Part shown: positions 1 to 64,000 of the stretch, piece after piece
How the letters are laid out: every line of letters starts with the position of its first letter
How positions within the stretch are numbered: position 1 is the first letter of the stretch
Assembly: GCA_027717655.1 (NCBI GenBank)
Contig: JALLOH010000003.1
Location: 6,160-70,159 of the forward strand
From: Acidobacteriia bacterium AH_259_A11_L15
GTDB lineage: Bacteria > Acidobacteriota > Terriglobia > Acidiferrales > 2-02-FULL-67-57
DNA: 64,000 nt
Direction of reading: 5' to 3'
Notes under the pieces: generated by a model
Told to the model about the DNA's origin: nothing
The model's database searches: none
Seen by the model: only the letters and a program-made list of their open reading frames with translations
Translations under genes and position numbers: made by a program

Positions 1-35
1 AGCAGGCCGCTTGTTACTCTCGCTCTGGACTGCAT
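1..35 (-). CDS. 5' end of a gene running off the window (MQSRARVTSGL...)
   Basis: ATG at 35 with an AGGAG ribosome-binding site at 45-41, directly downstream of the 65-814 gene on the same strand. Confidence 0.45.
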   Translation of the reverse strand, partial: MQSRARVTSGL

Positions 36-64
36 CGTTGCTCCTGTCAAGCCAGAGTTGCTCT

Positions 65-814
65 CTACTCCACAACTGCTGCCGATTGCTGCCGGATGGT
101 GTACACGCCAGCGGGCGGCTTATTTTGGCCGGTCGTTTCCCTGTAAAAGGAGTGCCACCACTTGACCGACTGCCAGATTGCCTCTGGGCAACTTGACTGA
201 GAGGAGAGCCCCGGTGTTAGATCGAACCCTAGGATTCCCATAACCGTTTCTACGAAAACTGCGCTCGGAATACCCTTGTCTTGGAGGAGAGGGTTGGGTG
301 CGTTGCCGGCCCCCCAGACAAAAGCAAGCCACGGTACGACCAATGCGCAAAGGTCGATCGTGCCTCTATTTCTCGCAACCTGGTCACTGGCTTTGACAAC
401 CTCTCTGCCATCAACAAAGAACGACAGGACAGCAATATTCGGCCATAGGTCTGGGTCATCGTAGTGTTTGAGCTGACTAGTCTGACGAGCATTGTTCCTA
501 GGCGCGTCCCCGAATCCATTAGGAGGGTTGAGTGAGACTTCACTCAAAGACCAACTATTGCCGCGTCCTTCGACCAAAATAGCAACATGAGACCAGTAAC
601 TCGGGAGGAGGTCGCCCCGAGCATGGGATTGGGCAACGCGAAGACGGAAATCAGAGACAGATGTCCCTCCCAAGAGCAAGATGCTTCCTGGCTTGGCATA
701 GGCTCTGCCGTATTGGCTAAACCATTTTGTATTTCCGAGTCGCTTATCCTTGACCTCTTTACGTTTTAGTTCCGGGTTGGCATCTTTGTCGGTTGAGATG
801 CGGTATGGAATCAT
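65..814 (-). CDS. Putative permuted papain-like (YiiX/NlpC-P60-type) amidase/acyltransferase
   Basis: YWSHVAIL (His) comes before SSCPEAIW (Cys), the permuted order. GGAGG at 827-823 favours the ATG at 814. Confidence 0.5.
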   Translation of the reverse strand: MIPYRISTDKDANPELKRKEVKDKRLGNTKWFSQYGRAYAKPGSILLLGGTSVSDFRLRVAQSHARGDLLPSYWSHVAILVEGRGNSWSLSEVSLNPPNGFGDAPRNNARQTSQLKHYDDPDLWPNIAVLSFFVDGREVVKASDQVARNRGTIDLCALVVPWLAFVWGAGNAPNPLLQDKGIPSAVFVETVMGILGFDLTPGLSSQSSCPEAIWQSVKWWHSFYRETTGQNKPPAGVYTIRQQSAAVVE

Positions 815-856
815 TTCAAAGACCTCCAAACGAGAAAATTATTTGTCGCTTCGACC

Positions 857-2266
857 TTAGGGCCTCCTGACCATGTCTACCAAGGTTTTGTGTATTGGCT
901 TGGGCGCTTCCCCTTTTGTGCGCACCGGCCAGTATTTCAGCCGCAGTCGAACTGAAGGGCCTTTAGACCAGAAATTGATCGTCAGGAAATGCTCTACTGG
1001 TGTCATAGCAAGGTCGCCATCCAGGGTTTTGACCACGTCAATACCTACTCTGGAGGTGCCTGGTATCGCCTCAGCAGGATACGTGGCAGGTGGATGCTTG
1101 GCCTTGCCGCCCACCAAAGGATTCACGAGCGACAGGGGCGATGAGATGATCTCGAACAAATCTGACCTGTTAAGCTGCTGGCATCGGGCCACGCGTCCGA
1201 AATGGACATCGCCCGTAAGGATGGTCAGCGGTTGTCTAAGTTTTGCTAAGATTTTCACCAAGTCTCTGTATTGGGAGTAATCGGGCAAGCTTCTGTCTGC
1301 GAACCGACGAGCAAACCAGCTTGCGGGATGCTCGAAAATCGGCTGGCCGAGGCAAAGGAAACCACACCACTTGCGGCTATTCAGGTTATCAATCCAATCA
1401 TTAAGCCGAAGAAGCTGGACAGCTGACAAAAACTCAGAATCACCAGGCTCACGGTTGTAGCGGCAGTCCGCGACTAGGAAAGAAAGAGGTGGAACGTCAA
1501 AGCGGGGCGGTCTCTTCGCCGGGTCGCTGTTCTGAAAGATTTTGTAGAGCTCACGCGCAGGCCCTGCCCAACGGTCCCGTCCGCCCTGGGTCCAACTATT
1601 CGGCACGAGGGTTGTCCAGTTGGGATAGTTATTCCAGAACTCGTGGTCATCTGAAGCGAAGTAATTGGCCCCTTCTTTCAAGATCCGAGCGTACCCACGC
1701 ACGCTAGGCGCATCTGACTGGCTCCAGCTCTTTACGTACTTTTCAAGGAAAATTCTGGCCAACTTCAGGCTGTCATCCGGGAAGATCCTTAACGTCGGCT
1801 GGTCCAGATAAACCTGGTCGCCGCAAAGAATCTTGACATGAGGCCGGTCTCCCGTAGGCAGCTTGTCAAACGAGAACCCGGCATCCCCTTGTTTGTCGTT
1901 GTCGAGGTGAAAGCAGGAACCCAAGAGGACGTTGAAAGGACTGTCACCAAGATGAGGAAGCGATTCAGGCAACGTGCAGAACTTTGCGCTGGCCAGCTTC
2001 TGAGTACCTCTCATGAGGGTAGCGGTGTAGAGACGATTGGGTTGCAGCCCGGTAACTTGGGTGACTTGCCAGTAGTGCAAGTGTTCTTTCTCTGGAAGAA
2101 GTCCTAGCGGGTTTATCAGGATCCACTTGTCCGCTTTTAGAGTCATAAAGCTGACAGATGGTGTGATCAGTAACTGTGTTTTCGGAGGTTGCTTACAGTA
2201 GAACGCTCCAATCCACAGAGAAATCCGGTCAGTTGCAACTGCTCGAGGGATTATGACGAAAGCCAT
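857..2266 (-). CDS. PhoD-like (alkaline phosphatase D family) metallophosphoesterase, no evident signal peptide
   Basis: Motifs LGSCF, GDQVYLD, DDHEFWNN, DCRYNR and TGDVHFG. Confidence 0.8.
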   Translation of the reverse strand: MAFVIIPRAVATDRISLWIGAFYCKQPPKTQLLITPSVSFMTLKADKWILINPLGLLPEKEHLHYWQVTQVTGLQPNRLYTATLMRGTQKLASAKFCTLPESLPHLGDSPFNVLLGSCFHLDNDKQGDAGFSFDKLPTGDRPHVKILCGDQVYLDQPTLRIFPDDSLKLARIFLEKYVKSWSQSDAPSVRGYARILKEGANYFASDDHEFWNNYPNWTTLVPNSWTQGGRDRWAGPARELYKIFQNSDPAKRPPRFDVPPLSFLVADCRYNREPGDSEFLSAVQLLRLNDWIDNLNSRKWCGFLCLGQPIFEHPASWFARRFADRSLPDYSQYRDLVKILAKLRQPLTILTGDVHFGRVARCQQLNRSDLFEIISSPLSLVNPLVGGKAKHPPATYPAEAIPGTSRVGIDVVKTLDGDLAMTPVEHFLTINFWSKGPSVRLRLKYWPVRTKGEAPKPIHKTLVDMVRRP

Positions 2267-2283
2267 AGTTTGTTGAAGTGGGC

Positions 2284-3909
2284 TCAGAGCCCGAGCGGAT
2301 TGTACTCGTCGAATACGAATCTTGTTGTCATGGCATTGAATTTGGCGATGGCGGCGGCCTTGATTGCAGGGTTGTCAGTGCCTGTGACATCAAAAGACAG
2401 CCCAAACTGCGCCAAGCTCACCAAGGCAGCTACGGACTCGAATGTCCTGAACTTCAGAAGAGCCACGCCCTGAACGTCACCGGATTCCTCCTCCACTATC
2501 TGTGTGTACAGAGTCGTGTAGTCGTCCAAAATCTCCCAGATGTCGCCCTTATGATCCTTCTGCATGAACTTCGTGCCTTTCAGGACGAAGATTGAGTCTC
2601 TATGCTTGAAGCGAAGGTGATACCGCATCTCGTGCTCTTCGCTAGTAGGGTTGAGTATGAGGTAATTGAAGAAGCTGCTTGGTTCGAGACGGAGTACCAG
2701 ATTCCGGTCGCGCCGAAATTCCTCAAATCGGATCGTACCTGTCAGCTCAGCACGGTGCTCGTTGCTTGCCACAAACACATCGAGGTCCGGAATTGTCATC
2801 TTGACGTTGAACTGGCATTTCTTGCCTTTGGCTGGGTCTAGGCTTCGGAGATGCTTCGGACTCACATTCCTGTCGCCAGCGTAATAGGAACCATCCATCT
2901 GCTCGTCGAACGTGAGGCCGACTCCCAATCGGCGGTTCAGGATTTTCTCCAACAGGGCTGGGGCAGGCAGTTTCGCCGCGCCGGCGCGCTTTAGGATGTA
3001 GTAGAACCCGAATCGGCTTTGGCCGGGTCCGATTGATTCGGCCTGGAGCAAGCCGGCAGAGAATGGCCCAAAAGGTACAGGTTTGTCGGTCACCCACTTG
3101 CCCAGCATATAGTTGGCATCAATGGCACGAATCTCATCGTGCAAAGGCGTGAAATCGATGAGCCTCAGGTGATCCGGCTGGAGGTCAGTCCGCATCTGTC
3201 CCTGTATTGTCCGCATGAAGAGGTAGCGTCCTTCAATCCTGCCGCCGGGCTTGACAGCAAAGGCGAGCTGGGCCACATCCCTGCGGTGATTGCTGTTTGT
3301 GACAGCTGCCATGCTCCATGTGCCCTCGAGCGACACTGAGTCAGGGGCAATAGCTAGTTGGTCGTAAAGCTCGCGGTGATCTTCGACGGTCATTTCATCA
3401 AAGACGTACTCTCGAACCATAGGGAAGGTGAACATCTCCTGGCCGTCAGGAAAAGGCAAACCCATGTAGACCTTGCCGATGAGCAGGTTGTCGTTGACCA
3501 CCTTGAAAACATCGTAGAAGGCACGCCATTGCAAATCCGTGTACTTCAAGAGAATGTACTTGCCCGGCTTGAGGCTTCCCTTGCGGGCATCGAGCGTCAC
3601 CTCTTCCACCGTGTTGTTGGCGCGGATGAAGAAGTCACTGTCGCTGGTAATGCCTTTAATGACGCCATTCTCCCGGAAGAACTGCTTCTTAAAGCTGGCG
3701 TGTATGTTCCGGGAAATCTCGTTCAGTGCGTGGCCAACAGGGAAATAACCCTTCCACGCTGTGTCGTTGAAAATGATTTTGTTGCGGATGTCGTATCGTC
3801 GTTCGACCGTATTGAGCAGCGTTTCGATAGAACCGGTCTCAACCGAGTCGAAGACCTTCTTAAGCTGGTCCTCGCGGTACCCAATGAGCTCGAAGTGATT
3901 GACCTTCAT
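2284..3909 (-). CDS. Hypothetical protein made of domains usually fused to cholesterol-oxidase-like GMC enzymes
   Basis: Internal repeat (FYDVFKVVNDNLLIGK / LHDEIRAIDANYMLGK) and a C-terminal GLTFDEQMDG...MRYHLRF...DDYTTLY domain. Lies directly after the GMC gene. Confidence 0.6.
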   Translation of the reverse strand: MKVNHFELIGYREDQLKKVFDSVETGSIETLLNTVERRYDIRNKIIFNDTAWKGYFPVGHALNEISRNIHASFKKQFFRENGVIKGITSDSDFFIRANNTVEEVTLDARKGSLKPGKYILLKYTDLQWRAFYDVFKVVNDNLLIGKVYMGLPFPDGQEMFTFPMVREYVFDEMTVEDHRELYDQLAIAPDSVSLEGTWSMAAVTNSNHRRDVAQLAFAVKPGGRIEGRYLFMRTIQGQMRTDLQPDHLRLIDFTPLHDEIRAIDANYMLGKWVTDKPVPFGPFSAGLLQAESIGPGQSRFGFYYILKRAGAAKLPAPALLEKILNRRLGVGLTFDEQMDGSYYAGDRNVSPKHLRSLDPAKGKKCQFNVKMTIPDLDVFVASNEHRAELTGTIRFEEFRRDRNLVLRLEPSSFFNYLILNPTSEEHEMRYHLRFKHRDSIFVLKGTKFMQKDHKGDIWEILDDYTTLYTQIVEEESGDVQGVALLKFRTFESVAALVSLAQFGLSFDVTGTDNPAIKAAAIAKFNAMTTRFVFDEYNPLGL

Positions 3910-3929
3910 TTGGTCCGCCTCTGTCTCGA

Positions 3930-5597
3930 CTACCGCAATTCTTCAACTAGATGGTCGGCAATACGCTCGCAAAGCGCTGAAATGGTCAGAAACGGATTCA
4001 CACCCAAGGCAGTAGGAACGACGGAGCCGTCAGCAACGTAGAGCCCCCCGTGCTTCGTTCCATCACTTTTGAACACCTTGCCAAATTCATCCACGAAACC
4101 GGTCGTGTGGGATTCTCCCATCGGACAGCCACCCAATGGGTGAGCCGTGAGCAACGGGCTATTTGGAAGGAACCGCCAGATCGGATTCTGGATGAACTTA
4201 GCGCCCAGAACCTTTGCGTGCTCGCGTAATTCGTTGTTGATTTGCTGGAAGATGGGCTGATTGCCAACGTTGGGCCACTTGATTTTGAGCCGGTCATGCT
4301 TCAATTCCATCGTGCCATTGGCAGGGTCATCAGCCATGACCAAGTAGCACATGGTATGGTTCAAGGCGCCTTCTGGGTTGAACTGGATATCCAGAGCAAC
4401 ACGGCGAACCTCATTCACGTTGTCAAGCCAGTCGAGAATTGGTCTATTGTCAGTATCAGTTCCGGGCAGCCATGGCAGTGTACGCCGAGAGGGCTCCACA
4501 CCAGCTCTTGGGATAGTAAGGTCCTCAATGGTCATCTGGCGATTCAGGGGCTTGCCACGGTTGTAGCGGATCACGCCGACAATCGTCGGACCAGCCTTCA
4601 CGGCTGAACGGTCTGGTTCATCGAGGTGGTTCCCAAAACCCATGATGTCTGTCCGCTGGTCACTGTTGTAGGCAATCCCGAAGAAGTCACCGTTGCCTGA
4701 GAACCGTGTTGCCACAGCATCTGGCAGGGACAACCCATGCTCGCGAGAACGCAGCATGATTTCCGTTGAGCCCAGGGCGCCTGCTGAGACAATTACTGTT
4801 CTTCTTGCCCGCATTACGCCACTCTCTGGGATAGGGTGGCGCGGCGCGTAGCGTTCATAGTGAATCAGATAGCCTCCGTTGATGGCCGGCACGATGTAGC
4901 GTACGCGCACCTGGGTAAAGATGTGCGCCCCGTGATTCTTGGCAATAGGCAGGTAGTTCATATAGAGGGTGTTCTTTGCCCGAACGTTGCAGCCGGTCAC
5001 ACAGTCGCCGCAGTCGATGCAAGGACGGCGCTCTACGCCATTCGGGTCAAGCCCGTCGTGGGTGAAATTGACTGCAAGCTTCAGGAGCTCGAATTTGGCA
5101 TCAGGATTTCTGTCGGCCCTCTTCTTCAGGGCCTGAACCTTACGGAGGTTCTTGCCTTGGGGATGTTCTGATATCTCGAGCGTGTCAGCTGCCTTCTGAT
5201 AGTAGGGCCGAAGTGTGCTCATTCGGATTCCAGGGGGCCAGGGAGTGCGTTCGAAGAAGGCGTCTTCAGGAATGATGGCAACGTTGGCATTGACCAACGA
5301 GGTTCCGCCCAGGCCCGAACCCTGCAAGACGCTGATATCTGGATGAATCGAAAACTCGTACAGGCCCAGAGGGTTTAGAGGACTTAGAAAGTGTGCAAGT
5401 ACGTCCGCTGATTCGTCCGGAAATGTACCTGGTATCCATTCGATTCCCCGCTCAAGTATGCAGACAGTGGGTTTGGGCCTGATGTCGGCGCTGGCAATGC
5501 GAGCAGCGGTTATCGCGCCGCCGTATCCGGACCCGATAACGACAACGTCATACTCATCAGCCCGGCTCTCCCAATGGCTTGCCAAAGGCTCTGCCAT
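3930..5597 (-). CDS. GMC oxidoreductase, cholesterol oxidase-like, with a Cys cluster
   Basis: VIGSGYGG FAD motif, GLGGTSLVNANV, CIDCGDCVTGC, TAHPLGGC, GLYVADGS and GVNPFLTI. Confidence 0.9.
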   Translation of the reverse strand: MAEPLASHWESRADEYDVVVIGSGYGGAITAARIASADIRPKPTVCILERGIEWIPGTFPDESADVLAHFLSPLNPLGLYEFSIHPDISVLQGSGLGGTSLVNANVAIIPEDAFFERTPWPPGIRMSTLRPYYQKAADTLEISEHPQGKNLRKVQALKKRADRNPDAKFELLKLAVNFTHDGLDPNGVERRPCIDCGDCVTGCNVRAKNTLYMNYLPIAKNHGAHIFTQVRVRYIVPAINGGYLIHYERYAPRHPIPESGVMRARRTVIVSAGALGSTEIMLRSREHGLSLPDAVATRFSGNGDFFGIAYNSDQRTDIMGFGNHLDEPDRSAVKAGPTIVGVIRYNRGKPLNRQMTIEDLTIPRAGVEPSRRTLPWLPGTDTDNRPILDWLDNVNEVRRVALDIQFNPEGALNHTMCYLVMADDPANGTMELKHDRLKIKWPNVGNQPIFQQINNELREHAKVLGAKFIQNPIWRFLPNSPLLTAHPLGGCPMGESHTTGFVDEFGKVFKSDGTKHGGLYVADGSVVPTALGVNPFLTISALCERIADHLVEELR

Positions 5598-5606
5598 ACA
5601 ACCTCG

Positions 5607-6476
5607 CTACGGTCTCAATTCGTACTCGGGCAGGGTGCCATCCTGCACAAGAACTCCATAAACCTGAAATGGGTTAGTCTTTACGTCCGCTAGGTTGTTC
5701 CAAAACACTTCTCCGAAGAAATGTCTGAAGTAATCGGTGTAGATATCGATGTCGGCATCAACCTTGATTTGCTTCTTCCTCCGCCTGTTAAAGGAAAGCT
5801 GGAGGTTTCCTAGTTTGTCTTTTTCCACCGTTTTGTAGCTTCCCGACGGGAAGTTTTTGTGCAGAACCCCAGACGCAGGCCGAAATCGAGAGCGGCCCTC
5901 CGGCAACGATTTCTCTATTTCTGCTTGCAGATTGCGATTGACCACTACATAGATTCTGTCCCGCTGGAACTTGTAGATGTGGTCGACTGCACCGATGACC
6001 GTTGCACCGCTGTTGACTGAAAACTGAGTATCCTGCATCTTCGCCAGGATGTTTAGTGCAGCTGCTTTTCTGCCTGACCCTAGTGCTTCATACAATTCTT
6101 CCCCTGACCCTCCACCTGTGCGCTGCGCAGAGCGGTCGAAAATTGCCCTCACCTGTTTGCTGAGTTTTTGGAAGGAACGAAAGCTGGCACTGTGAGACGG
6201 TTCAAGGATTATGATCACTAGGGGATTGACTCCTTTTACGAAGTCAACGAATAGGGCCTTTTCATAGAAATCAATGGCAGACAGGAACAATGGATGCCTA
6301 CCAGGAGGCATTTGCCAAAAGAAAAAGTCAGTGCCTTTCTTGAACTTCAACCCCTTGCGCCGGATCCAACCCTGGCGGACGACTGCTGTAGTGGCCTTGA
6401 TTTTTTCTAACTTTTCTCCTGATTTCGCTTTGACAGCGATTCTAACGGTGGCAAGCTTGGGGTCTAGCTTTGCCAT
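5607..6476 (-). CDS. Hypothetical protein (conserved-looking C-terminal GSYKT...GNLQL...DADID domain)
   Basis: 289-aa ORF with a GGAGG RBS, inside the same operon. Confidence 0.65.
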   Translation of the reverse strand: MAKLDPKLATVRIAVKAKSGEKLEKIKATTAVVRQGWIRRKGLKFKKGTDFFFWQMPPGRHPLFLSAIDFYEKALFVDFVKGVNPLVIIILEPSHSASFRSFQKLSKQVRAIFDRSAQRTGGGSGEELYEALGSGRKAAALNILAKMQDTQFSVNSGATVIGAVDHIYKFQRDRIYVVVNRNLQAEIEKSLPEGRSRFRPASGVLHKNFPSGSYKTVEKDKLGNLQLSFNRRRKKQIKVDADIDIYTDYFRHFFGEVFWNNLADVKTNPFQVYGVLVQDGTLPEYELRP

Positions 6477-6570
6477 TCAGTCCCTCCCCGCCTCCATTGC
6501 GGTGAAACCACTGTTGAATTTAGCTCTCTTCAACAACAGACTGAAGAGAAACTAAAATGTGCGGTACCGT

Positions 6571-7338
6571 TCAATCTCCTTGAACTTGTTCCCTTGCAAC
6601 GGGGCGTTGATATCGGATGGCCCGGCGTGCACCTTTGGCCTTAGCTTTCAGCTCTAGACGCTTCGCTGCGACCAAGTCCCCTTTCATGGAGAACGTTTCG
6701 TGCCTTCCGGTCTCGGGATTAAAGAACCCTACGTATCCTCCGGGATTTACGCCGAAGGATTTCAAGGTTTGCCCATTATGAATTCTCCCCAGGAAGTCGT
6801 TCCTTCCACCAAGCTCTTCGCTGCTCGTGAAGTAGAGGGGAAACAAGAAATTTGAGAGTGCGACTCCGTCAATTTCGTACGTCTCGGCTTGGACTGCGTC
6901 ACACATCTCATACCAGTGGAAAACTATCTTGTTGGGATCGGCGGGATGAGCGCCCATGACCAAGAGATTTACCTCGGGATCTGCAAGGAGTTCTAGCGCC
7001 TCATGCGACAGAGTTACAGTCCACTTTTCGCCAATGGCTTCGGCGAGGTCTGTAAAAACGAAACCGAAGGGGATTCCACGGTTGTTTGCGTCGTGATACC
7101 CAAGCGCGTTGGGTACGTCGGTCTTGTCCCACAGGTAGATAATCGCGTCCCCTCGCATGTCAGCAGGTTCTTGTCGATCTGGTGACAACGTGCTCTTGCC
7201 TTCCAGTCTCAGGGTTGCACTCAGGCTCCAGTACGGATCAAAATCCTCGGCTATCTGACGATTAATCGCCCGAATCGTATGCTGCACTTCTTCGTCAGAG
7301 ATCTTGCCGCTGGTGTGATTGATAACTGATATAATCAT
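6571..7338 (-). CDS. Putative zincin-like metallopeptidase
   Basis: ALGYH, TLSHEALELLADP (HExxE variant) and EMCDAVQ. AAGGAG RBS. Confidence 0.6.
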   Translation of the reverse strand: MIISVINHTSGKISDEEVQHTIRAINRQIAEDFDPYWSLSATLRLEGKSTLSPDRQEPADMRGDAIIYLWDKTDVPNALGYHDANNRGIPFGFVFTDLAEAIGEKWTVTLSHEALELLADPEVNLLVMGAHPADPNKIVFHWYEMCDAVQAETYEIDGVALSNFLFPLYFTSSEELGGRNDFLGRIHNGQTLKSFGVNPGGYVGFFNPETGRHETFSMKGDLVAAKRLELKAKAKGARRAIRYQRPVAREQVQGD

Positions 7339-7538
7339 TGCACGTTCTCCTTCACTCCAATTCTCGGTCGGGCCCCCGCAAGCAAGAGGGTTGCGAGGGG
7401 GACATAAACCGGCGTCTCATGACCCTCCTTTCACTGGTTGCGCCACGCATGAGGGGGAGCCTTGGTGAGCGGATTATAGTGCTGGTGGGGTGCAAGGAGT
7501 CAACTGTACCGTGGTACAGGTAGGCGGTACCCTGCGAC

Positions 7539-8135
7539 TTACACCAGTCCCAGGTTGGGGACCCACGTTGCGGAAAGTTCCTCGCGCGAGTTCATGTGTA
7601 ACTTCTCCAGGATGTTGCCAACGTGAAACTTCACTGTCCGCTCGCTGATGCCTAGGATGTGTGCGGTCTCTTTGTTGGAAAACCGGCGGAAAAGGAACTC
7701 CATTACCTCCCGCTCACGCGAGCTCAACGGAAAGCATAGAGCGGATGCGCGCCGTGCAGCATCAACCTGCATCCAGCGGTGAACCACCCGAGCTGGAAAC
7801 CAGAACTGTCCGACGGCCAGGTGGCGCACGGCACGGGGCAACTCCTTTTCGTAGCGGTCATAGGAGAGCAAACCGCACATGCCCCGAAAGAGCCAGCGCA
7901 AGCACTCTTTGTCGTCGCAATTCGAGGAGACAAGAAGCGGTCGCATAGACGGAAACTTGAGACGCATGAAGGTTAGGCCGGCTTCCAAGCAATCTAGTTC
8001 CCCGTCGAAGACCCCTACCTGGAAGCGTTCTCCTTCTCCCACGAACCGAAAATCGGCTTCGGCTGTGATCACCTGGGTATATTGCATTACGGCAATCGGG
8101 TGAGACGCAAACACGTGAACGCTTATAGCGCCCAT
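7539..8135 (-). CDS. LuxR/NarL-family regulator (degenerate receiver domain + LuxR HTH)
   Basis: LSSREREV...SNKETAHILGISERTVKFHVGNILEKL. Confidence 0.85.
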   Translation of the reverse strand: MGAISVHVFASHPIAVMQYTQVITAEADFRFVGEGERFQVGVFDGELDCLEAGLTFMRLKFPSMRPLLVSSNCDDKECLRWLFRGMCGLLSYDRYEKELPRAVRHLAVGQFWFPARVVHRWMQVDAARRASALCFPLSSREREVMEFLFRRFSNKETAHILGISERTVKFHVGNILEKLHMNSREELSATWVPNLGLV

Positions 8136-8809
8136 AGCTAGATACGGGCCCTGCTTCAGGTAGACGTGTGCTTGAATTGCATCACCCAGCCTGACGCTTC
8201 CCCGGCCCTATCTGAAGCAGATTCTGCTCCCGTAGCGACGGCGGAGTCAAATAGAGCAAAACCTGCTCAGGATACCGAGCAGCATTAGAAGGCCATACAT
8301 CCGTGGCTTATAGTATGCCTGAGTTGATAGAAGGTGATTTTGTTGCGTCCGTGGCAGAAATCGCACAGGTTGACCGATGGGGGCTCCACCGTCTCGTGAG
8401 GCGGACGTTGCGAGCCGCCTCTGAGGGATTTCAGTTTTCTTGTGGTGGAGGTGGGATTGCGGCCGGAAAGGCCTGCACGGGAAGCGTTTCACCAGAACTG
8501 GTGGCTCTAAGTGGGGATTTTGTTGGGTGGCTTGTAGTAAAAGGCTAGCCCTGTCAAGACGCTAGCTAGCGAGCTTTTTACGGCCGCTTTTTAACCAGTC
8601 GAAAGCCTCGTAGGCGAGACACATGAACTTTCCCGGAGTAGCGGATTCGCCGTCGCTGCACCAAACGTAACCCTTTGGCACGGCAGCGCAGCAAAACTGG
8701 CAGCCTAGATTCGGGCATTTTAAACCCGCTGCTATCCACTCATTGAAGACGGAATTCGACCATACTTCTACTGGTCGAACTACGAAATTGAGGGAAAAGG
8801 TGTGAAATC

Positions 8810-9034
8810 ATGTATACGAAAGTCGATACGAGAGCCCTCAAAGTCTTCGTGAAGAGAGAACTCAGGGATTACCCGCTAGTACGAGAAATTATCCTCCAAG
8901 AACCAAATCATATAGCGGCTCAAGAATTCATCATAAAGGCCAAGATCTGGTTGCAGCTCCTGGCCAGAGAGAAGGAAATCCGAAATTCACGCGACGTCCG
9001 GCTGTTTCACGATCGCCTTGTCGTTCGGCAATAG
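8810..9034 (+). CDS. Small protein resembling those beside archaeal integrases
   Basis: 74 aa (ALKVFV...LVREIILQEP...EFIIKAKIWLQLL), AGGTG-type RBS, convergent with and overlapping the integrase 3' end. Confidence 0.55.
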   Translation: MYTKVDTRALKVFVKRELRDYPLVREIILQEPNHIAAQEFIIKAKIWLQLLAREKEIRNSRDVRLFHDRLVVRQ

Positions 9035-10261
9035 CCCAACAAACTCCCAGCCTTCCAACAGGCGGGTTTCGAGCTCATTAACCGCTATAACCTGTTGCCC
9101 GGCCTGGTTGTTCCTTACTTCTCGGAAGAGTCTCTCTCGTACCAACTTGTGGAACTCCTCCTCGTTGAGCTCCAGCTGCTCTTCTTTGATTTCATCAGGC
9201 TTGAAGCCAGCAACCAGGAGTAGCTGCCGCTTGAAGGCCTTTGTCAGTTCTTCCTCACCGTTCCCGGACTCAACCGTCTGCAAATATCTCTGGGCTTTGG
9301 AGTAGCAGTCTCTCATCTGTTCTATGACTTCGGGCGGTAACTTCCTCTTGTTGAGGGTATAGACTGCCTCAATATCACCTTTATGCCCCATGAAGAAAGA
9401 CCGATAGTCTCGGATGACAAGACCCTTGGATTCAGCCAGCATCATCTGGGTATCAAAGTACGAGCGCAACACATAGGGTCGCCACTGAAAGCCGGCCTTC
9501 CTGATCGCCTTCCTTGCTGCATCTCCTATGTTGATCGTTCTGATGAAATCTTTCTTGGCAATCTTGGGAGTGATAATGGGTGAGTTTCCATGAATCTCCT
9601 CCCCGTTCCGCATCCGCATCTCAAGATATGCTTTCAAATAATCGCAACCCTCGCTCCCAAGAAAGGTGAAGTATTCGTGAGCTTTCTTGCTCAGGTTTGG
9701 TCTCACTCGGACAATGGTAGGGATTCTCTTGAACACAAGCTCGTTTCCCTTCACCTCTATCTCAGAGAGATCCTTCACTCTCAACCCATCAGTGCCTTCA
9801 TAATTGCCCAGAACCTCTGGTCTAAGACCTGAGTGAGCAAGCAACGCGCATACCATTCTGGTTTTCTCATCCGCGGAAAGAAAAATCCTTTTGAGTTCTT
9901 CCTGAGAAGGTATCCGCTCATCCTGTAACGTAGGTGTTTCGCGCATCCCTCGGATCTTTATCCCGCCTCTCACTTGCAGTTCATTGAATGCGAGCCAGGA
10001 TTTCACCGGCTTCAATACGGACGCAATGTAGCCACCTGTGTAACCCTTCGCCTCCATCGCACTTACCGTATCAAGTAACAAGCTGTGAAGTTGTCTGGGT
10101 TTTAGCCGAGTTAGCTGAACCGGGGTAACTTTATTGACCTCGCAAAAACCGCCCAACCTCCGTAAGTACACATCCCCAGTGATCCTCGAACCTCTTGAGA
10201 CGTTTTGATACCAACGTCTCACATCCGCCTGATGCAGCAACTCGTCATACTTTGACGGCAT
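8987..10261 (-). CDS. Tyrosine recombinase/integrase, archaeal-type
   Basis: Catalytic motifs SGLRP (R), PYVLRSYF (Y-x-x-R in place of HxxR), FMGHKG (H) and AVYT (Y). The LGNYEGTDGL insert and the C-terminal GWEFVGLLPN resemble archaeal site-specific integrases. Confidence 0.85.
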   Translation of the reverse strand: MPSKYDELLHQADVRRWYQNVSRGSRITGDVYLRRLGGFCEVNKVTPVQLTRLKPRQLHSLLLDTVSAMEAKGYTGGYIASVLKPVKSWLAFNELQVRGGIKIRGMRETPTLQDERIPSQEELKRIFLSADEKTRMVCALLAHSGLRPEVLGNYEGTDGLRVKDLSEIEVKGNELVFKRIPTIVRVRPNLSKKAHEYFTFLGSEGCDYLKAYLEMRMRNGEEIHGNSPIITPKIAKKDFIRTINIGDAARKAIRKAGFQWRPYVLRSYFDTQMMLAESKGLVIRDYRSFFMGHKGDIEAVYTLNKRKLPPEVIEQMRDCYSKAQRYLQTVESGNGEEELTKAFKRQLLLVAGFKPDEIKEEQLELNEEEFHKLVRERLFREVRNNQAGQQVIAVNELETRLLEGWEFVGLLPNDKAIVKQPDVA

Positions 10262-10272
10262 AAGACGTTATT

Positions 10273-10299
10273 TGGAACCGCATCTATTTAAAGGTTCCA
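10273..10299 (-). promoter_or_regulatory. Archaeal-type TATA box (TTTAAATA) for the integrase, inside a TGGAACC/GGTTCCA inverted repeat
   Basis: The TATA lies at 10292-10285, 24-31 nt upstream of the ATG at 10261, with no Shine-Dalgarno. Inverted-repeat arms at 10273-10279 and 10293-10299. Confidence 0.6.
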
Positions 10300-10313
10300 T
10301 ACCCATATGCGGA

Positions 10314-10330
10314 TGGGTCCGACGGGATTC
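10314..10330 (-). other. tRNA 3'-end fragment (att-like site)
   Basis: The minus strand reads GAAT-CCCGT-CGGACCC-A: T-loop end, T-stem 3' strand, acceptor 3' strand and discriminator A. The 5' part of a tRNA is absent. Confidence 0.65.
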
Positions 10331-11060
10331 ATACGCAAATGGGTTTGAATCTAAGGGAAAATCTCGAAATCAGCAGTGTCTGTCCTACTGGTTTTGCGTT
10401 TTGAGATTAGGTTTTCGGTCTACGAGGCAGAAAACCTCTCGAAGGAGTCTAACGAAAATAAATTGCAGCTTACCTAGCAACTTGCCGAATGCCACCATAC
10501 AGCGGCTTGCAGACTGCTGGGTTTCTGGCCTCTCACAGGCGTAACTCGTATTACCGATGGTTGCTTTTTCTTCGGCTTGTTTGCTTGTTACGCAGGTGAA
10601 TTTTCGACTTGCCGATTGGCTTGCGTCTTTTGCAGGTAACTATGTTAGCGAGGGATTAAATAGATTTCGCTGATTGAAAGGTACATGCTGGCGAGTTGAA
10701 CAGGGAGGCCAAAGCAGCTGCGTTCTGGGTGAATCAAAGGATTCGCTTTTGGTACAGACCAGTTTCCCCACCCGTCGGATGAGGCCGAGGAACAAAAGCT
10801 CTAAGTCCTAACGTTCGCTGGGCCTGAAAGTCACGTGGTCTGCTCAGTGTTTGGACGCGACGGCAGAGTGGGGCACCCCTGCGCGTCCTCTGGAGGTTTC
10901 TAATCACGAATCGGGCACCGGCGTAGTCATTTTTGGGCTGCCCGGCGAATCCATGTCCGCTCGACGACAAAGCGCGCAACTCTCTCTTGCCTAGCATCAA
11001 TCCTAGTGGTTTAGTCGAAGAGAGTTAGGTGTGCTTAACCGCATAAGTTTTGTATTGGCC

Positions 11061-11996
11061 CTACGCCCCTTCGTACCGACTAACGCTAAAAACGACATAG
11101 TTGTACGGGATTAGCCGCTTGTTGTCATCTTTGTTCACAACCTGTCCACTAGCTGGGTTGTAAAGCCACTCGCTCCAGTCCCACACGGTTTCTAGAGTCT
11201 CGGGAATTTGCACGGCGAGGTAGGCACCTTCGGCAAGCCGGGCACGCGTTGGAATGGTGCTGAAATCGAGGCCCATGTAGAAATCCTGCACTGGCACATT
11301 CCTATGACGTACCGCGATGCTTTTGGTCAGACCCAGTGCCATCTGAGAAAGAGGAGCGATGGCTGGCTGCACGGTGGAAGCTAATCTAAGTCCAGCCTTG
11401 AAAACATCCGACTCAAGAAAACCCAAGAAAGCTTCGTCTTCATCGTTCTTTACGTTCACGGTAAAGCACTTGAATGCCACGCCTTCAACACCAACATTCA
11501 GTCCCAAGAAGATGGGATAGCCGATGATGGCGGCCTGCTCGCCCTCCCGTACGCGGTAGGTGGCGTTGAAGTGCAGATGCTCGATATTCTTACCTACCTG
11601 ATTCTGGGCATAGAAGTCGAAAAGCACCCGATGAGTACCACCACCTGGATAAGTTGCCACGCGAAAGCGATCAAGTGTGATTCTGATGCGGCTACTCTTG
11701 AGTACAGGGTCGGGCGGGATGTTGCCAGCGTGCTGGATAAGCAGCGGACCACCACTAGGTCGGGAGGGGGCGATATAACCAAATGCGTGGGCTGTGTGTC
11801 GCCATGGCTTGTCTCCGAAGGGCCACAGTCTCTCAAGCCACCCGAATGTTTCTGGACCGCGCCTCAACTCGCGTTGGGCGGCCTCCAGGGTCGCTGCTGC
11901 ATCATCTTCACCCAATTCGCGCAGTTTGGCCGCCGCTCTCGCTGGCGGCCATTTGCCCACCACAGGCAGGTCATCGAACCAAGTGGATGCGGTCAT
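11061..11996 (-). CDS. Hypothetical protein downstream of the CHAT protease
   Basis: 311-aa ORF with an AAGGAG RBS, co-oriented 57 nt after the CHAT gene. Confidence 0.75.
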   Translation of the reverse strand: MTASTWFDDLPVVGKWPPARAAAKLRELGEDDAAATLEAAQRELRRGPETFGWLERLWPFGDKPWRHTAHAFGYIAPSRPSGGPLLIQHAGNIPPDPVLKSSRIRITLDRFRVATYPGGGTHRVLFDFYAQNQVGKNIEHLHFNATYRVREGEQAAIIGYPIFLGLNVGVEGVAFKCFTVNVKNDEDEAFLGFLESDVFKAGLRLASTVQPAIAPLSQMALGLTKSIAVRHRNVPVQDFYMGLDFSTIPTRARLAEGAYLAVQIPETLETVWDWSEWLYNPASGQVVNKDDNKRLIPYNYVVFSVSRYEGA

Positions 11997-12053
11997 ATGG
12001 TCAGACTCCTTCCTTTTTCAGCGAGCCCTGAATCCATTTAATATCCATTGAAT

Positions 12054-15000
12054 TCATTGAAGTCTTTTAATCCACTTGACCAACTTCTTCGTCTGTTGCA
12101 TCTCCTTCTCCGCGAGTGGGCCGTAGGCTTGATAGTTGCGCAAGGCGGCGTTGGCGAACTCCAGAGCATCTGCGTACATGCCTGCGTTCGTTAGCGCGAC
12201 CGCGAAATTGCGGCGTTCTTTGGCTGCCTCATAGAAATCCCCCTCCGATTCAAAATGGCGAATTGCCTCGCTACAGTGAGTCAAGGCGCGTCCCGGGTTA
12301 CCCATATCGTAGTATACATGGGCGAGCCCACTGTGAACCCTCGCCAAATCAGGCGCTGCGTTTGGAGGGATGAGTTCAAGCGCCCGCCAGTAGAATTGTA
12401 CAGCGGCGTTAAGGTGACGGCGCAGCTCTTCCTCTGGCTTTTTGGTTGCCTGAGCTTCTTTGAAGCGTTCATGGGCCACAAGCCCAAGATGACGCAACGA
12501 TGTAGCACGTCCCCCTTGGTGGCGCTCCTCCCAAAGTTCCAAACTACGCCGATACCAGTATTCGGCCTTCGCAAGGTCACGGAGGGCAGGAAGGCCGTAT
12601 ACGTGCCCAAGATTCAATGCGGCGAAGGCCTCGGCGATGCGGTCGCCAATGCGTTGGTGCAAAGCTACGGCTTCCTCGTGAGGCGCAACACACTCGGCTT
12701 TGCCCTGTTCGCGCTGAATGTAGCCCAACTGTGCCAGCGAGACCGCTAGCGTCCGAATGCAGCTACGCTGGTGTGCATCCAGTGCTTCGGGCGGCACGGC
12801 AAGCGCTGAGGCAGCGGATTGGCGTTCCCATGCCACGCGGAGGTTTTGCAAGCGCTCTGCCTCCTTCCACTGCCGCATTTGACGGGCGAGATCCATACGC
12901 CATTCGGTGACGAGGCCCCAGTCCTCCTCCCGCCCGGGCAGCGCGCCGTCCGTGGCCGGCTCGACGAAGTCCGGCACAATCTCATTTACGAGCCGCGCCC
13001 ACTCCACTCGGCGTCCGGCTTGAGAGTAGAGTCCGCGCAAGCCCTGCATCGTACTCGTCAAGGCATTCCACCAGCCATGTGTGCGGGCAAGCCGCCGGGC
13101 ATACAGGAAGTTTTCTTCCTCGATAGTCAGCACGTTAATGATCTTAGGGTCGCCACCTTCGTTCTGAGCGAAACAGTAGTCCCCAAACCAGCCGACCATT
13201 TCGACATAAGCCCTCTCCGCCTGCTCTCGACGATCCGCATAGTGTTGCTCGAACAGACGGCGGAGAAACCAAGGTAGCGCTGGGTGGATGCTGTAGTAGT
13301 CGCCGATGGCAGTGAGCAGGCCGATTTCCGCCGCGCGGTCGAGCAAGGCCCTAGCCGCTTCGCGCGTCAGGCCGCACACCTCGGGCAGACACCAGCCTTT
13401 TTCGGGTACTCCCATCGCTCGCAGCGCACCTGCATGCACAAAGCCCTGAAAAAGGTGCAACAGAGCCAGCTGCTTGCGCTCGGCTTCGCTGAAAGCATGC
13501 TTAAAGCCGTAACTCAATGACGCACCCAAAGACTTCGAGCGTCCTTCACCGGCTTCATCCTCAAATGCGGCTTCGCCAGCGCGCAGTTTGGAGACGAAGC
13601 CTTCTATTTGCTCTCTGGTCCTCAGTCCATCGCGCAGCGCCTGGTCGACCACCACCGTCATTGTCAGCGGGTTGCCTCGTGTGAATTGGAGCAGCGGTCG
13701 CCAGTCTTCCAAGTCGGTTAGTAGCCGGCGATGCTTCTCTGCCAGTGCCTTCGCCAACTGCACACGTTCCTGCATCGGCATGGGCGGCACGATGATGCGC
13801 GCAGGCAGGTTACCCAGCCAAGCGCGTTCGTCACGCCGCGAGGTCAACAGGAATTTGGCTCGCGTCTTCCTCGCCGCACGCAAAAACTCGGCTAACTCCT
13901 GTTGCTCGGCTACGCACCACGCTGAAGACACGCCGGCCGGGAAGCCCGCTACCGTCTCAACGTTGTCCCAAATCCAGAGCACTGGGACTTGCTGCAGCAC
14001 CCGGAGTGCCACATCTCGCCGCTGATCCTCACTCAACGCGAGCCAGTGAATGCCCGTCTGCTCTAGCATCCTACGAAACACTTGCTCAATTGCATCCACT
14101 ACGCGCGCCAGCGGCTTGTACAGCTCGAACGAGGTGAACAGCACCGGTCCATCCACGCCGCCCGTCAGCGTGTACCAGCGTGCAAACTCGGCGGCCGTGG
14201 CTGTCTTGCCGCTCCCTGCGAAGGCGTGCAGAAGGACTATGCTGTGCGTGTCGAAGGCGCGGTCGACGGCCAACAAGGTTTCATCTCGGCCGAAGAAGCC
14301 CACGTCTGGGGGCTTCGGCAGGTTGGCGTCAAGCTTCCCACGCGCCGGCGCGGTATCAGCGGGGTGCAGGGTGATGGTGAATTTCTCGCCTTTGGGTGAC
14401 TTAGGGAAGAGCGCAACCGGCGCAGATTCGTACACGACCGGCACGAGCCAATCTTGCAAGGAGCGCGGAGCGTAAGCGATCTCGCGCAGCGGTTGGTCGT
14501 GCAATTGCTTGCGGCCTAGCGTCACGGCCTCGCCGAGAGTTTGGCCCTGCGTGAGCGCGGCGTACAGGTCGAGCACGAACTGCGCGGCGGTGACGACGTA
14601 GACGTTGTAGCGCATGGCTACTACGCCAGCAACGCCCGTGTCCATCACCTCATGGGCTAGCGAGCCATAGGCGCGCACTTGGCCGTGTGGGTCGTCCTCT
14701 TCTTCCTTGAGCGGAGCCTCAGGCGCGTCGGCGTGGGCGGAACGGCAGGCATTGAGCACCAGCACCGGCACGCCCATCTCGACCAACAGTTTGCCGAGCT
14801 TGTGGCCGCCCACTAACTCGACATTATCCGGCAGCTTGGGATTTTCAAACGCCAAATAGCCATGCGCCCCTTTCCGTAGGGTGGATGGCAACAATGGACT
14901 AAACCTTTTGACTATTTCCTCTAGTTTGTCCGGCTTGGCTACTTCCGCGTACAGCCCATGCCCGTCAAAATGGACGACGCGATACGGCTCACCCTTGGCT

Positions 15001-15656
15001 TTGGCTGCGCGCAGGGCCCGACCCAACTGCTCGAACGTGGGCGGGCGCAGCACGTCCAGTTGGAAGGCATCCCGGGCGGTCGCACTCAGCCCCTTGATGA
15101 GGCGGCTGGCGACCGAGCGAAACGGCACATCCTCGCGTCCGCCAGGGCGACAGACCACCAATAGGATGCGGATGGGGCCGGACCTAGTCGGGGGGAGGTG
15201 CAGGCGTTGCGCGGTTTGGTGATGAGCGCGCACAAAGGCGCGGGCTTGCAGGACTAGCGGCATATCGGTCGTCGGATCGCGAATCAGTTCCCATGGGATG
15301 GTTGCTGCTCCCCGTACATCAGTGAAAATTTCAACGCGGGTGTCTTTCAGGGAACCACGGAGCATGGCCCACAGATCGCGGACGTCGTTGTTGGCCTGAA
15401 ACACGGCCTTGAAGAGTTCTGTTCCAATCTCGGCCATGCGGTTCTCAATACGCGCCGCGATCTTGGGCATGGGGTCTAGCGGGTTTTGCAGGTAGTCTTC
15501 AAGGTACCAGCGTAAGTCCTCTTGCTCTTGCGCGGTGAGTCTGAAGTGAAAGCGGGCAGTGGCGGCGTGGCCAGGCGGCCCAACGCCTTCGAGCACGACT
15601 TCGACGCGGTGTTGGTTATGCACCTCAGAGGCTTGCGTGAGGCGAAGGATTAACAT
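12054..15656 (-). CDS. CHAT (caspase/HetF) protease - STAND/NB-ARC-like NTPase - TPR protein
   Basis: VVHFDGHG and LVLNACRS (His/Cys dyad), AFAGSGKT Walker A, WIWDNVE Walker B, LLTSR, GNPL, C-terminal TPRs. Probable ATG at 15656. Confidence 0.9.
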   Translation of the reverse strand: MLILRLTQASEVHNQHRVEVVLEGVGPPGHAATARFHFRLTAQEQEDLRWYLEDYLQNPLDPMPKIAARIENRMAEIGTELFKAVFQANNDVRDLWAMLRGSLKDTRVEIFTDVRGAATIPWELIRDPTTDMPLVLQARAFVRAHHQTAQRLHLPPTRSGPIRILLVVCRPGGREDVPFRSVASRLIKGLSATARDAFQLDVLRPPTFEQLGRALRAAKAKGEPYRVVHFDGHGLYAEVAKPDKLEEIVKRFSPLLPSTLRKGAHGYLAFENPKLPDNVELVGGHKLGKLLVEMGVPVLVLNACRSAHADAPEAPLKEEEDDPHGQVRAYGSLAHEVMDTGVAGVVAMRYNVYVVTAAQFVLDLYAALTQGQTLGEAVTLGRKQLHDQPLREIAYAPRSLQDWLVPVVYESAPVALFPKSPKGEKFTITLHPADTAPARGKLDANLPKPPDVGFFGRDETLLAVDRAFDTHSIVLLHAFAGSGKTATAAEFARWYTLTGGVDGPVLFTSFELYKPLARVVDAIEQVFRRMLEQTGIHWLALSEDQRRDVALRVLQQVPVLWIWDNVETVAGFPAGVSSAWCVAEQQELAEFLRAARKTRAKFLLTSRRDERAWLGNLPARIIVPPMPMQERVQLAKALAEKHRRLLTDLEDWRPLLQFTRGNPLTMTVVVDQALRDGLRTREQIEGFVSKLRAGEAAFEDEAGEGRSKSLGASLSYGFKHAFSEAERKQLALLHLFQGFVHAGALRAMGVPEKGWCLPEVCGLTREAARALLDRAAEIGLLTAIGDYYSIHPALPWFLRRLFEQHYADRREQAERAYVEMVGWFGDYCFAQNEGGDPKIINVLTIEEENFLYARRLARTHGWWNALTSTMQGLRGLYSQAGRRVEWARLVNEIVPDFVEPATDGALPGREEDWGLVTEWRMDLARQMRQWKEAERLQNLRVAWERQSAASALAVPPEALDAHQRSCIRTLAVSLAQLGYIQREQGKAECVAPHEEAVALHQRIGDRIAEAFAALNLGHVYGLPALRDLAKAEYWYRRSLELWEERHQGGRATSLRHLGLVAHERFKEAQATKKPEEELRRHLNAAVQFYWRALELIPPNAAPDLARVHSGLAHVYYDMGNPGRALTHCSEAIRHFESEGDFYEAAKERRNFAVALTNAGMYADALEFANAALRNYQAYGPLAEKEMQQTKKLVKWIKRLQ

Positions 15657-16155
15657 CGGGATCCCAAAAATAGTTTTGTGTAGAAAAACCTGGGCCCAAA
15701 TATTCCTTTTTGTCTCGAACCAACTACAGCTTAGCACGTCGGTGACTTCCCTGCTAGCGTTGCTGTTTTCAGAGACTCTTCAAACGACGTTTCCATAGTG
15801 TTTCCAAACATAGCTTTCAATACAGGCAGCGACGAGCCGGAGGCCGGCCTGACACCAAGCGGATTCGGAGGCGTCGGCAGAAAACTTTTCACCTGCATAA
15901 CCAGCAGCCTGCAAACCTGACCTTTAAGTCTATTCTGTCCTGATGTGACGATAATTGGAGGTACGTTGCGTGCTTGCGAAGAGAAGTAGACACTCCGGCG
16001 ACGAAATGCTTGCTAGTGTGCGCAGACACATAAATGAGAGCTCCAGCTCGCTAAGTGCTTTCAGGAAGACCTACCTTCAGGAGCTGGATGGCTGCGTGCC
16101 AGCGGAGTTTGTTGGCGACGACCTACTTTACTCAATCAAGGAAAAGTATGAAGGA

Positions 16156-16335
16156 TCATCGAACGAATTCGAGTTCCTTTTCCACGATTGCTCTCGCGGG
16201 CAGGCCGTGAAGCTTGACCCGCCATCCCCTGTGGGCCTTTGTCAGCAGAATCAGAACCTCGCGGTCCCTCTTCCTGTAGAAGCAGACAATTCTCTCACCC
16301 TGGACTTCATCTCCGAGGCTGCTCAAAACAGTCAT
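16156..16335 (-). CDS. 59-aa ORF translationally coupled to the RHH gene (possible toxin or partner fragment)
   Basis: Its ATG overlaps the RHH stop codon (ATGA at 16335-16332). Reads MTVLSSLGDEVQGERIVCFYRK...ELEFVR. Confidence 0.35.
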   Translation of the reverse strand: MTVLSSLGDEVQGERIVCFYRKRDREVLILLTKAHRGWRVKLHGLPARAIVEKELEFVR

Positions 16336-16667
16336 CGAATCCGACCTTCCTTGACCAGATCTTTCACGATAGAGATTACGAGACCTATGTCAAGTCGCAG
16401 AGCATCTGCGATGTCGCTCGGATAGCATTTGCGGTTCTTCTTGAGATAGTCGAGTATCTCCTGCTTTGCCTTCTTCTTCGAGACATTACGCAGTTCTATG
16501 ACCTCGACGGCCTGCAGCTTCTCCCGTATCGCCTGTCTCACGAAATCGGCCGTGTTCATGTAAAACCCTTTGTCTACAAGTCGTTCGATCTCCTCGATCT
16601 CCTTGGGACTCAATCTGGTGGAAATCTGGTCTCTTTCCCTTTGGTTGAGCTGGGGCACTCTTGTCAC
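16332..16667 (-). CDS. CopG/RHH regulator with a C-terminal winged helix, archaeal-type
   Basis: ISTRLS...IERLVDKGFYMNTADFVRQAIREKL, then YPSDIADALRLD...LVKEGRI. Confidence 0.8.
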   Translation of the reverse strand: MTRVPQLNQRERDQISTRLSPKEIEEIERLVDKGFYMNTADFVRQAIREKLQAVEVIELRNVSKKKAKQEILDYLKKNRKCYPSDIADALRLDIGLVISIVKDLVKEGRIR

Positions 16668-16706
16668 CCAATGGTTTTTATGGGTAACAAACTACTTAAG
16701 CGTTTC
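16661..16706 (-). promoter_or_regulatory. Archaeal BRE/TATA (GAAACG-CTTAAGTA) plus an inverted-repeat operator
   Basis: TATA at 16700-16693, 26-33 nt upstream of the start. TTGTCACCCA/TGGGTAACAA (9/10 match) inverted repeat at 16661-16690. Confidence 0.6.
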
Positions 16707-16763
16707 TATGCGTGAGAAAATGTGGTCGTTTGACAAAGACGGGTGGGCTTTGCCTATCGACGC

Positions 16764-17618
16764 TCACTCAAGCCTCGTCCACTCATACCAGCCTGCAATG
16801 CCGAGCTCTTTTGCCCAGGCATCTGCCACTCTTATGTCGTTTACATAACCTCTGTCTGTTTCTGCCATATATGAGTCCAGCTTCTCGCCTATCTCGGCAA
16901 AACCTTCTTCGCGGTAGGGCGCAATGAGTCCCGGCTCGTTCAGCAGCTTGCTTGTAGCCTTGGCCAAGACGTAGTTCATGCTGTTTGTCTTTTTGTAGAT
17001 TGAGGGAGGCGTCCACTTCTCGATCTCCGGGTCAAGACATTTGATTGATGTGGCATAGAGCTCACGCAGGGCAGAAGCCTGAATGTCTCTGAGCGGCTCG
17101 AAGTTGTTATGAATCCAGGCCTCTATCCTGCAATCTGCTGGGGTGTTCGTCAGCTGACGGACGAGGCCTGAGCACAAGCACTCAAGAAATTCCTTCATTC
17201 TACGGTTGGAGACATAGTTCTTCAGTTTCCAAGTTTCTCCATGCAGTTGCCTAATGGCTTTTCTGAGAGTTTCTGGATTCGTCGCAGGCACAAGACGGTC
17301 TTCTGGCCTAGCAGAGAAAAAGCGGTAGATGTGCCCGCATTCATGCGCGACAAGGTAGTCCAGGTATCTTGCATGGGCTGGATGATAAGCAATTAGGCAG
17401 ACCTTTTCTCCCTTTCTTGGATACCGGGTAGCACTCCACACCTGCAGAGTGGGGTCGCTTTCGAGGATAATCGGGAACCCACTGACCGATGAGGCTAGCT
17501 CGACCACATTACTACCTCTCTGCGAAGTAGCTCGCGACATTCTTTGCTTTTCTGTCTCAAGCCATAAAAAGCTTGCGCGTGTGCAATGCCACACTTGCAA
17601 GTGAAGCGGACCGCTCAT
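16764..17618 (-). CDS. HExxH zinc-metallopeptidase-like protein
   Basis: YLVAHECGHI. The true start is probably the internal MSRATSQ. Confidence 0.6.
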   Translation of the reverse strand: MSGPLHLQVWHCTRASFLWLETEKQRMSRATSQRGSNVVELASSVSGFPIILESDPTLQVWSATRYPRKGEKVCLIAYHPAHARYLDYLVAHECGHIYRFFSARPEDRLVPATNPETLRKAIRQLHGETWKLKNYVSNRRMKEFLECLCSGLVRQLTNTPADCRIEAWIHNNFEPLRDIQASALRELYATSIKCLDPEIEKWTPPSIYKKTNSMNYVLAKATSKLLNEPGLIAPYREEGFAEIGEKLDSYMAETDRGYVNDIRVADAWAKELGIAGWYEWTRLE

Positions 17619-17716
17619 TTTTAAGTTGAAGCGAGGAAGGGTTACGTAATGGAACCGTAATGCGTGAAAGGAATAACCCGCACCATGACCGTGTCAGATT
17701 TTAATTGCTCTTAATC

Positions 17717-18766
17717 ATGACCAAGAAAATGAATGAACGATCACTCATCGCGAACGCTTCTGCTTTCGCCCAAGCCTATATCCCGTCGATCTTCGTTGCG
17801 AGACAGCCCGAGATTACAAGACTTCGCAGTTACCTCGCTCCACTTGTTCGCAAGCAACCGATCAAGAACATTTGGATTCATGGCCCATCTGGGGCAGGCA
17901 AGACTTGCGTAGCCAAATTCCTCCTCAACGAATTGGAGGAACAGCATCAGATCAAGGGAGTCTACGTCAATTGCTGGGAGACCGAGACCTTCTTCTCCAT
18001 TTTGGACAAGGTGGTCCGGGACTTTCGCATCCTCGGAGCAGAGCGCCTGAGCACTGTGTACAAGATGGAAAGGCTTGAGAACTATTTGCAAAGCAAGCCG
18101 TTGCTTATCGTCCTGGATGAGCTCGACAAGCCGTCGCCCAAAGAAAGAGATTCGATTATCTACAACCTGTGCGGGATACCGAGCGTGACCCTCATTTGCA
18201 TCTGCAACAGCCGCTACTTCTACTACATTCTCGACAGCAGAGTGAGGTCCCGACTGGATGCCGTGCTGCTGGAGTTCAAGCCCTACGCCCTTGAAGACGT
18301 TCAAGAAATCCTGCGGCAGAGAGCGGAATTAGGGTTGAAGCCTGAAGCAGCGAAACAGGCCGTTCTACGGAAGGTAGCCCGGCTCGCCAACGGGGATGCC
18401 AGAATTGCCATCCAGACCTTGCGACATGCGGCAAGCTACGCCGATGTGTATGCCGGCGACCGAATCCAAGCTGATCATGTCAAGAGCGGCCACAGCATCG
18501 CGCGAAACGCCAAGAAGAAGTATGTTCTCGGCAAACTGTCTGACCACCACCAGCTCATCTACGGAATCATCCAGGACTTCGGCGAGGTCAGGTCAGGTGA
18601 GCTCTGGAAAGAATATCTGCTGCGCTGCAAGCAGGCCGGAATGCCATCGGCCGCGCCTCGAACCTTTTCGCTCTACATCAAAAAGCTGGAAGAAGTCGAT
18701 CTAGTTACGAGCGCAAGGGCCCTCGGTATCAAGGGAAATGTGCGGGTGTTCAGGGTTCGGAGATAA
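17717..18766 (+). CDS. cdc6: Orc1/Cdc6-family AAA+ replication initiator
   Basis: IHGPSGAGKT, VYVNC, LIVLDELD, LDSRVRSRL, FKPY...ILRQR, GDARIAI and a C-terminal winged helix. Confidence 0.85.
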   Translation: MTKKMNERSLIANASAFAQAYIPSIFVARQPEITRLRSYLAPLVRKQPIKNIWIHGPSGAGKTCVAKFLLNELEEQHQIKGVYVNCWETETFFSILDKVVRDFRILGAERLSTVYKMERLENYLQSKPLLIVLDELDKPSPKERDSIIYNLCGIPSVTLICICNSRYFYYILDSRVRSRLDAVLLEFKPYALEDVQEILRQRAELGLKPEAAKQAVLRKVARLANGDARIAIQTLRHAASYADVYAGDRIQADHVKSGHSIARNAKKKYVLGKLSDHHQLIYGIIQDFGEVRSGELWKEYLLRCKQAGMPSAAPRTFSLYIKKLEEVDLVTSARALGIKGNVRVFRVRR

Positions 18767-18785
18767 GGCAGAAAGGTGATGAAGT

Positions 18786-20540
18786 ACGGCCAGCATTTCC
18801 CGTCTTCTGGGCAAGGTCCACTGCTCCGATGCAGCCAAGTTCATACGCAGATTGCCCGACGAGTGTATCGATTTTGTAATGACCTCTCCGCCCTACTGGG
18901 GGCTTCGAGATTACTGTGTGGAAGGTCAGATTGGGCTCGAAAAACATCCGCACGAATACATTGAAAAACTTGCAAATATCTTTCATGACCTGAAGCGTGT
19001 TCTGAAACCGCACGGCTCCTTATATCTCAATCTTGGAGACACCTATTGCAGCACCAAAGGCACATGTGTCAATGCAGGAGGTGGGCAAAGTTCTATACGA
19101 CAATCTGCGTACACACGGCTGGCTGGAAACAAGAATCCCAATCGCATGCTCAAGCCAGACGGTCAGTGGCTTCAGCCCAAGCAACTACTGATGATTCCCG
19201 CGCGGGTAGCCATTGCCTTGCAAGAGAATGGCTGGATATTAAGGAACGACATCATCTGGTACAAGCCGAACGGCCTTCCCAGCAGCGTCAAGGATCGCCT
19301 TGCAAACAAGTATGAGCATGTCTTTCACTTCGTCAAAAGCCGTACGTACTACTATGACCTGGACGCCATCCGAGTACCTCACAAACGAGGAACTCCGAGA
19401 GCAGAATACGATTTCGAGCGCATGATGAAAGGCGGTGAGCGCTTTAACGGAAAATGGGGCAAGGCTGGTACCCAGAAGGCATTCGTCGCTGGAAACGTTC
19501 TTGGCAAAAAGCCTGGCGATGTTGTTCTTTCTAGAGACAAGACGGCGGCCCTCAGGAAAATCAACTCGATGCGAAATCCGCCTGAGCCGACTGAACCCGA
19601 CGCTTTTCATCCTCTTGGGAAGAATCCAGGGGATTTCATAGAACTTGAGGGCAGCACGTACCCAGACATAGACAACCCTGAGTATTGCTACCGATCAGCG
19701 CCTAGGAAGCGCAGTGAGCGGAAGCAGAACGCGGAAGCGGCTAACAGTTCTGCATGCTCGAATGCAGACATCTCTTGGACAATCAACGTAAACGGCAAGA
19801 ATAGGGGAGGAATCTATCGCAGCGATGAAGAAGAGTTAGGCTTTTGGAAACAGGTCGTACTGGAGGAGTACGCAAAGGCTGGCAAAGCTGGCGGTAAAAG
19901 ATTCTCAGGCAAGCACCAGGCTCTTGATGAGCGGTCTCCCTTGTTCAGAATAGCTCTGAACAGCGGCCAGATGAGGAATAGCGTCTATTACATAATTGAC
20001 ACCCTGAATGTGTCTCGCGGTTTGAAGCAAAAGCTCAAAAACTGGTGGCATGACCATAGCGGCCATTGCCTTGGGTCAAACCCTGGTGACTTCTGGAGGA
20101 TAACTACGAAGCCTTTTCCAAAGGCGCATTTTGCTGTTTATCCAGAAGAGCTCTGCATTAGGCCGATCCTTTCATCCTGCCCGCGCTTGGCCTGTAGGGA
20201 ATGCAGTAAACCTCCGCACATACTACGTTCGCATGTCGGCAGGAACCAAGGCGATTGGAGAACTGAGGCAAGAAGAAAGGGCCTGCCAGTGGACACAGTG
20301 GTAGCACATCTAGGAGGTGGGCATACAGGGCTTTCCCCAGGCTACCGTGAGAGGCACGTAGTAGGTTGGAAGGATTGCGGTTGCAATGCCGGTGTTGAGC
20401 CCGGGATTGTCTTCGACCCGTTTGCAGGAACAGGCACAACCCTTTTGGTTGCGAAGAAGCTGGGGCGTAGATGGCTTGGATGTGAGCTAAATCCCAAATT
20501 CGTGAAAATGGCAAATCAGCGAATCAGTAACAACTACTAG
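18786..20540 (+). CDS. Site-specific DNA methyltransferase (N4C/N6A, beta class) with a large insertion; start codon uncertain
   Basis: TSPPY, LNLGD, IIWYKPN, HFAVYPEEL and DPFAGTGTT. Homology extends upstream of the TTG at 18852 (LGKVHCSDA). Confidence 0.9.
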   Translation, partial: TASISRLLGKVHCSDAAKFIRRLPDECIDFVMTSPPYWGLRDYCVEGQIGLEKHPHEYIEKLANIFHDLKRVLKPHGSLYLNLGDTYCSTKGTCVNAGGGQSSIRQSAYTRLAGNKNPNRMLKPDGQWLQPKQLLMIPARVAIALQENGWILRNDIIWYKPNGLPSSVKDRLANKYEHVFHFVKSRTYYYDLDAIRVPHKRGTPRAEYDFERMMKGGERFNGKWGKAGTQKAFVAGNVLGKKPGDVVLSRDKTAALRKINSMRNPPEPTEPDAFHPLGKNPGDFIELEGSTYPDIDNPEYCYRSAPRKRSERKQNAEAANSSACSNADISWTINVNGKNRGGIYRSDEEELGFWKQVVLEEYAKAGKAGGKRFSGKHQALDERSPLFRIALNSGQMRNSVYYIIDTLNVSRGLKQKLKNWWHDHSGHCLGSNPGDFWRITTKPFPKAHFAVYPEELCIRPILSSCPRLACRECSKPPHILRSHVGRNQGDWRTEARRKGLPVDTVVAHLGGGHTGLSPGYRERHVVGWKDCGCNAGVEPGIVFDPFAGTGTTLLVAKKLGRRWLGCELNPKFVKMANQRISNNY

Positions 20541-20569
20541 CTCGTCCCGCCTAGGACTATTGAATCAGC

Positions 20570-20909
20570 GACCGCCACCAGTTGATCTATGGAATCATTC
20601 AGGACTTTGGAGAAATCAGGTCACGCGAGCTGTGGAAAGAATATCTGCTGCGCTGCAAGCAGGCCGGTATGCCATCAGCCGCGCCTCGAACCTTTTCGCT
20701 CTACATCAAGAAGCTAGAAGAACTCGCTCTAGTAATGAGCGCAAGGGCTTTGGGTATCAAGGGAAATGTGCGTGTATTCAGGGTTCGGAGATAAGGGAGA
20801 AAGGTGATGAAGTACGGCGAGCATTTCCCGTGTTCTGGGCAAGATTCACTGCTCCGATGCAGCTAGGTTTATCTGCAGACTCCCGGATGAGTCTGTCGAT
20901 TTTGTGATG
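20570..20909 (+). repeat. Diverged 340-bp direct repeat of 18542-18881 (cdc6 3' end + MTase 5' end); pseudogene fragments
   Basis: Colinear with no net indel. The peptide IYGIIQDFGE...GNVRVFRVRR occurs in both copies. Confidence 0.9.
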
Positions 20910-21140
20910 TCGATGCCCACAATGGCCACCTGGATGAAAGAGTTTGACAGCGGACAAAAGACCTATGCTTCGGTGTTGCAACTTATGCAAGTGACCGAGA
21001 AGCATTTCGGTTCCAACCGCTCCACAGTGCGAGCAAAAGAAGCAGGCTCTATGCAGAGAAAGATGCAGTCAATGGAGATACTCGTGCTTCCCTAGACAGC
21101 GGCACTGTTTCCGCGCTATGTTCGATTCAATTTAGAGGGA

Positions 21141-21872
21141 ATGATTATGAATCTCTTTGGCGTCCGTGTTAGCGGACCACAGGTCATGGAAGTGTCACGG
21201 AAGATGGCTGATGCTGTACGTGAGCCGACCTACCTTTATCCATGGCAATCATTGGAGTCGGACTTGTGTCGTAGGGGGCTCTCCTCGATCTATATGGTGG
21301 GGTATGGAAGTTTGCTTGATTCGGCATCAGCTGCTCAAACGCTAAAACACAGCTCCCGGGAACCTCGTGAACCCGTGATTGCCTTCGGGGCACGCCGAAT
21401 CTTTAATTGCGAGATGTCATCGGGTGGACGCTACGGACCGGCGATAAGTCCCTCTGCACGCGCAGCGTTGAATGTCCGGCTCACTGGCGACATCAACGAC
21501 GCTATCAATGGCATCATGGTGGAAATCTCGGTGAAAGACATCCCAGCCCTGCAGGCAAGGGAAGTGGGGTATGACCTAGCACCTATAGCGTGTCTCCGAT
21601 GGAACGATCTCGAAGAAACTCCCTTCGTGGCCTACATCCTCTGCTGCCCTGACGAACCGCGGGATGGGAAGCGGCGGACCAACGATGGGCTCGAGCCGCA
21701 TCGGGAGTACTACAAGGTGTGCCGCAGGGGAGCTGCCGAGGTGGGCGAGGAGTTCCTTCGCTTCTGGCTCTCCACCACCTATTTGGCCGACGGAGTCACA
21801 CCTGTGGCGCAGTGGGAAGCCACGGCGCTCCCAGAGATACGCAGTGATGCGACAAAAGAGGGCAGGCCATGA
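21141..21872 (+). CDS. Gamma-glutamylcyclotransferase (GGCT/ChaC-like) fold protein
   Basis: VGYGSLL motif and LQAREVGY. TAGACA/TATGTT promoter-like hexamers upstream. Confidence 0.6.
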   Translation: MIMNLFGVRVSGPQVMEVSRKMADAVREPTYLYPWQSLESDLCRRGLSSIYMVGYGSLLDSASAAQTLKHSSREPREPVIAFGARRIFNCEMSSGGRYGPAISPSARAALNVRLTGDINDAINGIMVEISVKDIPALQAREVGYDLAPIACLRWNDLEETPFVAYILCCPDEPRDGKRRTNDGLEPHREYYKVCRRGAAEVGEEFLRFWLSTTYLADGVTPVAQWEATALPEIRSDATKEGRP

Positions 21873-23770
21873 ATGGAGTAATGGAGAGTGTCCTGGAACT
21901 GGTGCGCAGTTTCCAGAATGGCTATGTTTGGCTCCTAGCCACTGGAGCGATCGCGTATCTCTATGCTACCTACCGGTACCACCGGTTGCTCCACGAGACC
22001 GGTGACCAGATCCGCCTTGGCGCGATCTCGGTGAAAGGAGGTATCTCACAAGAATTGGGGGCCAATGCGGCCGCGCTGCTACTGCGCACCCGGTTCTCCG
22101 CTGTCACAGAGAGCTTCAGGAAGGGTACGGGGGCCCGTGCGTCCCTCTATGCGGCGGAGGCTGTCGCCGCACAATTTCCAACCATAGAAACGGCGTTGCT
22201 CGAGGTCGCGCCGGAGCTAAAGCCGCCGCAGCTGCAAGTGAAGGAGGACATTGTCAGTAAGGTCGGAACAGTGGAGATTCCTGTCGGCGCCATAGTGAAT
22301 CTGTTCCTGGCACTTCTTCGCTGGCTACCTGTGCCCTATCGGAGGCGTTACGAGGCCTCGCTGATTCATCTATCACTTATATCCATCGGGCCTGAGACGC
22401 AACTGCTCGTCTCTCGCGAAAGCCAACACCGCACCTCATTCGGCCGGTCTGTGGTAGAGGAAAAAGGGCAACCCGTGAATCAGCCTATGGTGCTTGCCAG
22501 GACCGCTGCGGTAGGCAACCTTACGGATCTCACCAATCTACTAAGAGATGCCGTGTTCATGATCCTTCAGCTAGACGGCAAAGCCTTCCCAGGCAGGAAT
22601 TGGCTGGGTATGAGATGTTTTGCGGATGGATTGGTTGCCTTGAACGAGTACCGGCGAACTGCGAAGGAAGAGTTTCTAGAAAAGGCCAGGGAGAGTTTTG
22701 GCCGTGCGGCTGACGTCGATGCAGGTAATTACAAGGCCCTCTATTTTTACAGCTTGTTGCTCCTATTTGAACGGACGCGCGAGTCGATCGCCACAGCGAC
22801 CAAGGTTTTCACACGGGCCTTGAGGACTGAAGACCCGATGGTCAAGGCTCTCGTGCATACCGGCCTGGCAAATTGCTACGCCCAGCAGTTTCATCGATTG
22901 GCCGAGCGCGGCCCTGATGTATTGAAAAAAGCTCGAGAGCAGGCTGAGTTAGCGCACCAAGAATGGGAAAGAGCACAGGAACAAATGCTGAAATCGTACT
23001 TGGCAGGCGGAAAAGAGTTGCCGGGTCGTAACCATCCATGGATCCTCGCGACCCGCGCCTTAGTGCAGACCGTAGATGAAGGCACCACAGGCACACGTGA
23101 GGAGGCAAAAAAGCGATTTCTCGCGGCTGCGCGTTTCTACACGGAGGCAATCGAAACCGAACGGCACAACGGAATGTTCTGGAACAACCTGGGCTGGTTA
23201 TTACTCAAGTTGACTGAGTGGAGAGTACAGGACCTGAAGGACCTGGTATCCGGGGAGAAGATTCCTCCTGGCCTATCAGGCAATGCGGCCGAGCTATCCG
23301 AGCGCTACCTTCGACGTTCCCTGGAGCTGAATCCGAAGAACAAGCTCAGCCACGCAAACCTTTGCCTGCTTTATGCTAGCCCCTGGTATCGGAAGCGGCA
23401 GGAAAAGGAGGAACGAGAGAAGTACCTGCACCGTTGTCGCTACTACGGACTTGCGGCGATACAGCTAGATCCGAACTACATCAACGGCCATCGCGACCTT
23501 TCATTGAGCCTGCTGCGGTATGAACAGTTTGACGAGGCCTACCGGTACTTCAAAGAAGCTTTGCGACTCGCCACCGCAGTGGAAAAAGACGAGGAAATCA
23601 TCCACGACGCGCTGGCAGTCCTTGATGAGATGAAAGAGGATAAGATACAGATTACGGAACAAGAACGAAAACGCTGGCAATATCCCGACCCGAGTCTGCT
23701 GGTTCCTCCCGATGCTGGTAGCGCTCGTCCCCGGCCAGCAAAGGCCGAGCACCAAGCACCGGTCCTCTAG
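21869..23770 (+). CDS. Membrane-anchored TPR protein
   Basis: N-terminal hydrophobic helix and multiple TPR-like repeats (WNNLGW, SLELNPKN, AIQLDPNY). ATGA overlap with the GGCT gene. Confidence 0.7.
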   Translation: MNGVMESVLELVRSFQNGYVWLLATGAIAYLYATYRYHRLLHETGDQIRLGAISVKGGISQELGANAAALLLRTRFSAVTESFRKGTGARASLYAAEAVAAQFPTIETALLEVAPELKPPQLQVKEDIVSKVGTVEIPVGAIVNLFLALLRWLPVPYRRRYEASLIHLSLISIGPETQLLVSRESQHRTSFGRSVVEEKGQPVNQPMVLARTAAVGNLTDLTNLLRDAVFMILQLDGKAFPGRNWLGMRCFADGLVALNEYRRTAKEEFLEKARESFGRAADVDAGNYKALYFYSLLLLFERTRESIATATKVFTRALRTEDPMVKALVHTGLANCYAQQFHRLAERGPDVLKKAREQAELAHQEWERAQEQMLKSYLAGGKELPGRNHPWILATRALVQTVDEGTTGTREEAKKRFLAAARFYTEAIETERHNGMFWNNLGWLLLKLTEWRVQDLKDLVSGEKIPPGLSGNAAELSERYLRRSLELNPKNKLSHANLCLLYASPWYRKRQEKEEREKYLHRCRYYGLAAIQLDPNYINGHRDLSLSLLRYEQFDEAYRYFKEALRLATAVEKDEEIIHDALAVLDEMKEDKIQITEQERKRWQYPDPSLLVPPDAGSARPRPAKAEHQAPVL

Positions 23771-23929
23771 TTTTCAGGAAGAATAGGCGACAAGCCCGAG
23801 AGTTACCTGTCCCTGTCGTTTTCCAGAGCTGCCTAGCCGCCGCCTGCACTCCACAAGGTATTTCGCTAATGTGATCAGCCCAAGAGACAAACTCGCTTAC
23901 CCACAGCGATTCGGTATCTCAGTTCGTAG

Positions 23930-25957
23930 CTAGGGTTTCAGCAGAGGATCATCGGCGCCAAGAAACGACCTGACATCTCGAATAATGATGCGTGGATATG
24001 ATGGGCACTCTGGGGGGTCCGTCTGTCGAGCAATCGCGTGGACCAAATTTCTACGCGTGACAAGTACAACGATAGTTTCATATCCGGCCCGAACGCATTT
24101 TTGGACATTCTCTTTGGCATCGGAACGTCCCGTTTCTATCTCGATAGCTACTTCTCGACCCTCTTTGCCTGCTAGTAGGTCGATTGTCTTGCCGCCACCG
24201 ACTGGCTTTTCCATCTCGACTTTGTACCCCCGTCTTTCCAGGTGCTGAGCGACCTTCTCCTTCCAATACTCGTGCTCCGGGCCTCCTCTACCTCTTGTGG
24301 GCACTTCAAAGCCAAGATTCTTCAGCGCCTCTTTTCCTTTCTCGGTCAGCCACAACAACCTAACCCGACCTTTGCCACTTGATATATCAACTGGCTCAAT
24401 CAAACCTTTCAAGAGAAGCACGGTGCACACCTTGTTGCCAAAATACGAAGAAAGATTAAGACGACAGTATCTCTCAGCAACCCCCGACGTTATATTCTCC
24501 ATAACGTCTCTCAGCAATTCTATTTCTTCTTTTGTTAGTTTTTCCGCCGGCCGCATCGGCAGAATCTCAGCCTTCCTCTTCCCATCAGCCAGAATCTCGA
24601 TGCTTGCCCCAGACAAACCCGGCGATTGCGCAGCCACGTCTCGGTCCGTCATCTTGCCCTTGTCGACGTATACGAGCGGGAACTTCACCAAAAAGGGCTT
24701 GTACCACCTGCCTTGCAGTCGAACGATGCCATGACCTACAGGCAGCTTGCCGAGGTACTCCTTCTCTTCTGCGCCAAGGAGCGTCGCATTAGCTATCGTT
24801 GATACATCGTGGCCGTGCTTGAGATTCATGGCTACTGTGCAGTAGGTATTGCCTAGGGAGGGAACAGAAATGAGCGAAGGGTGCTGGTCGATCAGGATAA
24901 TTGACTCACCCAGCTCCCGGATCTCCCGCAGAATCACGTCCATAATTGTCTCCTTGGATTGCTTCCGCTTTAGTAGAACGTGATGAGCTTCCTCGATGAT
25001 GATCGCGTGTTTGAGTGTCTCCCGGCTTTGCTCCTGCAGCCGGTAATGATGAATCCAGAGGAGCATGGCCTCGATGAGGAAAGTCTTGTCTGCGTTCGTC
25101 AGGGCGTCGAGTTCCAGGACAGCATTTCTTTTCAGAAGAGCTCCAAGACCGGAAGGCTGCCGGACATTCAAGACCTTACCTATGTCTCCGTAGCAGAGGG
25201 TCGCGATTGCCCTTTTTGTCGAGTCCATCCACTGGGCTTCCCGACCTTTGACCTTTGCTTTGATGAGCCATTCCTTGACATCGGCGAGAGTAGGAAATGA
25301 TTCGGGCTCGTTATCGTACATCCCAAACTGCTCGTAAATCCCGTCAATAGCTTCTTGCAGCAAGTATGCCACGCCTTCTCCTAGCCAGTACACGTGGCAC
25401 ATGATTTCGATGAGCTTCTTGAGCCAGATTGACGGCTTTGTTCCTTCAGGCGGGATGAGCGGGTTAAAAGTAAAAGGAGCAACGTTCCGTCCGACTGTGT
25501 AGACAACAAGCTGGCCCCGGCCCACGACCTGGAGCAGGTCCCGGTAGTTCCGCTTCCAATCAAATACAAGTATTGGAATGCCTTTGGCGAGCAGCGATTT
25601 TGCTACCAAGAAACCAACATTCGTTTTCCCGCTGCCCGTGCGCCCGAAGATTCCTACATGCTGAATCCATTCGTTCTGGCGAAGCCCGAATGATCCGAAC
25701 CCCCTAGGTCCATAGACGACGGTGCCAAGAGGGTAATCACCCCCTGATTGCTCCGCTGGTGGTGGTTCTAGAAAGATTCGCTTCGTCGTGTAAGGCTTTC
25801 CGAGATGCTTGGCGGCCAAAAGCTGTAGGAATCCGTCGATCTCGCTTCTCTTCTTCGGATTCAGCTGGTACTCGAGCCAAAGAGGATCGAGTCTGTCGCC
25901 TAGGATCGGCCTGAGCTTCTGGAAAATTTCCTCTGTGTCCACGTGGATCAACCTCAT
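23930..25957 (-). CDS. HerA/FtsK (DUF87-type) ATPase fused to a winged helix and a C-terminal PD-(D/E)XK nuclease
   Basis: HVGIFGRTGSGKT, VFDWK, IIIEEAH and IDQHP; C-terminal EH...IDLL...AIEIETG. Confidence 0.8.
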   Translation of the reverse strand: MRLIHVDTEEIFQKLRPILGDRLDPLWLEYQLNPKKRSEIDGFLQLLAAKHLGKPYTTKRIFLEPPPAEQSGGDYPLGTVVYGPRGFGSFGLRQNEWIQHVGIFGRTGSGKTNVGFLVAKSLLAKGIPILVFDWKRNYRDLLQVVGRGQLVVYTVGRNVAPFTFNPLIPPEGTKPSIWLKKLIEIMCHVYWLGEGVAYLLQEAIDGIYEQFGMYDNEPESFPTLADVKEWLIKAKVKGREAQWMDSTKRAIATLCYGDIGKVLNVRQPSGLGALLKRNAVLELDALTNADKTFLIEAMLLWIHHYRLQEQSRETLKHAIIIEEAHHVLLKRKQSKETIMDVILREIRELGESIILIDQHPSLISVPSLGNTYCTVAMNLKHGHDVSTIANATLLGAEEKEYLGKLPVGHGIVRLQGRWYKPFLVKFPLVYVDKGKMTDRDVAAQSPGLSGASIEILADGKRKAEILPMRPAEKLTKEEIELLRDVMENITSGVAERYCRLNLSSYFGNKVCTVLLLKGLIEPVDISSGKGRVRLLWLTEKGKEALKNLGFEVPTRGRGGPEHEYWKEKVAQHLERRGYKVEMEKPVGGGKTIDLLAGKEGREVAIEIETGRSDAKENVQKCVRAGYETIVVLVTRRNLVHAIARQTDPPECPSYPRIIIRDVRSFLGADDPLLKP

Positions 25958-26502
25958 AGTAGACCAAGGCGACTGAGCAAAGATTTGTACTCGACAACTC
26001 CTTCTCGAAATTCCTTTCGTAGGCTGGAAATGTCTTGCCAGGTTCTCAGGAGGGAGCTTCGCCTCTCCTTGCGAAGGTTGGAGAGTTCTCTTTCCAGGTG
26101 GTTGCGCTTTATGTCCACACCTGTGTTGTATCCGACACCCCAGCCAGTGAAGTGGTCGAGCGACAGCGCAGCTTGGGAAATCTGATAGTCTATTTCCCGT
26201 AGGGTCTCATCCTGAAGCTGCGCCCGGGCCAGCACCTCTTCTTCGAGTTGGTCTATCGTGGACCTGCTATCTTTGAGCTTGCCGATGACGTAGCTCTGGG
26301 CTTCATCCTCGGGTTCAGGCAGCGGCTTTCCCTCCGGTAGGAAGCGTCTGAGGTCAAAGAGTTTCCTTACGAGGTCGCCTGTCGGTTTGCGCTCATCCCA
26401 GGGCGGCTTCGGCATGCCGACTTCAAGGAACAAGGGTTGTTCGAAAAAGTCGAAGTAGTGCCAGAGCTCTTCGTAAAGCTGGTGGTCCACAGCGATCGCC
26501 AA
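25954..26502 (-). CDS. Coiled-coil hypothetical protein coupled to the HerA-nuclease gene
   Basis: Its stop codon overlaps the ATPase ATG (ATGA). Helical heptad pattern. Confidence 0.65.
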   Translation of the reverse strand: MAIAVDHQLYEELWHYFDFFEQPLFLEVGMPKPPWDERKPTGDLVRKLFDLRRFLPEGKPLPEPEDEAQSYVIGKLKDSRSTIDQLEEEVLARAQLQDETLREIDYQISQAALSLDHFTGWGVGYNTGVDIKRNHLERELSNLRKERRSSLLRTWQDISSLRKEFREGVVEYKSLLSRLGLL

Positions 26503-26620
26503 TACGGTTTAGGACATGCCTGGCTTTAGAGGTGAGTTCGTGCTGATGCTGATTTTGCCTTCTACCGGATCAAGCAAAGCCATCTAAGTTATTTATGCTT
26601 ACGTGCAAATAATCAAAGTT

Positions 26621-26716
26621 ATGAATTCAGAGACTATCCTCCTTAGGAGGCTATTGAAGGAAGTCACAGCCATCAGACAGGACTTGGAAGAAATAAAAAA
26701 GAGCATGGTGAAGTGA
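26621..26716 (+). pseudogene. 31-aa fragment resembling the N-terminus of an archaeal antitoxin
   Basis: MNSETILLRRLLKEVTAIRQDLEEIKKSMVK*. TTATTTATGC TATA-like box about 25 nt upstream of the ATG. Confidence 0.35.
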
Positions 26717-26960
26717 GGATCTTGTGAAAATAGAGGGAGACCATCTTTCGTTTCCGGGGACCGATACGGTCACAATCGCGACGATTTTATGTGGGTCTGG
26801 GACGGCGGTGAATGCTTTTTGGAAACAGGCGGAATCAGTCCACTTGCATAAGGTGCAATCGAGAGGCGTTCGCCTTTTCAGACCCTAAGACCTAATCCTG
26901 AAAACAACCTAGCCCTTCCTGTCAAGAGCATGACCCGAGAACGGGTCGTAACTGCTTTCG

Positions 26961-27176
26961 GTGGTGGTAAGCCTGACATACACGTATGTTGTTCCGACTC
27001 GCTACTTGACCAAGCTCGCTGAGATAAAGACAGAAACTTCTGTAGGAATCGCCAGACAAATATCATTTGCGCTGGAACTTTATCTGAAGGAGTATGACGA
27101 AAGGCCGACGTTTCGCGATGAGCTTTTTGCGTACGTAAAGGGATTCGAGAAAGGTCAGGGACCAAATCCCAAATAG
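26961..27176 (+). CDS. Small RHH-like DNA-binding protein
   Basis: Strand-helix-helix pattern (YTYVVP...KLAEIK...IARQISFALELYL). Confidence 0.4.
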   Translation: MVVSLTYTYVVPTRYLTKLAEIKTETSVGIARQISFALELYLKEYDERPTFRDELFAYVKGFEKGQGPNPK

Positions 27177-27184
27177 TTGGGAAC

Positions 27185-27547
27185 TTAGAACCAACCTCCG
27201 AATAGCGGCTCCTCTCCTGTCTTGATGGCATGCTTTACTAAGGTATAAGCTCGCTCGTACCATGCCATGTAACCCTTGTGCATGTGGCGGTGCTTGATCG
27301 CGTTTTGCACGACCTTTCTTGCATCCCCGCCGTATGAGGACCACACCCACTCGCAGTAGTTTGGAAGGCATTCCTTTGCGTCACGAAGAATCTGGGCTGC
27401 ACCTGACGGACTGGCATATCCCAAGCTCTCTGCAATTATGTGGGCCGTGATGCGCGGATAGCGCCTCATGTACTTGCGGTAGGACTCAGCCTTCTGGCGC
27501 GGCGTATCAATCGTCCTCCAGGCGCACAACCTCATTGAAGCGATCAC
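27185..27547 (-). CDS. Hypothetical mobile-element protein
   Basis: Part of a tightly packed run of small minus-strand ORFs. Confidence 0.55.
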   Translation of the reverse strand: MIASMRLCAWRTIDTPRQKAESYRKYMRRYPRITAHIIAESLGYASPSGAAQILRDAKECLPNYCEWVWSSYGGDARKVVQNAIKHRHMHKGYMAWYERAYTLVKHAIKTGEEPLFGGWF

Positions 27548-27779
27548 CTTCCACTGAGATCCTACGGCCCTTTAGCCGCTGAGAAATGTACTCGCAGCCG
27601 CGACCGAAGGCGTAGTCTTTGAAAAAATCCCTGTCAGTGGCGCCTTCGTAGAAATGAGCGAACGGGCGATGATCGAAGTTGACGACTCCCAGGCCGTCGC
27701 CGTCTATCTGGTAAAGAAGCTGCCAGATTGTTCCGTGGTCAATCGCTGAGAGGATTTTGCCCCGGGACGTTGAAATCAC
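27507..27779 (-). CDS. Hypothetical mobile-element protein
   Basis: Closely abuts its neighbours on the same strand. Confidence 0.55.
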   Translation of the reverse strand: MISTSRGKILSAIDHGTIWQLLYQIDGDGLGVVNFDHRPFAHFYEGATDRDFFKDYAFGRGCEYISQRLKGRRISVEGDRFNEVVRLEDD

Positions 27780-27780
27780 C

Positions 27781-28152
27781 TCAATAGTCTTCGGGCTTCA
27801 TGTAGGTCAGCTTGCCCGGTTCCGCCACAACCCAGATCTTATCCTTTCGAAGGACCCGAAGCTTCATATAGGGTGTGTCCTCGGGATCAGGCTGGCGCAG
27901 TAGTTCGAGACCTGTGTTCACTAGGTCAACACGCTTTTGCAGGTCCTCGTAGCCTTCGTCGAAGAGGGTGCGGGCGAAGTAGACCTTGTGCGGGCCGACG
28001 GTGCCGGTGTGGACCAAGATTCCGTCTTCGACTGCCTGTTCGGTTGTGTAGCTGTAGATAACAGGGCCAAATAGGTTTTCGGGATCCTTCTCGTCTGTCA
28101 CATGACTCGCCTCTGTCTGGGCAGCCTCTTCATGAAGAAGAACATCTCCCAA
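27781..28152 (-). CDS. DUF6573-like plasmid/ICE protein
   Basis: FGPVIYSYTTEQAVEDGILV matches the YSYTRxQAIEDGVLV signature. Confidence 0.55.
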   Translation of the reverse strand: MGDVLLHEEAAQTEASHVTDEKDPENLFGPVIYSYTTEQAVEDGILVHTGTVGPHKVYFARTLFDEGYEDLQKRVDLVNTGLELLRQPDPEDTPYMKLRVLRKDKIWVVAEPGKLTYMKPEDY

Positions 28153-28319
28153 GTCAGGATCATGCCGTCGATGTTCATGGCCGGGAGGCCGCCGTATTTG
28201 CCGATTGCACGGATCGTTCCCTCGTAGGGTGGGAATTTCCCGCTCGGATATTCGATCTGGACCCGGTCACGCACATGGAATCTTTGTCCTTCAATGCTTA
28301 TAGAGTTTTGGGTTTTCAT
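28098..28319 (-). CDS. Small SH3-like hypothetical protein
   Basis: AAGGGG RBS; FHVRDRVQI...YEGTIRAI pattern. Confidence 0.45.
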   Translation of the reverse strand: MKTQNSISIEGQRFHVRDRVQIEYPSGKFPPYEGTIRAIGKYGGLPAMNIDGMILTWEMFFFMKRLPRQRRVM

Positions 28320-28381
28320 CTGGTCCCCTTGGCAAGCCCCGCTGCCTCGGGGATTTGCGGTGGGCTCTTGCTGCTTTTAGT

Positions 28382-28597
28382 CTACCATTCTAGCTTCGCC
28401 GCACATTGCCCGCATTCTTGCAGATTGAGGTCATCCGGATCTCCGCGCTTGATGCCGTTGAAGCCGGCAGCAAGGTAGGAAAAATCATCCATCAGGCGGC
28501 CTTCGTATTTGCAGACAGGGCATCGGACCATTGGGTTAAAGGAGTCTTCAGGTTCGCGATAGACGAGCCTCGGTGGGTCTACTTCGTAGTACGGCAT
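28382..28597 (-). CDS. Small zinc-ribbon protein
   Basis: CPVC ... CGQC. Confidence 0.55.
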   Translation of the reverse strand: MPYYEVDPPRLVYREPEDSFNPMVRCPVCKYEGRLMDDFSYLAAGFNGIKRGDPDDLNLQECGQCAAKLEW

Positions 28598-28950
28598 GCA
28601 TTACCACTACTTCTCGAGCTCACATTCGTACCAGGTGGCATAAGTGTCTTCGCATTCGCGCTGGTACTTGCGGTCTTGCTCGCTCTTAAATCCCTGGCTT
28701 TTCTCAAACCTGGTAACGAATCGGTCAGCGCTGCTCTTGCTGCGGTAGGCTTTGACCTCATCAAGCACGCCTTGGAAAACGCTGAGCGCGACGTAGACTT
28801 TTGGTGACACGGGGGACCACCGAAGTAAGTATTGTTGAAAAGAAATGAGAAGATGTTCAGCCAAGTTTTCCAACAGAGGAATTTCTTGCGAGGTTGCATT
28901 TCTGCTAGTAGGATGTGGCAGTTTCCTTCCGCGACTCCTGGTGATTGAAT

Positions 28951-30387
28951 ATGAGTTCGTCCCCAAGAAACCGAGTCACAGCGCAGGATTTCTACGACTA
29001 CGACAAGTGCCCGCACAGGACCTATCTGGACCATCACGGCAACACCAAGGAGAAGCTGCCCCTCTCGGACTTCCTCAACCTGTTGTTCGAGCGCGCACTC
29101 CTGCACGAGGAGGATGTTATAAAGGATCTGGAACACGTCGTCCCGGAGGGGAAGACGCTTGGAGAGCGTGCTGCCCTGACACTGGACCTGATGAAAACCG
29201 GGATTGAGCGAATCTACCAGGGAGTTCTTCTTCAGGACGACGACAGCGGCATTCCTGACCTGCTGGAAAAAGTGAACGGAAAATCAGATCTCGGTGACTA
29301 CTTCTACAAGCCCGTGGACATTAAGAGCGGCAGCGGCTACGAGAGCGAGAGCAAGGGCACGCTTCGGAAGGACTACGGGAAGCAGCTGTTCCACTATGCA
29401 AGGCTGCTTGAGCGGGTCCAGGGAATGTTTCCACCCGAGGGCGAGATTCTCAACAAAAGAGGTGATAGGGTCCCTTATCCGTTAGGCCAATTCGCTAGGC
29501 TGTACCAGGAAGTCGAGCCCGAAATCAGGGCCCTGGTCGCAGGAACCAAGACTGACGAGCCGGCGCTCTGCGGAGACTGCAAGTACTGCCAGTGGTGGGG
29601 ACACTGTGAGGAGATTCTTGTCAGGGAGAACGACCTGACCCTGCTGCCGGGTGTGGGCCGCGACACGAAAGTCACTCTCAACGAGGTCGGGGTGCGGTCG
29701 ATAGAGGATGTTGCCAGATTTGATTTCGGGGGTGTGAAGCTCAGGCGCATCGGACCAAAAACCGCCGAATCTATGCCACGGGCCGCCCGTGTCACCCTGT
29801 CAGGGGAGATGGAGGTGCTGAGGAAACCTGACCTTTCTGACCCTGCGGTAAAGATATATTTCGATTTCGAGGACGACCCCACGCAGGAACTGGTTTATCT
29901 ATGTGGGCTGTGGGCCGAGCCCGCCATCAAAGGTCTGAACTACCACGGGTTCTTCTGCACTGGCGAGGTGGGGGAAGCACGGATGTGGACCGATTTCCAG
30001 AAACTATGCGCTGACATAATGAACATAGACTATGTGGTTTTTCACTATTCGGCATACGAAAAGACCAAGCTGAACGAACTGGAGCGGAAGTACGGCGTTC
30101 AGGAGCAGCATGCTGTTGAAACCTTCAAGGGCCGGATGAAGGACCTGCTCCTGGTCGTAAAGAATTCAGTTGTTCTCCCGACGCGCGGATACGGCCTGAA
30201 AGAGCTGGCCTCTTTCATTGGCCGCCCGTATCAGACCCAAGACGCCGGCGGCGCACAGGCGATTGTCTGGTTCCAGGAATATCAGAAAGACCCTTCCAGG
30301 CAGGACCTGTTCAATAAGATTCTTGGGTACAACAGGGAGGATTGCCTTGTGCTGAAGGCCATGTATGAGTGGTTGAAGCGGCTCTAG
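28951..30387 (+). CDS. TM0106-family RecB/Cas4-like nuclease with an RNase H-like C-terminal domain
   Basis: CPHR, GIPDLL, PVDIKS, CGDCKYCQWWGHC, YFDFEDDP, FHYSAYE, YGLKEL and YNREDC. Confidence 0.85.
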   Translation: MSSSPRNRVTAQDFYDYDKCPHRTYLDHHGNTKEKLPLSDFLNLLFERALLHEEDVIKDLEHVVPEGKTLGERAALTLDLMKTGIERIYQGVLLQDDDSGIPDLLEKVNGKSDLGDYFYKPVDIKSGSGYESESKGTLRKDYGKQLFHYARLLERVQGMFPPEGEILNKRGDRVPYPLGQFARLYQEVEPEIRALVAGTKTDEPALCGDCKYCQWWGHCEEILVRENDLTLLPGVGRDTKVTLNEVGVRSIEDVARFDFGGVKLRRIGPKTAESMPRAARVTLSGEMEVLRKPDLSDPAVKIYFDFEDDPTQELVYLCGLWAEPAIKGLNYHGFFCTGEVGEARMWTDFQKLCADIMNIDYVVFHYSAYEKTKLNELERKYGVQEQHAVETFKGRMKDLLLVVKNSVVLPTRGYGLKELASFIGRPYQTQDAGGAQAIVWFQEYQKDPSRQDLFNKILGYNREDCLVLKAMYEWLKRL

Positions 30388-31052
30388 GGGACGGCTTTGC
30401 TCATCATCGTCACGTAGCCTTCCAGGCCGCCTATGGCCAGACGCTCGTATCCTGAAATGACTTTGTGGCCGGTGTCGATCAGTTTCAGCGCGTGCTGGTT
30501 GTAGGGGCGCACGTCGTCTGCGCTGCGGATGAAGTAATCGATGAACTCTGGCACTTCTTCAAAGCCGGCATCCTGCGCTTCGGTGTTGCCGTAGCTGAAA
30601 AACATGCCTCCGTCGATGGTATGGCCTTCGAAGTCTGAGCGCGGCTGGCCGTTCTTCAAGATCTCGTCCTGATAGCAGCACAGGCAGATGTAGCCCAAGT
30701 CGGTGTGCTTCCTGAACTGAAGCATCCATCCGTTCCTGGGGTTCTGTTCGCACACCTGGCGATCGCAAGTTTCACATTCGGTGTAATCAAAGCTTCCAGA
30801 GCGGCAGTAGACCTCTTCGCATTCGTCACTATGAAAGAAGACCTCGCGGGGCTTGTCTTCCCAAGGAGTGTCGTAAAGCTCTGCAAAGATGCTAGTCGGG
30901 TAGAACCCTTTGTCGAGAAAGCCGCACGGCCAAAGATGAAGCTGCTTGTTCCGGTGGAGCTCCTGGTATTTCTGCATCCGCTTCGGGAAGTTGATGTCAA
31001 ACCTGCGCTCACAGGAGGCGCACTCCTCGATGCGGGCGTCGTGGATGGGCAT
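30384..31052 (-). CDS. Cys-rich hypothetical protein
   Basis: Multiple CxxC motifs (CASC, CETC, ICLCC). Probable start MPIHD at 31052. Confidence 0.55.
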   Translation of the reverse strand: MPIHDARIEECASCERRFDINFPKRMQKYQELHRNKQLHLWPCGFLDKGFYPTSIFAELYDTPWEDKPREVFFHSDECEEVYCRSGSFDYTECETCDRQVCEQNPRNGWMLQFRKHTDLGYICLCCYQDEILKNGQPRSDFEGHTIDGGMFFSYGNTEAQDAGFEEVPEFIDYFIRSADDVRPYNQHALKLIDTGHKVISGYERLAIGGLEGYVTMMSKAVP

Positions 31053-31144
31053 GGAGTAAGGTTGGGCGCGACACCTTAAGCGGCTTTCGCTTATACTTTC
31101 TGACAGGCAAACGGCCCAAGGAGTGGGCTGCGGCAGAGGCTGCA

Positions 31145-32002
31145 ATGCCGTTTCGCGATCTCTTAAGGCAGGACAGCGAGTTTTGGGAGGCCTGCGCAAG
31201 GCACACCAATCGTCAAACAGCACGTACGGTTCAAGCAATTTATTTGTGTGACGTATGTGCAATCCGCTTGACTCGTGAGGCTTTCAACGAGCGACCACCC
31301 ATCTATCATGGCGAGAGCATTACCGGCTTTTGCGGACTCTGTAACGAAGAGAAAACAGCCACGCTGCGGCTTTGGTTTGTTTGCGCTTTTTGCTGGAATG
31401 TCGTCCTTGCCTACCAAAAGGCCTTTGTCGCAAGCCGAGCTGTTCACGACTACTGGAAAGACTCAGTTGCATCGTCTTTCCCCCAACTAAAGCTTTCTGA
31501 AAAGGAAGCAGTCCGTCTTTCTCCGTACATGCGTAAAGGAAAAACCAAGAAATCAGCCGCAGAAACTCTCAGGGAGCTCGATTTTCTTGTCGAAGAAGAA
31601 GTGCGGCAGCAGAGAACTCCGCTGTTTCACATAGAGCTTAAGGCAGGACCGGGCTCAATAGAAGAGATGACTGAGTTTCAATTGGACATCAATGACTCCA
31701 ATGACATTATCGGTGTAGCCAACAACACGAAGCTTCCGGTCTACATTTTTCATGTCAAGTTGGAGCATCGATATGCCCCGCCTACGAGGTACACGGTTTC
31801 TACGAGGATATGGTGGACAGACATATTCACTCTCTTAAAAAACCGACTCGCAGTTAGACAGCGGAGGGGAGAAGAGAAACAGGCAGGCTACTATGCTCCG
31901 ACTGCCTTCAGGCCAATTGACCAGTTTATTCAGGAGTTAGAAGTCAGGGGGCATGCGCAATTGCGAGAGCGCCTTATGGGTCAGCCACTGGAACTTACCT
32001 GA
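31145..32002 (+). CDS. Putative restriction endonuclease (Zn-finger + PD-(D/E)XK)
   Basis: CDVC/CGLC/CAFC and LDFLV...IELKAG. Convergent with the MTase. Confidence 0.6.
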   Translation: MPFRDLLRQDSEFWEACARHTNRQTARTVQAIYLCDVCAIRLTREAFNERPPIYHGESITGFCGLCNEEKTATLRLWFVCAFCWNVVLAYQKAFVASRAVHDYWKDSVASSFPQLKLSEKEAVRLSPYMRKGKTKKSAAETLRELDFLVEEEVRQQRTPLFHIELKAGPGSIEEMTEFQLDINDSNDIIGVANNTKLPVYIFHVKLEHRYAPPTRYTVSTRIWWTDIFTLLKNRLAVRQRRGEEKQAGYYAPTAFRPIDQFIQELEVRGHAQLRERLMGQPLELT

Positions 32003-33678
32003 CTTAGGCTAGGCCTCTTTGAGGCCATTGAAAGCCTGCGTAGTTCGGTTACACCTTCCTGAATAATCTCTAGTTTTTCCTGAGAAATTGCAAAGCACTC
32101 GGCGATTTCCTTGTCTAATCGATTGCGGTTAAGGTGTCTGGTGAATTCCAGATATGCTCTTTCAGTTTGCTGCCTGGCCCTAGCATCTAAGAGACGGGGA
32201 TTCAGTACCGGCAATTCCTGTACATCCAGCGGATTGAGATTGAAAACGCCTCCTCCATATTGTTGGGCTCGGGAGCGGCATCCTAGCTCGAAAAACGAAG
32301 TATTGAGGATGCTGAGTAGGGCTGTCGTGTCGGCCTTATCTATGGGCTGTGCTTCTATAAAGTTTTCATTTCCGACCACACCTGCCTTGTTCCAGATTAC
32401 AAGGAAGTTCTCATAAAACCGGCGGGGAATGAATATAGAATAACGTCGTCGTCTCTTTATTTCGTCAGCCAAATTGTACCAGGGTACACGCCCAGCCTTC
32501 TGCAACCGTGGGAGATTCTGATATCCGGTGACTGTCCTTTCCTTGCCGCGGATCCGCACCTCAGTGTTCTCCGCTGCCTTGATGTACTTAACAAGGGCCT
32601 TACTCTCGATCTCTGGCAAAGGTTTGCTGACAAAGAGAATCCGGTGCGAAACGGACTCGCCGTCTTCGATGATCGGATCCGATATCTCCCTAGGGGAGAA
32701 TGCCAACGGCTGAAAATATTTCTTGGGGATGCTCAGATTGTCGGCTTTCGCAGTCTCTAAGATGTAAAAATCTCTTGCCAAAGGTTGAATCCCAATCCGC
32801 GTTCTCGCTACCTTCCCGAGAGCGGTGCATTTGTCCACCGGAAGCGTGAAGTACGCCTGCGGCTGACGCACATAGATACCCCAGGGCTGCCTCTCGTCGA
32901 GGTCTGTCTGCCTGATGGTCGCCAGTGAACCTAAGCTTCCCAGTTGCTGTCTTGTCATTTGGGAAAACCCAGAAATGAACTCAGGTAGACGAACAAAACT
33001 CACCTCATCTGCTTCCGAGGGAGTACCTTTCTCCGCGAAGAGCATCACGGACTTCACGAGGACATCTGCGAAAAGCTTGCCTTCGCAAATAGCGAGCATC
33101 CTGATTCTAAAGTTGCGTAGAAAGAATTCCTTAAGGGCTATCCCGTAATCCGTGTCCATCCAGGAACTCGAAATGATCACGGCTATCCGGCCGTGTGGTT
33201 CGAGAAACTGTGAAGCGTAGATCAGGAAGTAGCTGTAAAGATCGGTTAGACGAGGCAGACGCGCTAGGAATAGGTCGTGGAAAATCACCCGTTCGCGGAC
33301 GCGATCAATTTCGTCCAACGTACTCCGCCGCACATAAGGAGGATTCCCCACGACCGCAGAAATCGGAGGAAATCGGGTATCAAAGAAATCGGCATTCAGA
33401 AACTGTGGAAGGGTTGTGCCAATCGATTCTTTGATGGTTTGACAAGCACGTTCGTAGACCGGGTGATCGCGTTCAACGCCGAAAACCTGTGCTTGAACTT
33501 GCTGATCTGAACAGCCAAGAGCTTTCAACCTCTTCGCAGCCTCGCAGAGAAAGACACCCTCCCCAGCCCCAATATCGAGTATTGTCTGGTTTTTGTTTTG
33601 CACGGCCCAAGAAACAAGTTCTTCTGCAATCACAGCTGGCGTGAGTACGAGACCGATCTGTTTGGAAAGTGTCACCAT
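31981..33678 (-). CDS. N6-adenine DNA methyltransferase (gamma class, Eco57I/TaqI-like)
   Basis: ILDIGAGEGVFL, ADFF, VVGNPPYVR, DLYSYF and a C-terminal TRD region. Confidence 0.9.
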   Translation of the reverse strand: MVTLSKQIGLVLTPAVIAEELVSWAVQNKNQTILDIGAGEGVFLCEAAKRLKALGCSDQQVQAQVFGVERDHPVYERACQTIKESIGTTLPQFLNADFFDTRFPPISAVVGNPPYVRRSTLDEIDRVRERVIFHDLFLARLPRLTDLYSYFLIYASQFLEPHGRIAVIISSSWMDTDYGIALKEFFLRNFRIRMLAICEGKLFADVLVKSVMLFAEKGTPSEADEVSFVRLPEFISGFSQMTRQQLGSLGSLATIRQTDLDERQPWGIYVRQPQAYFTLPVDKCTALGKVARTRIGIQPLARDFYILETAKADNLSIPKKYFQPLAFSPREISDPIIEDGESVSHRILFVSKPLPEIESKALVKYIKAAENTEVRIRGKERTVTGYQNLPRLQKAGRVPWYNLADEIKRRRRYSIFIPRRFYENFLVIWNKAGVVGNENFIEAQPIDKADTTALLSILNTSFFELGCRSRAQQYGGGVFNLNPLDVQELPVLNPRLLDARARQQTERAYLEFTRHLNRNRLDKEIAECFAISQEKLEIIQEGVTELRRLSMASKRPSLSQVSSSG

Positions 33679-33810
33679 CCGTGCTTCTTATAGCACAAAA
33701 CTGGAAGGTACCGTCAAATCTACAGCTTCCTCACGACGAGTCGATGATCTATTGCTAGTTGTGAGCTTTGCCGCTGGTCCCACAGCTCGCTCCGAGCATC
33801 TTGTCGGCTC

Positions 33811-34299
33811 TTAGACGAGCTTCTCCCACAGCCCCCTCGACTTTTTCGTCATTGCAACGTCGAAGTACTTGGTCAGAACATGAGGAAAGGCCCTGTCGAT
33901 CTCTTGCCCGAGTTCGCTAAGCGAGTACAAACGCAAGGCCGTGATGTTGTGCTTGCCAGGCTTCAACTTGCGAGCGTTCAGCAAGAGCCAACTTGGATTG
34001 GAAGTGAACGCAAGGACAGCAATTACGGGGTTGATGCCCTTGTTTTCGAAATCTTTCAGACCATCCAGGTCGTCCCGGTCGATGGAAATCGATGTACCCG
34101 ACGGAGCCTTGACCTCGACGGCGTAGCTATCTGGACCACGTTCAGCCGAGATATCCGGGCGCTCAACTGGCCGCCCTCTTGTTCTGAATCCTACCTCGCG
34201 AAAGGTAAGCTCCAAAAGAACCTGGCATATTCTGCCGAACTCTTGGGGTCCGTGCTTCTTCCTGATCTTTTGCAGCTGCTCGTAGACCTCGTAGTTCAT
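33811..34299 (-). CDS. Small PD-(D/E)XK (Hjc/REase-like) nuclease
   Basis: RPDISAE...AVEVKA. The ATG at 34299 overlaps the Rad50-like stop codon. Confidence 0.7.
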   Translation of the reverse strand: MNYEVYEQLQKIRKKHGPQEFGRICQVLLELTFREVGFRTRGRPVERPDISAERGPDSYAVEVKAPSGTSISIDRDDLDGLKDFENKGINPVIAVLAFTSNPSWLLLNARKLKPGKHNITALRLYSLSELGQEIDRAFPHVLTKYFDVAMTKKSRGLWEKLV

Positions 34300-36464
34300 A
34301 CCTGACACCGGATTTCGGGTCCTTCCTTCGGGCAGCGGTCAAAGCGGTAGATGAGCAGTTTCTTCTGGCCACCCTCATTTTCAAGGATTGACTGGAGTTC
34401 CTTATCGTGGGTGGCTAGGATTACTTGTTTTTGAGGTACGAGCTCCAGAAGGATTTCAGCCAGAGCTTTCTTGTGCGAGGTATCAAGATTCTGTGAAGGG
34501 TCGTCCAAAACTAGGAATCCAAGGTTATGTGAGTAGATGTCTTTTTTTGCCAGGGCCAGATAGATGGCGAGGGCAACGCAGTTCATCTGGCCCGTACTGA
34601 ACTTCTGGCTGGCTAGAGTTTCTTCTGACTCCTTTTTGTTGACACCTTTGATGTAATACTCGTTACGCAACACACCCCTGACCGTTCTCGGCTTGACCTC
34701 TATCTCAAGCTCTTCGTAATAGGGATGATTGCAAAGCCTCCTGTAGTACGCACTTATGTCATCCTGTGCATTACTGATCATGCTCGCAGCTAGGTCCGTC
34801 TGTACCGTCGTAACTGCCTTGGATATTGCGTCTAGGATTTCGCGTAGAGATTCGAGTTCCAAGATATTCTGTCGGAGGGCTTGAAGTTCCTTGCCCTCAA
34901 GCAGCTTTTCGAGCCTCTTGATGCTTTCCTGCTCTTTCAACACCTCAGCAATCCGCATCAATTTCTCGCACCGGTCTTCGATTCGCTGAAGTTGTCCCTC
35001 CCTCTGGTGCAAAGGCTTTTCAAACTTCTTGATCTGTGCTCCCAGATCGGCAAGACGAGCCTTAAGTAGCGCCTCTGCATCGTCCTTGGCAGTAATGACG
35101 CGCTGGAGGACTGCAGCAACCTCTTTCAAAACTGCTTCCAAGTCTCGCTCAACGCGGGCAAGCTCGTCAGAGAGCTTCTTATGCTCACGCTGTTCCCTTT
35201 CAGCTTCAGCCTTGGCTTGCTGGCTCTTCAGTATCCTAGTGTCGATGCTCTCAAGGTCCTTCGTTTCGTGCGCTTCCAGTTCGGATTTCAGATGGTCCAG
35301 TAGCTTTTCCCTTTCGATAGAACGACCACAAACCGGGCAGGCCGTCTCCTCAGTTTCACGGAGATATTGAAGGGCATCCTTGATGACCTTGAACCGGGAC
35401 TTGATGCCTGATCTTTCTTCCTCCAGCTGTTCCAGCTTTCTGGCGCTTGCTACTATGCGCCGGCTTATCGCGTCGGCGTCGCCGTGCTTTTTCTCGAAGT
35501 CCCTGAGGCTCTTCTTCTTTGAAAGGACATCAGAAGCCCTTGCAGAGTAGTCAGAAAGCACCGCCGAGCACTCTGTTCGCAGCTGGGTTAATTCATCGAT
35601 CTTTGTCTGCTCAGGCAGCTTTCGTCGAATCCTCTTGACGTAGCCTTGTAGGGACTCTGCGGCTTCCCCCAGTGCGCGAACGGAGGTTGGCACTTCGATA
35701 GAAGGTGGGTCAAGACCAGCTTCTTCAGCAACGTGGCGGAGTTCGGATGTACTGTCCTCAACCAGCTTCGCTCCATGCTCGATTTCAAACTGCGTGTCAG
35801 CAAGGCCGGTGTGCTTCCCTTTCCTTCTGCTCTCATCAAGTCTTCGCTTGGCCTCGCCAAGGCTGGCTTTTATGTCTGCCTCCAGCTGGTCTATCCGCGT
35901 TTGGAGTTTTGTCTGCCGGTCCGAGATCTTCACCAAGCGGATTGCATCGGTAATGTTCCGGAGGGAATCCAGTCCCAACAGCCGATCCAGGGCGGCATTT
36001 CGGTCGCGAGGATCTTCAGTCAGCAATCCTCTGACTGACTCTTGGTGCAAATAGGTAGAGCGTATGAAATCGTCGAGTGTTAGGCGAAATATCCGGTAAA
36101 CAGCTTGCTCTGCTTGTTCGTCTTCGAGCTCTGCACCGTCCGGCAAGGTGAGTGTGAGATGTGTCTTCTCCCGTCTCTTGGGCTTGGTTCTCCGAAGAGC
36201 AACGTCACCGTCTGGTGATTTAAGAATGAGTTCGACGGTGCCCTCGTTTTGGAAGGTGTTTATGAGCTCGTCGTGGGTTCTGCCTTCGTAGCGGATGAAC
36301 TCAACATCACCAAAAAGGCACCATTCGATAGCTGAGAGGGTACTACTCTTGCCTGAACCGTTGTCGCCAAAGAGGAAAACCAATTCCCGAGATAGGTCAA
36401 GGTCTCGCTGATCGTTGAACCCTCTGAACCCTGAAACCTTCAGCGACTTGACAAGACACGGCAT
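34296..36464 (-). CDS. Rad50/SbcC-like SMC ATPase with a zinc hook
   Basis: GFRGF, GDNGSGKSS, YLHQ Q-loop, coiled coils, CPVCG hook, FSTGQ signature, LVLDDP and THD. Probable ATG at 36464. Confidence 0.9.
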   Translation of the reverse strand: MPCLVKSLKVSGFRGFNDQRDLDLSRELVFLFGDNGSGKSSTLSAIEWCLFGDVEFIRYEGRTHDELINTFQNEGTVELILKSPDGDVALRRTKPKRREKTHLTLTLPDGAELEDEQAEQAVYRIFRLTLDDFIRSTYLHQESVRGLLTEDPRDRNAALDRLLGLDSLRNITDAIRLVKISDRQTKLQTRIDQLEADIKASLGEAKRRLDESRRKGKHTGLADTQFEIEHGAKLVEDSTSELRHVAEEAGLDPPSIEVPTSVRALGEAAESLQGYVKRIRRKLPEQTKIDELTQLRTECSAVLSDYSARASDVLSKKKSLRDFEKKHGDADAISRRIVASARKLEQLEEERSGIKSRFKVIKDALQYLRETEETACPVCGRSIEREKLLDHLKSELEAHETKDLESIDTRILKSQQAKAEAEREQREHKKLSDELARVERDLEAVLKEVAAVLQRVITAKDDAEALLKARLADLGAQIKKFEKPLHQREGQLQRIEDRCEKLMRIAEVLKEQESIKRLEKLLEGKELQALRQNILELESLREILDAISKAVTTVQTDLAASMISNAQDDISAYYRRLCNHPYYEELEIEVKPRTVRGVLRNEYYIKGVNKKESEETLASQKFSTGQMNCVALAIYLALAKKDIYSHNLGFLVLDDPSQNLDTSHKKALAEILLELVPQKQVILATHDKELQSILENEGGQKKLLIYRFDRCPKEGPEIRCQV

Positions 36465-36480
36465 AGGACACAGACGCCTT

Positions 36481-36801
36481 CTAGCGCTCCTCGAGATCTT
36501 GGGCAACTTTCTCTTCTTGCCCCCCAAACACCTTCTCAATCGATACCGCCTCTTGCTTCAAACCCGCCTCTATTCGGTCCACGCCACCCTCGTTGAGCCA
36601 TTGGAAAATCTTCTTGGCTAGCTTGGCAGCGCGTGCCTGCATATCGGGCTCGCCAGCTAGGAGTTCCCTGATCTCTTTGTTGACAAGCTTTTCGAATCGT
36701 TCCATAAGCTCAATACCGAAGACTACCTTGACCACTAGCTTCTTGAATTTGACGATCCAGTCCCTGTCGCCGGTATCGAGACCCCGTTCGGACCTCGCCA
36801 A
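36481..36801 (-). CDS. Small helical protein upstream of the Rad50-like gene
   Basis: 106 aa, ends 16 nt before the Rad50 ATG. TATACT -10-like hexamer upstream. Confidence 0.6.
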   Translation of the reverse strand: MARSERGLDTGDRDWIVKFKKLVVKVVFGIELMERFEKLVNKEIRELLAGEPDMQARAAKLAKKIFQWLNEGGVDRIEAGLKQEAVSIEKVFGGQEEKVAQDLEER

Positions 36802-36861
36802 GCGCCAATCACTTCGACGGAGCCAGCAACGGGAGTATACCTACAGGGTCTGTCTTAGGCG

Positions 36862-37608
36862 CTATTCTGTCCTTTTCTGAGCTATCGCCAGAAGTTGGCG
36901 TAACAACGCACAATCCTTGCATGTCTCTCTTCCATCTGGTGGCTTGATCTTGGCGAAAATTTTTCGGGCGCGCTGTAACAGTTTTGGAATCATTCTGTCT
37001 GCCTTGAGTTCTACGGCTTCCAGTTTTGCCTCGAATTTCATAGAGAAATCATCTTCCGACATTAACTCTGTGATTTCGTCAGAAGCGACGTCAGTTTGCG
37101 GCTCCATGTAGATCAGCCCAAGGCCCGATATTGGAGTCAGACCTTGAGTTTTAGAAATGTAGGCATACGCGTTAAGCTGCACTTCGTATAATGGCAAGAG
37201 TTCGTCCTGCCTCTTGGTTGCCTTGGCCGTCTTATAGTCCACAATGTGATATGAACCATCCAAGAGACGGAAAATGTCGTCGGGAGTACCCCTAATGGTA
37301 ATCTTTGTCTTCGGATCTTCAAGCTTGAACCTGGACCAGTGAAGTTTATGGCCCGGAACGTAACCACTTGCCTTCCCGATGTTCGGAAACCATGGGGGGA
37401 GGACCTTCTTTTCGTCAAAGAACCTATGGATAAGTCTCTTCCCATATGCGTCGATCGAACTGAATATTCCAGGCATTGGGATCTGAAACGGGAATTTATT
37501 GTCGCAGCGCAAAACCATCCAGAAGCATTGCGGGCAGAAGTCGGGCAGGCGCAGCATCCCCAGAGTCCTGGCTGGAATCGTTATTTGTTTCACTTTCGGT
37601 TCTTCCAT
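36862..37608 (-). CDS. PD-(D/E)XK (Cas4/AddB-like) nuclease with an Fe-S-type Cys set
   Basis: CPQCFW, GTPDD, IVDYKT, QLNAY and CKDC. Confidence 0.85.
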   Translation of the reverse strand: MEEPKVKQITIPARTLGMLRLPDFCPQCFWMVLRCDNKFPFQIPMPGIFSSIDAYGKRLIHRFFDEKKVLPPWFPNIGKASGYVPGHKLHWSRFKLEDPKTKITIRGTPDDIFRLLDGSYHIVDYKTAKATKRQDELLPLYEVQLNAYAYISKTQGLTPISGLGLIYMEPQTDVASDEITELMSEDDFSMKFEAKLEAVELKADRMIPKLLQRARKIFAKIKPPDGRETCKDCALLRQLLAIAQKRTE

Positions 37609-37692
37609 TCAGTTTGTGGCAAAAGGATCTTCTCAAGCTAGTGGATACAATGCGGGTAGCATAACCTAACCTACCTGCCCCGGTCAGCTACC

Positions 37693-38082
37693 TCATGAAT
37701 CATCATCTTGTCCACCTAGGGTATATCCGGCCCCTGCGCCCAGAATGGCTCCCCAGGGTCCCAGAAAGGCACCCAGAGTCCCGCCTATGAGTGCCCCCCA
37801 AGCACGGCGGTTCTCCCTGGCCTTCTTGGAAAGCGGGGCTCTGCTATGGCCGGACCGATGCCGAGCAGTTTTAGAGCTGCTATCTCCTTTCGAGCGGTTA
37901 CAGGAGATGCAGGCAGGCCTTAGGTTCCGTAGGTAGTCTGAGCCGCCGCTGGCCTTGGCCACTGAGTGGTCAATTTCCCATGAGCGACGATAAGACCGGC
38001 GCGATAGTTGTCGCCAGCAAATGTGGCAGCGACCGTCGGCCGAGTCGAAAATAAGATCGATTTGTTGTCTTGTATATGCCAT
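37693..38082 (-). CDS. HNH endonuclease with a C-terminal glycine zipper
   Basis: CHIC, EIDHS..GG...NLRPACISCNRSK, then GALIGGTLGAFLGPWGAILGAGAG. Confidence 0.8.
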   Translation of the reverse strand: MAYTRQQIDLIFDSADGRCHICWRQLSRRSYRRSWEIDHSVAKASGGSDYLRNLRPACISCNRSKGDSSSKTARHRSGHSRAPLSKKARENRRAWGALIGGTLGAFLGPWGAILGAGAGYTLGGQDDDS

Positions 38083-38099
38083 GGTCACGCCAGCCAGGG

Positions 38100-38579
38100 C
38101 TACTCCCTTTCGAGCACTTTCTGGCGAAACATCTCTACAAGCTCTTCGGAGATCCAAGCCCCTTCGCGAATCATGTCCTCGAGGATTCTGACAGCCTCCC
38201 CCCCGGAGATCCTTTCTATTTCAACTGCATACTCCAAAACACCAATCGCGCCAGAAACAGCGATTTGTAGTTCTTCAGCTGTCTGTCTGGCCTGCCTGTC
38301 ATTTGTCAGCAGAGTTGCCGCGTGCGATTGGGCAACTGTAAGGGCGCCTAGCTCTCCGGAACCTAGGCCTGGCTTGTTCCCGCGTATGTCACCAAGAAAC
38401 TGCCATTCTTCTGCGCTCGTTAACGGTGCAATTTCAGCTTGAGGAAGCTGGATATCAGCTTCGGCAAGCTCTTTTTCTACGAAGTCGGATATCAACATGC
38501 GTCCGGCGAAAAGATCAAGCAAGAGTTCGAGACTGCCAGTTAGGTGGAAATCAGCCACCACACTTGCATCCAAAGACAC
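38100..38579 (-). CDS. PIN-domain protein (DUF3368-like)
   Basis: LDASV, VEKE, LGSGELGAL, LLTNDRQAR and GAIGVL. Confidence 0.8.
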   Translation of the reverse strand: MSLDASVVADFHLTGSLELLLDLFAGRMLISDFVEKELAEADIQLPQAEIAPLTSAEEWQFLGDIRGNKPGLGSGELGALTVAQSHAATLLTNDRQARQTAEELQIAVSGAIGVLEYAVEIERISGGEAVRILEDMIREGAWISEELVEMFRQKVLERE

Positions 38580-38589
38580 GGTTCCTGAG

Positions 38590-39723
38590 CTAAGCCTGTG
38601 CAGAGGCTAGTCCTTTTCGCCACTCTTGGGCTTTTCTCCTGGTCTCGACTATGTTCAGTCCCAGTAATTCTGCAAGCTTTCCAAGAGAAACCACTTCATC
38701 CAGGGCAGCTTTTCGAGCGAGATGTTGGAATCTGCTGAATCTGTTCCACTGTTCGAGAAAGTCTTTCGGCATAGGTGCAAGTTCCCTAGTCTTATCACCT
38801 CTGTGCTTATCCAGCTCGGCAAACAACTGCTTATATTCGGCCTCAGAAAGCAAACGGAGATCGCGAAGTCTGACGAGCATCATGTCACCACTGACACTAA
38901 AATAATGCTTTAGGAAAACTACATCCTCGAGGCCTACCTTCTTTTCTCCGACATTTTTCAGAAACAAATCCCGAAGGCCGACTTCGGGAACAAGAAAATT
39001 CGCAGCAAAGAGGTTGGCCATCTTCTCCAACTCGTGTTCTTTCTCGAGTCCGGCTGAAGGCTCAGGACTCTTGTAAAAGGAACGGTGCATGAGGAGATGA
39101 CCATACTCATGCGCCAGCGAGAAGATTTGGCGTTCTAGAGTGTTACGTTCGTTTATGAAAATGCAAGGACCATACTGCAAGGAAAATGCAGAAAAGCCGA
39201 ACATGTCTTTGTCATCGACTGGGAAGCGGAAGATTCTCACGCTCTGTTCATCTAGGAGTTTGAAAATGTTGTCGATGGGATCAAGTTGTCCTAAGCCCAT
39301 CCTCTCACGCTCTGAATGGGCGACTTGGGTAGCGAACTGAAAAGGCCTTGAATGGACACGGGGTGAGTACGAATACTCGGGCGGCGGGAGTAGACTATCA
39401 GCGACGCCTACAATGTCTTCAAGCTCGCGATAGGCTTTGCAGAATCTCTCGAAGCGTGAACGGGCCTGCGAAGGAGCGATTGCTTCTGCTGCTGCACGAT
39501 ACAGGAGCGCCAGCGCCGCTTCCTTTTCCTCGAAGAAGTCGCTGACGGAGCGACCGAGGACACGCGCTGCTACGAGGAGCTTGGTACTGTCGATGGCTAC
39601 ATGACCGTTCTCGATCGCGCTCAGAGTCGCCCTAGATACACCCAGTTGGTCGGCTAGCTCCTCCTGGGACAGCCCAGCTAACTCCCGAGCAGACTTCAAG
39701 TTACGGCCAATTATTTCCTTCAC
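38590..39723 (-). CDS. XRE HTH fused to an ImmA/IrrE metallopeptidase (CapH/CapP-like functions)
   Basis: GLSQEELADQLGVSRATLSAIENG, FSLAHEYGH and EKMANLFAANFLVP. Confidence 0.9.
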   Translation of the reverse strand: MKEIIGRNLKSARELAGLSQEELADQLGVSRATLSAIENGHVAIDSTKLLVAARVLGRSVSDFFEEKEAALALLYRAAAEAIAPSQARSRFERFCKAYRELEDIVGVADSLLPPPEYSYSPRVHSRPFQFATQVAHSERERMGLGQLDPIDNIFKLLDEQSVRIFRFPVDDKDMFGFSAFSLQYGPCIFINERNTLERQIFSLAHEYGHLLMHRSFYKSPEPSAGLEKEHELEKMANLFAANFLVPEVGLRDLFLKNVGEKKVGLEDVVFLKHYFSVSGDMMLVRLRDLRLLSEAEYKQLFAELDKHRGDKTRELAPMPKDFLEQWNRFSRFQHLARKAALDEVVSLGKLAELLGLNIVETRRKAQEWRKGLASAQA

Positions 39724-39744
39724 GGCTCCTCCTTGATTAAGTTT

Positions 39745-39783
39745 CTTGACAATATTGTGATGGACGAGCTAGAATTTGTCAAG
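39745..39783. promoter_or_regulatory. Overlapping divergent sigma70 promoters within a CTTGACAA/TTGTCAAG inverted repeat
   Basis: Plus strand TTGACA(39746)-18 nt-TAGAAT(39770); minus strand TTGACA(39782)-17 nt-CACAAT(39759). Confidence 0.7.
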
Positions 39784-39805
39784 TACTTTAGACGCTAGAG
39801 TTAGC

Positions 39806-40759
39806 ATGACAGGAGACGCACACAAGGTGAGCGAGACAAGAAGGGAGGACAAAGCCAGCCGGCTTCCAACTGGCGCGCTGACAGCAGAGCGCATACTGCC
39901 CGACCCCGTACTGGATGCCCACTGGGAGAGGATCATCATCCCTGAGGATCTCCGCCAAGGTTTACTCGGGCAAGCTGTGGTTTCCATGACCATAAGGCGT
40001 CGGCTCGGAACCGTCGCGTCTGCGCTGCATGGGATCATCTTGCTAACTGGTGCGCCTGGGACAGGGAAGACTACTTTGGCCCGCGGACTCGCCAACCGGG
40101 TGGCGCGTGCAAATCAGAGAGAATATGGCAAGATGGTTTACGCAGAGGTCGATCCTCACCGGCTTCCCAGTGAACTCCTCGGGCGCACACAGCAGGCAGT
40201 TACTCGCCTGCTTGGTGAAGAAATTCCGGCCTTCGCGTCAAATGGCAAGCCTGCAATCATACTTCTTGATGAGGTTGAGTCCTTAGCAACAAGCAGGACT
40301 AAGGCTTCTATGGAAACGAATCCCGTCGACGTACACCGTGCGACTGATGCAGTCCTTGCTGGAGTGGACCGTCTCGCTGAAGAGTTTCCTCACCTGCTGT
40401 TTCTGGCGACGACCAACTTTTCTGAGGCCGTAGACTATGCATTCATTTCGCGGGTGGACGCGGTTTTCGAACTACCGCTCCCTAGTCTCGAAGCTGGGGC
40501 AGTCATCATCGAGGATACACTTAAGATGTACGCGAACGAGTGGAAATCCATCGAGATGCTTGCGACCAAGGACGTGGGGCTGGCTGTAGCCGAGGTCGCC
40601 CAAGGATTAGATGGACGGCAGCTGCGGAAGCTTGTGGCGCATGCGCTGGCTATGAACCTGGACACTGCGAGCGACCCGGGAAAGCTGACAAGAGAATGTC
40701 TGCTCGAAGCAGCCAAGCGCGTGGTGGAGCTATCTCGGCAGGGGGGTCAGAGGAATTGA
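39806..40759 (+). CDS. cap6: CBASS TRIP13/Pch2-like AAA+ ATPase
   Basis: LHGIILLTGAPGTGKTTLARGLA, ILLDEVESLA, NPVDVHRATDAVL and AFISRVD. Confidence 0.9.
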   Translation: MTGDAHKVSETRREDKASRLPTGALTAERILPDPVLDAHWERIIIPEDLRQGLLGQAVVSMTIRRRLGTVASALHGIILLTGAPGTGKTTLARGLANRVARANQREYGKMVYAEVDPHRLPSELLGRTQQAVTRLLGEEIPAFASNGKPAIILLDEVESLATSRTKASMETNPVDVHRATDAVLAGVDRLAEEFPHLLFLATTNFSEAVDYAFISRVDAVFELPLPSLEAGAVIIEDTLKMYANEWKSIEMLATKDVGLAVAEVAQGLDGRQLRKLVAHALAMNLDTASDPGKLTRECLLEAAKRVVELSRQGGQRN

Positions 40760-41286
40760 GAGTCGAGCGGGTCATCGCGTGCAGTCCGGTTCGTACGCCC
40801 GAGGAGACTGCAAAACGAATTCTTGAGTTCGCGGGATCCTTCGGGGGCAGAGCCACAGTGGGCAACTTGCATCCAGCCGAAAATCTCCTGCGCCATATTG
40901 TCTTGCATCGGATCCCCCAAAACCGTCGGATCGAGGTCTTCTACGGAGAGCATTCATTACACCTGGCGTGTGCGTATGACTCTGAAGCACTAGACATAGA
41001 TGAGGATGATGAGGCTCTCCCAATTAGGCTGCCTCGGCCTTCAGAGGACGACCCATGCTGGACGCTGCATGTACCCTGCCCGGACGATCTACACCCTTGG
41101 GCCGATTCCGTGGTTAAAGCTAATGGGATTGGCACTTGGCTGGTTCTTGAGCCATGCACATCGAAGGCTGCCGCCGAGGGCACAGTGGAGGCCAAGCCCA
41201 AGGTGAAGAAAGAAGGACCACTCGTGGATCTTGAAGACCTAAAGGCTGCGGCACGGGCAAATCGAGACGAGGGCTACGACAAATGA
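40756..41286 (+). CDS. cap8: CBASS HORMA-like protein (Cap8-type)
   Basis: TTG start overlapping the cap6 stop. RVIACSPVRTPEET...CAYDSEAL...WTLHVPCPDD. Confidence 0.7.
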   Translation: MRVERVIACSPVRTPEETAKRILEFAGSFGGRATVGNLHPAENLLRHIVLHRIPQNRRIEVFYGEHSLHLACAYDSEALDIDEDDEALPIRLPRPSEDDPCWTLHVPCPDDLHPWADSVVKANGIGTWLVLEPCTSKAAAEGTVEAKPKVKKEGPLVDLEDLKAAARANRDEGYDK

Positions 41287-41792
41287 GCGTGCAAGTGCGT
41301 GTGCGTGTTGTGATTCGCACGCTGAGCGTGAATTACATTGCGGGAGAGCTGACCCGAGTCTTTCAGGCAGTAGCGATTGCCTTGGGGCTGGACCTCGATT
41401 ATCTCGAGTCCAACTGGAACGTCCTGCTGTCCGGCTTGCGCAAGTGGCTGGAAGAAAACACGCTACAAGCGGTGTACTTGGAGGTTTACAACGCACAAGG
41501 TTTCCTGGTAAGCCGCCTAGATTTGCAAATCCAATACGGCTCAGTGATAGCAGATGAGAGGAACTTCTATAGCGACTTGGAAAGTGTCAGGCTGGCCATG
41601 CGGAAAGTCGGGACTGTTCCGCAGGACTGTCGCTATTGCATCGTCGTTTCGCTGGCGACCGGTGCCTCCGATGTGCCTGGGTGGTCTAGGACGACGCTGC
41701 GGTCAACCGAGGGTATGCGTTCCCTGGCAATCGGCCCCCTGCTGGGGTCTCCATCGATTTCGAGCAAAATGAACATTTGGGTCAGGCGTTAG
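41283..41792 (+). CDS. cap7: CBASS HORMA-domain protein (Cap7-type)
   Basis: SVNYIA...GLRKWLE..LQAVYLEVY...VPGWS...RSTEGM, immediately before the CD-NTase. Confidence 0.8.
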   Translation: MSVQVRVRVVIRTLSVNYIAGELTRVFQAVAIALGLDLDYLESNWNVLLSGLRKWLEENTLQAVYLEVYNAQGFLVSRLDLQIQYGSVIADERNFYSDLESVRLAMRKVGTVPQDCRYCIVVSLATGASDVPGWSRTTLRSTEGMRSLAIGPLLGSPSISSKMNIWVRR

Positions 41793-41837
41793 CCAATACA
41801 GGCTGCCCATGCTTGAACAGAAAGTGAGCAAAAAGGG

Positions 41838-42707
41838 ATGACCGTCAGAGAGGCTTTTGAAAAGTTCAAATCGAACCTTGAAATCACCGAGGAAGAAGAG
41901 ACAACAGCAAGCGGGCGCCATAACCGCGTCCGAGAGCTTCTGGACGGGACTTTCGAACTGGAAAACCATTTCCTGACAGGTTCATACCGGCGGGAGACAA
42001 AAACGAAGCCACTCAAAGATGTAGACATTTTCTGTGTGCTCAAGGCTAACAACTCTACTCGGCGCGCTTACAGGGAAAACAACCCATCCAATGTCCTCTC
42101 CGCCTTCGAAAAGGTGCTCCGTGAAGAGTGTGGTGACAGGGTTTCTATCGGACGGAGATCCGTATCAATCGACTTCGGCCCGGAGGAACGTATTGTGAGC
42201 TTCGACGTGGTGCCAGCCTTCGAAAGATCAGGCAGAGGCTACGAGGTTCCAGACGGGAAATTGGGAATATGGATTGCGAGTGATCCCACCGAGCACGCCA
42301 GCCAAGCTACTGAGAAAAACAAGGAGCTTGACAACAAGTGGAAGCCACTGGTGAAGATGATCAAGGGTTGGAATCGGGCGAACGACAACCCGGTCAAACC
42401 CTCTTTCCTACTGGAGGTCATGGCGATGGAGCTAGTAGCTCCAGAATTCACGAATTACCCATGGGAACTGCAGACCTTTTTTGCCAGCGCAGCCGAACGC
42501 GTTACGGATTCTTGGCCCGATCCAGCTGGGTTGGGTCCAGATGTAAATGACACCATGTCTGACACTGAAAAAAGGCATGCGTCCTTAGCCCTGCAGAGGG
42601 CTGCAGGCGATGCGGCGGCTGCTCGACGGCTGGAAAATGCTGGTCAAGAGAACGATGCAAAACGTGCATGGAGGATGCTGCTAGGACTCCTGTTCCCGGT
42701 CTCCTAA
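41838..42707 (+). CDS. CD-NTase (cGAS/DncV-like cyclic oligonucleotide synthase)
   Basis: FLTGSYRRETKTKPLKDVDIF, SFDVVPAF, KPLVKMIKGWN, SFLLEVM, DPAGLGP and a C-terminal FPVS. Confidence 0.95.
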   Translation: MTVREAFEKFKSNLEITEEEETTASGRHNRVRELLDGTFELENHFLTGSYRRETKTKPLKDVDIFCVLKANNSTRRAYRENNPSNVLSAFEKVLREECGDRVSIGRRSVSIDFGPEERIVSFDVVPAFERSGRGYEVPDGKLGIWIASDPTEHASQATEKNKELDNKWKPLVKMIKGWNRANDNPVKPSFLLEVMAMELVAPEFTNYPWELQTFFASAAERVTDSWPDPAGLGPDVNDTMSDTEKRHASLALQRAAGDAAAARRLENAGQENDAKRAWRMLLGLLFPVS

Positions 42708-42780
42708 GCATTAGCTTGTACTGGCGAAATCAGCTTTTTAGGTAAAATTGCAAGTACCATCGAATACTGTTATCTGAGAT

Positions 42781-43566
42781 ATGCCAACCGATGGGAAAAA
42801 GAATCGAGTCGATCTCAGCAGTGTTTTCGCTGCTGTGGCTGAGCAGCTACGCGCTCAGTTCAATGCCATTCAGCACAGCGTGCAACATGGGCCCACCAAG
42901 GGATCAGCTGGAGAAGCTGTTTGGAGAGAGTGGTTAGAACGACATTTGCCTCGGCGTTACGCTGCCGGCACCGGCTTCGTGACCGACTCCAAGGGTTACC
43001 AAAGTAAACAGCAGGACATCGTGATCTACGACCGCCAATACTCGCCGCTGCTGTATGTCGAGCGAGATGCCTTATTCATTCCGGCTGAAAGTGTCTACGC
43101 CGTTGTCGAGGTAAAAACTTCGCTCACGCCAGATGAAATCGGGGATGCCAAGGCCAAGATAGCTTCTGTACGGACTCTTTATCGGGCCCCGTCGCAGAAG
43201 GTTTTACATGCCGCTGGGGTGGCGCGACCCAGGAAGCATGGCAGGATCTTTGGTTATGTTGTAGCGACAACGACAAGTTTATCTCGTCGCAACTTTCAAA
43301 AAAGGCTCGCTCGACACCTCCGGTCCGATCAAGCTAGCTTCATCGACGGGGGCTGCATTCTAAGCGTTGGAGCTTTTTCAACTCAGCTCGCTAGGGCCAA
43401 AGTCGATTTACGAACAGTTGAGTCAGCAGATCACGCTCTCTTCTGCTTCTTCGGTCTCCTCTTTGAAGATCTCAAAAGCCTAGCAACCGTGAGGCCATTC
43501 GATCTCGGGCACTACGCGACATCGGTTCGCTATCTCCACCGCAAGCGCCTAAAACGCCAGATCTGA
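42781..43566 (+). CDS. nucC: NucC-like cyclic-oligonucleotide-activated endonuclease
   Basis: HGPTKGSAGEAVWREWLERHLPRRY, SKQQDIVIYD and IPAESVYAVVEVK. Confidence 0.85.
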   Translation: MPTDGKKNRVDLSSVFAAVAEQLRAQFNAIQHSVQHGPTKGSAGEAVWREWLERHLPRRYAAGTGFVTDSKGYQSKQQDIVIYDRQYSPLLYVERDALFIPAESVYAVVEVKTSLTPDEIGDAKAKIASVRTLYRAPSQKVLHAAGVARPRKHGRIFGYVVATTTSLSRRNFQKRLARHLRSDQASFIDGGCILSVGAFSTQLARAKVDLRTVESADHALFCFFGLLFEDLKSLATVRPFDLGHYATSVRYLHRKRLKRQI

Positions 43567-43731
43567 CTGCTTGTCCCTCGAGTTTTTCGTATGCGCTGCC
43601 GGCAGAAGTTCTAGAGCGGGCTTAATTAGTCTGGTTGCAATGCAAGCAAGCGCCAGAAGAAGAACTCCTCCCTTCCGTGTTATCGTACACGAGAAACGCG
43701 GACCTAACCTTGTCTGGAGGACCTAGAGCCG

Positions 43732-44904
43732 ATGCGCGAACACACCACTTCATCCGAAATATCTGGCTTGTACAAGCTTTCGGTGCACGAGCGCCTGGAA
43801 ATTGTTGAGAGTTGCGGACAGCTTACCAACGAGGAATTAGAAACACTCTCAGCCACCAAGCCACTAACCGTAGAAGAGGCTAGTCAAATGCTCGAGAATG
43901 TCGCGGGCATTTTCCCACTTCCGCTGTCAATCGCCACACACTTTCGGGTTAATGGGAGAGATCGCCTAGTCCCTATGGTTACGGAGGAAAAGTCAATCGT
44001 CGCTGGAGCGTCGTACGCGGCCAAGCTAGCGCGCTCCGCTGGTGGATTTACTGCTTCCTGCACAGAGCCGCGTATGGTCGGCCAGGTGCAAATCATGAAT
44101 TGCCCGAGTCCTGATGAGGCCGAGCGCCGAGTTGTACGAGAAGCCCAAGGCATACTGGAAAAGGCAAACGCTCTTGGTGGGAGCATTGTTGGACTCGGGG
44201 GAGGAGGAAGAAGTCTCGAATGTAAGGTCCTCCGAACTGACCGCGGCTCGATGTTGATCGTGGATATTACTTTTGACACAAGGGATGCGATGGGCGCTCG
44301 TTTCGTGACGCGGGCATGCGAGAGTGTTGCTCCTTTTTTAGAAGAGATTACAGGAGGGAGAGCTCTAGCCAAGATTGTATCCAACTTTGCAGTTAAAAGA
44401 ATCTGTAAGGCAGGAGCAGTTTGGAGAAAAGACCTGCTCGGTGATGGAACAGTTGCAGGCATTCTCGACGTTTGCGAATTTGCCATTCACGACAAGTTTC
44501 GATGCGTAACCCACAACAAGGGCATCATGAACGGGATTGACGCTGTTGCAGTAGCGACGGGCAATGATTTCCGCGCGATTGAAGCTGCGGCTCATGCCTT
44601 TGCTTGCAGAGAGGGCAGGTATGTCCCGCTCGCTAAGTACTTTCAGGACGACGATGGGAATCTTCGAGGAGAGATCGAGATTCCGTTGCCTGTCGGTATC
44701 GTGGGCGGATCGACGACAAACCCAGTCGCGCGTATTTGTCGGAAAATCCTAGGCGTGAACAGTGTGACTGAGCTGGCCGAAATCATGGCGGCAGTAGGAT
44801 TAGCCCAGAACTTCGCGATATTGAGAGCCCTGGTACAGGAAGGCTTGGAAGGGTCCTACCGAAGGCTGTCAGGCGTGGGGGTTAGAACTTCACAAAAGAC
44901 ATAA
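43732..44904 (+). CDS. mvaA: Class II HMG-CoA reductase-like protein (catalytic His region altered)
   Basis: ENVAG, PMVTEEKS, DAMGA, THNKGIMNG, GNDFRA, GIVGG and GLAQNFA. Confidence 0.85.
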   Translation: MREHTTSSEISGLYKLSVHERLEIVESCGQLTNEELETLSATKPLTVEEASQMLENVAGIFPLPLSIATHFRVNGRDRLVPMVTEEKSIVAGASYAAKLARSAGGFTASCTEPRMVGQVQIMNCPSPDEAERRVVREAQGILEKANALGGSIVGLGGGGRSLECKVLRTDRGSMLIVDITFDTRDAMGARFVTRACESVAPFLEEITGGRALAKIVSNFAVKRICKAGAVWRKDLLGDGTVAGILDVCEFAIHDKFRCVTHNKGIMNGIDAVAVATGNDFRAIEAAAHAFACREGRYVPLAKYFQDDDGNLRGEIEIPLPVGIVGGSTTNPVARICRKILGVNSVTELAEIMAAVGLAQNFAILRALVQEGLEGSYRRLSGVGVRTSQKT

Positions 44905-44914
44905 GCAACTTACG

Positions 44915-45958
44915 TCAGGCGCTGGCTTCAAGCCTGACCCCTTTGACTCCCAGTTGGACTTCGCAAGGTGAATACCCCATGCCTCGTATTGTCTCTTCTA
45001 ATCTTTTCCTGTCCTCGTGAAAACAAATAACGAAACCTCCGCCCCCGGCTCCGGAGAGCTTGGCGCCGCCGCCGATTCTCCTGATGGCTTCTGTCAACTG
45101 GTCAATCTCTACTGTGGAAACACGAAGCTCCGCCAGGACTTGCTGCGCCTCGTTCATGAGACGCTTGATCGTCGCAGCGTCTTTTCGTCCGAGAGCTCCA
45201 AACATCTCGCCTGTCACGCGGCCTAGAATTTTCACTCTTACGACCCGGAAATCTTCTGGCAGGTCCCGAACAATTTGCAGTAGCTGTCCGGTTTTCTTTT
45301 CGCGTTTTCTAGTTTGAACAAGCAAAAAGTTACTAAGATTCCCTGGAATCGCGCCCTCTACCTGTCGAATAATATTCACCGGCGGTCGCTTCTCGAACCA
45401 AATCAATCCACCAAGGCAGCAAGTGGAATTGTCTCCCCCGGATGGCGTCCCGTGGTTGAACTGCTCTATCTCAAAGGCAATCCGATTGATTTCGTCGGAC
45501 GACAGCTCATAACAATAAGCAGTAGACAGCGCCTTGGCCATCGAAACAGCCAGCGCCGCAGAAGACCCCAGACCGGACCCAATCGGGATGTCTGAGCGTA
45601 TTTTAATGTTTGCACCCGTACGGACAGAAAGCTTTTCAAGAACAAGCGCACTTGCTACCAGAGGTAAGTTCATTGGCTTCTTCTTCATTAAATCGAAGAG
45701 AGGCCGAAAGTTCTTGGACTGCATACAAGATCTGTGGATCGCACAGGCCTGCTCTAGCGATGTTGCCCACTCTCGCGGCGTAGCCTCGAGTGTCTGATGC
45801 AGCTCACGACCCCAGATTCTCATCGATTCGGACCGCGTCGCCGATACGGTACATCGCAGCGAAATGGCCGCGATGATTGCGGGCTCGCCGTATACCACCG
45901 AATGTTCGCCAATCAAATGAACCTTGCCAGGAGCCGAGGCTACAACAGTTGCCATCAT
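44915..45958 (-). CDS. mvk: Mevalonate kinase (GHMP kinase)
   Basis: APGKVHLIGEHSVVYG, PIGSGLGSSAA, HGTPSGGDN and KLSGAGGGG. Confidence 0.85.
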   Translation of the reverse strand: MMATVVASAPGKVHLIGEHSVVYGEPAIIAAISLRCTVSATRSESMRIWGRELHQTLEATPREWATSLEQACAIHRSCMQSKNFRPLFDLMKKKPMNLPLVASALVLEKLSVRTGANIKIRSDIPIGSGLGSSAALAVSMAKALSTAYCYELSSDEINRIAFEIEQFNHGTPSGGDNSTCCLGGLIWFEKRPPVNIIRQVEGAIPGNLSNFLLVQTRKREKKTGQLLQIVRDLPEDFRVVRVKILGRVTGEMFGALGRKDAATIKRLMNEAQQVLAELRVSTVEIDQLTEAIRRIGGGAKLSGAGGGGFVICFHEDRKRLEETIRGMGYSPCEVQLGVKGVRLEASA

Positions 45959-46021
45959 CTCACTTTGTCACTGCATAGTGATATCAGCAGGCTTTTTGGC
46001 CGCTCACGGCAAGCAGCTTTC

Positions 46022-46537
46022 ATGGAAAAACAAGTTCGCCTGGTGGATGACGATCTGTTCAGACTCTACGTCAAAGACCAGGATGGTTCCTACTCCGTTC
46101 ACATTAACACCTGGGTTCGTGAGGACTGGAGAGAAATTGCTAGGGCACTCGGCAAGTCAGGCCAGCCAGTCAAAGACAAATCACGATGCTGTTGGCATTT
46201 TAGAGGTGGCAGCGACCCGAGCATTGAAATAGATGTCGGAGAGGGTGAATACGAGTTGTTCGGTGAACAAGGTCGACAATGGAGGACATACATGACTTTG
46301 GATAAATGGGGAATTAAGCCAGTTCAGCTGTCTGCTGAAGTGCGCTCCCTGGTTCGGGAATACAAAACCATCACAAAAAGATTGAGGCATTACGACTTCG
46401 TTCGCTCAAAAAATGTGGTGGGACGAATCGAGCAAAATCTGCCTCTAATGCGAAACAAAATGGAGCAGCTGACACAAGCCTGCATAGATAATTACTACGA
46501 GCCTTTCACCGGAATCAGACCGAGACGTTTGACTTGA
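46022..46537 (+). CDS. Hypothetical protein
   Basis: Probable start MEKQVR, which avoids overlap with mvk. Confidence 0.5.
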   Translation: MEKQVRLVDDDLFRLYVKDQDGSYSVHINTWVREDWREIARALGKSGQPVKDKSRCCWHFRGGSDPSIEIDVGEGEYELFGEQGRQWRTYMTLDKWGIKPVQLSAEVRSLVREYKTITKRLRHYDFVRSKNVVGRIEQNLPLMRNKMEQLTQACIDNYYEPFTGIRPRRLT

Positions 46538-48194
46538 TAGAAAGTAGCCGGCGAATTGTCTCCTCCGCTCTGTCCTGTGCTTTTCCTTTCTTACTCAGTA
46601 GGGCTTCGTTGATGGGGTCCTGTATTTTTCCTTTTTGGAACAACTTCGCTGCTAGGGATGGTATGAGTCCCTTTTCGTTCTTCGTGAATTCCATCATCTG
46701 TTTTTTTATGTTCCCGGAAAGCACATTCTCTAGAATGGCATTACTGAGCATGACGCCGTGGACCCGCTGATCCAGGCTTCTGAGCCTAGCCGATAGTAGT
46801 GCCCACTTGGGGGAGGTTATGGTGAGAATATATCTCCAGTCGAGACCAAAAGGTATCTTCTTGGCGTTGCCACTAAAATCACCAGCGCAGATGGTAGCAT
46901 TTTCTGTTTCTAGAAACCTTTTCAGGATGAATACGGCAAAATCTACAAAGAGTGCTCTTGAGGCGGGAGTTCGTAGCTTTCTGTAATGACCCTGAAACAT
47001 CTCTGCTGTTGGGTGAAGATCAAACTGGTAATAGACGTGTGTGTTGTTTGAACAGCCATGTAGAAATCCGTGCTCGAAATAGGACAGGCGGAGCGGGTAT
47101 CGACTTTTAGCATCAAGACCGCTTAATTGGCAGTCTCTAATAGTGTTCTTGGTTTCTTGGTCCGAGAGTTTTTTGTGGCGGCGCAAAAAGTCGGAAAAGA
47201 AAGCGTTGACGTTTTTGCCGGCATACTCGAGTGGTAGCAGAAGCCCTGGGCTTGTAGAAAAGATATAGAGCGGGGACGATTCGGAAGTGAACAAACTTTT
47301 CGCTTCGTCGTAATAACCTTCTGGATCGAGGACGTTTATTCTCGCGGCAAGAACGTTCCACAATTTTGTGGAAGTTATCTTTGCTAATTGTAGAATTTCT
47401 CTTTCCTGCGGAGTGAGCTCTTCCAATGGGCGATTTTCTAGGCAACGACGCAGGAGGAGAATAGGCAAGGACGCCGGCCATCCGTGGAGTACAAGTCCAA
47501 CTTCATCCTCTTCTCCGGGATCGAGGATCTTGGCTCGGACCAACTCTCTCAACGGACCGGTTTTCCATGCGGGCTGCTTTCGCACCGCTTCAGCAAGAAC
47601 CGACTTCGGAATCCGTACTCTCGGAGAGTCGCGTAATTCCATGAACGCCTCGGAAAGATCGACGGCGCGCTCTGGCGGGAATTTGGTTGTTCGTTGTAAC
47701 TCTTTGAGCTTACGGTTCAATACAACCGCAAATCTGTCGGACCAGCTATCGAGCCAGGGGCGGTTTTCGTCAATCCAGTGAACCGTTTGCGCGAAAAACT
47801 GCCGAACGCTGTCTGCGTCGCCCTTATCGACAGCGAACCGTTCGCGGAAATACGACAGGAAAACATCCAGGGTAGCCATGCAGCGCTCGACAGAGGTCCG
47901 ATCTTCGCCAGGTCGCGTCGTTTCGAGGGGATAGCCAGCCGCGATCAGAGCCTCGGCGCGCATGCCGAGGGCTTTTCCAATTTGTTCCACCCACTTACGT
48001 CGCGGTCTAGCCCTTCGTCTCTTCTTCTCATGCACCAGACGCCACAAATACGAGTAGTCGACCTTAGCCTTGCGAGAAAGCGGTTTTAGGGAAATTCCAG
48101 TCTCTTTTATCGCAGCATTCAACCATGTGCTGAATGTGACCATTGGGAGGTACTCTTCGGAGACCATTGTAGAAGGAGAGTGTATGTTTGTCAA
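46515..48194 (-). CDS. XRE-family HTH fused to a large unknown domain (putative repressor/sensor)
   Basis: TFSTWL...GISLKPLSRKAKVDYSYLWRL...IGKALG...AAGY. Divergent from the operon ending in the recombinase. Confidence 0.7.
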   Translation of the reverse strand: MTNIHSPSTMVSEEYLPMVTFSTWLNAAIKETGISLKPLSRKAKVDYSYLWRLVHEKKRRRARPRRKWVEQIGKALGMRAEALIAAGYPLETTRPGEDRTSVERCMATLDVFLSYFRERFAVDKGDADSVRQFFAQTVHWIDENRPWLDSWSDRFAVVLNRKLKELQRTTKFPPERAVDLSEAFMELRDSPRVRIPKSVLAEAVRKQPAWKTGPLRELVRAKILDPGEEDEVGLVLHGWPASLPILLLRRCLENRPLEELTPQEREILQLAKITSTKLWNVLAARINVLDPEGYYDEAKSLFTSESSPLYIFSTSPGLLLPLEYAGKNVNAFFSDFLRRHKKLSDQETKNTIRDCQLSGLDAKSRYPLRLSYFEHGFLHGCSNNTHVYYQFDLHPTAEMFQGHYRKLRTPASRALFVDFAVFILKRFLETENATICAGDFSGNAKKIPFGLDWRYILTITSPKWALLSARLRSLDQRVHGVMLSNAILENVLSGNIKKQMMEFTKNEKGLIPSLAAKLFQKGKIQDPINEALLSKKGKAQDRAEETIRRLLSIKSNVSV

Positions 48195-48246
48195 ACCTGG
48201 GAAGGAGGCCCGCAGGCAAGAAATGACAATATAGGCGACAGACTTG

Positions 48247-48263
48247 ACAATTGTGCTACAATT
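48247..48263 (+). promoter_or_regulatory. Perfect palindrome CAATTGT-GCT-ACAATTG containing an extended -10 (TGcTACAAT)
   Basis: Read directly from the sequence; lies between the divergent repressor and the operon. Confidence 0.6.
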
Positions 48264-48283
48264 GAGATGCGCGGGAACTGGCC

Positions 48284-48667
48284 ATGGGAGAGCAGGCGAC
48301 CGGGGACCTAGTTCGGGAAGAGCTGGCCAAGCGGCTGGTTCACACTCTGCACCGGATATGCCTGGGGACAGAGGGGGTTAAGTACCACAAAGGAAAGCGC
48401 TTGGAGGAAGTGACAGTGCTGCTTCCGCTAGGTGTCAACGAAAAACTAGCGATCTTGAGCAATATCAGCGTCGTAAATCGGGCCCTAGACCATCCCACGG
48501 TATTTGAGCGACTTCCGGAGTTTTTCCCTTCCTCGGAATCGAAAGGCCAGTTGGTGCTGCCGTTCAAAGACCCTCCTCTCGAGGTATCAGCCAAAATGCC
48601 CGACGGTGGCGAAACGGGCCGTACACGCGGTCGTGGCAGCGTGGGGGTGCGCGTGGATGCGGCCTAG
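48284..48667 (+). CDS. Hypothetical protein (first gene of the operon)
   Basis: ATG just downstream of the promoter; contains QLVLPF. Confidence 0.55.
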   Translation: MGEQATGDLVREELAKRLVHTLHRICLGTEGVKYHKGKRLEEVTVLLPLGVNEKLAILSNISVVNRALDHPTVFERLPEFFPSSESKGQLVLPFKDPPLEVSAKMPDGGETGRTRGRGSVGVRVDAA

Positions 48668-48950
48668 AATCCCACTTCGGCGTTCGCACTTACGGACTTG
48701 TTCAAAATCAAAATATGCGCAGGCCGCCAGAGCTTTGATGGGGACCTACCCCTGGTCATCTCGATGGCTGGCCGGGGAAGCGATGGCCGCCGCGCAACAC
48801 GTCATCCGCTGCGCCGACTCAGGCCCGGACGGGGTTGTCCGCGAGGCTTACCAGGAACTTTGCAATTGGCTGCGTCGTGACCACACCCTCGCCAAGCGGC
48901 GGGAGCGCGAAACTGCATATCAGCACTTCTTCGGTAGGGGTGCAGGATGA
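48657..48950 (+). CDS. Hypothetical protein
   Basis: ATG at 48657 overlaps the previous gene; its stop overlaps the radical SAM ATG. Confidence 0.45.
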   Translation: MRPRIPLRRSHLRTCSKSKYAQAARALMGTYPWSSRWLAGEAMAAAQHVIRCADSGPDGVVREAYQELCNWLRRDHTLAKRRERETAYQHFFGRGAG

Positions 48951-49945
48951 AGGTCGTGGAGCGAGAAGGTCCGTTCATCAAGCGCTTCTCAGGACCGGAC
49001 GAAGAAAGCGCAATCATCTGCTTCAAGTTTTGGCAAGGGGTCATAGCGTCTGGCTGTGCCGGTAAATGCGACTATTGCTGGCTCCAGACGCAATCGCCTT
49101 ATAGCACCGGCAGATACGAACTAACAGGCACACTGTTCAGCAACCTCCCCGAACGGTTACCCGCCGAGCTCGCCAAGTGGCTGACGTTTCCCGTGCCGCG
49201 CGCGCTTATTTTTGGCGAAAACCAAGATGGCCTTGGGTTCGAGCACCCTTATAAGCGGATGTTCGGGGTAACGCCACTTGAGATCGCAATACCTATGTTC
49301 TCCGACCCCTCGGTCAATCGGGTTGGACACAAGCTAATCGTCCTTAGCAAATTTGATTCGGTTGACTATGCCCGTACCTTTCCGCCGAACCCCAACGTCA
49401 TCTTTTCCTGGTCTGTGAGTTCGGAATGGGTAAGTAGCCATCACGAAAAGGGCGTGGCACCTCTCGAGCGTCGTCTGACTTGTGCCGAACTCATGAAAAG
49501 CGACGGATCGCCGGTTCGCTTCCGGTTAGATCCCATGATTCCTCATGAAGGTTGGCAGCAAGATTATGCCCAGACCATTGCACGGATCAACGCAATCAAG
49601 CCTGAGATGGTGACGATCGGGGCATTACGCGCCACCAACAAGAATAAATTGAAGCAGGCGGCCAAGCGCAACAAGCGAGACGGATCCATCTTCAACATTC
49701 TTACTGAAAAGGACCCCTCGGATTTCAAATGGCGCATACCACTCAACCAACAGATTGACTTGTTTTCGTTCGCCATCATGCAGGTGGACAGTCATGTGGT
49801 TCCCGCGCTCTGCAAGGAAGACGAGACTATATGGCGTGCCGTCGATAAATGCCTCAAGGCCAAAGGACATCCAGGACTCACCTTCCGAGGATGTCACTGC
49901 GTGATTGCGGGTTCTAGGAAAGACGTTTTGGTGCAATTGAGTTAG
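48947..49945 (+). CDS. Spore photoproduct lyase (SplB)-like radical SAM protein
   Basis: GCAGKCDYCWLQ (CxxxCxxC), LSKFD, FSWSV, HEKGVAPLERRL, RLDPMI, TIGALR and ALCKE. Confidence 0.8.
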   Translation: MKVVEREGPFIKRFSGPDEESAIICFKFWQGVIASGCAGKCDYCWLQTQSPYSTGRYELTGTLFSNLPERLPAELAKWLTFPVPRALIFGENQDGLGFEHPYKRMFGVTPLEIAIPMFSDPSVNRVGHKLIVLSKFDSVDYARTFPPNPNVIFSWSVSSEWVSSHHEKGVAPLERRLTCAELMKSDGSPVRFRLDPMIPHEGWQQDYAQTIARINAIKPEMVTIGALRATNKNKLKQAAKRNKRDGSIFNILTEKDPSDFKWRIPLNQQIDLFSFAIMQVDSHVVPALCKEDETIWRAVDKCLKAKGHPGLTFRGCHCVIAGSRKDVLVQLS

Positions 49946-50056
49946 GGGGCGGAAACGTGTGGGATGGCCTCAGAGAAACTGGCTTGACCTTCTTAACATG
50001 GCCCTCACGGGCTGACCGAGGCCACTTGGACGAGCCTGAAGAACAAAGGAGGCACT

Positions 50057-50551
50057 ATGCGCTATCTACCAGGGGATGTTCCTGACGCGTACCGTGACTT
50101 TGATGGTCCGGAAAACTTTGCGAACGCAGCTCCTCCATCGCACCGAACACCTCTCATGTTGCTGCTAGCGGTTTCCTTGCTCCTAGCGCTAGCTGTGGGT
50201 GGGTTCGCATACCTACGGAAGACACCTCCACAAACAGATGCACAAGCGGCGGCCGTAGGGAGCGGGGCCACCAAAGCACAAGCCGGCGACGTTTTTGGCG
50301 AACCTCGCGCAGAGTACCTCTCGTTACGTACCCAGCACGATGCTGGGAACCACGCGAAGCTTGTTCACCGCCTACTTGATCGTTCGATCCGTGAACTCAA
50401 TGAAGCCGAGAGCGAATTGGACAAGCTGCGCTCCGTCTACGCCGAGAGTGTGGTTGACAAAGCGACTCAGAAGGTCAGGGCAGCTCGGCAGAACCTAGAG
50501 ACGGCGCATGGCGAAATCAAGACTATCGAGGCTCTCATAATCAGAAAATGA
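50057..50551 (+). CDS. Single-TM coiled-coil protein
   Basis: AAGGAGG RBS; LMLLLAVSLLLALAVGGFAYL followed by heptads. Confidence 0.7.
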   Translation: MRYLPGDVPDAYRDFDGPENFANAAPPSHRTPLMLLLAVSLLLALAVGGFAYLRKTPPQTDAQAAAVGSGATKAQAGDVFGEPRAEYLSLRTQHDAGNHAKLVHRLLDRSIRELNEAESELDKLRSVYAESVVDKATQKVRAARQNLETAHGEIKTIEALIIRK

Positions 50552-50593
50552 AGTTTTCGACGAGGCGGTCAGGAACAGACAAAGGAGGAAGCG

Positions 50594-50989
50594 ATGCAAA
50601 CTGCGACCATGAACCACGTCGTTAAGTCGAGGGGTGCTTTGCCAATTCCCAGAAACCCGAGGAGCTTTCTGGCCTTGACGGAAGCACGATCCCCAGCTCG
50701 TTTGGCAGCTGTTGGCTTGGCACTGCCCGATTCTGCTAGTCATCTGACCGGGCTGCCCATGCCGGCGATGAGCACTGCCACTGTGTCTGGAGAGAGGCTT
50801 CCGATCTTGGCCGGGATGCCAACCCAGGTCACGGTCAAGGCGCTCAAGCGGATGCTCGAACTGGACACAGCGGACCGATTGATGCGCGTAACCGACAAAG
50901 GAACGGCAGAGCTGCTCGGCGACACCGACGTGGTCGACTTGATGGAACGTTGCAACCTTGAGGTCGTAAGACCAAACGTTGACTCCTAG
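50594..50989 (+). CDS. Putative ubiquitin-like (beta-grasp) protein with a low-complexity N-terminal extension
   Basis: AAGGAGG RBS. The C-terminal ~70 aa follow a Ubl pattern (TVSG-ERLPI / VTVKALKRML / RLMRV / ELLGDTDVVDL / NLEVV-tail). Confidence 0.5.
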   Translation: MQTATMNHVVKSRGALPIPRNPRSFLALTEARSPARLAAVGLALPDSASHLTGLPMPAMSTATVSGERLPILAGMPTQVTVKALKRMLELDTADRLMRVTDKGTAELLGDTDVVDLMERCNLEVVRPNVDS

Positions 50990-51024
50990 CCTGCTTTCTG
51001 GCCGCCTCGCCCTCAGGAGTCAAG

Positions 51025-51675
51025 ATGGATCAAGAGCTTTTGAAGAACATTGCTCTGACAGCGATCGCCGTTTTCTTTTTTCTGCTCAGTGCTTCTCTCC
51101 TATACCGCTGGGCTGTGGAGGAGTACTGGCGCTCTCGAGAGAGAGCTTTCGAGAAGAGGAAACGACGGATGGCTGAAGAACGCATGCGCAAAATCCGTGA
51201 AAAAGAGGCACAGGAAATGCAAGCGGAGCAGGAACTCGCAGCACAAGGCCGAGAGCTCATTGCCAAGGTTTCCGGTCCCTCCCTCCGGAAAGCAAAGGCT
51301 GTGTTCGGCGAGTTACGTGCGAACCGGGTAGGCCTAGCCAAGTATTCGTATATTTGCTTCAAGACGTTGCAATATGTAGCTGACTGCTGCGATGGCTTCC
51401 CTTCTCCGTATCAGCTAGCGGACCAGGACCCAGACCGGAGGAGGACGCAACTGCAGGTGCTCTCTACAGCTTCTGCGGGATTGGAAGTTTTGAACGCGTC
51501 ACATAACGACATCGTGTTCGACGCGAGTCTCATCACGTGGAAAGTCAATTTAGAGAAAGTGCGCTACGAGATTTGCCCCAGCTGCCCGGTGGTCGAGAAT
51601 CCTGGGAAATACACCGACGCATGTCCTGTCATGATGATCACAAGTGTGGATAAGCAAGATGGCGAGGAAGAATAA
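51025..51675 (+). CDS. Single-TM coiled-coil protein with a Cys-rich C-terminus
   Basis: TM helix, charged coiled coil, CCDG, CPSCP and ACP. Confidence 0.7.
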   Translation: MDQELLKNIALTAIAVFFFLLSASLLYRWAVEEYWRSRERAFEKRKRRMAEERMRKIREKEAQEMQAEQELAAQGRELIAKVSGPSLRKAKAVFGELRANRVGLAKYSYICFKTLQYVADCCDGFPSPYQLADQDPDRRRTQLQVLSTASAGLEVLNASHNDIVFDASLITWKVNLEKVRYEICPSCPVVENPGKYTDACPVMMITSVDKQDGEEE

Positions 51676-52489
51676 TAGGAATTCCAGCTTCTGCTACGAA
51701 GAATGGTTCAGCGCTCAGCAATCCCTGATCGGGATTGAGGGCTCACAGGCGCTGCGTCAAATGAGCATTCTTATTGCTGGTGCCGGCGGACTCGGTTACA
51801 ACTTAGCGGTATTTGCGGCTCGTTCAGGCGTTGAGGCCATATACCAGTGTGATTCGCAGGTGGTTGAAGTCGATGATAACCTCAACCGAATCTTCGCCAA
51901 CACTAGGCATCTGGGTAAAACGAAGCTCTCGGTAGTTGAGGAGCTGCTGCATTGCTTTGATCGAGCATCAGTTGATAAGAATTTCAATTACACGCCGTTA
52001 GCTTTTCCGGTCGAACATCCAAGAGTTCGCGTTTACTTAAAGCAGGCCGATTTCTTGATGTCTTCTCCAAACTCAATCGATTCTAGATTATGGCTTCTGC
52101 GGTATGCTCGGGACAATAAAAAGCTTTTATTTAACGTCGGCTTCTCATGTGCACCTGGAAAACACATGAGCGGCGAGGTGTCGATTTTCCGGCCGAGTAG
52201 ACGAGATCTTGCCTGTCCTGCGTGTATTTCCCTCAAAGCACAAGACGACTCTACGCGCAGTCCTCTGTTTTATCCGCCTTTGGCCGTGCTTGCTGCTTTC
52301 GCCATACATCTTGCGATAGCAGAAGTCACCAATTTTGATTGTCTTGGGGAGGACCGACCAAACTACTTTCTGTACGACGGCTTCAGCCATTTGCTCGCGG
52401 GTTTTCGGCTGGAACCTGATCCTGACTGCGAAGTTTGCCAAACAAAATCTCCAATGAGGGAGAAGAAGAGATTTGAGCGCGCCGAATAA
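51659..52489 (+). CDS. ThiF/MoeB/E1-family adenylyltransferase
   Basis: IAGAGGLG, DNLNRIF, GKTK, CPAC and PDCEVC Zn sites. Confidence 0.85.
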   Translation: MARKNNRNSSFCYEEWFSAQQSLIGIEGSQALRQMSILIAGAGGLGYNLAVFAARSGVEAIYQCDSQVVEVDDNLNRIFANTRHLGKTKLSVVEELLHCFDRASVDKNFNYTPLAFPVEHPRVRVYLKQADFLMSSPNSIDSRLWLLRYARDNKKLLFNVGFSCAPGKHMSGEVSIFRPSRRDLACPACISLKAQDDSTRSPLFYPPLAVLAAFAIHLAIAEVTNFDCLGEDRPNYFLYDGFSHLLAGFRLEPDPDCEVCQTKSPMREKKRFERAE

Positions 52490-52494
52490 AAGCC

Positions 52495-52815
52495 GTGGAA
52501 TACTTCGGCATCGCAGTATTGGCTCTCTTGATATTTATATTGGTCTCTCTGGTGGGTATCCCGGCCAGCCTCTTGCCTTTTGTATATTCCCCGACCTTGA
52601 GTTTTCGTCACGTGATTATCAGCCTTGCGGCATTCATGTGTTCCCTGGCAATCGGACTTGCTCCTCGAGAGCCAATGCTACTGATCCCAGTCGGTGTTTT
52701 TTTCCTTATGTTCGGACAGAAAATCATCACCGATCCTTTCTCGAACGGGATCTTCGGAGCAGCGCTTTTATTCGGCATTATCTTTGCCGGGCTAGTTTGG
52801 TTGTTCGGAATTTGA
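52495..52815 (+). CDS. Small multi-pass membrane protein
   Basis: Almost entirely hydrophobic (about 4 helices). Confidence 0.6.
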   Translation: MEYFGIAVLALLIFILVSLVGIPASLLPFVYSPTLSFRHVIISLAAFMCSLAIGLAPREPMLLIPVGVFFLMFGQKIITDPFSNGIFGAALLFGIIFAGLVWLFGI

Positions 52816-52838
52816 TCAGCGACTAAGGGGATGCTGGC

Positions 52839-53093
52839 ATGAGCTTTCGCGACAACGACAGAGCTCTGGCAGCTAGGAAGGATGACATCCTTTTTAGGGT
52901 GTGCGTAGTGGCCTGGGTAGTGCTCAGCCTTTACTCCATAGGTAGCGGGTACATTACCACCCTCAGATGGGCCGTAACTTTAACAGTTATTGGGAGCGTA
53001 TCCCTCACAATCGGATTAGTACTCCACTCCCCTGAAGCAAAGTGGCTTTCGCGGGCAATTCCGTTCATTGCTTTGCTGGCATACAGCGTTTGA
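52839..53093 (+). CDS. Small membrane protein
   Basis: About 3 hydrophobic segments; AAGGGG RBS. Confidence 0.55.
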   Translation: MSFRDNDRALAARKDDILFRVCVVAWVVLSLYSIGSGYITTLRWAVTLTVIGSVSLTIGLVLHSPEAKWLSRAIPFIALLAYSV

Positions 53094-53168
53094 AGGAGGA
53101 CTCGAAAGACTGCGGTTTCTAAACTGAACTAGCTTCAAAGAACCCATTTGGGTGCCCAAGGGCGTAGA

Positions 53169-53342
53169 ATGAAGCTCCAAACGGTAGAGGATGCGGTTTT
53201 CCGCAAACGAATTTCTGATCCGGAAAGACGGGAGAAAAACAAGGGGAAAACCATATTTTGTCGTGAGGTCATCGAAATGGTGGCGCAAGCTTTGGTGGAA
53301 ATGCTAAAAGAGGAAAAAGAAACCCGATTCAAAAAGGATTGA
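53169..53342 (+). CDS. Small basic protein overlapping the recombinase start (candidate directionality factor)
   Basis: Its stop overlaps the recombinase TTG. Function is inferred from position only. Confidence 0.4.
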   Translation: MKLQTVEDAVFRKRISDPERREKNKGKTIFCREVIEMVAQALVEMLKEEKETRFKKD

Positions 53343-55420
53343 GTTCCGTGGAAAGAATCAGTGCGCTATATCAACGGGTTACGGCAGAAGAATCGTTCCG
53401 CCGTCAGATGAGTTTGCCGGCCCAAAAGACCGAAGCCGAAGAGCTGGCCAGGAGGCACGGCTGGCAGTTCAAACACTATACGGAACCACGCCATTGCAAA
53501 GCGAGCGAGTGGGATCGTCCTGCGCTTAACGAGCTGATACGAGACATTGAGGCCGATCTTATAAGTCGTGTGGTTGTCCGACATGAAGACCGCCTATGGC
53601 GTGACCTTGGGATCCAGCAGCGTCTTTTGGAAATATTTCGAAAACACAATGTGGAGTTTTGGGCATTTCGTGGACCACTCGACTACCTAAGTGCTCATGG
53701 GCGACTGGTTTTGAACGTGACGGGCAGCGCAGCTCAGTTCGAACGCGAGATTACAGGTGAGCGAATCCGTTCGATGAAGCGGTCGAAGGCTATGAAGGGA
53801 CAACCTGCTGGTGGCCCTGCGCCTTTTGGGTACACATCCCAGGCGCGACTGGAAAGAGAACTAGTCGCGAAGGATGGTCTTGATCAGGACGCCGCATACA
53901 AGAGGGCTTGTGAACTGATTCCTGTCGCTAAGTCTTGGGTAGTGGATGAGGCAGAGGCCGAGAGCGTGCGAATAATCTTCGACCATTATGTCAAGATGCG
54001 ATGGGGTTGCCGCAAGATCGCCAAGTATCTCAACGAAATAGGGCATCGTCGCCGGTCCGGCCTTCCGTGGCACCCGGACAAGGTCCGCAGGATAATCAAC
54101 GATCCGTGCGTTGCTGGTTTTACCAGCTTCGATACAGAAGCCTATGACTCCCACGTGACATCCAAAGCGCCCAAGTCTAAGCAGACCCTTTTCAAGGCTG
54201 AGCACAAGCCGATCATCGAATCCGACCAATGGTTTGCAGCTCAGCGGCTCAAAGCAGAAAACACAACCAGTAACCGCACAAGGGTAACTGCGCGTCAAGT
54301 CTATGCGCTCTCGGGCATCCTGGTTTGTGCAAGATGCGGGTCGCGCATGAAGGGTAAAAGCTCAGGCAGAAGTGGGTACTCCTATTACGTGTGCGCTAGG
54401 CGGGCAGCGTTCGGGCAAGAAGGGTGTGACGCTCCTCTTCTAAACTCACGCATGGTTGAGGACTGTGTGTGGAATTACCTTCAGGAATATCTTTCGAAGC
54501 CTGAAGGCGTCGTGGAATTCGTCAAAAAGGTCAACAAGAAGCTAAAGGAAAAGGTGCCTGGAATCGACGACAGGATCAAGCAGACCGAGAGGGAGATTCA
54601 AGAAATCGATGCCAAGCTTGCCAAATATTATGCCCGCTATGAGAGGGCCAAGAACGATTTGGAGGCAGGTGCAGCCTGGGACCGGATAGTTGAGCTGAAA
54701 GATCTAAAAATTCGAAACCAGCGCACTCTTGCCGAGTTGCGGAAGCAGGAAAGTGCTTTGAAGCTTGAGGAGATGGACGTTGAGAAGGCTCAGCACTACA
54801 TCAAGTCTCTTTACGTGTTTATGCGGGACCATCCGTTCGAGCGACGCGCTCTTTGTTTGGCACTCAAGCAGAACCACGGTTTTACGGTCACGGTTCTGTC
54901 CAGGAGCAAGCTTGTTGCCTCTATGGAGTTTGATAGGCTGACGGAAATCGGACTGGGAAAAGATAGGACAGACACTGGTAGGGACTCATCAGACGCGTCT
55001 TTGGCCTATGTGTCTGGGATGGGGCAAAACTATGCTGGCCAAGCGCGTGCCCACTATCCTGCCGCCGCTCACCCTGGACGAGGCCATCCAGACCACCAAG
55101 GTCCACAGTGTCACCGGGGTGCTCGAAGACAGCCGTGGGCTCATCCCCACGCGCCCTTTCCGCGCCCCCCACCACACCATCTCCGACGCGGGCTTGATTG
55201 GCGGCGGGACGATTCCGCGGCCGGGCGAGGTCTCGCTGGCGCACAACGGGGTGCTGTTCCTGGACGAGCTGCCCGAGTTCCAGCGCAGCGCCCTGGAGGT
55301 GCTGCGGCAACCCCTCGAAGACGGCCTGGTCACCATCTCCCGGGCCATCACCAGCTTGACCTTCCCCGCCCGCTTCACGCTGGCGGCGGCCATGAACCCC
55401 TGCCCCTGCGGGTACTTTAA
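53339..55420 (+). CDS. Large serine-family recombinase (resolvase + recombinase + Zn ribbon + coiled coil); ORF runs through the att site
   Basis: [49 protein letters not shown] and YYVC...GC. Confidence 0.92.
54992..55049. other. att junction of the island in comM
   Basis: Imperfect inverted arms ACGCG..TTGGCC (54993-55006) and GGCCAA..CGCGT (55037-55048) around the GC-shift point. Confidence 0.7.
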
Positions 55421-55880
55421 CGACCCCACCCGCGAGTGCCGCTGCACGCCCACGCAGATCCAGCGCTACGTGCAGAAAATCTCCGGCCCCTTGCTCGATC
55501 GCATCGATATCCACATCGACGTTCCCGCCGTCCGCTACAAGGAGCTCCGCGGGGCCGCCCCCCGGGAAGGGTCGGCGGAGTTGCGCGCCCGCGTGATGCG
55601 CGCCCGCCAGCGGCAACTGGAGCGCTTCCGCGGCGAGAAGATGTACTCCAACGCCCAGATGCCTTCCCGGCTCATCCGCAAGGTCTGCGAAATCGACGCC
55701 GACTCCGAGAAGCTGCTGGAGACCGCCATCACCCGCCTGGGGCTGAGCGCCCGGGCGCACGACCGCATCCTGAAGGTGGCGCGCACCATCGCCGACCTGG
55801 GCGACTCCGAGCGCATCGCCGCCAAGCACCTCTCCGAGGCCGTCCAGTACCGCACCCTGGACCGTACCTACTGGACCTAG
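55021..55880 (+). pseudogene. comM: 3' part of comM/yifB (Mg-chelatase-like AAA+), interrupted at Walker A
   Basis: [50 protein letters not shown] and [18 protein letters not shown]. The N-terminal ~220 aa of a typical ComM are absent. Confidence 0.95.
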
Positions 55881-55933
55881 CAATCCCTCCGGCGGGTGAG
55901 ACCGTCGCGATGTGATAAACTGCTTAGGCCCAG

Positions 55934-56821
55934 ATGAGTCGCATCAGCAGCTTCGTTCTTCTCGTGGCGCTGGCCACGGGCATCGGCTGGGCCGCGCGGC
56001 AGAGCTCCCCCGCCGCCAACGACGCGGCCACGGTCGAGGTGGACTCCGCCTGGGTGGCGACCCACTTGCTCAACTTGCGGCGCATCCTCAACCTACCGGG
56101 CTCGATCCGGCTCGACTTCAAGGAAAAAGGCGAGAGCTCCGTCCCGGGTTATCACCTGCTGCTGTTCGACCTGCGGAGAGGGGAGGAGCGCCGCACAATC
56201 CAGCTCTACGTCAGCCAGGACGGCCGCAGCGTCTTCTACGACCGCCTGTACGATGTGGAGAAGCCCTTCCAGAGATTCCGCGACGGCATCCGGCTGGAAG
56301 AGGAGCCGACCCGCGGCCCCGACGACGCCCTGGTGACCATCGTCGAGTACTCCGACTACACCTGCGGCTACTGTCGCCAGTTCTTCAACACCCTGGAAGA
56401 GCCGCTGTTCGAGCGCTACGGCGGCCAGGTTCGTCTGGTCTACAAGCATTTCCCGTTGACCGGGTCGCGCGCCTGGGCCGAGGACGCGGCGATCGCCTCC
56501 GCCTGCGCCTACCGGCAGGGCAACGACCGCTTCTGGGCGCTCCACGCCAAGCTGTTCCAGGCGGCCACGCGCTTGCGGGAAGGGAAATCAGTTCTCCTGG
56601 AGCTGGCCCGGCAGGCGGGACTGGACTTGCCCGCCTTTCGCCAGTGCCTCGAGCAACAGGACGCCTTGATCGACATCGCTCAGGATGTCGAGGAAGGCGA
56701 GCGCCTGGGCGTGGACGGCACCCCCTCCTTCTTCGTCAACGGTCGCCCCATCCCCGGCCTGCTGCCTCCCGAGCATTTCTTTCACATCGTGGACGAAGAG
56801 CTGGCCGCCGCCCGCCGCTAG
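55934..56821 (+). CDS. Exported DsbA/thioredoxin-fold protein
   Basis: Signal peptide, EYSDYTCGYC, YKHFPL and GVDGTPSFFVNG. Confidence 0.9.
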   Translation: MSRISSFVLLVALATGIGWAARQSSPAANDAATVEVDSAWVATHLLNLRRILNLPGSIRLDFKEKGESSVPGYHLLLFDLRRGEERRTIQLYVSQDGRSVFYDRLYDVEKPFQRFRDGIRLEEEPTRGPDDALVTIVEYSDYTCGYCRQFFNTLEEPLFERYGGQVRLVYKHFPLTGSRAWAEDAAIASACAYRQGNDRFWALHAKLFQAATRLREGKSVLLELARQAGLDLPAFRQCLEQQDALIDIAQDVEEGERLGVDGTPSFFVNGRPIPGLLPPEHFFHIVDEELAAARR

Positions 56822-57102
56822 TCATTTAAATACGGATTCAGGAAGTCGTTGCGGAGGGCAGGCTCATCGTAGGCAGGGCTCTTGTATTGAGTGTGAACTT
56901 CCTTCACCAGCATGGCGCGGCCTCTGCAGATGGTGATTGACCCAACGCCCTGCGGTCTCCTTCTGGTCGAATAGCTCCGTAGTCCTGTAAGGCGGGATAA
57001 CTAGACGGAAGAAGTTCGGTGGGGGGGTGAAGTGAACTTGGGGAGGAGTTTAGCTAGCTACTAGTTTGCCCAACTAAAGTTGCCACTTTCATACCATGTG
57101 AC

Positions 57103-58803
57103 CTACTGAAATACTTCCGGACGCGCAGTGCCATCGGCGGCGGCTGGCGCGATCAGGTGGATCAGCGCCGCCAACGTCGGCGCAACATCGGCCATGTCAA
57201 CCGGTGTCCAATGTACCCCAGGCTTTACACCCGCTCCCCAAAAGGCGAGCGGCACGTGGGTGTCGTAGCGATAAGGCGATCCGTGTGTCGAACCCTCCGT
57301 CATCTCTCCATACTTTCCCCAGAAGTAGAAGGGCCGTGGTACTAGGAGCACGTCGCCAGCGCGGTCAGGGTGGAATGACAGTTGCATTGCCCGGGCGAAG
57401 GGGGTAGACAGTAGCGGCCCACTCAGGAGTTGCGCGCGGGTGAAGTAAGCGGCGATGCCGGAAACTCGGAGCGCGCCCAGGCCCGCCACCTCCTGCACCA
57501 GCGCGGGATCGAGGTGCTTCTCCGCAATGACCTTTTCATTCAGGTAGATGCTCGGGTCCTCAAGGGCTAAGACCCACTCCCCCCGGCCGAAGCATTCCGT
57601 GAGCGCTTCAGTTACGAACTTCCTGAGCTCGGCCTTCTTGATCCGGCTTGCGGGGTGCCCCAGTGAAGCCATGTATTCCGGGATAGGCGCGGCGCCGTGG
57701 TCTGCGGTGAAGACGACCACGAGGTTGTCCCTGCCCCCCACGTGCTTCTCCAAGAAGTCGAGCAGGTCTGCGATATTGCGGTCCACGCGCACCGTCGCGT
57801 CCTGAACCTCGTGGCTTTGGGGGCCATAGGCGTGACCGATGAGGTCGTTGGCGCTAAAGCTCACAGCGAGAAGGTCGGTTCCACCTCGAATTCCGAGGCC
57901 CTCGGCTTGAACCGCTGCCTTCACGAAATCCACTAAGAAGTCGTTAGCCATGGGAGTTTGAAGAAACGCAGCGTAAAACGCAGGTCCAGGCTTATTCAGA
58001 TTCCCGGTGAGCTTGTGAGGGAAGGTACGGCCCAGGCCGTTCGCGGTTGATTCGAAGGGCCTGTCGTCCTTGCCCTGGTATATACTCTCGGACAATGCCC
58101 GCTCCCAGACCCTGCCAAAGTAGCTATCCGGGATTTTCCGCCCGTTGAAAGCCTTGACCCATGTAGGCAAATCCTTCGCAGGCAATTCCTTCGTATAGTA
58201 AGAGGACGTCACCATCTTTCCGTTTGAATCGCTCATCCAGTAGGCAGTGCCGAGGCGTCCCCCAAGGGCAATTGCTGCGCGATTCTTGAGCGCGATCGCT
58301 ACTACCTTGGCGGTCTTTCCCGTCGCAACGCGCAACCGATCACCCACAGTCTCGCCGATGAAGTTCCTGGGCGAGCTGTCGACCTCCGGGTTGGGCGGGG
58401 ATTCGAGCACGGGGTGATCCGGATCAGCGAACATGGTCACGCTCTTGCCCGCTGCGCGGTCATAATACTTGTTGGAGACAATCCCATTCTTGTAGGCGTA
58501 GCTGCCTGAAGCGATGGTGGCATGGCCCGGCCCGGTGTAGGTAGTGCCATGCCCGTACAGCGCTTGCGTGAATACCGCCCCCTCGGCGAAGAGCCGCTCT
58601 ATTCCCCGCTCGTTCAGGTGAGGTCGCATTCTCTCTAAGGTCTCGTAGCTGAGCTGGTCGACGACCAAGATCACCACAAGCTTCGGGGTTCTGGCCGGGG
58701 CTGTTTGTGCGAACAACGCCGCGGTGGAGAATACGGTAGCGAGGGCCAGAAGAGAAAGCGCCAATACGCTTGCCAGCAGCCAGCGTGTTTTGCTCCGCTT
58801 CAT
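57103..58803 (-). CDS. Alkaline phosphatase family protein (PafA/NPP-like), exported
   Basis: VVDQL, TYTGPGHATI, DLIGHAYGP, TADHG and HGSPYRYDTHVP. Signal peptide from MKRSK (58803). Confidence 0.9.
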   Translation of the reverse strand: MKRSKTRWLLASVLALSLLALATVFSTAALFAQTAPARTPKLVVILVVDQLSYETLERMRPHLNERGIERLFAEGAVFTQALYGHGTTYTGPGHATIASGSYAYKNGIVSNKYYDRAAGKSVTMFADPDHPVLESPPNPEVDSSPRNFIGETVGDRLRVATGKTAKVVAIALKNRAAIALGGRLGTAYWMSDSNGKMVTSSYYTKELPAKDLPTWVKAFNGRKIPDSYFGRVWERALSESIYQGKDDRPFESTANGLGRTFPHKLTGNLNKPGPAFYAAFLQTPMANDFLVDFVKAAVQAEGLGIRGGTDLLAVSFSANDLIGHAYGPQSHEVQDATVRVDRNIADLLDFLEKHVGGRDNLVVVFTADHGAAPIPEYMASLGHPASRIKKAELRKFVTEALTECFGRGEWVLALEDPSIYLNEKVIAEKHLDPALVQEVAGLGALRVSGIAAYFTRAQLLSGPLLSTPFARAMQLSFHPDRAGDVLLVPRPFYFWGKYGEMTEGSTHGSPYRYDTHVPLAFWGAGVKPGVHWTPVDMADVAPTLAALIHLIAPAAADGTARPEVFQ

Positions 58804-58996
58804 TTCAATCTCTCTATTTAAGCTGGAATTTCCGATTTCAACCTTACCCTTGCACCAAACTGTACGGCAGTCGCCTTCTTGTGTCAAGCTCAGATCGCAA
58901 TGGCGGGTTTGGGGGCCATCGTGGTTCGTTTTGGCCGTTCCGATGACTCGTCGGGCCTGTTTTCTGCCGCCGACCACCCTCGCCGCCGATTAAAGA

Positions 58997-60136
58997 CTAT
59001 TGCTGGGTTCCTCGCCTGTACCTTTCCAATAGGTCACGGAGTTGGTCGAGCGGCAGGGCCTGGGCTTCGTGTCCCTGGTAGCCGCGGACGGTGGTGGCGC
59101 GGAGCAGGGAATTGTAGATGGCTTCCTCGGTGGCTTCGGCGACGGCCTGGAACAACGGCGAGAGCTGGTCGTCCCGAAGCAACGTGACCTCACCCGCCGG
59201 CTGCTCGCTCCGGTAGGGGATGCGCACGGATTCCGCGGTCGAGAAGGCGATGACGTAGTCGCCGCTGCCGTGCGAGAAGGACGCCCCGGTGCGCGCCATT
59301 CCCGCCAGGGCGCGCCGCGCCAGCCGCTCGAGTTGCCGGGCATCCAGAGGAGCGTCGGTGGCCACCACCATCATGCAGGAGCCGCTGCCGGGTTCGACGT
59401 ATTCTTGGAACGCGTAACGCCCCAGCTCCCGGCCCACGGGCACCCCGTCAATGGTTAGAATCCCGCCGTAGTTCGTCTGCACCAGCACTCCGACCGTATG
59501 ACCGCCCAGGCTCTCCGGCAGCCGCCGCGAGGAGGTGCCGATGCCTCCCTTAAAGCCGAAGGCCACCGTCCCCGTTCCGGCGCCCACCGAGCCTTCTTCT
59601 ACCGGGCCGGGCGTGGCGGCCCGCACTGCTTCCAGGAAGTCTTCGGGGCGCAGGGGCCGCCGGCGGATGTTGCTGAGGAAGCCGTCGTTCGTCTCTCCGA
59701 CCACCGGGTTGACCGAGCCCACGCTTTCGTTGCCCGGCTGGGCCAGGGTGTAGTCGACCAGCGCCGCCGCGGCCTCCCAGACGTTCATCGTGTTGGTCAG
59801 CAGGATGGGGGTCTCAAGTTGCCCCAGCTCGTTGACCTGCGTCGAGCCCACCAGTTTCCCGAAGCCATTGCCCACCACGATGGCGGCCGGGACTTTTTCT
59901 TGGAACACGTTGCCCCCGTGCGGCAGGATGGCCGTGGCTCCGGTGCGGAGGTCTTCTCCTTCCCTCAGCGTGAAGTGGCCCACGCGCACGCCCTCCACGT
60001 CGGTGATGGCGTTCAGGGGGCCGGGCGAAAAGATTCCCGGCTCGATTCCCAGCGCCCGCGCTCGCGGGCGCACCGGGTCTTGGGCCAGCAGCGGCAGGCT
60101 GGCGGCCAATAGGCTGACGAGAAGCAAGCGACGCAT
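58997..60136 (-). CDS. P1/DmpA-family aminopeptidase (peptidase S58)
   Basis: NAITDVEGVRVGH, GETNDG, GSVGAGTG, GGIGTSSR, GSCMMVVATDAPL and HGSGD. Confidence 0.9.
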   Translation of the reverse strand: MRRLLLVSLLAASLPLLAQDPVRPRARALGIEPGIFSPGPLNAITDVEGVRVGHFTLREGEDLRTGATAILPHGGNVFQEKVPAAIVVGNGFGKLVGSTQVNELGQLETPILLTNTMNVWEAAAALVDYTLAQPGNESVGSVNPVVGETNDGFLSNIRRRPLRPEDFLEAVRAATPGPVEEGSVGAGTGTVAFGFKGGIGTSSRRLPESLGGHTVGVLVQTNYGGILTIDGVPVGRELGRYAFQEYVEPGSGSCMMVVATDAPLDARQLERLARRALAGMARTGASFSHGSGDYVIAFSTAESVRIPYRSEQPAGEVTLLRDDQLSPLFQAVAEATEEAIYNSLLRATTVRGYQGHEAQALPLDQLRDLLERYRRGTQQ

Positions 60137-60263
60137 AGCTCCCTCCGTGCGGTCGAAGTCGGAACCGATTGTAGTGCGGGCGCGCGGCGCCGCCACGCTT
60201 TTTCCGCTGCCCGGTCGGTGCTAGAATGTCCTTCTTCGCAATCCACTCCCAAGGAGCCACCCA

Positions 60264-61616
60264 ATGCGACGCGCAGGCTTTCGCGGGGCCACCCTGTTGT
60301 TGATTCTGGTTGGGCTTTTGTTCGCCGTGGGCGCAGCGGTCGCCCAACGGGCCGACTCCGAGCCAGTCTTGGCGCTGGTGGGCGGGCGGTTGATTGACGG
60401 CTACGGCGGGCCACCGCTCGAGAACTCCGTCATCCTGGTGCGCGGGAATCGCATCGAGGCCGTGGGCCGCGAGGGCGAATTGGAAATCCCTGAAGGCGCC
60501 CGAGTCATCTCGACCGACGGCTACACGGTGCTGCCCGGGCTGATGGACATGCACGTGCATTTGATGATTCTGGGCCACGCCGACTACGACTACTGGTTCC
60601 GCGAGTACCGCGACCGCTGGCGCGACGTCATCATGCCCATCTCGGCCCGCGAGCTACTGCTCGCCGGCGTCACTACGGTCCGCGACATGGGCGCGCCGCT
60701 CGAGGACATCCTGGCCGTGCGCGACCGCATCGCCCGTGGGGAGATTCCCGGCCCGCGCGTTTTCGCCAGCGGGCCCTTCCTGCAAAAGAGAGTGCGGCCG
60801 CTCGAAGGCGCGTTCCGCTGGACGGTCAACGGCCCCGAGGATGCGCGCGCCAAGACCCAGCGCTTGATTGACGCCGGCGTGGACCTGATCAAGGTGATCG
60901 ACCAAGACCGGATGACCCTGGAGGAGTTGCAAGCCATCGTGGAGACCGCGCACGCCGCCGGCCTCCACGTCACCGCGCACGCCCACCGCGCCGAAGAGAT
61001 TCGTCAGGCCCTCCGCGCCGGGGTGGATTCGTTGGAGCACACTGGCTTGGCCACCCAGCCCGGCTACCCGGAGGACGTGCTGGCGATGCTGCGCGAGCGC
61101 AGCGCCTCGCTCTACTGGTGCCCGACCATCGAGGGGCTCTACCTCTATCCCTACACGGTAGATGAATTCCCCGAGCGGCTGGACGACCCGCGCCTGCAGC
61201 AGGACCTGCCGCCGGACATCTACGAGGACGTGCGCCGCTCGCTTGAGAACCCGGAGCGCATGCCCTACTTCCAACTGGTGCGCCGCCGGGTGCCGACCCT
61301 GGCCCACAAGTTCGACCAGATGCGCAGCACCGGGGTGACCCTGATCACCGGCACCGACTCCGGCATCCCCATGAACTTCCACTTCGACTCCACCTGGCGG
61401 GAACTGGATGCCTTCGTCCGCCTGGGAGTGGACCCGATGGCCGCTATCCAGGCGGCGACCTTCTGGCCGGCGAGGCTGCTGGGGCGCGACGACCTGGGCG
61501 CGGTGGCCCCGGGCAAGCTGGCCGACATCATCGTGGTGGATGGCGATCCGCTGCGCTCGATGGAGGCCCTGCGCCACGTGGTGCACGTGGTGAAGGACGG
61601 CGTGGTCTACAAGTAA
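60264..61616 (+). CDS. Exported amidohydrolase family protein
   Basis: PGLMDMHVH, GVTTVRD, TAHAH, EH, GTDSG and GKLADII. Confidence 0.9.
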   Translation: MRRAGFRGATLLLILVGLLFAVGAAVAQRADSEPVLALVGGRLIDGYGGPPLENSVILVRGNRIEAVGREGELEIPEGARVISTDGYTVLPGLMDMHVHLMILGHADYDYWFREYRDRWRDVIMPISARELLLAGVTTVRDMGAPLEDILAVRDRIARGEIPGPRVFASGPFLQKRVRPLEGAFRWTVNGPEDARAKTQRLIDAGVDLIKVIDQDRMTLEELQAIVETAHAAGLHVTAHAHRAEEIRQALRAGVDSLEHTGLATQPGYPEDVLAMLRERSASLYWCPTIEGLYLYPYTVDEFPERLDDPRLQQDLPPDIYEDVRRSLENPERMPYFQLVRRRVPTLAHKFDQMRSTGVTLITGTDSGIPMNFHFDSTWRELDAFVRLGVDPMAAIQAATFWPARLLGRDDLGAVAPGKLADIIVVDGDPLRSMEALRHVVHVVKDGVVYK

Positions 61617-61623
61617 GCGGGGG

Positions 61624-62322
61624 TTACGGGGTCAGGCGCCGGCGGATGAATTCGAGGACCTCAGGCTCCAGGGGCTCCTTGAGCTGGAAGCGAAAGACTT
61701 TGTCGCGGCCGAACAGGAGTGCCTGGTCTTCATAAGTATAGACGTCAAGCTCGTAGGCGGAATTGTGTTCGATGCGCTTGATGTCCATGTATTTCCAGAG
61801 CCGGCGGTCCTTCTCCCGGCCGGTCACATACTCGATGTAGTTGGGGGTGATCTTCAGCGTGCCTTCGCAACCGCCGAAGACGTGGCGGTGCTTGACCGCC
61901 ACCTCGTAGCGGCCGCCGGGCGGCGTGGCCGGAGGCTGCGGCTCCGGGTTCTCGCGCAGGCGGGTAACGATGAAGTTGAAGAGCTCGTCGGTGACGTTAC
62001 CGTCCTGGAAAGTAAAATCGAAGGGTTTGTCGCGCCCCAGTTGCAGTGTCTGGTCCTCGTAGGTGTAGAGGGTGAGTTTCCGTTCCCCTTTGCGCTCGAT
62101 GCGCTTGATCTGGCTGTAGGTCCAGATGCGCGCGTCCTGCCGGTAGTCGGTTTGGTAGCGCACCTGGGTTTCGGTCACGATCAATTCTCCCTGGCAGCTA
62201 CCCATCGCATGCTGGTGCTTGACCCTGTAGGTGAAGGTCTTGGCCGAGCCGGCCTGCGGGGCCAGCAGCCAAGCCAGAACCGCCGCGGCCAACCAGGCGC
62301 TTTTTCTCCCTTTGGTCCCCAT
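61624..62322 (-). CDS. Exported protein with a tandem duplicated domain
   Basis: KHQHAMGSCQGEL...YTYEDQ..GRDK repeated as KHRHVFGGCEGTL...YTYEDQ..GRDK. Confidence 0.8.
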   Translation of the reverse strand: MGTKGRKSAWLAAAVLAWLLAPQAGSAKTFTYRVKHQHAMGSCQGELIVTETQVRYQTDYRQDARIWTYSQIKRIERKGERKLTLYTYEDQTLQLGRDKPFDFTFQDGNVTDELFNFIVTRLRENPEPQPPATPPGGRYEVAVKHRHVFGGCEGTLKITPNYIEYVTGREKDRRLWKYMDIKRIEHNSAYELDVYTYEDQALLFGRDKVFRFQLKEPLEPEVLEFIRRRLTP

Positions 62323-62478
62323 CCGCTTTTTCTCCCGGTTTCTTCCTCCCTGTCAGCATTCTCCCATCCGTCCTGGGTGGCGTCAAGGGAGCCGGCTCCC
62401 CGGTTGACAACCGGGACAACCCCCGGTAGGCTCTAGGGGTTCGTCCGGAGCCTGAAATCGAACCCTGACGCGGAGTTT

Positions 62479-62952
62479 ATGAACCAAGAAGCGCGCCGCG
62501 TGAACGTCACCCTGGAGACCAAGATCGAGTGTATGGATCTTGGCGAAGAAGTCGCCCGGCGGGTGGCGATGACAGCCGGCTTCGACGAGGACGAGCAGCA
62601 CAAGATTTGCATGGCGGTGCGCGAGTGCCTGATCAACGCCCTGCAGCATGGCAATCGCCAGGACCCCCGCAAGCCCATCGGGCTCAGCTTCGTGCTCCAC
62701 CCCGACCGTTTGGTGGTGCAGATTCGAGACCAGGGCAAGGGATTTGACCTGGCAGCCATTTCCGATCCGCTGGCGGAGAAGCACTTGATGAAGTCGTCGG
62801 GCCGAGGACTGTTCCTGGTGCGCTGCTTCATGGATGAGTTGCAAGTGGAAAGCGGGCGCAACGGGGGCGCGGTGGTCACGATGACGAAACGCTATTCTTC
62901 CAACCACAACGGACAAGTGGGAGCTGAAGTGGAAAAGGAGAGACAGCAGTGA
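62479..62952 (+). CDS. rsbW: RsbW-like anti-sigma factor / Ser kinase
   Basis: AVRECLINALQHGN, IRDQGKGFD and GRGLFLV. Confidence 0.85.
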   Translation: MNQEARRVNVTLETKIECMDLGEEVARRVAMTAGFDEDEQHKICMAVRECLINALQHGNRQDPRKPIGLSFVLHPDRLVVQIRDQGKGFDLAAISDPLAEKHLMKSSGRGLFLVRCFMDELQVESGRNGGAVVTMTKRYSSNHNGQVGAEVEKERQQ

Positions 62953-63293
62953 GCGTGAAAATCAACAGGCGTGAGGTAGGCGAGGTCACGGTAGTGGACT
63001 TGAATGGGCGGCTGACCCTAGGGGATGCCAGCGCCCAACTGCGGGATACCCTGCGGGAGTTGCTGGAGAAGGGGCAGAAGAAGATCGTCCTGAACCTGGG
63101 TCAGGTGGCTTATATCGACAGTTCCGGACTCGGGGAGTTGGTTTCCGGGTTTACCACCGTGAAGAACCAGGGGGGACAGTTGAAACTGGCCAACCTCACC
63201 CAGAAGGTCAACGACTTGCTGACCATCACCAAGCTTTACACCGTCTTCGAAGTCCACAACGACGAGAAGGCGGCCGTCCAGAGCTTCAGCTAA
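62949..63293 (+). CDS. rsbV: STAS anti-sigma factor antagonist
   Basis: YIDSSGLGELV; overlaps the rsbW stop codon. Confidence 0.88.
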   Translation: MSVKINRREVGEVTVVDLNGRLTLGDASAQLRDTLRELLEKGQKKIVLNLGQVAYIDSSGLGELVSGFTTVKNQGGQLKLANLTQKVNDLLTITKLYTVFEVHNDEKAAVQSFS

Positions 63294-63371
63294 ACGCTTT
63301 CTCTTCCCCCGGGGGGCGAGAGATTTGCCGCCGGCGCCCGGGAGGAAGCCAAGGCGGCCAAGAAACCGGCT

Positions 63372-63758
63372 ATGCCCATCGCCACTCAGTTCTCCTTGAA
63401 GCTGGAAAACCGCCCGGGAGCGCTGGCGACGACTTGCTCGGAGCTGGCCGCCAAGGCGGTCAACATTCAGGCGATTGTGGCCGAGGCGTGGCAGCCGGGC
63501 AGGGTGCGGCTGGTGGTGAACAACACGGAGACAGCGCGAAAGGTTTTTGAGGCTAAGGGGATTGACTTCAGCGAAGAGAAGGTGCTGGTCGTGCGGCTCT
63601 CGGATCGTCCCGGTGCGCTGGGGCGCATCACCCGCAAGCTGGCCGAGAATCAAATCAACATCGACTACGCTTACGGCAGCATCGAGAAGGGCGCCCCGAA
63701 GGCGCTGGTGATCCTGGGCGTCTCCGAGCTGGAAAAGGCCGCCGCCCTGGTGAAGTAA
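63372..63758 (+). CDS. Tandem ACT-domain protein
   Basis: LENRPGALA ... LSDRPGALG ... INIDYAY. Confidence 0.85.
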   Translation: MPIATQFSLKLENRPGALATTCSELAAKAVNIQAIVAEAWQPGRVRLVVNNTETARKVFEAKGIDFSEEKVLVVRLSDRPGALGRITRKLAENQINIDYAYGSIEKGAPKALVILGVSELEKAAALVK

Positions 63759-63763
63759 CCCTC

Positions 63764-63890
63764 CTATAGTTCCTTCAGGTGACAGGCCAGAAGCTCCAGT
63801 GTCTTCTGCCAGGCGTCCTGCGCCGCGGCTTCCCGGTAGGAAGGGCGGGTGGTGTGGGCGAAGGCATGACCCGCGCCGACCAACGGTAGC
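63764..63890 (-). pseudogene. C-terminal fragment of a dienelactone hydrolase
   Basis: GAGHAF...YREAAAQDAWQKTLELL without the upstream catalytic domain in this frame. Confidence 0.5.
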
Positions 63891-64000
63891 AAGAAGACGA
63901 GCGCGCGGCAGCGTTTCATTGCGACTCCCCTTTCCGGCTCGTCCGGCACTCGGGACAAGGGCAGATTCGGCGGAGGTAATCGAAGCTGTAGATGCCGGTG

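Follow-up and report, generated by a model that had tools for sequence, protein, structure and literature searches.

Two convergent genes, one for a tyrosine integrase of an archaeal-type family and the other for a small companion protein, were identified at the left of the window (the entire 64-kb stretch of DNA analysed), together with a promoter-like block and a short tRNA 3' end (Table 1). The genome is a MAG of 939 contigs, 2.63 Mb and 64% GC.

Table 1. Features of the integrase cassette and of the island that carries it; positions are those of the window.
Feature	Position	Strand	Remarks
8-bp inverted repeat, 9-nt loop	8755-8762 / 8772-8779		chance-level
Companion gene	8810..9034	plus	74 aa; convergent with integrase, 48-nt overlap of its 3' end
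Tyrosine integrase, archaeal-type family	8987..10261	minus	ORF of 424 aa; ATG at 10261-10259
TATA-like box TTTAAATA	10292-10285	minus	-31 to -24 from A of integrase ATG
BRE-like GGAACC	10298-10293	minus	followed by TATA-like box; whole block -37 to -24
17-nt att core (tRNA 3' end)	10314..10330	minus	T-loop position 57 to discriminator base
11-nt arm	10344-10334	minus	inverted copy (10/11 matches) of 10310-10300 across the core
Conserved non-tRNA arm upstream of core	10331..10354	minus	~24-nt block, alignment A3
284-aa protein	16764-17618	minus	62% identity to gene near integrase on G002:C115
Orc1/Cdc6	17705-18766	plus	62% identity to gene near integrase on G002:C115
DNA methyltransferase	18852-20540	plus	42% identity to gene near integrase on G002:C115
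HerA/VirB4/TraG-like ATPase (675 aa) and 182-aa partner	23930..26502	minus	DUF87, P-loop_TraG domains
Large serine recombinase, island right end	53339..55021	plus	frame open into host gene remnant to 55420
attR island/host junction and 3' part of split yifB/comM	55022..55915	plus	host DNA onward to window end

The catalytic set of the tyrosine recombinases (Arg, Lys, a His-x-x-Arg box, His/Trp and the Tyr nucleophile) is present in order in the integrase. The corresponding residues R147, K192, Y263-x-x-R266, H293 and Y301 were each kept in 77-78 of the 78 aligned family members, and the HxxR box opened with Tyr, not His, in all 78. Relatives span residues 1-424, and a conserved C-terminal extension of ~120 aa follows the catalytic Tyr. 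Searched against Pfam, the protein matched no family at E <= 0.01, PF00589 (Phage_integrase) included, while some of its relatives carry a precomputed PF00589 match; the family is thus a divergent member of the tyrosine recombinases. The sole NCBIfam match was to the archaeal XerA (26 bits; cutoff 220), and the best sequence match in the PDB, a weak one (E 1e-3, 21 bits), was to XerA of Pyrococcus abyssi (4A8E). The catalytic Arg, xxR box, His and Tyr of XerA align with those of the integrase, but the relatives of the integrase occur at junctions between tRNA genes and elements. The integrase is not a chromosome resolvase of the Xer type.

The first-pass annotation had described the integrase as archaeal in style, and the database searches bore this out. 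Among 8000 scored candidate proteins 3647 matched it at E <= 1e-3, an exhaustive search returned 2034 matching cluster representatives, and archaeal records made up 78 of the 80 best GTDB loci. Many of the relatives in GTDB loci were from Nitrososphaerota MAGs; a KSB1 bacterium was also among the matches. On viral contigs 22 pattern matches were found, none of them encoding a relative of the integrase, and the integrase was not found in the 60 relatives of the same order that were searched. In the phylogenetic tree, for which only a midpoint root was used, the window integrase falls in a clade of 25 rows (SH-aLRT 100) nested among rows from Bathyarchaeia, Thermoplasmata and Nitrososphaerota. 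As the check on origin that had been proposed, the tree gave a divided answer: the clade lies within archaeal diversity, but the nearest named neighbour is an Acidobacteria MAG and 21 of the 25 rows are metagenome proteins with no named host domain, both of which weigh against the explanation favoured below. The copy at locus L095, beside a full, insert-bearing tRNA, is 76% identical to the copy in another Acidobacteria genome (L001), and interleaves in the tree with the two acidobacterial copies, themselves 69% identical to each other. The AU test of the window copy and L001 as one clade, a group chosen after the tree had been seen, gave a borderline p = 0.054, so that the two acidobacterial copies as sisters are not quite rejected. 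Searches and tree together support a family that is overwhelmingly archaeal, with the clade of the window copy nested among archaeal clades, and we infer that the module is archaeal in origin.

The companion ORF had likewise been noticed before. Matches to it were found by tblastn (E <= 1e-3) in 30 of the 159 related loci, 29 of which yielded a short ORF (best match, E = 4e-22). Residues K11 and W47 were invariant in alignment A2, the AlphaFold model reached a pLDDT of 89.9, and neither this ORF nor that of the integrase contains a frameshift or stop codon. Its conservation marks the companion ORF as a genuine gene. It showed no Pfam family, no sequence match in the PDB (best E of the profile search, 0.14) and no significant fold match (Foldseek best E 2.0; VIA-align best Z 5.3, which is in the noise range for helical models). 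The 8-bp inverted repeat, which had been listed as a further part of the cassette, is present, but repeats of this size with loops of 3-12 nt occur at chance frequency (17 in the window against 11.3 +/- 4.0 in shuffles) and the corresponding stretches of L095 and L001 lack this one. It is probably not a functional part.

The consensus of archaeal promoters is an A/T-rich octamer placed ~25 nt before the start point and itself preceded by a purine-rich BRE. The block upstream of the integrase fits this BRE/TATA pattern, without a Shine-Dalgarno sequence. The TATA-like box and the unaccompanied ATG could, as first described, be read directly: the octamer occurs once per strand in the 64-kb window, and the 23 nt between box and ATG hold no GGAGG-like run. 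The arrangement is conserved in the family, the tRNA end, BRE-like hexamer, TATA-like box and ATG being aligned throughout, including in relatives that lie behind intact archaeal tRNAs. A leaderless integrase mRNA would be implied under an archaeal reading. A scan of positions 8300-11100 for sigma-70 promoters gave 0 sites against 1.9 expected. Our guess is that the module is silent in its acidobacterial host.

The extent of the att core was read by alignment to the intact tRNAs that precede the integrases of relatives, and a 17-nt tRNA 3' end cut at the T-loop, as had been reported, was confirmed; its 3' end sits 52 nt from the integrase ATG. No tRNA gene was found by ARAGORN in the 64-kb window. 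The 17-mer, allowing at most one mismatch, occurs once in the 2.63-Mb assembly (75.6% complete), with no direct-repeat attR copy. As the assembly offers a single att copy and no tRNA to match it, the tyrosine integrase cannot excise anything here. Among relatives, a tRNA gene on the same strand ends just upstream of the integrase in 36 of the 80 best GTDB loci; with the intron search of ARAGORN, an upstream tRNA was found in 43 of 129 judgeable loci, nine of the 43 being intron-bearing. In the clade of the window the intact upstream tRNAs are archaeal-style with introns (L002, L097), and that of L095 carries an insert. Direct repeats of at least 14 nt were sought in relatives, with one clear case: at L066 an 18-nt tRNA-3' repeat, which the window core matches in length, bounds a 3.1-kb element, while four others bound no element. 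Comparison of the 17-mer with tRNA sets, which had been suggested as a check, gave six one-mismatch matches in 351 genomes of one archaeal phylum, of which three were tRNA 3' ends (one of these identical to the 17-mer of L001), against 18 matches in 400 other Acidobacteriota genomes, none in a tRNA. This supports a core that fits archaeal tRNAs and not acidobacterial ones.

The arm block upstream of the core is common to the window, L001, L004 and L103, all of which are without the tRNA 5' half, and similarity ends upstream of the block (A3). The inverted-repeat arm to the right of the core is slightly degenerate relative to that of relatives. The site has the form of an attP: a core with a conserved arm, without the tRNA 5' half, in a single copy. 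The cassette had been taken for the captured end of an archaeal integrative element. As an end it does not hold up, because the site has the attP form, both of its flanks are related to DNA of elements found elsewhere, and the actual ends lie elsewhere and were made by a serine recombinase.

These ends belong to an island with a length of at least 67 kb and a GC content of 52%; the module lies ~45 kb inside it. The flanks of the cassette had been called bacterial, which is only loosely true; the immediate neighbours, a LuxR/GerE regulator and a CHAT-AAA-TPR protein, are island cargo, and host DNA begins at 55022, ~45 kb off. The large serine recombinase at the right end carries Resolvase, Recombinase and Zn_ribbon_recom domains, with NCBIfam matches of the XisF/Ccr type. 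GC steps from ~52% to 62-68% at about 54 kb of the window, and from 55022 the window is collinear with contigs of two relatives (G003:C4 and G005:C14). The bacterial host arm of the first description is borne out, the DNA being physically joined to host genes of an acidobacterium. The flank is directly continuous, in either relative, with the homologue of another contig of the present genome (G000 contig C531); the joint falls at the Walker-A codons within yifB/comM, and the site is empty there. The intact gene of G003 matches TIGR00368 (YifB) with 649 bits. The 5' half of the split gene was found at C531:6355-7083, and both halves join low-GC DNA at the same codon, on separate contigs. The island was inserted into yifB/comM, a known hotspot for islands, by the large serine recombinase, and both junctions are assembled. 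A Resolvase-Recombinase-Zn-ribbon protein at the edge, a split target with both halves and an empty site in relatives are features of bacterial serine-recombinase islands; the comparison covers the carrier, not the integrase cassette.

Further genes of the element type are carried in the island. The Orc1/Cdc6 protein scored 175.5 bits against TIGR02928 (cutoff 181.3) and 52 bits against Cdc6_lid (cutoff 27). The close homologues that carry a name belong to MAGs of bacteria (Binatia, 72%; Acidobacteria, 62%), named archaeal ones being only ~31% identical, so the wider element could be at home in bacteria. The ATPase and its 182-aa partner are 57-62% and 38% identical, respectively, to proteins of a Chloroflexia locus (L004/G001).

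Related modules were found on two other bacterial contigs. Contig G002:C115, from an Acidobacteria MAG, has the integrase (69%), Orc1 (62%) and three further genes in common with the window island, and a large serine recombinase at 44.5-46.4 kb adjoins hemE and acidobacterial-type genes. In both acidobacterial islands, with their five genes in common, the integrase module lies ~44 kb from the large serine recombinase. The two recombinases have little in common (22% identity across 190 aa), and the islands may therefore have acquired the module separately. The other case is a 12-kb low-GC patch in a 1.39-Mb Chloroflexia contig, which contains the integrase, companion and ATPase and adjoins two PF00589 integrases. 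At the other related loci no serine recombinase was found within the flanks examined. In the three bacteria-linked copies both ORFs, the att motifs and the promoter-like box are intact, at 61-69% identity between the integrases.

The MAG is fragmented and the GC and tetranucleotide profile of the island differ from those of the rest of the bin, as would be expected if archaeal DNA had been misjoined to an acidobacterial contig in assembly or binning. Such an artefact is highly improbable: both halves of yifB/comM meet low-GC DNA at the same codon on separate contigs, a serine recombinase stands at the edge, the site is empty in two relatives, and two independent assemblies, with a second acidobacterial island and the long Chloroflexia contig, show related modules joined to bacterial genes, which makes a chimera unlikely. 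The contiguity of the 45 kb between integrase and host junction rests on the assembly. A whole contig of archaeal origin that was mis-binned, for which Orc1/Cdc6, mevalonate genes and low GC might speak, was rejected on the basis of the host flank and both yifB/comM junctions.

The retained archaeal signals had also been read as a mark of recent capture. In this account a fragment of an archaeal element was taken up once, is decaying neutrally, and shows its signals for want of time; a same-genus relative indeed lacks the island and has an empty yifB/comM site, the island is still at 52% GC within a 64% GC genome, and the right arm beside the core is slightly degenerate. But the module and its cis signals recur on two other bacterial contigs with integrases only 61-69% identical, so retention need not mean recency. 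The locus is also more than a fragment, with Orc1/Cdc6, methyltransferase and ATPase present, and both reading frames are undamaged. Of the earlier claim, capture stands in part and recency is unsupported, and we regard a recent one-off event as quite improbable.

The best explanation, to which we assign a probability of roughly 0.6, is that positions ~8690-10355 are a complete, unrecombined, archaeal-type integration module that targets tRNA genes and is carried as cargo in a serine-recombinase island. It builds on the observed family membership, cis layout, attP form, island borders and recurrence on bacterial contigs; the cross-domain origin first proposed is supported by the archaeal family, the cis layout and the linkage to the host. 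The module would comprise the companion gene, a leaderless integrase gene driven by the BRE/TATA block, and an attP made up of the conserved arm, the 17-nt core and a second arm. When hosted by archaea, integrases of the family would use the core for recombination into the 3' end of a tRNA gene, and the product would have the order tRNA, 50-100 nt, integrase. Along with Orc1/Cdc6, the methyltransferase and the HerA/VirB4-like ATPase, the module would be carried as island cargo; the serine recombinase would have put the island into yifB/comM of a 64% GC acidobacterium, the tyrosine integrase not being responsible. Besides the bacterial nearest neighbour, the metagenome rows of the clade, the bacterial homologues of Orc1 and the dependence of contiguity on the assembly, two further observations count against this explanation. 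The second att arm was seen in only four loci, and a silent passenger should decay, yet three copies are intact at 31-39% integrase divergence.

It is also conceivable, though unlikely, that the lineage of the module now resides in bacteria, where integrase, companion and att would be in use on a bacterial target, in dimer resolution or in the joining of carrier islands, and where the "archaeal" box would be kept as a protein-binding or promoter element. The same architecture with five common genes in two acidobacterial islands, intact ORFs with every catalytic residue, and an att arm and box kept among copies 61-69% identical all speak for residence of this kind, as do the bacterial MAGs among the named close Orc1 relatives and the KSB1 bacterium among the integrase matches. 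However, no tRNA with this 3' end was found in the 400 other Acidobacteriota genomes sampled, the assembly has a single att copy, the scan of positions 8300-11100 found no sigma-70-type promoter, and clade loci with an intact tRNA carry archaeal-style intron genes (L002, L097, and the insert of L095). The low identity of the two islands' serine recombinases, with the module possibly acquired separately, also weighs against it.

A very unlikely variant would make the island a two-domain shuttle, with the serine recombinase, under bacterial-style signals, serving for insertion into bacterial genes such as yifB/comM, and the attP, tyrosine integrase and BRE/TATA block with Orc1/Cdc6 serving for archaeal tRNA genes. 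If true, it would explain why the module, conserved cis signals included, has stayed intact in the three copies linked to bacteria, the bacterial-type recombinase beside each of them, and the interleaving of L095, a copy with a full tRNA, among the acidobacterial copies.

The module was compared with known systems. Thaumarchaeal integrated elements (cryptic integrated elements and ICEs), as described by Krupovic et al. 2019 (PMC6563490), keep the tyrosine recombinase intact on integration and target the 3'-distal part of tRNA genes, intron genes included; the median att is 17 bp, and some elements carry Cdc6/Orc1 and conjugation-type ATPases. Compared by description, the window shares with them the unsplit tyrosine recombinase, the tRNA 3' target, an att of 17 nt and Cdc6/Orc1 with an ATPase, but its module is in a bacterial chromosome, in attP form and nested in a serine-recombinase island. 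For the pNOB8-type ("type II") archaeal integrases, Badel et al. 2021 (PMC8371274) describe an att outside an unsplit integrase gene and a family across several archaeal phyla; in the window, too, att lies outside the gene, and its family spans several archaeal phyla. The "fam30-08" family of the same source has, as described there, no Pfam match, like the window protein; identity of the two families is a lead only. The window family differs from these integrases in the Tyr that opens the HxxR box (78/78) and in the conserved extension of ~120 aa. Integrons in Archaea, according to PMC9668308, are platforms of cross-domain gene transfer; there too genomes of one domain harbour a site-specific recombination module typical of the other, but in the opposite direction (bacterial-type in archaea) and with another recombination system.

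No account of the integrase family within bacterial islands turned up in the literature searched. That single genes pass between archaea and bacteria is well established, but the vehicles are rarely caught. Here three independent assemblies show an archaeal-style module with Orc1/Cdc6 physically joined to bacterial chromosomal DNA, each time unrecombined beside a bacterial-type recombinase. This amounts to good evidence for the movement of mobile DNA between archaea and bacteria, and it suggests a route, in which archaeal-type plasmid-like elements ride on bacterial islands. With a defined attP, an integrase and a companion protein, the system is now open to testing in vitro.

The tyrosine integrase is better read as an ORF of 424 aa than as the 356 aa (84% of the ORF) of the public gene call P0001, to judge by its relatives, which align from residue 1. 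The N-terminus of the public call was probably cut short because a ribosome-binding site is lacking at the true start, and no Shine-Dalgarno-like run was found in the 23 nt ahead of the ATG. Pfam gave no match for the protein, and in NCBIfam only archaeal XerA matched it, with 26 bits where the cutoff is 220. The best match among solved structures was XerA of P. abyssi (4A8E, E 1e-3), with which the catalytic Arg, x-x-Arg box, His and Tyr line up. In the family alignment, 77-78 of the 78 rows retain each of R147, K192, Y263, R266, H293 and Y301, from which the integrase looks catalytically intact, with a Tyr where the box usually starts with His. Its relatives align over 98-100% of its length, and G404 is invariant in the 78 rows. 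An extension of about 120 aa past the catalytic Tyr (residues about 305-424; window 8987-9350) is kept family-wide and has no family assignment.

Features of the island, its att site and the related Acidobacteria contig (window coordinates unless a contig is named)
Feature	Position	Strand	Remarks
Island	1-55021 plus C333:1-6159 (the window's contig) and C531:1-6393 (second contig of the assembly)		at least 67 kb, 52% GC; in yifB/comM
8-bp inverted repeat	8755-8779		present; chance level
Companion ORF	8810-9034		74 aa
Tyrosine integrase	8987-10261	minus	ORF of 424 aa
TATA-like octamer TTTAAATA	10292-10285	minus	-31 to -24 from integrase ATG
17-mer (tRNA 3' end, att core)	10330-10314	minus	52 nt from ATG
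11-nt arm in ~24-nt block	10344-10334		inverted copy (10/11 matches) of 10310-10300 across core
CHAT-AAA-TPR protein	12054-15737		1227 aa, 60-63% GC; between att site and Orc1 module
Defence-type cargo	31981-42707 and 51644-52489		
HMG-CoA reductase, degradative type (TIGR00532, 381 bits), and mevalonate kinase (TIGR00549, 209 bits)	43732-45958		convergent
Large serine recombinase	53339 to about 55021		Resolvase, Recombinase, zinc ribbon; at junction
Large serine recombinase of G002:C115 (Acidobacteria contig)	44532-46427 (L174:4532-6427)		end of second island, adjoins hemE

The hexamer GGAACC directly precedes TTTAAATA, which occurs once per strand in the 64 kb. ARAGORN found no tRNA gene within the window, and the 17-mer, at up to one mismatch, is single copy in the 2.63-Mb assembly. 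All of the elements to which the first-pass annotation drew attention (integrase, box, 17-nt tRNA 3' end and absent Shine-Dalgarno sequence) were found in the sequence. The 8-bp inverted repeat that it also listed is present but carries no weight: since repeats of this kind number 17 in the window vs 11.3 +/- 4.0 in shuffles, and since the two nearest loci lack it in their homologous stretch, it was treated as chance.

The integrase family is very large. Among 8000 scored candidates 3647 proteins reached E ≤ 1e-3, and an exhaustive search of cluster representatives gave 2034 at E ≤ 1e-3 and 497 at E ≤ 1e-30; viral contigs of IMG/VR yielded none. Taking a single genome for each GTDB species, relatives are encoded in 135 stretches. 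Among the best 80 loci, 78 are in records titled archaea (Nitrososphaerota, Bathyarchaeia, Thermoplasmata, DPANN) and two are bacterial, namely L001 in an Acidobacteria MAG (69%, the best match) and L004 on a 1.39-Mb contig of a Chloroflexia MAG (61%). We computed a quick maximum-likelihood tree from 78 selected rows (the full-length GTDB loci, 8 proteins with names and 24 without, most of the latter being closest matches). The window integrase falls in a 25-row clade (SH-aLRT 100) with L001, L004, two DPANN loci and 21 unnamed proteins, and this clade is nested among archaeal clades under a midpoint root only.

The small companion ORF proposed beside the integrase is real. Of 159 related loci, 30 give a tblastn match to it at E ≤ 1e-3, usually convergent at the integrase 3' end and sometimes elsewhere. 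Lys11 and Trp47 are invariant in 20 aligned copies. The protein had no Pfam match and no sequence match in the PDB; it was modelled confidently (pLDDT 89.9) as strand-helix-helix-strand-long helix, and structure searches with the model gave no significant match. Its position would fit a directionality factor or a regulator.

A same-strand tRNA gene ends just upstream of the integrase in 36 of the 80 GTDB loci, and with intron search in ARAGORN in 43 of 129 judgeable loci, nine of the 43 with introns; L002 and L097 are clean cloverleaves with introns of 48 and 69 nt. Past the tRNA end come, in conserved order, a short palindromic motif, a BRE-like hexamer and a TATA-like octamer, the last of these 22-26 nt ahead of the ATG. 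Locus L066 holds a minimal element, bounded by an 18-nt repeat of the tRNA 3' end that lies 3.1 kb downstream. Such targeting matches the behaviour of thaumarchaeal integrated elements, for which PMC6563490 describes 3'-distal tRNA targets, including intron-bearing genes, and att sites with a median length of 17 bp. Given this family-wide series, the box and tRNA fragment of the window, suggested earlier to be archaeal-style signals, are homologous to the conserved cis layout and not chance look-alikes.

The tRNA 5' half is absent in the window, L001, L004 and a metagenome contig (L103/L104), and a non-tRNA block of ~24 nt directly upstream of the core is common to all four; farther upstream the sites are not alignable. 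Element-related genes lie on both sides of the att site. In L001 two Orc1/Cdc6 genes are directly upstream of it, and in the window an Orc1/Cdc6 gene 62% identical to that of L001 is 7 kb upstream, past the CHAT-AAA-TPR gene of higher GC. That gene has no counterpart at this place in the related Acidobacteria contig and seems to have been inserted into the element later. From the missing 5' half, the shared block and the element genes on either side, the window site is most simply read as an unrecombined attP; the earlier view of it as the end of an element is not supported.

In 400 other Acidobacteriota genomes the 17-mer occurs at up to one mismatch in 19 places (18 genomes), none of them in a tRNA gene (ARAGORN, with context read for 18 of the 19). 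The archaeal phylum to which L005, a related locus, belongs has six such places in 351 genomes; three of them are tRNA 3' ends, one of which, in a tRNA-Met, is identical to the 17-mer of L001. Among related loci the 17-mer comes closest to archaeal tRNA-Val genes, at 2-3 mismatches. The comparison with tRNA sets, small in numbers, points to an archaeal target for the core. In another Acidobacteriota genome (L186; G174:C417:6267-6583) a one-mismatch 17-mer is followed by a motif like the post-tRNA palindrome of the family, and the surrounding 2.2 kb contain no integrase. This copy may be a stray att site.

The GC content of the window's contig is 52% over the first 60 kb and then 62-68%, with the bin at about 64%. 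From 55022 onward the window is collinear with a same-genus (G003) and a same-family (G005) genome, in which this flank runs straight into the homologue of C531. The break interrupts the Walker-A codons of a gene of which G003 has an intact copy (TIGR00368, YifB/ComM family, 649 bits), and on C531 its 5' half (ChlI, Mg_chelatase domains) is joined to 6.4 kb at 47-55% GC. Both island junctions are thus assembled, on separate contigs. The serine recombinase frame crosses the junction into the 3' yifB/comM remnant for 133 more codons before a stop, to 55420, and an ORF at 55436-55915 is in the same frame. With the recombinase at the junction, the gene split and the site empty in both relatives, the island of at least 67 kb was therefore inserted by the large serine recombinase; the tyrosine integrase lies 45 kb inside it and was not found in 60 same-order relatives. 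This count and the flank comparison include three unpublished genomes (G010, G025, G029), which nothing else in the analysis depends on. The low-GC DNA of C531 terminates in an IS transposase (G000:C531:171-1547; DDE_Tnp_1_4, 389 bits). A repeat of ~100-170 nt is present at several contig ends (C333:1-97, C531:1-115) and in the host flank (window about 58820-58990), and the transposase and this repeat probably explain the division of the island over two contigs.

The HMG-CoA reductase and mevalonate kinase are unusual cargo for a bacterial island. The defence-type cargo includes a CBASS oligonucleotide cyclase (NF041117, 294 bits), a ThiF/E1-like protein, an arcadin-4/Rad50-like SMC ATPase, methyltransferases, an AAA ATPase similar to IteA and an antitoxin-like HTH protein.

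The module recurs in other bacterial assemblies. The 95-kb contig G002:C115, titled Acidobacteria, which carries L001, encodes relatives of window genes: the integrase (69%), companion (45%), Orc1/Cdc6 (62%), a 259-aa protein (62%), methyltransferases (42%) and a 230-aa protein (57%). Its layout is that of the window, with the integrase module ~44 kb from a serine recombinase; the two recombinases are barely related (22% over 190 aa). Beyond the recombinase of G002:C115 come hemE and genes that share 45-62% identity with contigs in the window's bin, a resemblance which supports an acidobacterial host. On the Chloroflexia contig a 12-kb patch of 36-41% GC in a background of 42-49% holds the integrase, companion, a HerA/VirB4-like ATPase (57-62% to the window's) and a weak Orc1-like AAA protein, with two ordinary PF00589 integrases at its edge. 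An assembly chimera seems unlikely, because the module was found in three independent assemblies.

The island is recent in this host because the congener has an empty site and the GC is unadjusted. The claim that the archaeal signals were kept through recent capture is not supported, as they persist in bacteria-linked copies with integrases only 61-69% identical. The L001 integrase is nearer to that of L095 (76% identity) than to the window's (69%); it is the L095 integrase which follows a full tRNA-like gene (complementary acceptor halves, insert), and L001 groups with it in the tree (SH-aLRT 99). An exclusive sister relation of the two acidobacterial copies was not quite rejected (AU test, p = 0.054). 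For the Orc1/Cdc6 protein, those close relatives that have names come from bacterial MAGs (Binatia 72%), named archaeal ones being at only about 31%.

Archaeal integrases are reviewed in PMC8371274 and bacterial-type integrons in archaea are reported in PMC9668308; our literature searches returned no description of this integrase family in bacterial islands. The analysis supports the cross-domain reading. What was found is an archaeal-type tRNA integrase module, with its site in attP form, that is carried inside bacterial islands.

Follow-up and report, generated by a model that had tools for sequence, protein, structure and literature searches.

The recombinase gene at the comM junction in Acidobacteriia bacterium AH_259_A11_L15 is, with high probability, the 5' four-fifths of an integrase gene belonging to a Thr-type clade of large serine recombinases (LSRs) and carried by an island inserted in comM; Thr15 most likely does the job of the catalytic Ser, and the gene, with attP inside it, is split on integration. 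Serine recombinases take both their definition and their name from a Ser nucleophile. The window analyzed here is a stretch of 64,000 nucleotides (assembly GCA_027717655.1, contig JALLOH010000003.1, positions 6,160 to 70,159) from a fragmented metagenome-assembled genome (MAG) of 939 contigs, and its features are listed in Table 1.

Table 1. Features of the window, their positions and the evidence for each
Feature	Position	Strand	Evidence
Integrated island, right-hand part of at least 55 kb	1..55027		Composition; Pfam on 35 ORFs, then on 10 ORFs
Split Ser/Thr-type recombinase gene, 5' part, 563 codons	53339..55027	+	Pfam, AF2, Foldseek, joined-ORF alignment
ACG codon, Thr15, at the nucleophilic-Ser position	53381..53383	+	Translation; PDB alignment; invariant Thr in alignment A2
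Second motif EPRHCKAS, residues 49-56	53483..53506	+	Translation; alignment
DRLWR, residues 84-88 (Asp84, Arg85, Arg88), equivalent to resolvase D67/R68/R71	53588..53602	+	Invariant in A2
attP left dyad arm TTTGGCCTAT	55000..55009	+	Inverted repeat with partner ATAAGCCAAA on C531, the other island end
comM 3' fragment (YifB-type Mg-chelatase-like AAA ATPase), starting inside Walker A	55008..55880	+	TIGR00368, Pfam
attR core, GGGCAA identical in attL and attR, then R-AC-Y; crossover somewhere inside	55022..55031	+	attL/attR/attB comparison
Read-through of the recombinase ORF into comM DNA, in a non-comM frame, about 130 codons	55028..55420	+	ORF translation

Domain architecture and active site of the recombinase

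The recombinase ORF (53339..55420, plus strand) opens with a TTG start codon, and an alternative GTG start at 53348 would move all residue numbers by 3. Three Pfam matches, each exceeding its family cut-off, were obtained for Resolvase (PF00239, residues 9-155, 1.1e-21), Recombinase (PF07508, residues 205-308, 5e-18), and Zn_ribbon_recom (PF13408, residues 324-381, 3.2e-13), in the order that defines LSRs. The 5' part of the gene encodes the catalytic domain, the recombinase domain, a Zn ribbon with a coiled coil, an extra helical region, and a disordered linker. Its AF2 model has a mean pLDDT of 85, with helices at residues 388-474 and values below 50 at residues 532-556; the coiled coil of the Zn-ribbon domain is predicted from helices 388-405, 409-435, and 440-474, which lie past the ribbon with pLDDT mostly above 85. 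Foldseek aligned this model with full-length LSR-DNA complexes, including those of Bxb1 and PhiC31 (9dxh, 9iu2, 9tep, 4kis), at E values of 3e-18 to 6e-12. The initial annotation had regarded the enzyme beyond its altered motifs as intact, which holds for the Resolvase, Recombinase, and Zn-ribbon domains and for DRLWR, all present, but not for the last 137 codons, which integration has removed. A junction does lie in comM as that annotation described, but the ORF is not simply beside it and continues past it to 55420. The read-through codons (55028..55420) are alien to the native protein, whose gene has its 3' end outside the window; close homologues are 561-847 aa long.

When PDB chains were searched with phmmer, Thr15 aligned with the motif Ser of two known enzymes, TP901-1 integrase (3bvp, motif Y-T-R-V-S, E 1.7e-11) and TnpX (2mhc, motif Y-E-R-L-S, E 1.1e-9), confirming the earlier observation of a Thr at the catalytic Ser position, encoded by ACG as codon 15. 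The nucleophilic Ser of Y-x-R-V-S by which LSRs are recognized is thus absent from this protein. The second motif was also rightly noted as altered together with the first, and the change extends across the clade, to E-x-x-x-[VI]-G-G-D or, in the fuller consensus, E-[PE]-x-x-[VI]-[GS]-[GA]-[DE]; Glu49 aligns with resolvase Asp36 and Cys53 with resolvase Ser39, a position occupied by Cys, Val, or Ile in the Thr clade. Alignment A2 shows no variation at Y11, R13, Q29, R60, D84, R85, and R88 and almost none at E49; R85 and R88 are also retained in all 39 rows of alignment A1. Mapped by alignment, the resolvase catalytic set (Y6, R8, D36, R45, D67, R68, and R71) is therefore matched apart from the nucleophile, with Glu in place of D36. 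As described in a study of resolvase residues, Glu instead of D36 is already known within the family, S39A resolvase is active, and Q14 mutants of Tn3 resolvase are strongly impaired (PMC2794168). The position of resolvase Q14 is occupied by Ser or other residues in the Thr clade, and since Q14 mutants are impaired in Tn3 resolvase, the active site of the clade is not just the canonical one with an added methyl group.

A clade of Thr-type recombinases

Homologue counts strongly support a natural subfamily. Among 38 aligned matches, Thr was found in 24 (31-62% identity), which are all those among the close matches that retain an N-terminus; a further 11 are distant Ser-type proteins, and the N-terminus is missing from 3. 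Even the nearest Ser-type proteins reach no more than 30% identity. A wider set of 182 homologues, drawing on the best 150 of 115,549 matches in a profile search, comprised 60 Thr and 104 Ser proteins, together with 8 that are N-terminally truncated and 10 without a catalytic domain, and position 15 was Thr or Ser and nothing else. All 14 genome loci (L001-L014) encode Thr, using four codons (ACC 5, ACG 5, ACA 3, ACT 1), as does the viral contig L081; these 15 proteins are 33-42% identical to the recombinase. Several members of the clade have myxobacterial hosts.

A tree of 98 rows recovered one clade with SH-aLRT support of 100, containing 53 Thr and 2 Ser rows. One of the latter, P0048, is nested within the clade, where it pairs with a Thr row at a support of 98, and a clade composed of Thr rows alone was rejected by the AU test (p 0.016); therefore, Ser and Thr have interchanged at the catalytic position. 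This tree came from a quick search under LG+G4 that included the column of the trait itself (1 of 586), and the group for the AU test was defined post hoc, once the tree was known. Across the Thr clade, dN/dS is 0.05-0.19, indicative of strong purifying selection. By these comparisons, the recombinase falls in a rare and deep clade of large "serine" recombinases that is monophyletic and carries Thr, apart from one or two nested Ser members. The diverged Thr subfamily favored in the initial annotation, which had proposed counting RVT against RVS among homologues, is thereby borne out: Thr occurs in 24 of 24 close matches with an N-terminus, in 60 of the 182 homologues against 104 with Ser, and in 14 of 14 loci, and the Thr rows form one clade.

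The clade was absent from the best 12 of 388 matches in 50,697 phage records and from the best 12 of 434 matches in 72,556 plasmid records, all at most 29% identical to the recombinase, and a single member (L081) was found in IMG/VR among 80 loci of 131.

The island, its att sites and the comM target

Near position 55000, GC content climbs from about 0.52 to 0.68, with values of about 0.50-0.60 in the island and 0.60-0.68 in the host DNA. The island totals at least 60 kb, and its cargo, by Pfam on the 35 and 10 ORFs, consists mostly of defence-like and metabolic genes, with no resistance genes among the ORFs searched. Neither a tyrosine recombinase nor a second serine recombinase was found on contigs C333 and C531. 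No conserved upstream partner gene was recovered either, as none of the 5 ORFs upstream of the recombinase had a match in loci L001-L056.

The 3' half of comM on C333 matches TIGR00368 positions 220-499 (positions 221-499 at 2.5e-114 for the fragment 55008..55880) and the Pfam families Mg_chelatase and Mg_chelatase_C, and the 5' half on C531 matches positions 3-233, the two halves together giving a full-length match. The ATG at 55008 of the 3' fragment is supplied by the element. For the core, the intact comM site of a genome of the same genus (G001) served as the attB reference. The dyad of attP is a 10-bp inverted repeat with 1 mismatch and has its center 4 nt short of where the shared core ends, and in both the window element and the Sorangium element the arms are centered on that core.

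comM is uninterrupted in 15 of the 20 relatives searched, a count that includes the unpublished genome G008, and G001 is among them. Three runs, drawn from 3 studies, contain contigs with an empty site, in which the match to the window begins at 55022. The intact comM of G001 and these contigs suggest that the island has been recently mobile. None of the indexed runs contained half or more of the words of window 54400-55600 (best share 0.15), and the contigs of four runs matched only comM DNA from 55022 onward together with one short piece, 53664-53845, in X2, at 90-95% likeness, leaving base 53381 uncovered. The earlier description of these enzymes as comM-targeting applies in part: comM adjoins the gene in the window, P0003, L001, L002, and L004, and at a distance in L013, but no comM was seen in the often short flanks of the other 11 of 15 loci.

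A recombinase gene split by its own attP

The two island ends indicate that attP sits within the recombinase ORF, a feature missed in the initial annotation. The last 137 codons of the recombinase form the opposite end of the island on C531, where they adjoin the 5' half of comM. When the two parts, taken by direct reading of the attL and attR junctions, are joined at the shared core, they yield a 700-aa ORF. Its alignments to 39 full-length homologues each run through the joint as a single HSP, and P0050 gives the best match (38% identity, E 2e-155). The same in-frame split adjoining both comM halves is present in Sorangium, Polyangium fumosum, and a Kofleriaceae MAG; the two P. fumosum junctions were looked for on one contig and were not so placed. 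In L081, an attP-like sequence is intact inside a contiguous recombinase gene, and in L013 a full-length recombinase gene lies 5.4 kb from the 5' comM junction.

The tail of about 135 aa combines a Cys/His motif with a MerR/Xis-like winged helix (wHTH), and its predicted structure has a pLDDT of 90.6. It is found in 38 of 60 Thr proteins and in none of 103 canonical Ser proteins. Searched alone, it matched no Pfam family at E <= 0.01, and its Foldseek matches, to MerR, CarH, RacA, and excisionase folds, were all weak (E 0.036-0.13). A separate tail HTH beginning at a conserved internal Met was considered and rejected, as the residue is not conserved: of 37 rows, 15 have Leu there and 2 have Met. 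The tail of the window element has an internal ATG with AGGAGG 9 nt upstream (L058:1115-1312, minus strand), which would open an HTH ORF of 65 aa at attL.

Proposed mechanism and alternative explanations

In the proposed mechanism, the island inserted into the Walker-A coding region of comM through attack on the scissile phosphate by Thr15, activated by Arg13, Arg85, and Arg88, which would produce a 5'-phosphothreonyl-DNA link; the later steps, subunit rotation and religation, would be those of large serine recombinases in general. With its dyad arms and central core, attP is about 50 bp long and lies in the part of the gene encoding the disordered linker ahead of the tail. Because attP is within the recombinase ORF, each integration cuts the integrase gene into 563 codons at attR (in the window) and 137 codons at attL (on C531), and the full-length 700-aa enzyme would be made solely from the excised circle.

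The most serious alternative, although an improbable one, is that the Thr-clade proteins are dead or very weak relatives of recombinases, such as regulators or partners, and that another enzyme moves the islands. The changes at the S39-type motif and at the Q14 position are in line with it, given the impairment reported for Q14 mutants of Tn3 resolvase (PMC2794168), and the islands, assembled only in part, leave room for an unseen recombinase. However, every other catalytic residue is invariant in A2 under strong purifying selection, the att sites adjoin or fall within the recombinase gene in four genomes, and the attP dyad, centered on the probable crossover region, has the form typical of large serine recombinases. 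Moreover, C333 and C531 bear no other site-specific recombinase, and independent comM insertions in several lineages all have the Thr enzyme. Considerably less probable is an active enzyme that uses a different hydroxyl, for example Ser19 of R-V-T-x-E-E-S or a Ser in the remodelled second motif. Ser19 is nearly invariant in A2 and lies four residues past Thr15, but P0027, P0053, P0061, P0067, P0068, and P0073 have A, P, D, G, or V in its place; position 15, by contrast, holds only Thr or Ser, and in the alignments Thr15 coincides exactly with the residue proven to be the nucleophile in TP901-1 integrase and TnpX.

Two further explanations have a negligible probability. The initial annotation had offered a single TCG>ACG change that froze the island, and a mutation or sequencing error inactivating an ordinary serine integrase would indeed need one base only; the homologue counts refute it, since all close relatives have Thr, encoded by four synonymous codons, and even the closest Ser-type proteins share no more than 30% identity. 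Nor is the island-comM junction at all likely to be an assembly chimera of the metagenome bin. The fragmentation of the MAG and the jump in GC at the junction would be compatible with this, but C531 has the complementary junction, with the missing half of comM and the corresponding tail of the recombinase gene, and the same architecture occurs in a complete Sorangium chromosome and two other genomes.

With Thr15 as the favored nucleophile, a wider reading may be put forward more tentatively, and is given somewhat less than even weight. The Thr nucleophile, with its phosphothreonyl-DNA link, would be used clade-wide together with the self-splitting gene; the 700-aa, Xis-tailed form encoded by the circle would be proficient in integration, and the tail-less core of the integrated state would act differently, less strongly, or in reverse. 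Direction would then depend on whether the gene is whole or split, with no separate directionality factor, and the split may act as a switch of activity or direction. If the island should be hard to excise, the split gene is a likelier cause than the Thr.

Comparison with known systems

The recombinase shares with LSRs such as TP901-1, PhiC31, Bxb1, and the Listeria A118-type LI integrase the domain order, the Y-x-R and D-R-x-x-R residues, what appear to be short att sites with dyad arms, and integration into a host gene. The Thr clade differs from them in having Thr for Ser, a remodelled D-x-G-x-S-G motif, and a changed Q14 position, and it adds a tail of about 135 aa that is missing in 103 of 103 canonical neighbours, as well as an attP within the ORF. 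TnpX of Tn4451 has the motif Y-E-R-L-S-R-D-D, resembling Y-x-R-L-T-R-[DE]-E of the clade, and its catalytic domain aligns (E 1.1e-9), but it retains the Ser nucleophile and is without the tail domain. In that system, the circular form creates a promoter instead of completing the gene.

SSV-type ("suicidal", type I) archaeal integrases are described as carrying attP within the integrase ORF, with integration leaving N- and C-terminal parts at the element ends, and this split was proposed as a control of directionality (PMC7253208). The Thr recombinase gene, in the window and in three other genomes, is likewise split by integration at an internal attP. It differs in its serine-recombinase fold, bacterial hosts, comM target, and unbroken catalytic and DNA-binding core. 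Pfam and Foldseek gave serine-recombinase domains only for the window recombinase, with no tyrosine-recombinase fold found; therefore, it is SSV-like in gene splitting and no SSV-type member. The Int protein of myxophage Mx8 is a tyrosine recombinase. For this integrase (IntP), attP is in the int coding sequence, and integration creates a new int 3' end and changes the properties of the enzyme (PMC6070905). An attP inside the gene is common to both systems, and myxobacterial hosts are shared with several Thr-clade members, but target and fold are unrelated to those of the Thr recombinase.

comM is also interrupted by the AbaR-type resistance islands of Acinetobacter, which move by Tn7-like transposition without a serine-type integrase. 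No resistance genes were seen in the window island.

Neither a Thr form of serine recombinase nor a serine integrase with attP inside its own gene was found in the literature, although LSR catalogues in supplements may list Thr variants; the Thr-type branch of "serine" recombinases is undescribed. For annotation, Thr-clade ORFs adjoining comM are truncated genes with junk C-termini, and the remainder of the gene is a small ORF at the opposite island end. If the proposed mechanism is true, a natural and selected Thr clade would show a secondary alcohol to be compatible with the chemistry and would offer co-varying active-site changes for study. Large serine integrases are widely used as genome-engineering tools, and a branch with another nucleophile and an extra tail for binding DNA, in which a gene whole only in the circle provides a built-in on/off switch, could aid the control of direction. 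Among tyrosine recombinases, the attP-in-integrase design has been described as confined to archaea, Mx8 being a bacterial example. It would here be extended beyond tyrosine recombinases, and its appearance in serine recombinases, whose fold is unrelated, would represent convergent evolution.

Thr-type recombinase beside the island/comM junction

The initial annotation had placed a threonine at the catalytic serine position of a large serine-type recombinase, and this reading of codon 15 holds: alignments to PDB chains (phmmer) set Thr15 opposite the nucleophilic Ser of Y-T-R-V-S in TP901-1 integrase (3bvp, E 1.7e-11) and of Y-E-R-L-S in TnpX (2mhc, E 1.1e-9). The altered second motif, EPRHCKAS (residues 49-56), and DRLWR (residues 84-88) were also read at these residues, and Pfam recovered the Resolvase (9-155), Recombinase (205-308) and Zn_ribbon_recom (324-381) domains, all above their cut-offs. 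The accompanying claim that the rest of the enzyme is intact thus stands for these domains, but not for the full gene, whose last 137 codons lie on another contig of the same genome, C531. In NCBIfam no match reached threshold, those below it being to XisF, CcrA, CcrB and CcrC. An AF2 model of residues 1-556 (mean pLDDT 85) comprises a strand-loop-helix around Thr15, a long E helix (119-152), the recombinase domain, the ribbon and a coiled-coil region (388-474), and Foldseek matched it to full-length LSR-DNA complexes (E 3e-18 to 6e-12). In addition, a 64-aa ORF (window 53148-53342) has a stop that overlaps the recombinase start (ATTGA); no Pfam family was found for it, nor a counterpart beside other clade members. 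A conserved recombinase stretch (window 53664-53845) is 90-95% alike to contigs of sediment run X2, a match too short to interpret, and related elements may occur in that habitat.

Coordinates of features of the island, its junctions and related loci (window positions unless a locus is named)
Feature	Coordinates	Strand	Remark
Recombinase ORF	53339..55420	+	TTG start
Codon 15 (Thr15)	53381-53383	+	ACG, read from sequence
comM/YifB 3' part	55008..55880	+	TIGR00368 positions 221-499
Shared core of attL/attR	55022-55031		GGGCAA then R-AC-Y
Recombinase gene tail, 137 codons	L058:1118-1528	-	contig C531
Stand-alone winged-helix ORF, 65 aa	L058:1115-1312	-	ATG, AGGAGG 9 nt upstream
Recombinase gene of IMG/VR contig L081	L081:6001-8080		contig 25.8 kb
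GMC oxidoreductase	3930-5597	-	
CHAT-TPR protein	12054-15737	-	
DNA methyltransferase	18852-20540	+	
HerA-like DUF87 protein	23930-25957	-	
RNase_H_2 protein	28945-30387	+	
DNA methyltransferase	31981-33678	-	
SMC/AAA_15 ATPase	34296-36539	-	

Threonine as a clade character

The initial annotation had weighed a natural, diverged Thr subfamily against an accidental Ser-to-Thr change in a lone integrase, and had proposed counting RVT against RVS in homologues; that count is Thr in close homologues and Ser in distant ones. A word-indexed search with the window recombinase returned 39 matches (E <= 1e-10), of which 38 were aligned, P0029 being omitted for want of a Resolvase domain. Y-x-R-[VL]-T occurs in 24 of the 38, namely every match of 31-62% identity possessing an N-terminus, and R-V-S in 11, all distant (<=30% identity); the other three lack the N-terminus. 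Searching 1.84 billion cluster representatives with a profile built from 23 Thr sequences gave 115,549 proteins at E <= 0.001. With the best 150 of these 115,549 as the profile matches, 182 proteins comprised 60 Thr, 104 Ser, 8 N-truncated and 10 without a catalytic domain; P0033, whose seeming Thr is an alignment artefact, was tallied as Ser. Within the same best 150 of 115,549, Thr proteins head the score list and all proteins under about 260 bits are Ser. Species genomes encode relatives at 56 loci, with an HSP across the motif in 47: Thr is present in 14 of 14 loci of 33-42% identity (L001-L014, from Polyangium, Sorangium, Kofleriaceae, a Myxococcales MAG, planctomycete MAGs and Tepidisphaeraceae), and the remaining 33, all <=29% identical, have Ser in 32 and an ambiguous residue in one. 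The Thr loci use four codons (ACC 5, ACG 5, ACA 3, ACT 1), and pairwise dN/dS is 0.05-0.19 where dS is unsaturated (up to 500 codons). Homologue counts, codons and dN/dS together strongly support the natural subfamily; the counts and codons, which make Thr a clade character, led to rejection of the accidental change.

A quick IQ-TREE search (LG+G4) covered 98 rows: the window, 52 Thr proteins and the first 45 Ser proteins in id order, all of >=450 aa; 8 shorter Thr rows and all further Ser rows were omitted, and the trait column (1 of 586) was retained. All 53 Thr rows and two Ser rows form a single clade (SH-aLRT 100), in which the Ser protein P0048 (R-L-S-R-D-S-E) is nested as sister to a Thr row (support 98); P0087 forms a long basal branch. 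A tree uniting all Thr rows in one clade was rejected (AU test, p 0.016), the group having been named after the tree was seen. Because P0048 is nested and the all-Thr clade is rejected, the sequences indicate that Ser and Thr were swapped for one another at the catalytic position inside the clade, as would be expected if either can act as nucleophile.

Among the 23 aligned Thr-type sequences, Y11, R13, T15, Q29, R60, D84, R85 and R88 are invariant, corresponding by alignment to resolvase Y6, R8, S10, Q19, R45, D67, R68 and R71, and E49, corresponding to D36, is nearly so. Tn3 resolvase residues described as crucial are Y6, R8, S10, D36, R68 and R71, position 36 being "sometimes glutamate" across the family, and the S39A mutant is still active (PMC2794168). 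In the Thr clade, position Q14 is occupied by Ser or other residues and position S39 by Val, Ile or Cys, and the loop ahead of the R-P motif is longer by 1-3 residues. Ser19 was ruled out as the nucleophile because it is absent from six clade members.

The island and its target in comM

An island of at least 60 kb interrupts comM within its Walker-A codons; at least 61 kb of it lie on contig C333 and up to 6.4 kb on C531, the gap between them not counted. The genome is a fragmented bin (2.63 Mb, 939 contigs), in which the window corresponds to C333:6160-70159. At about 55000 the GC content climbs from ~0.52 to 0.68. The junction noted initially beside the recombinase proved to have a complementary attL with the comM 5' half (TIGR00368 positions 3-233) on C531 and a shared core. 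Read in the comM direction, attL leads from host sequence that encodes G-P-P-G-S-G-K-T to the island, and attR from the island to ...K-T-M-L-A-K-R; crossover at GGGC-AA and at AC are each compatible with the data. Each reconstructed attP contains a dyad whose centre is the shared core; the arms are perfect over 14 bp in Sorangium and have one mismatch over 10 bp in the window (TTTGGCCTAT at 55000-55009, partner on C531).

The comM site is uninterrupted in the same-genus genome G001 and in 15 of 20 relatives searched (a count including the unpublished G008), and comM is split at the window's insertion place in 0 of the 20. Contigs of three public runs from three studies match the window at ~96-97% from 55022 rightward and carry 5' comM, not the island, to the left; these are empty sites in close relatives. 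In relative G011, comM is in two pieces meeting near profile position 318 (C278:20968-21930 and C20:3665-4213), the second containing TAG, which could reflect a contig break or another insertion elsewhere in comM.

An in-frame ATG is contributed by the element at window 55008-55034, where its P arm also imitates the P-loop, so the 3' comM fragment could be translatable as an N-truncated ComM with GWGKT replacing GPPGSGKT. P0003, a metagenome protein (847 aa, 50% identical), has its recombinase ORF in frame with the comM 3' part, the predicted product being a recombinase-ComM fusion with Mg_chelatase domains.

Across 35 island ORFs scanned (25 of 39 families listed), SMODS, ThiF, Peptidase_M78 with HTH_3, HMG-CoA reductase, GHMP kinases and a spore-photoproduct-lyase domain accompany the tabulated genes, and no phage structural or conjugation genes were found among the same 25 families. 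The cargo (window 1-53300) is rich in defence-like genes (CHAT-TPR, SMC/AAA_15, DUF87/HerA, methyltransferases, SMODS, ThiF, Peptidase_M78 with HTH_3). Mevalonate-type genes (HMG-CoA reductase, GHMP kinases) are present as well, an unusual cargo for a mobile island.

An attP site within the recombinase gene

The recombinase frame stays open past the junction and crosses comM DNA in a non-comM frame until its stop. Joining the window arm, at the end of the core, in silico to the island arm of attL adds 137 codons, giving 700 aa. This tail matches the C-termini of contiguous homologues (e.g. residues 614-718 of the 751 in P0050, E 2e-22), and the joined ORF aligns to each of 39 full-length homologues as a single HSP spanning the joint (residue 563/564), most strongly to P0050 (38% identity, residues 5-689 against 13-718, E 2e-155). 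These alignments indicate that attP is located within the recombinase gene and that insertion splits it. Disorder is predicted for the attP-bearing linker (residues 532-556 and beyond). The tail, with a confidently predicted fold (pLDDT 90.6), opens with a conserved motif, W...H-x-C-x-C-G-C-G...H-H...G-I-P, and closes with a winged helix weakly resembling the MerR and CarH N-domains, RacA, RdfS excisionase and Pukovnik Xis (E 0.036-0.13, rmsd about 2 Å over 50-58 residues); the corresponding region of P0015 matches HTH_17 (2.5e-8). With a tail HMM, matches were obtained in 38 of the 60 Thr proteins and also in P0048, the nested Ser protein, against 0 of 103 for canonical Ser proteins; the Thr proteins lacking the tail number 22 and are fragments, or proteins of 561-847 aa mostly of the window's subclade, and would fit truncation by integration. 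In the integrated state, the sole start in the tail frame is the ATG of a 65-aa ORF, which follows a good ribosome-binding site and may encode a small Xis-like protein; this Met is not conserved (2 of 37 homologue rows).

The split of the recombinase gene at comM is conserved, in enzymes merely 38-42% identical to that of the window. On the complete chromosome of Sorangium sp. So ce388, the tail immediately follows the comM 5' half and the recombinase lies ~127 kb downstream on the same strand, immediately before the 3' half; both junctions have GGCAGCGG in common, and the frame is continuous over the joint. The element of a Kofleriaceae MAG is inverted relative to comM, with the tail adjoining the 3' half and the recombinase, ~20 kb downstream of the tail, adjoining the 5' half; its core CGTCTTGCCC is the reverse complement of the window core, and the joint is in frame. 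Polyangium fumosum has the same inverted arrangement over two contigs, again in frame. The IMG/VR contig L081, the only Thr-clade member among the matches listed in a search of 2.9 million viral contigs, encodes a contiguous recombinase (70% identical to the So ce388 enzyme) that has both Thr (ACG) and the tail; the DNA of its linker matches the P arm of Sorangium at 54 of 67 bases and continues with the P' arm, and thus reads as an intact attP-like sequence inside the ORF.

On planctomycete contig L013, a comM 5' fragment is broken at the window's G-P-P-G-S-G position (L013:7572-7709), with a junction flank, GACCGTGTCA, identical to the window's attL; a full-length Thr-clade recombinase (L013:233-2210) lies 5.4 kb off, oriented toward this junction. 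Additional tail-like fragments in P. fumosum (L078 and L079, contig C44), one of them interrupted by two in-frame TGA stops, resemble degraded leftovers of past insertions, and a second Thr recombinase of this species lies at the end of a different scaffold.

Proposed mechanism and relation to known integrases

On the assembled portions of the island, no site-specific recombinase other than this split gene was recognised. In the proposed mechanism, the 700-aa enzyme would be expressed from the circular form, and Thr15, placed by the retained Arg and Asp residues, would cleave attP and attB via a phosphothreonyl link, after which the subunits would rotate and religate. Once integrated, only a 563-aa core with a meaningless extension could be made, and the tail ORF would be left at the opposite end, startless apart from the 65-aa HTH ORF. 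For SSV-type integrases, gene disruption is said to be a directionality regulator (PMC7253208), and Mx8 int acquires a new 3' end on integration, with altered properties (PMC6070905). From these precedents, the split would be expected to stabilise the integrated state or to shift the enzyme's preference.

The Thr-clade enzyme shares the fold and domains of large serine recombinases but lacks the family's name-giving feature. Like SSV-type and Mx8 integrases, it carries attP in its own gene; unlike them, it is no tyrosine recombinase. No Thr-clade member was present among the matches listed in phage and plasmid collections, and a full-text literature search, covering sources other than subscription journals and supplements, found no Thr form and no serine integrase with attP in its own gene.
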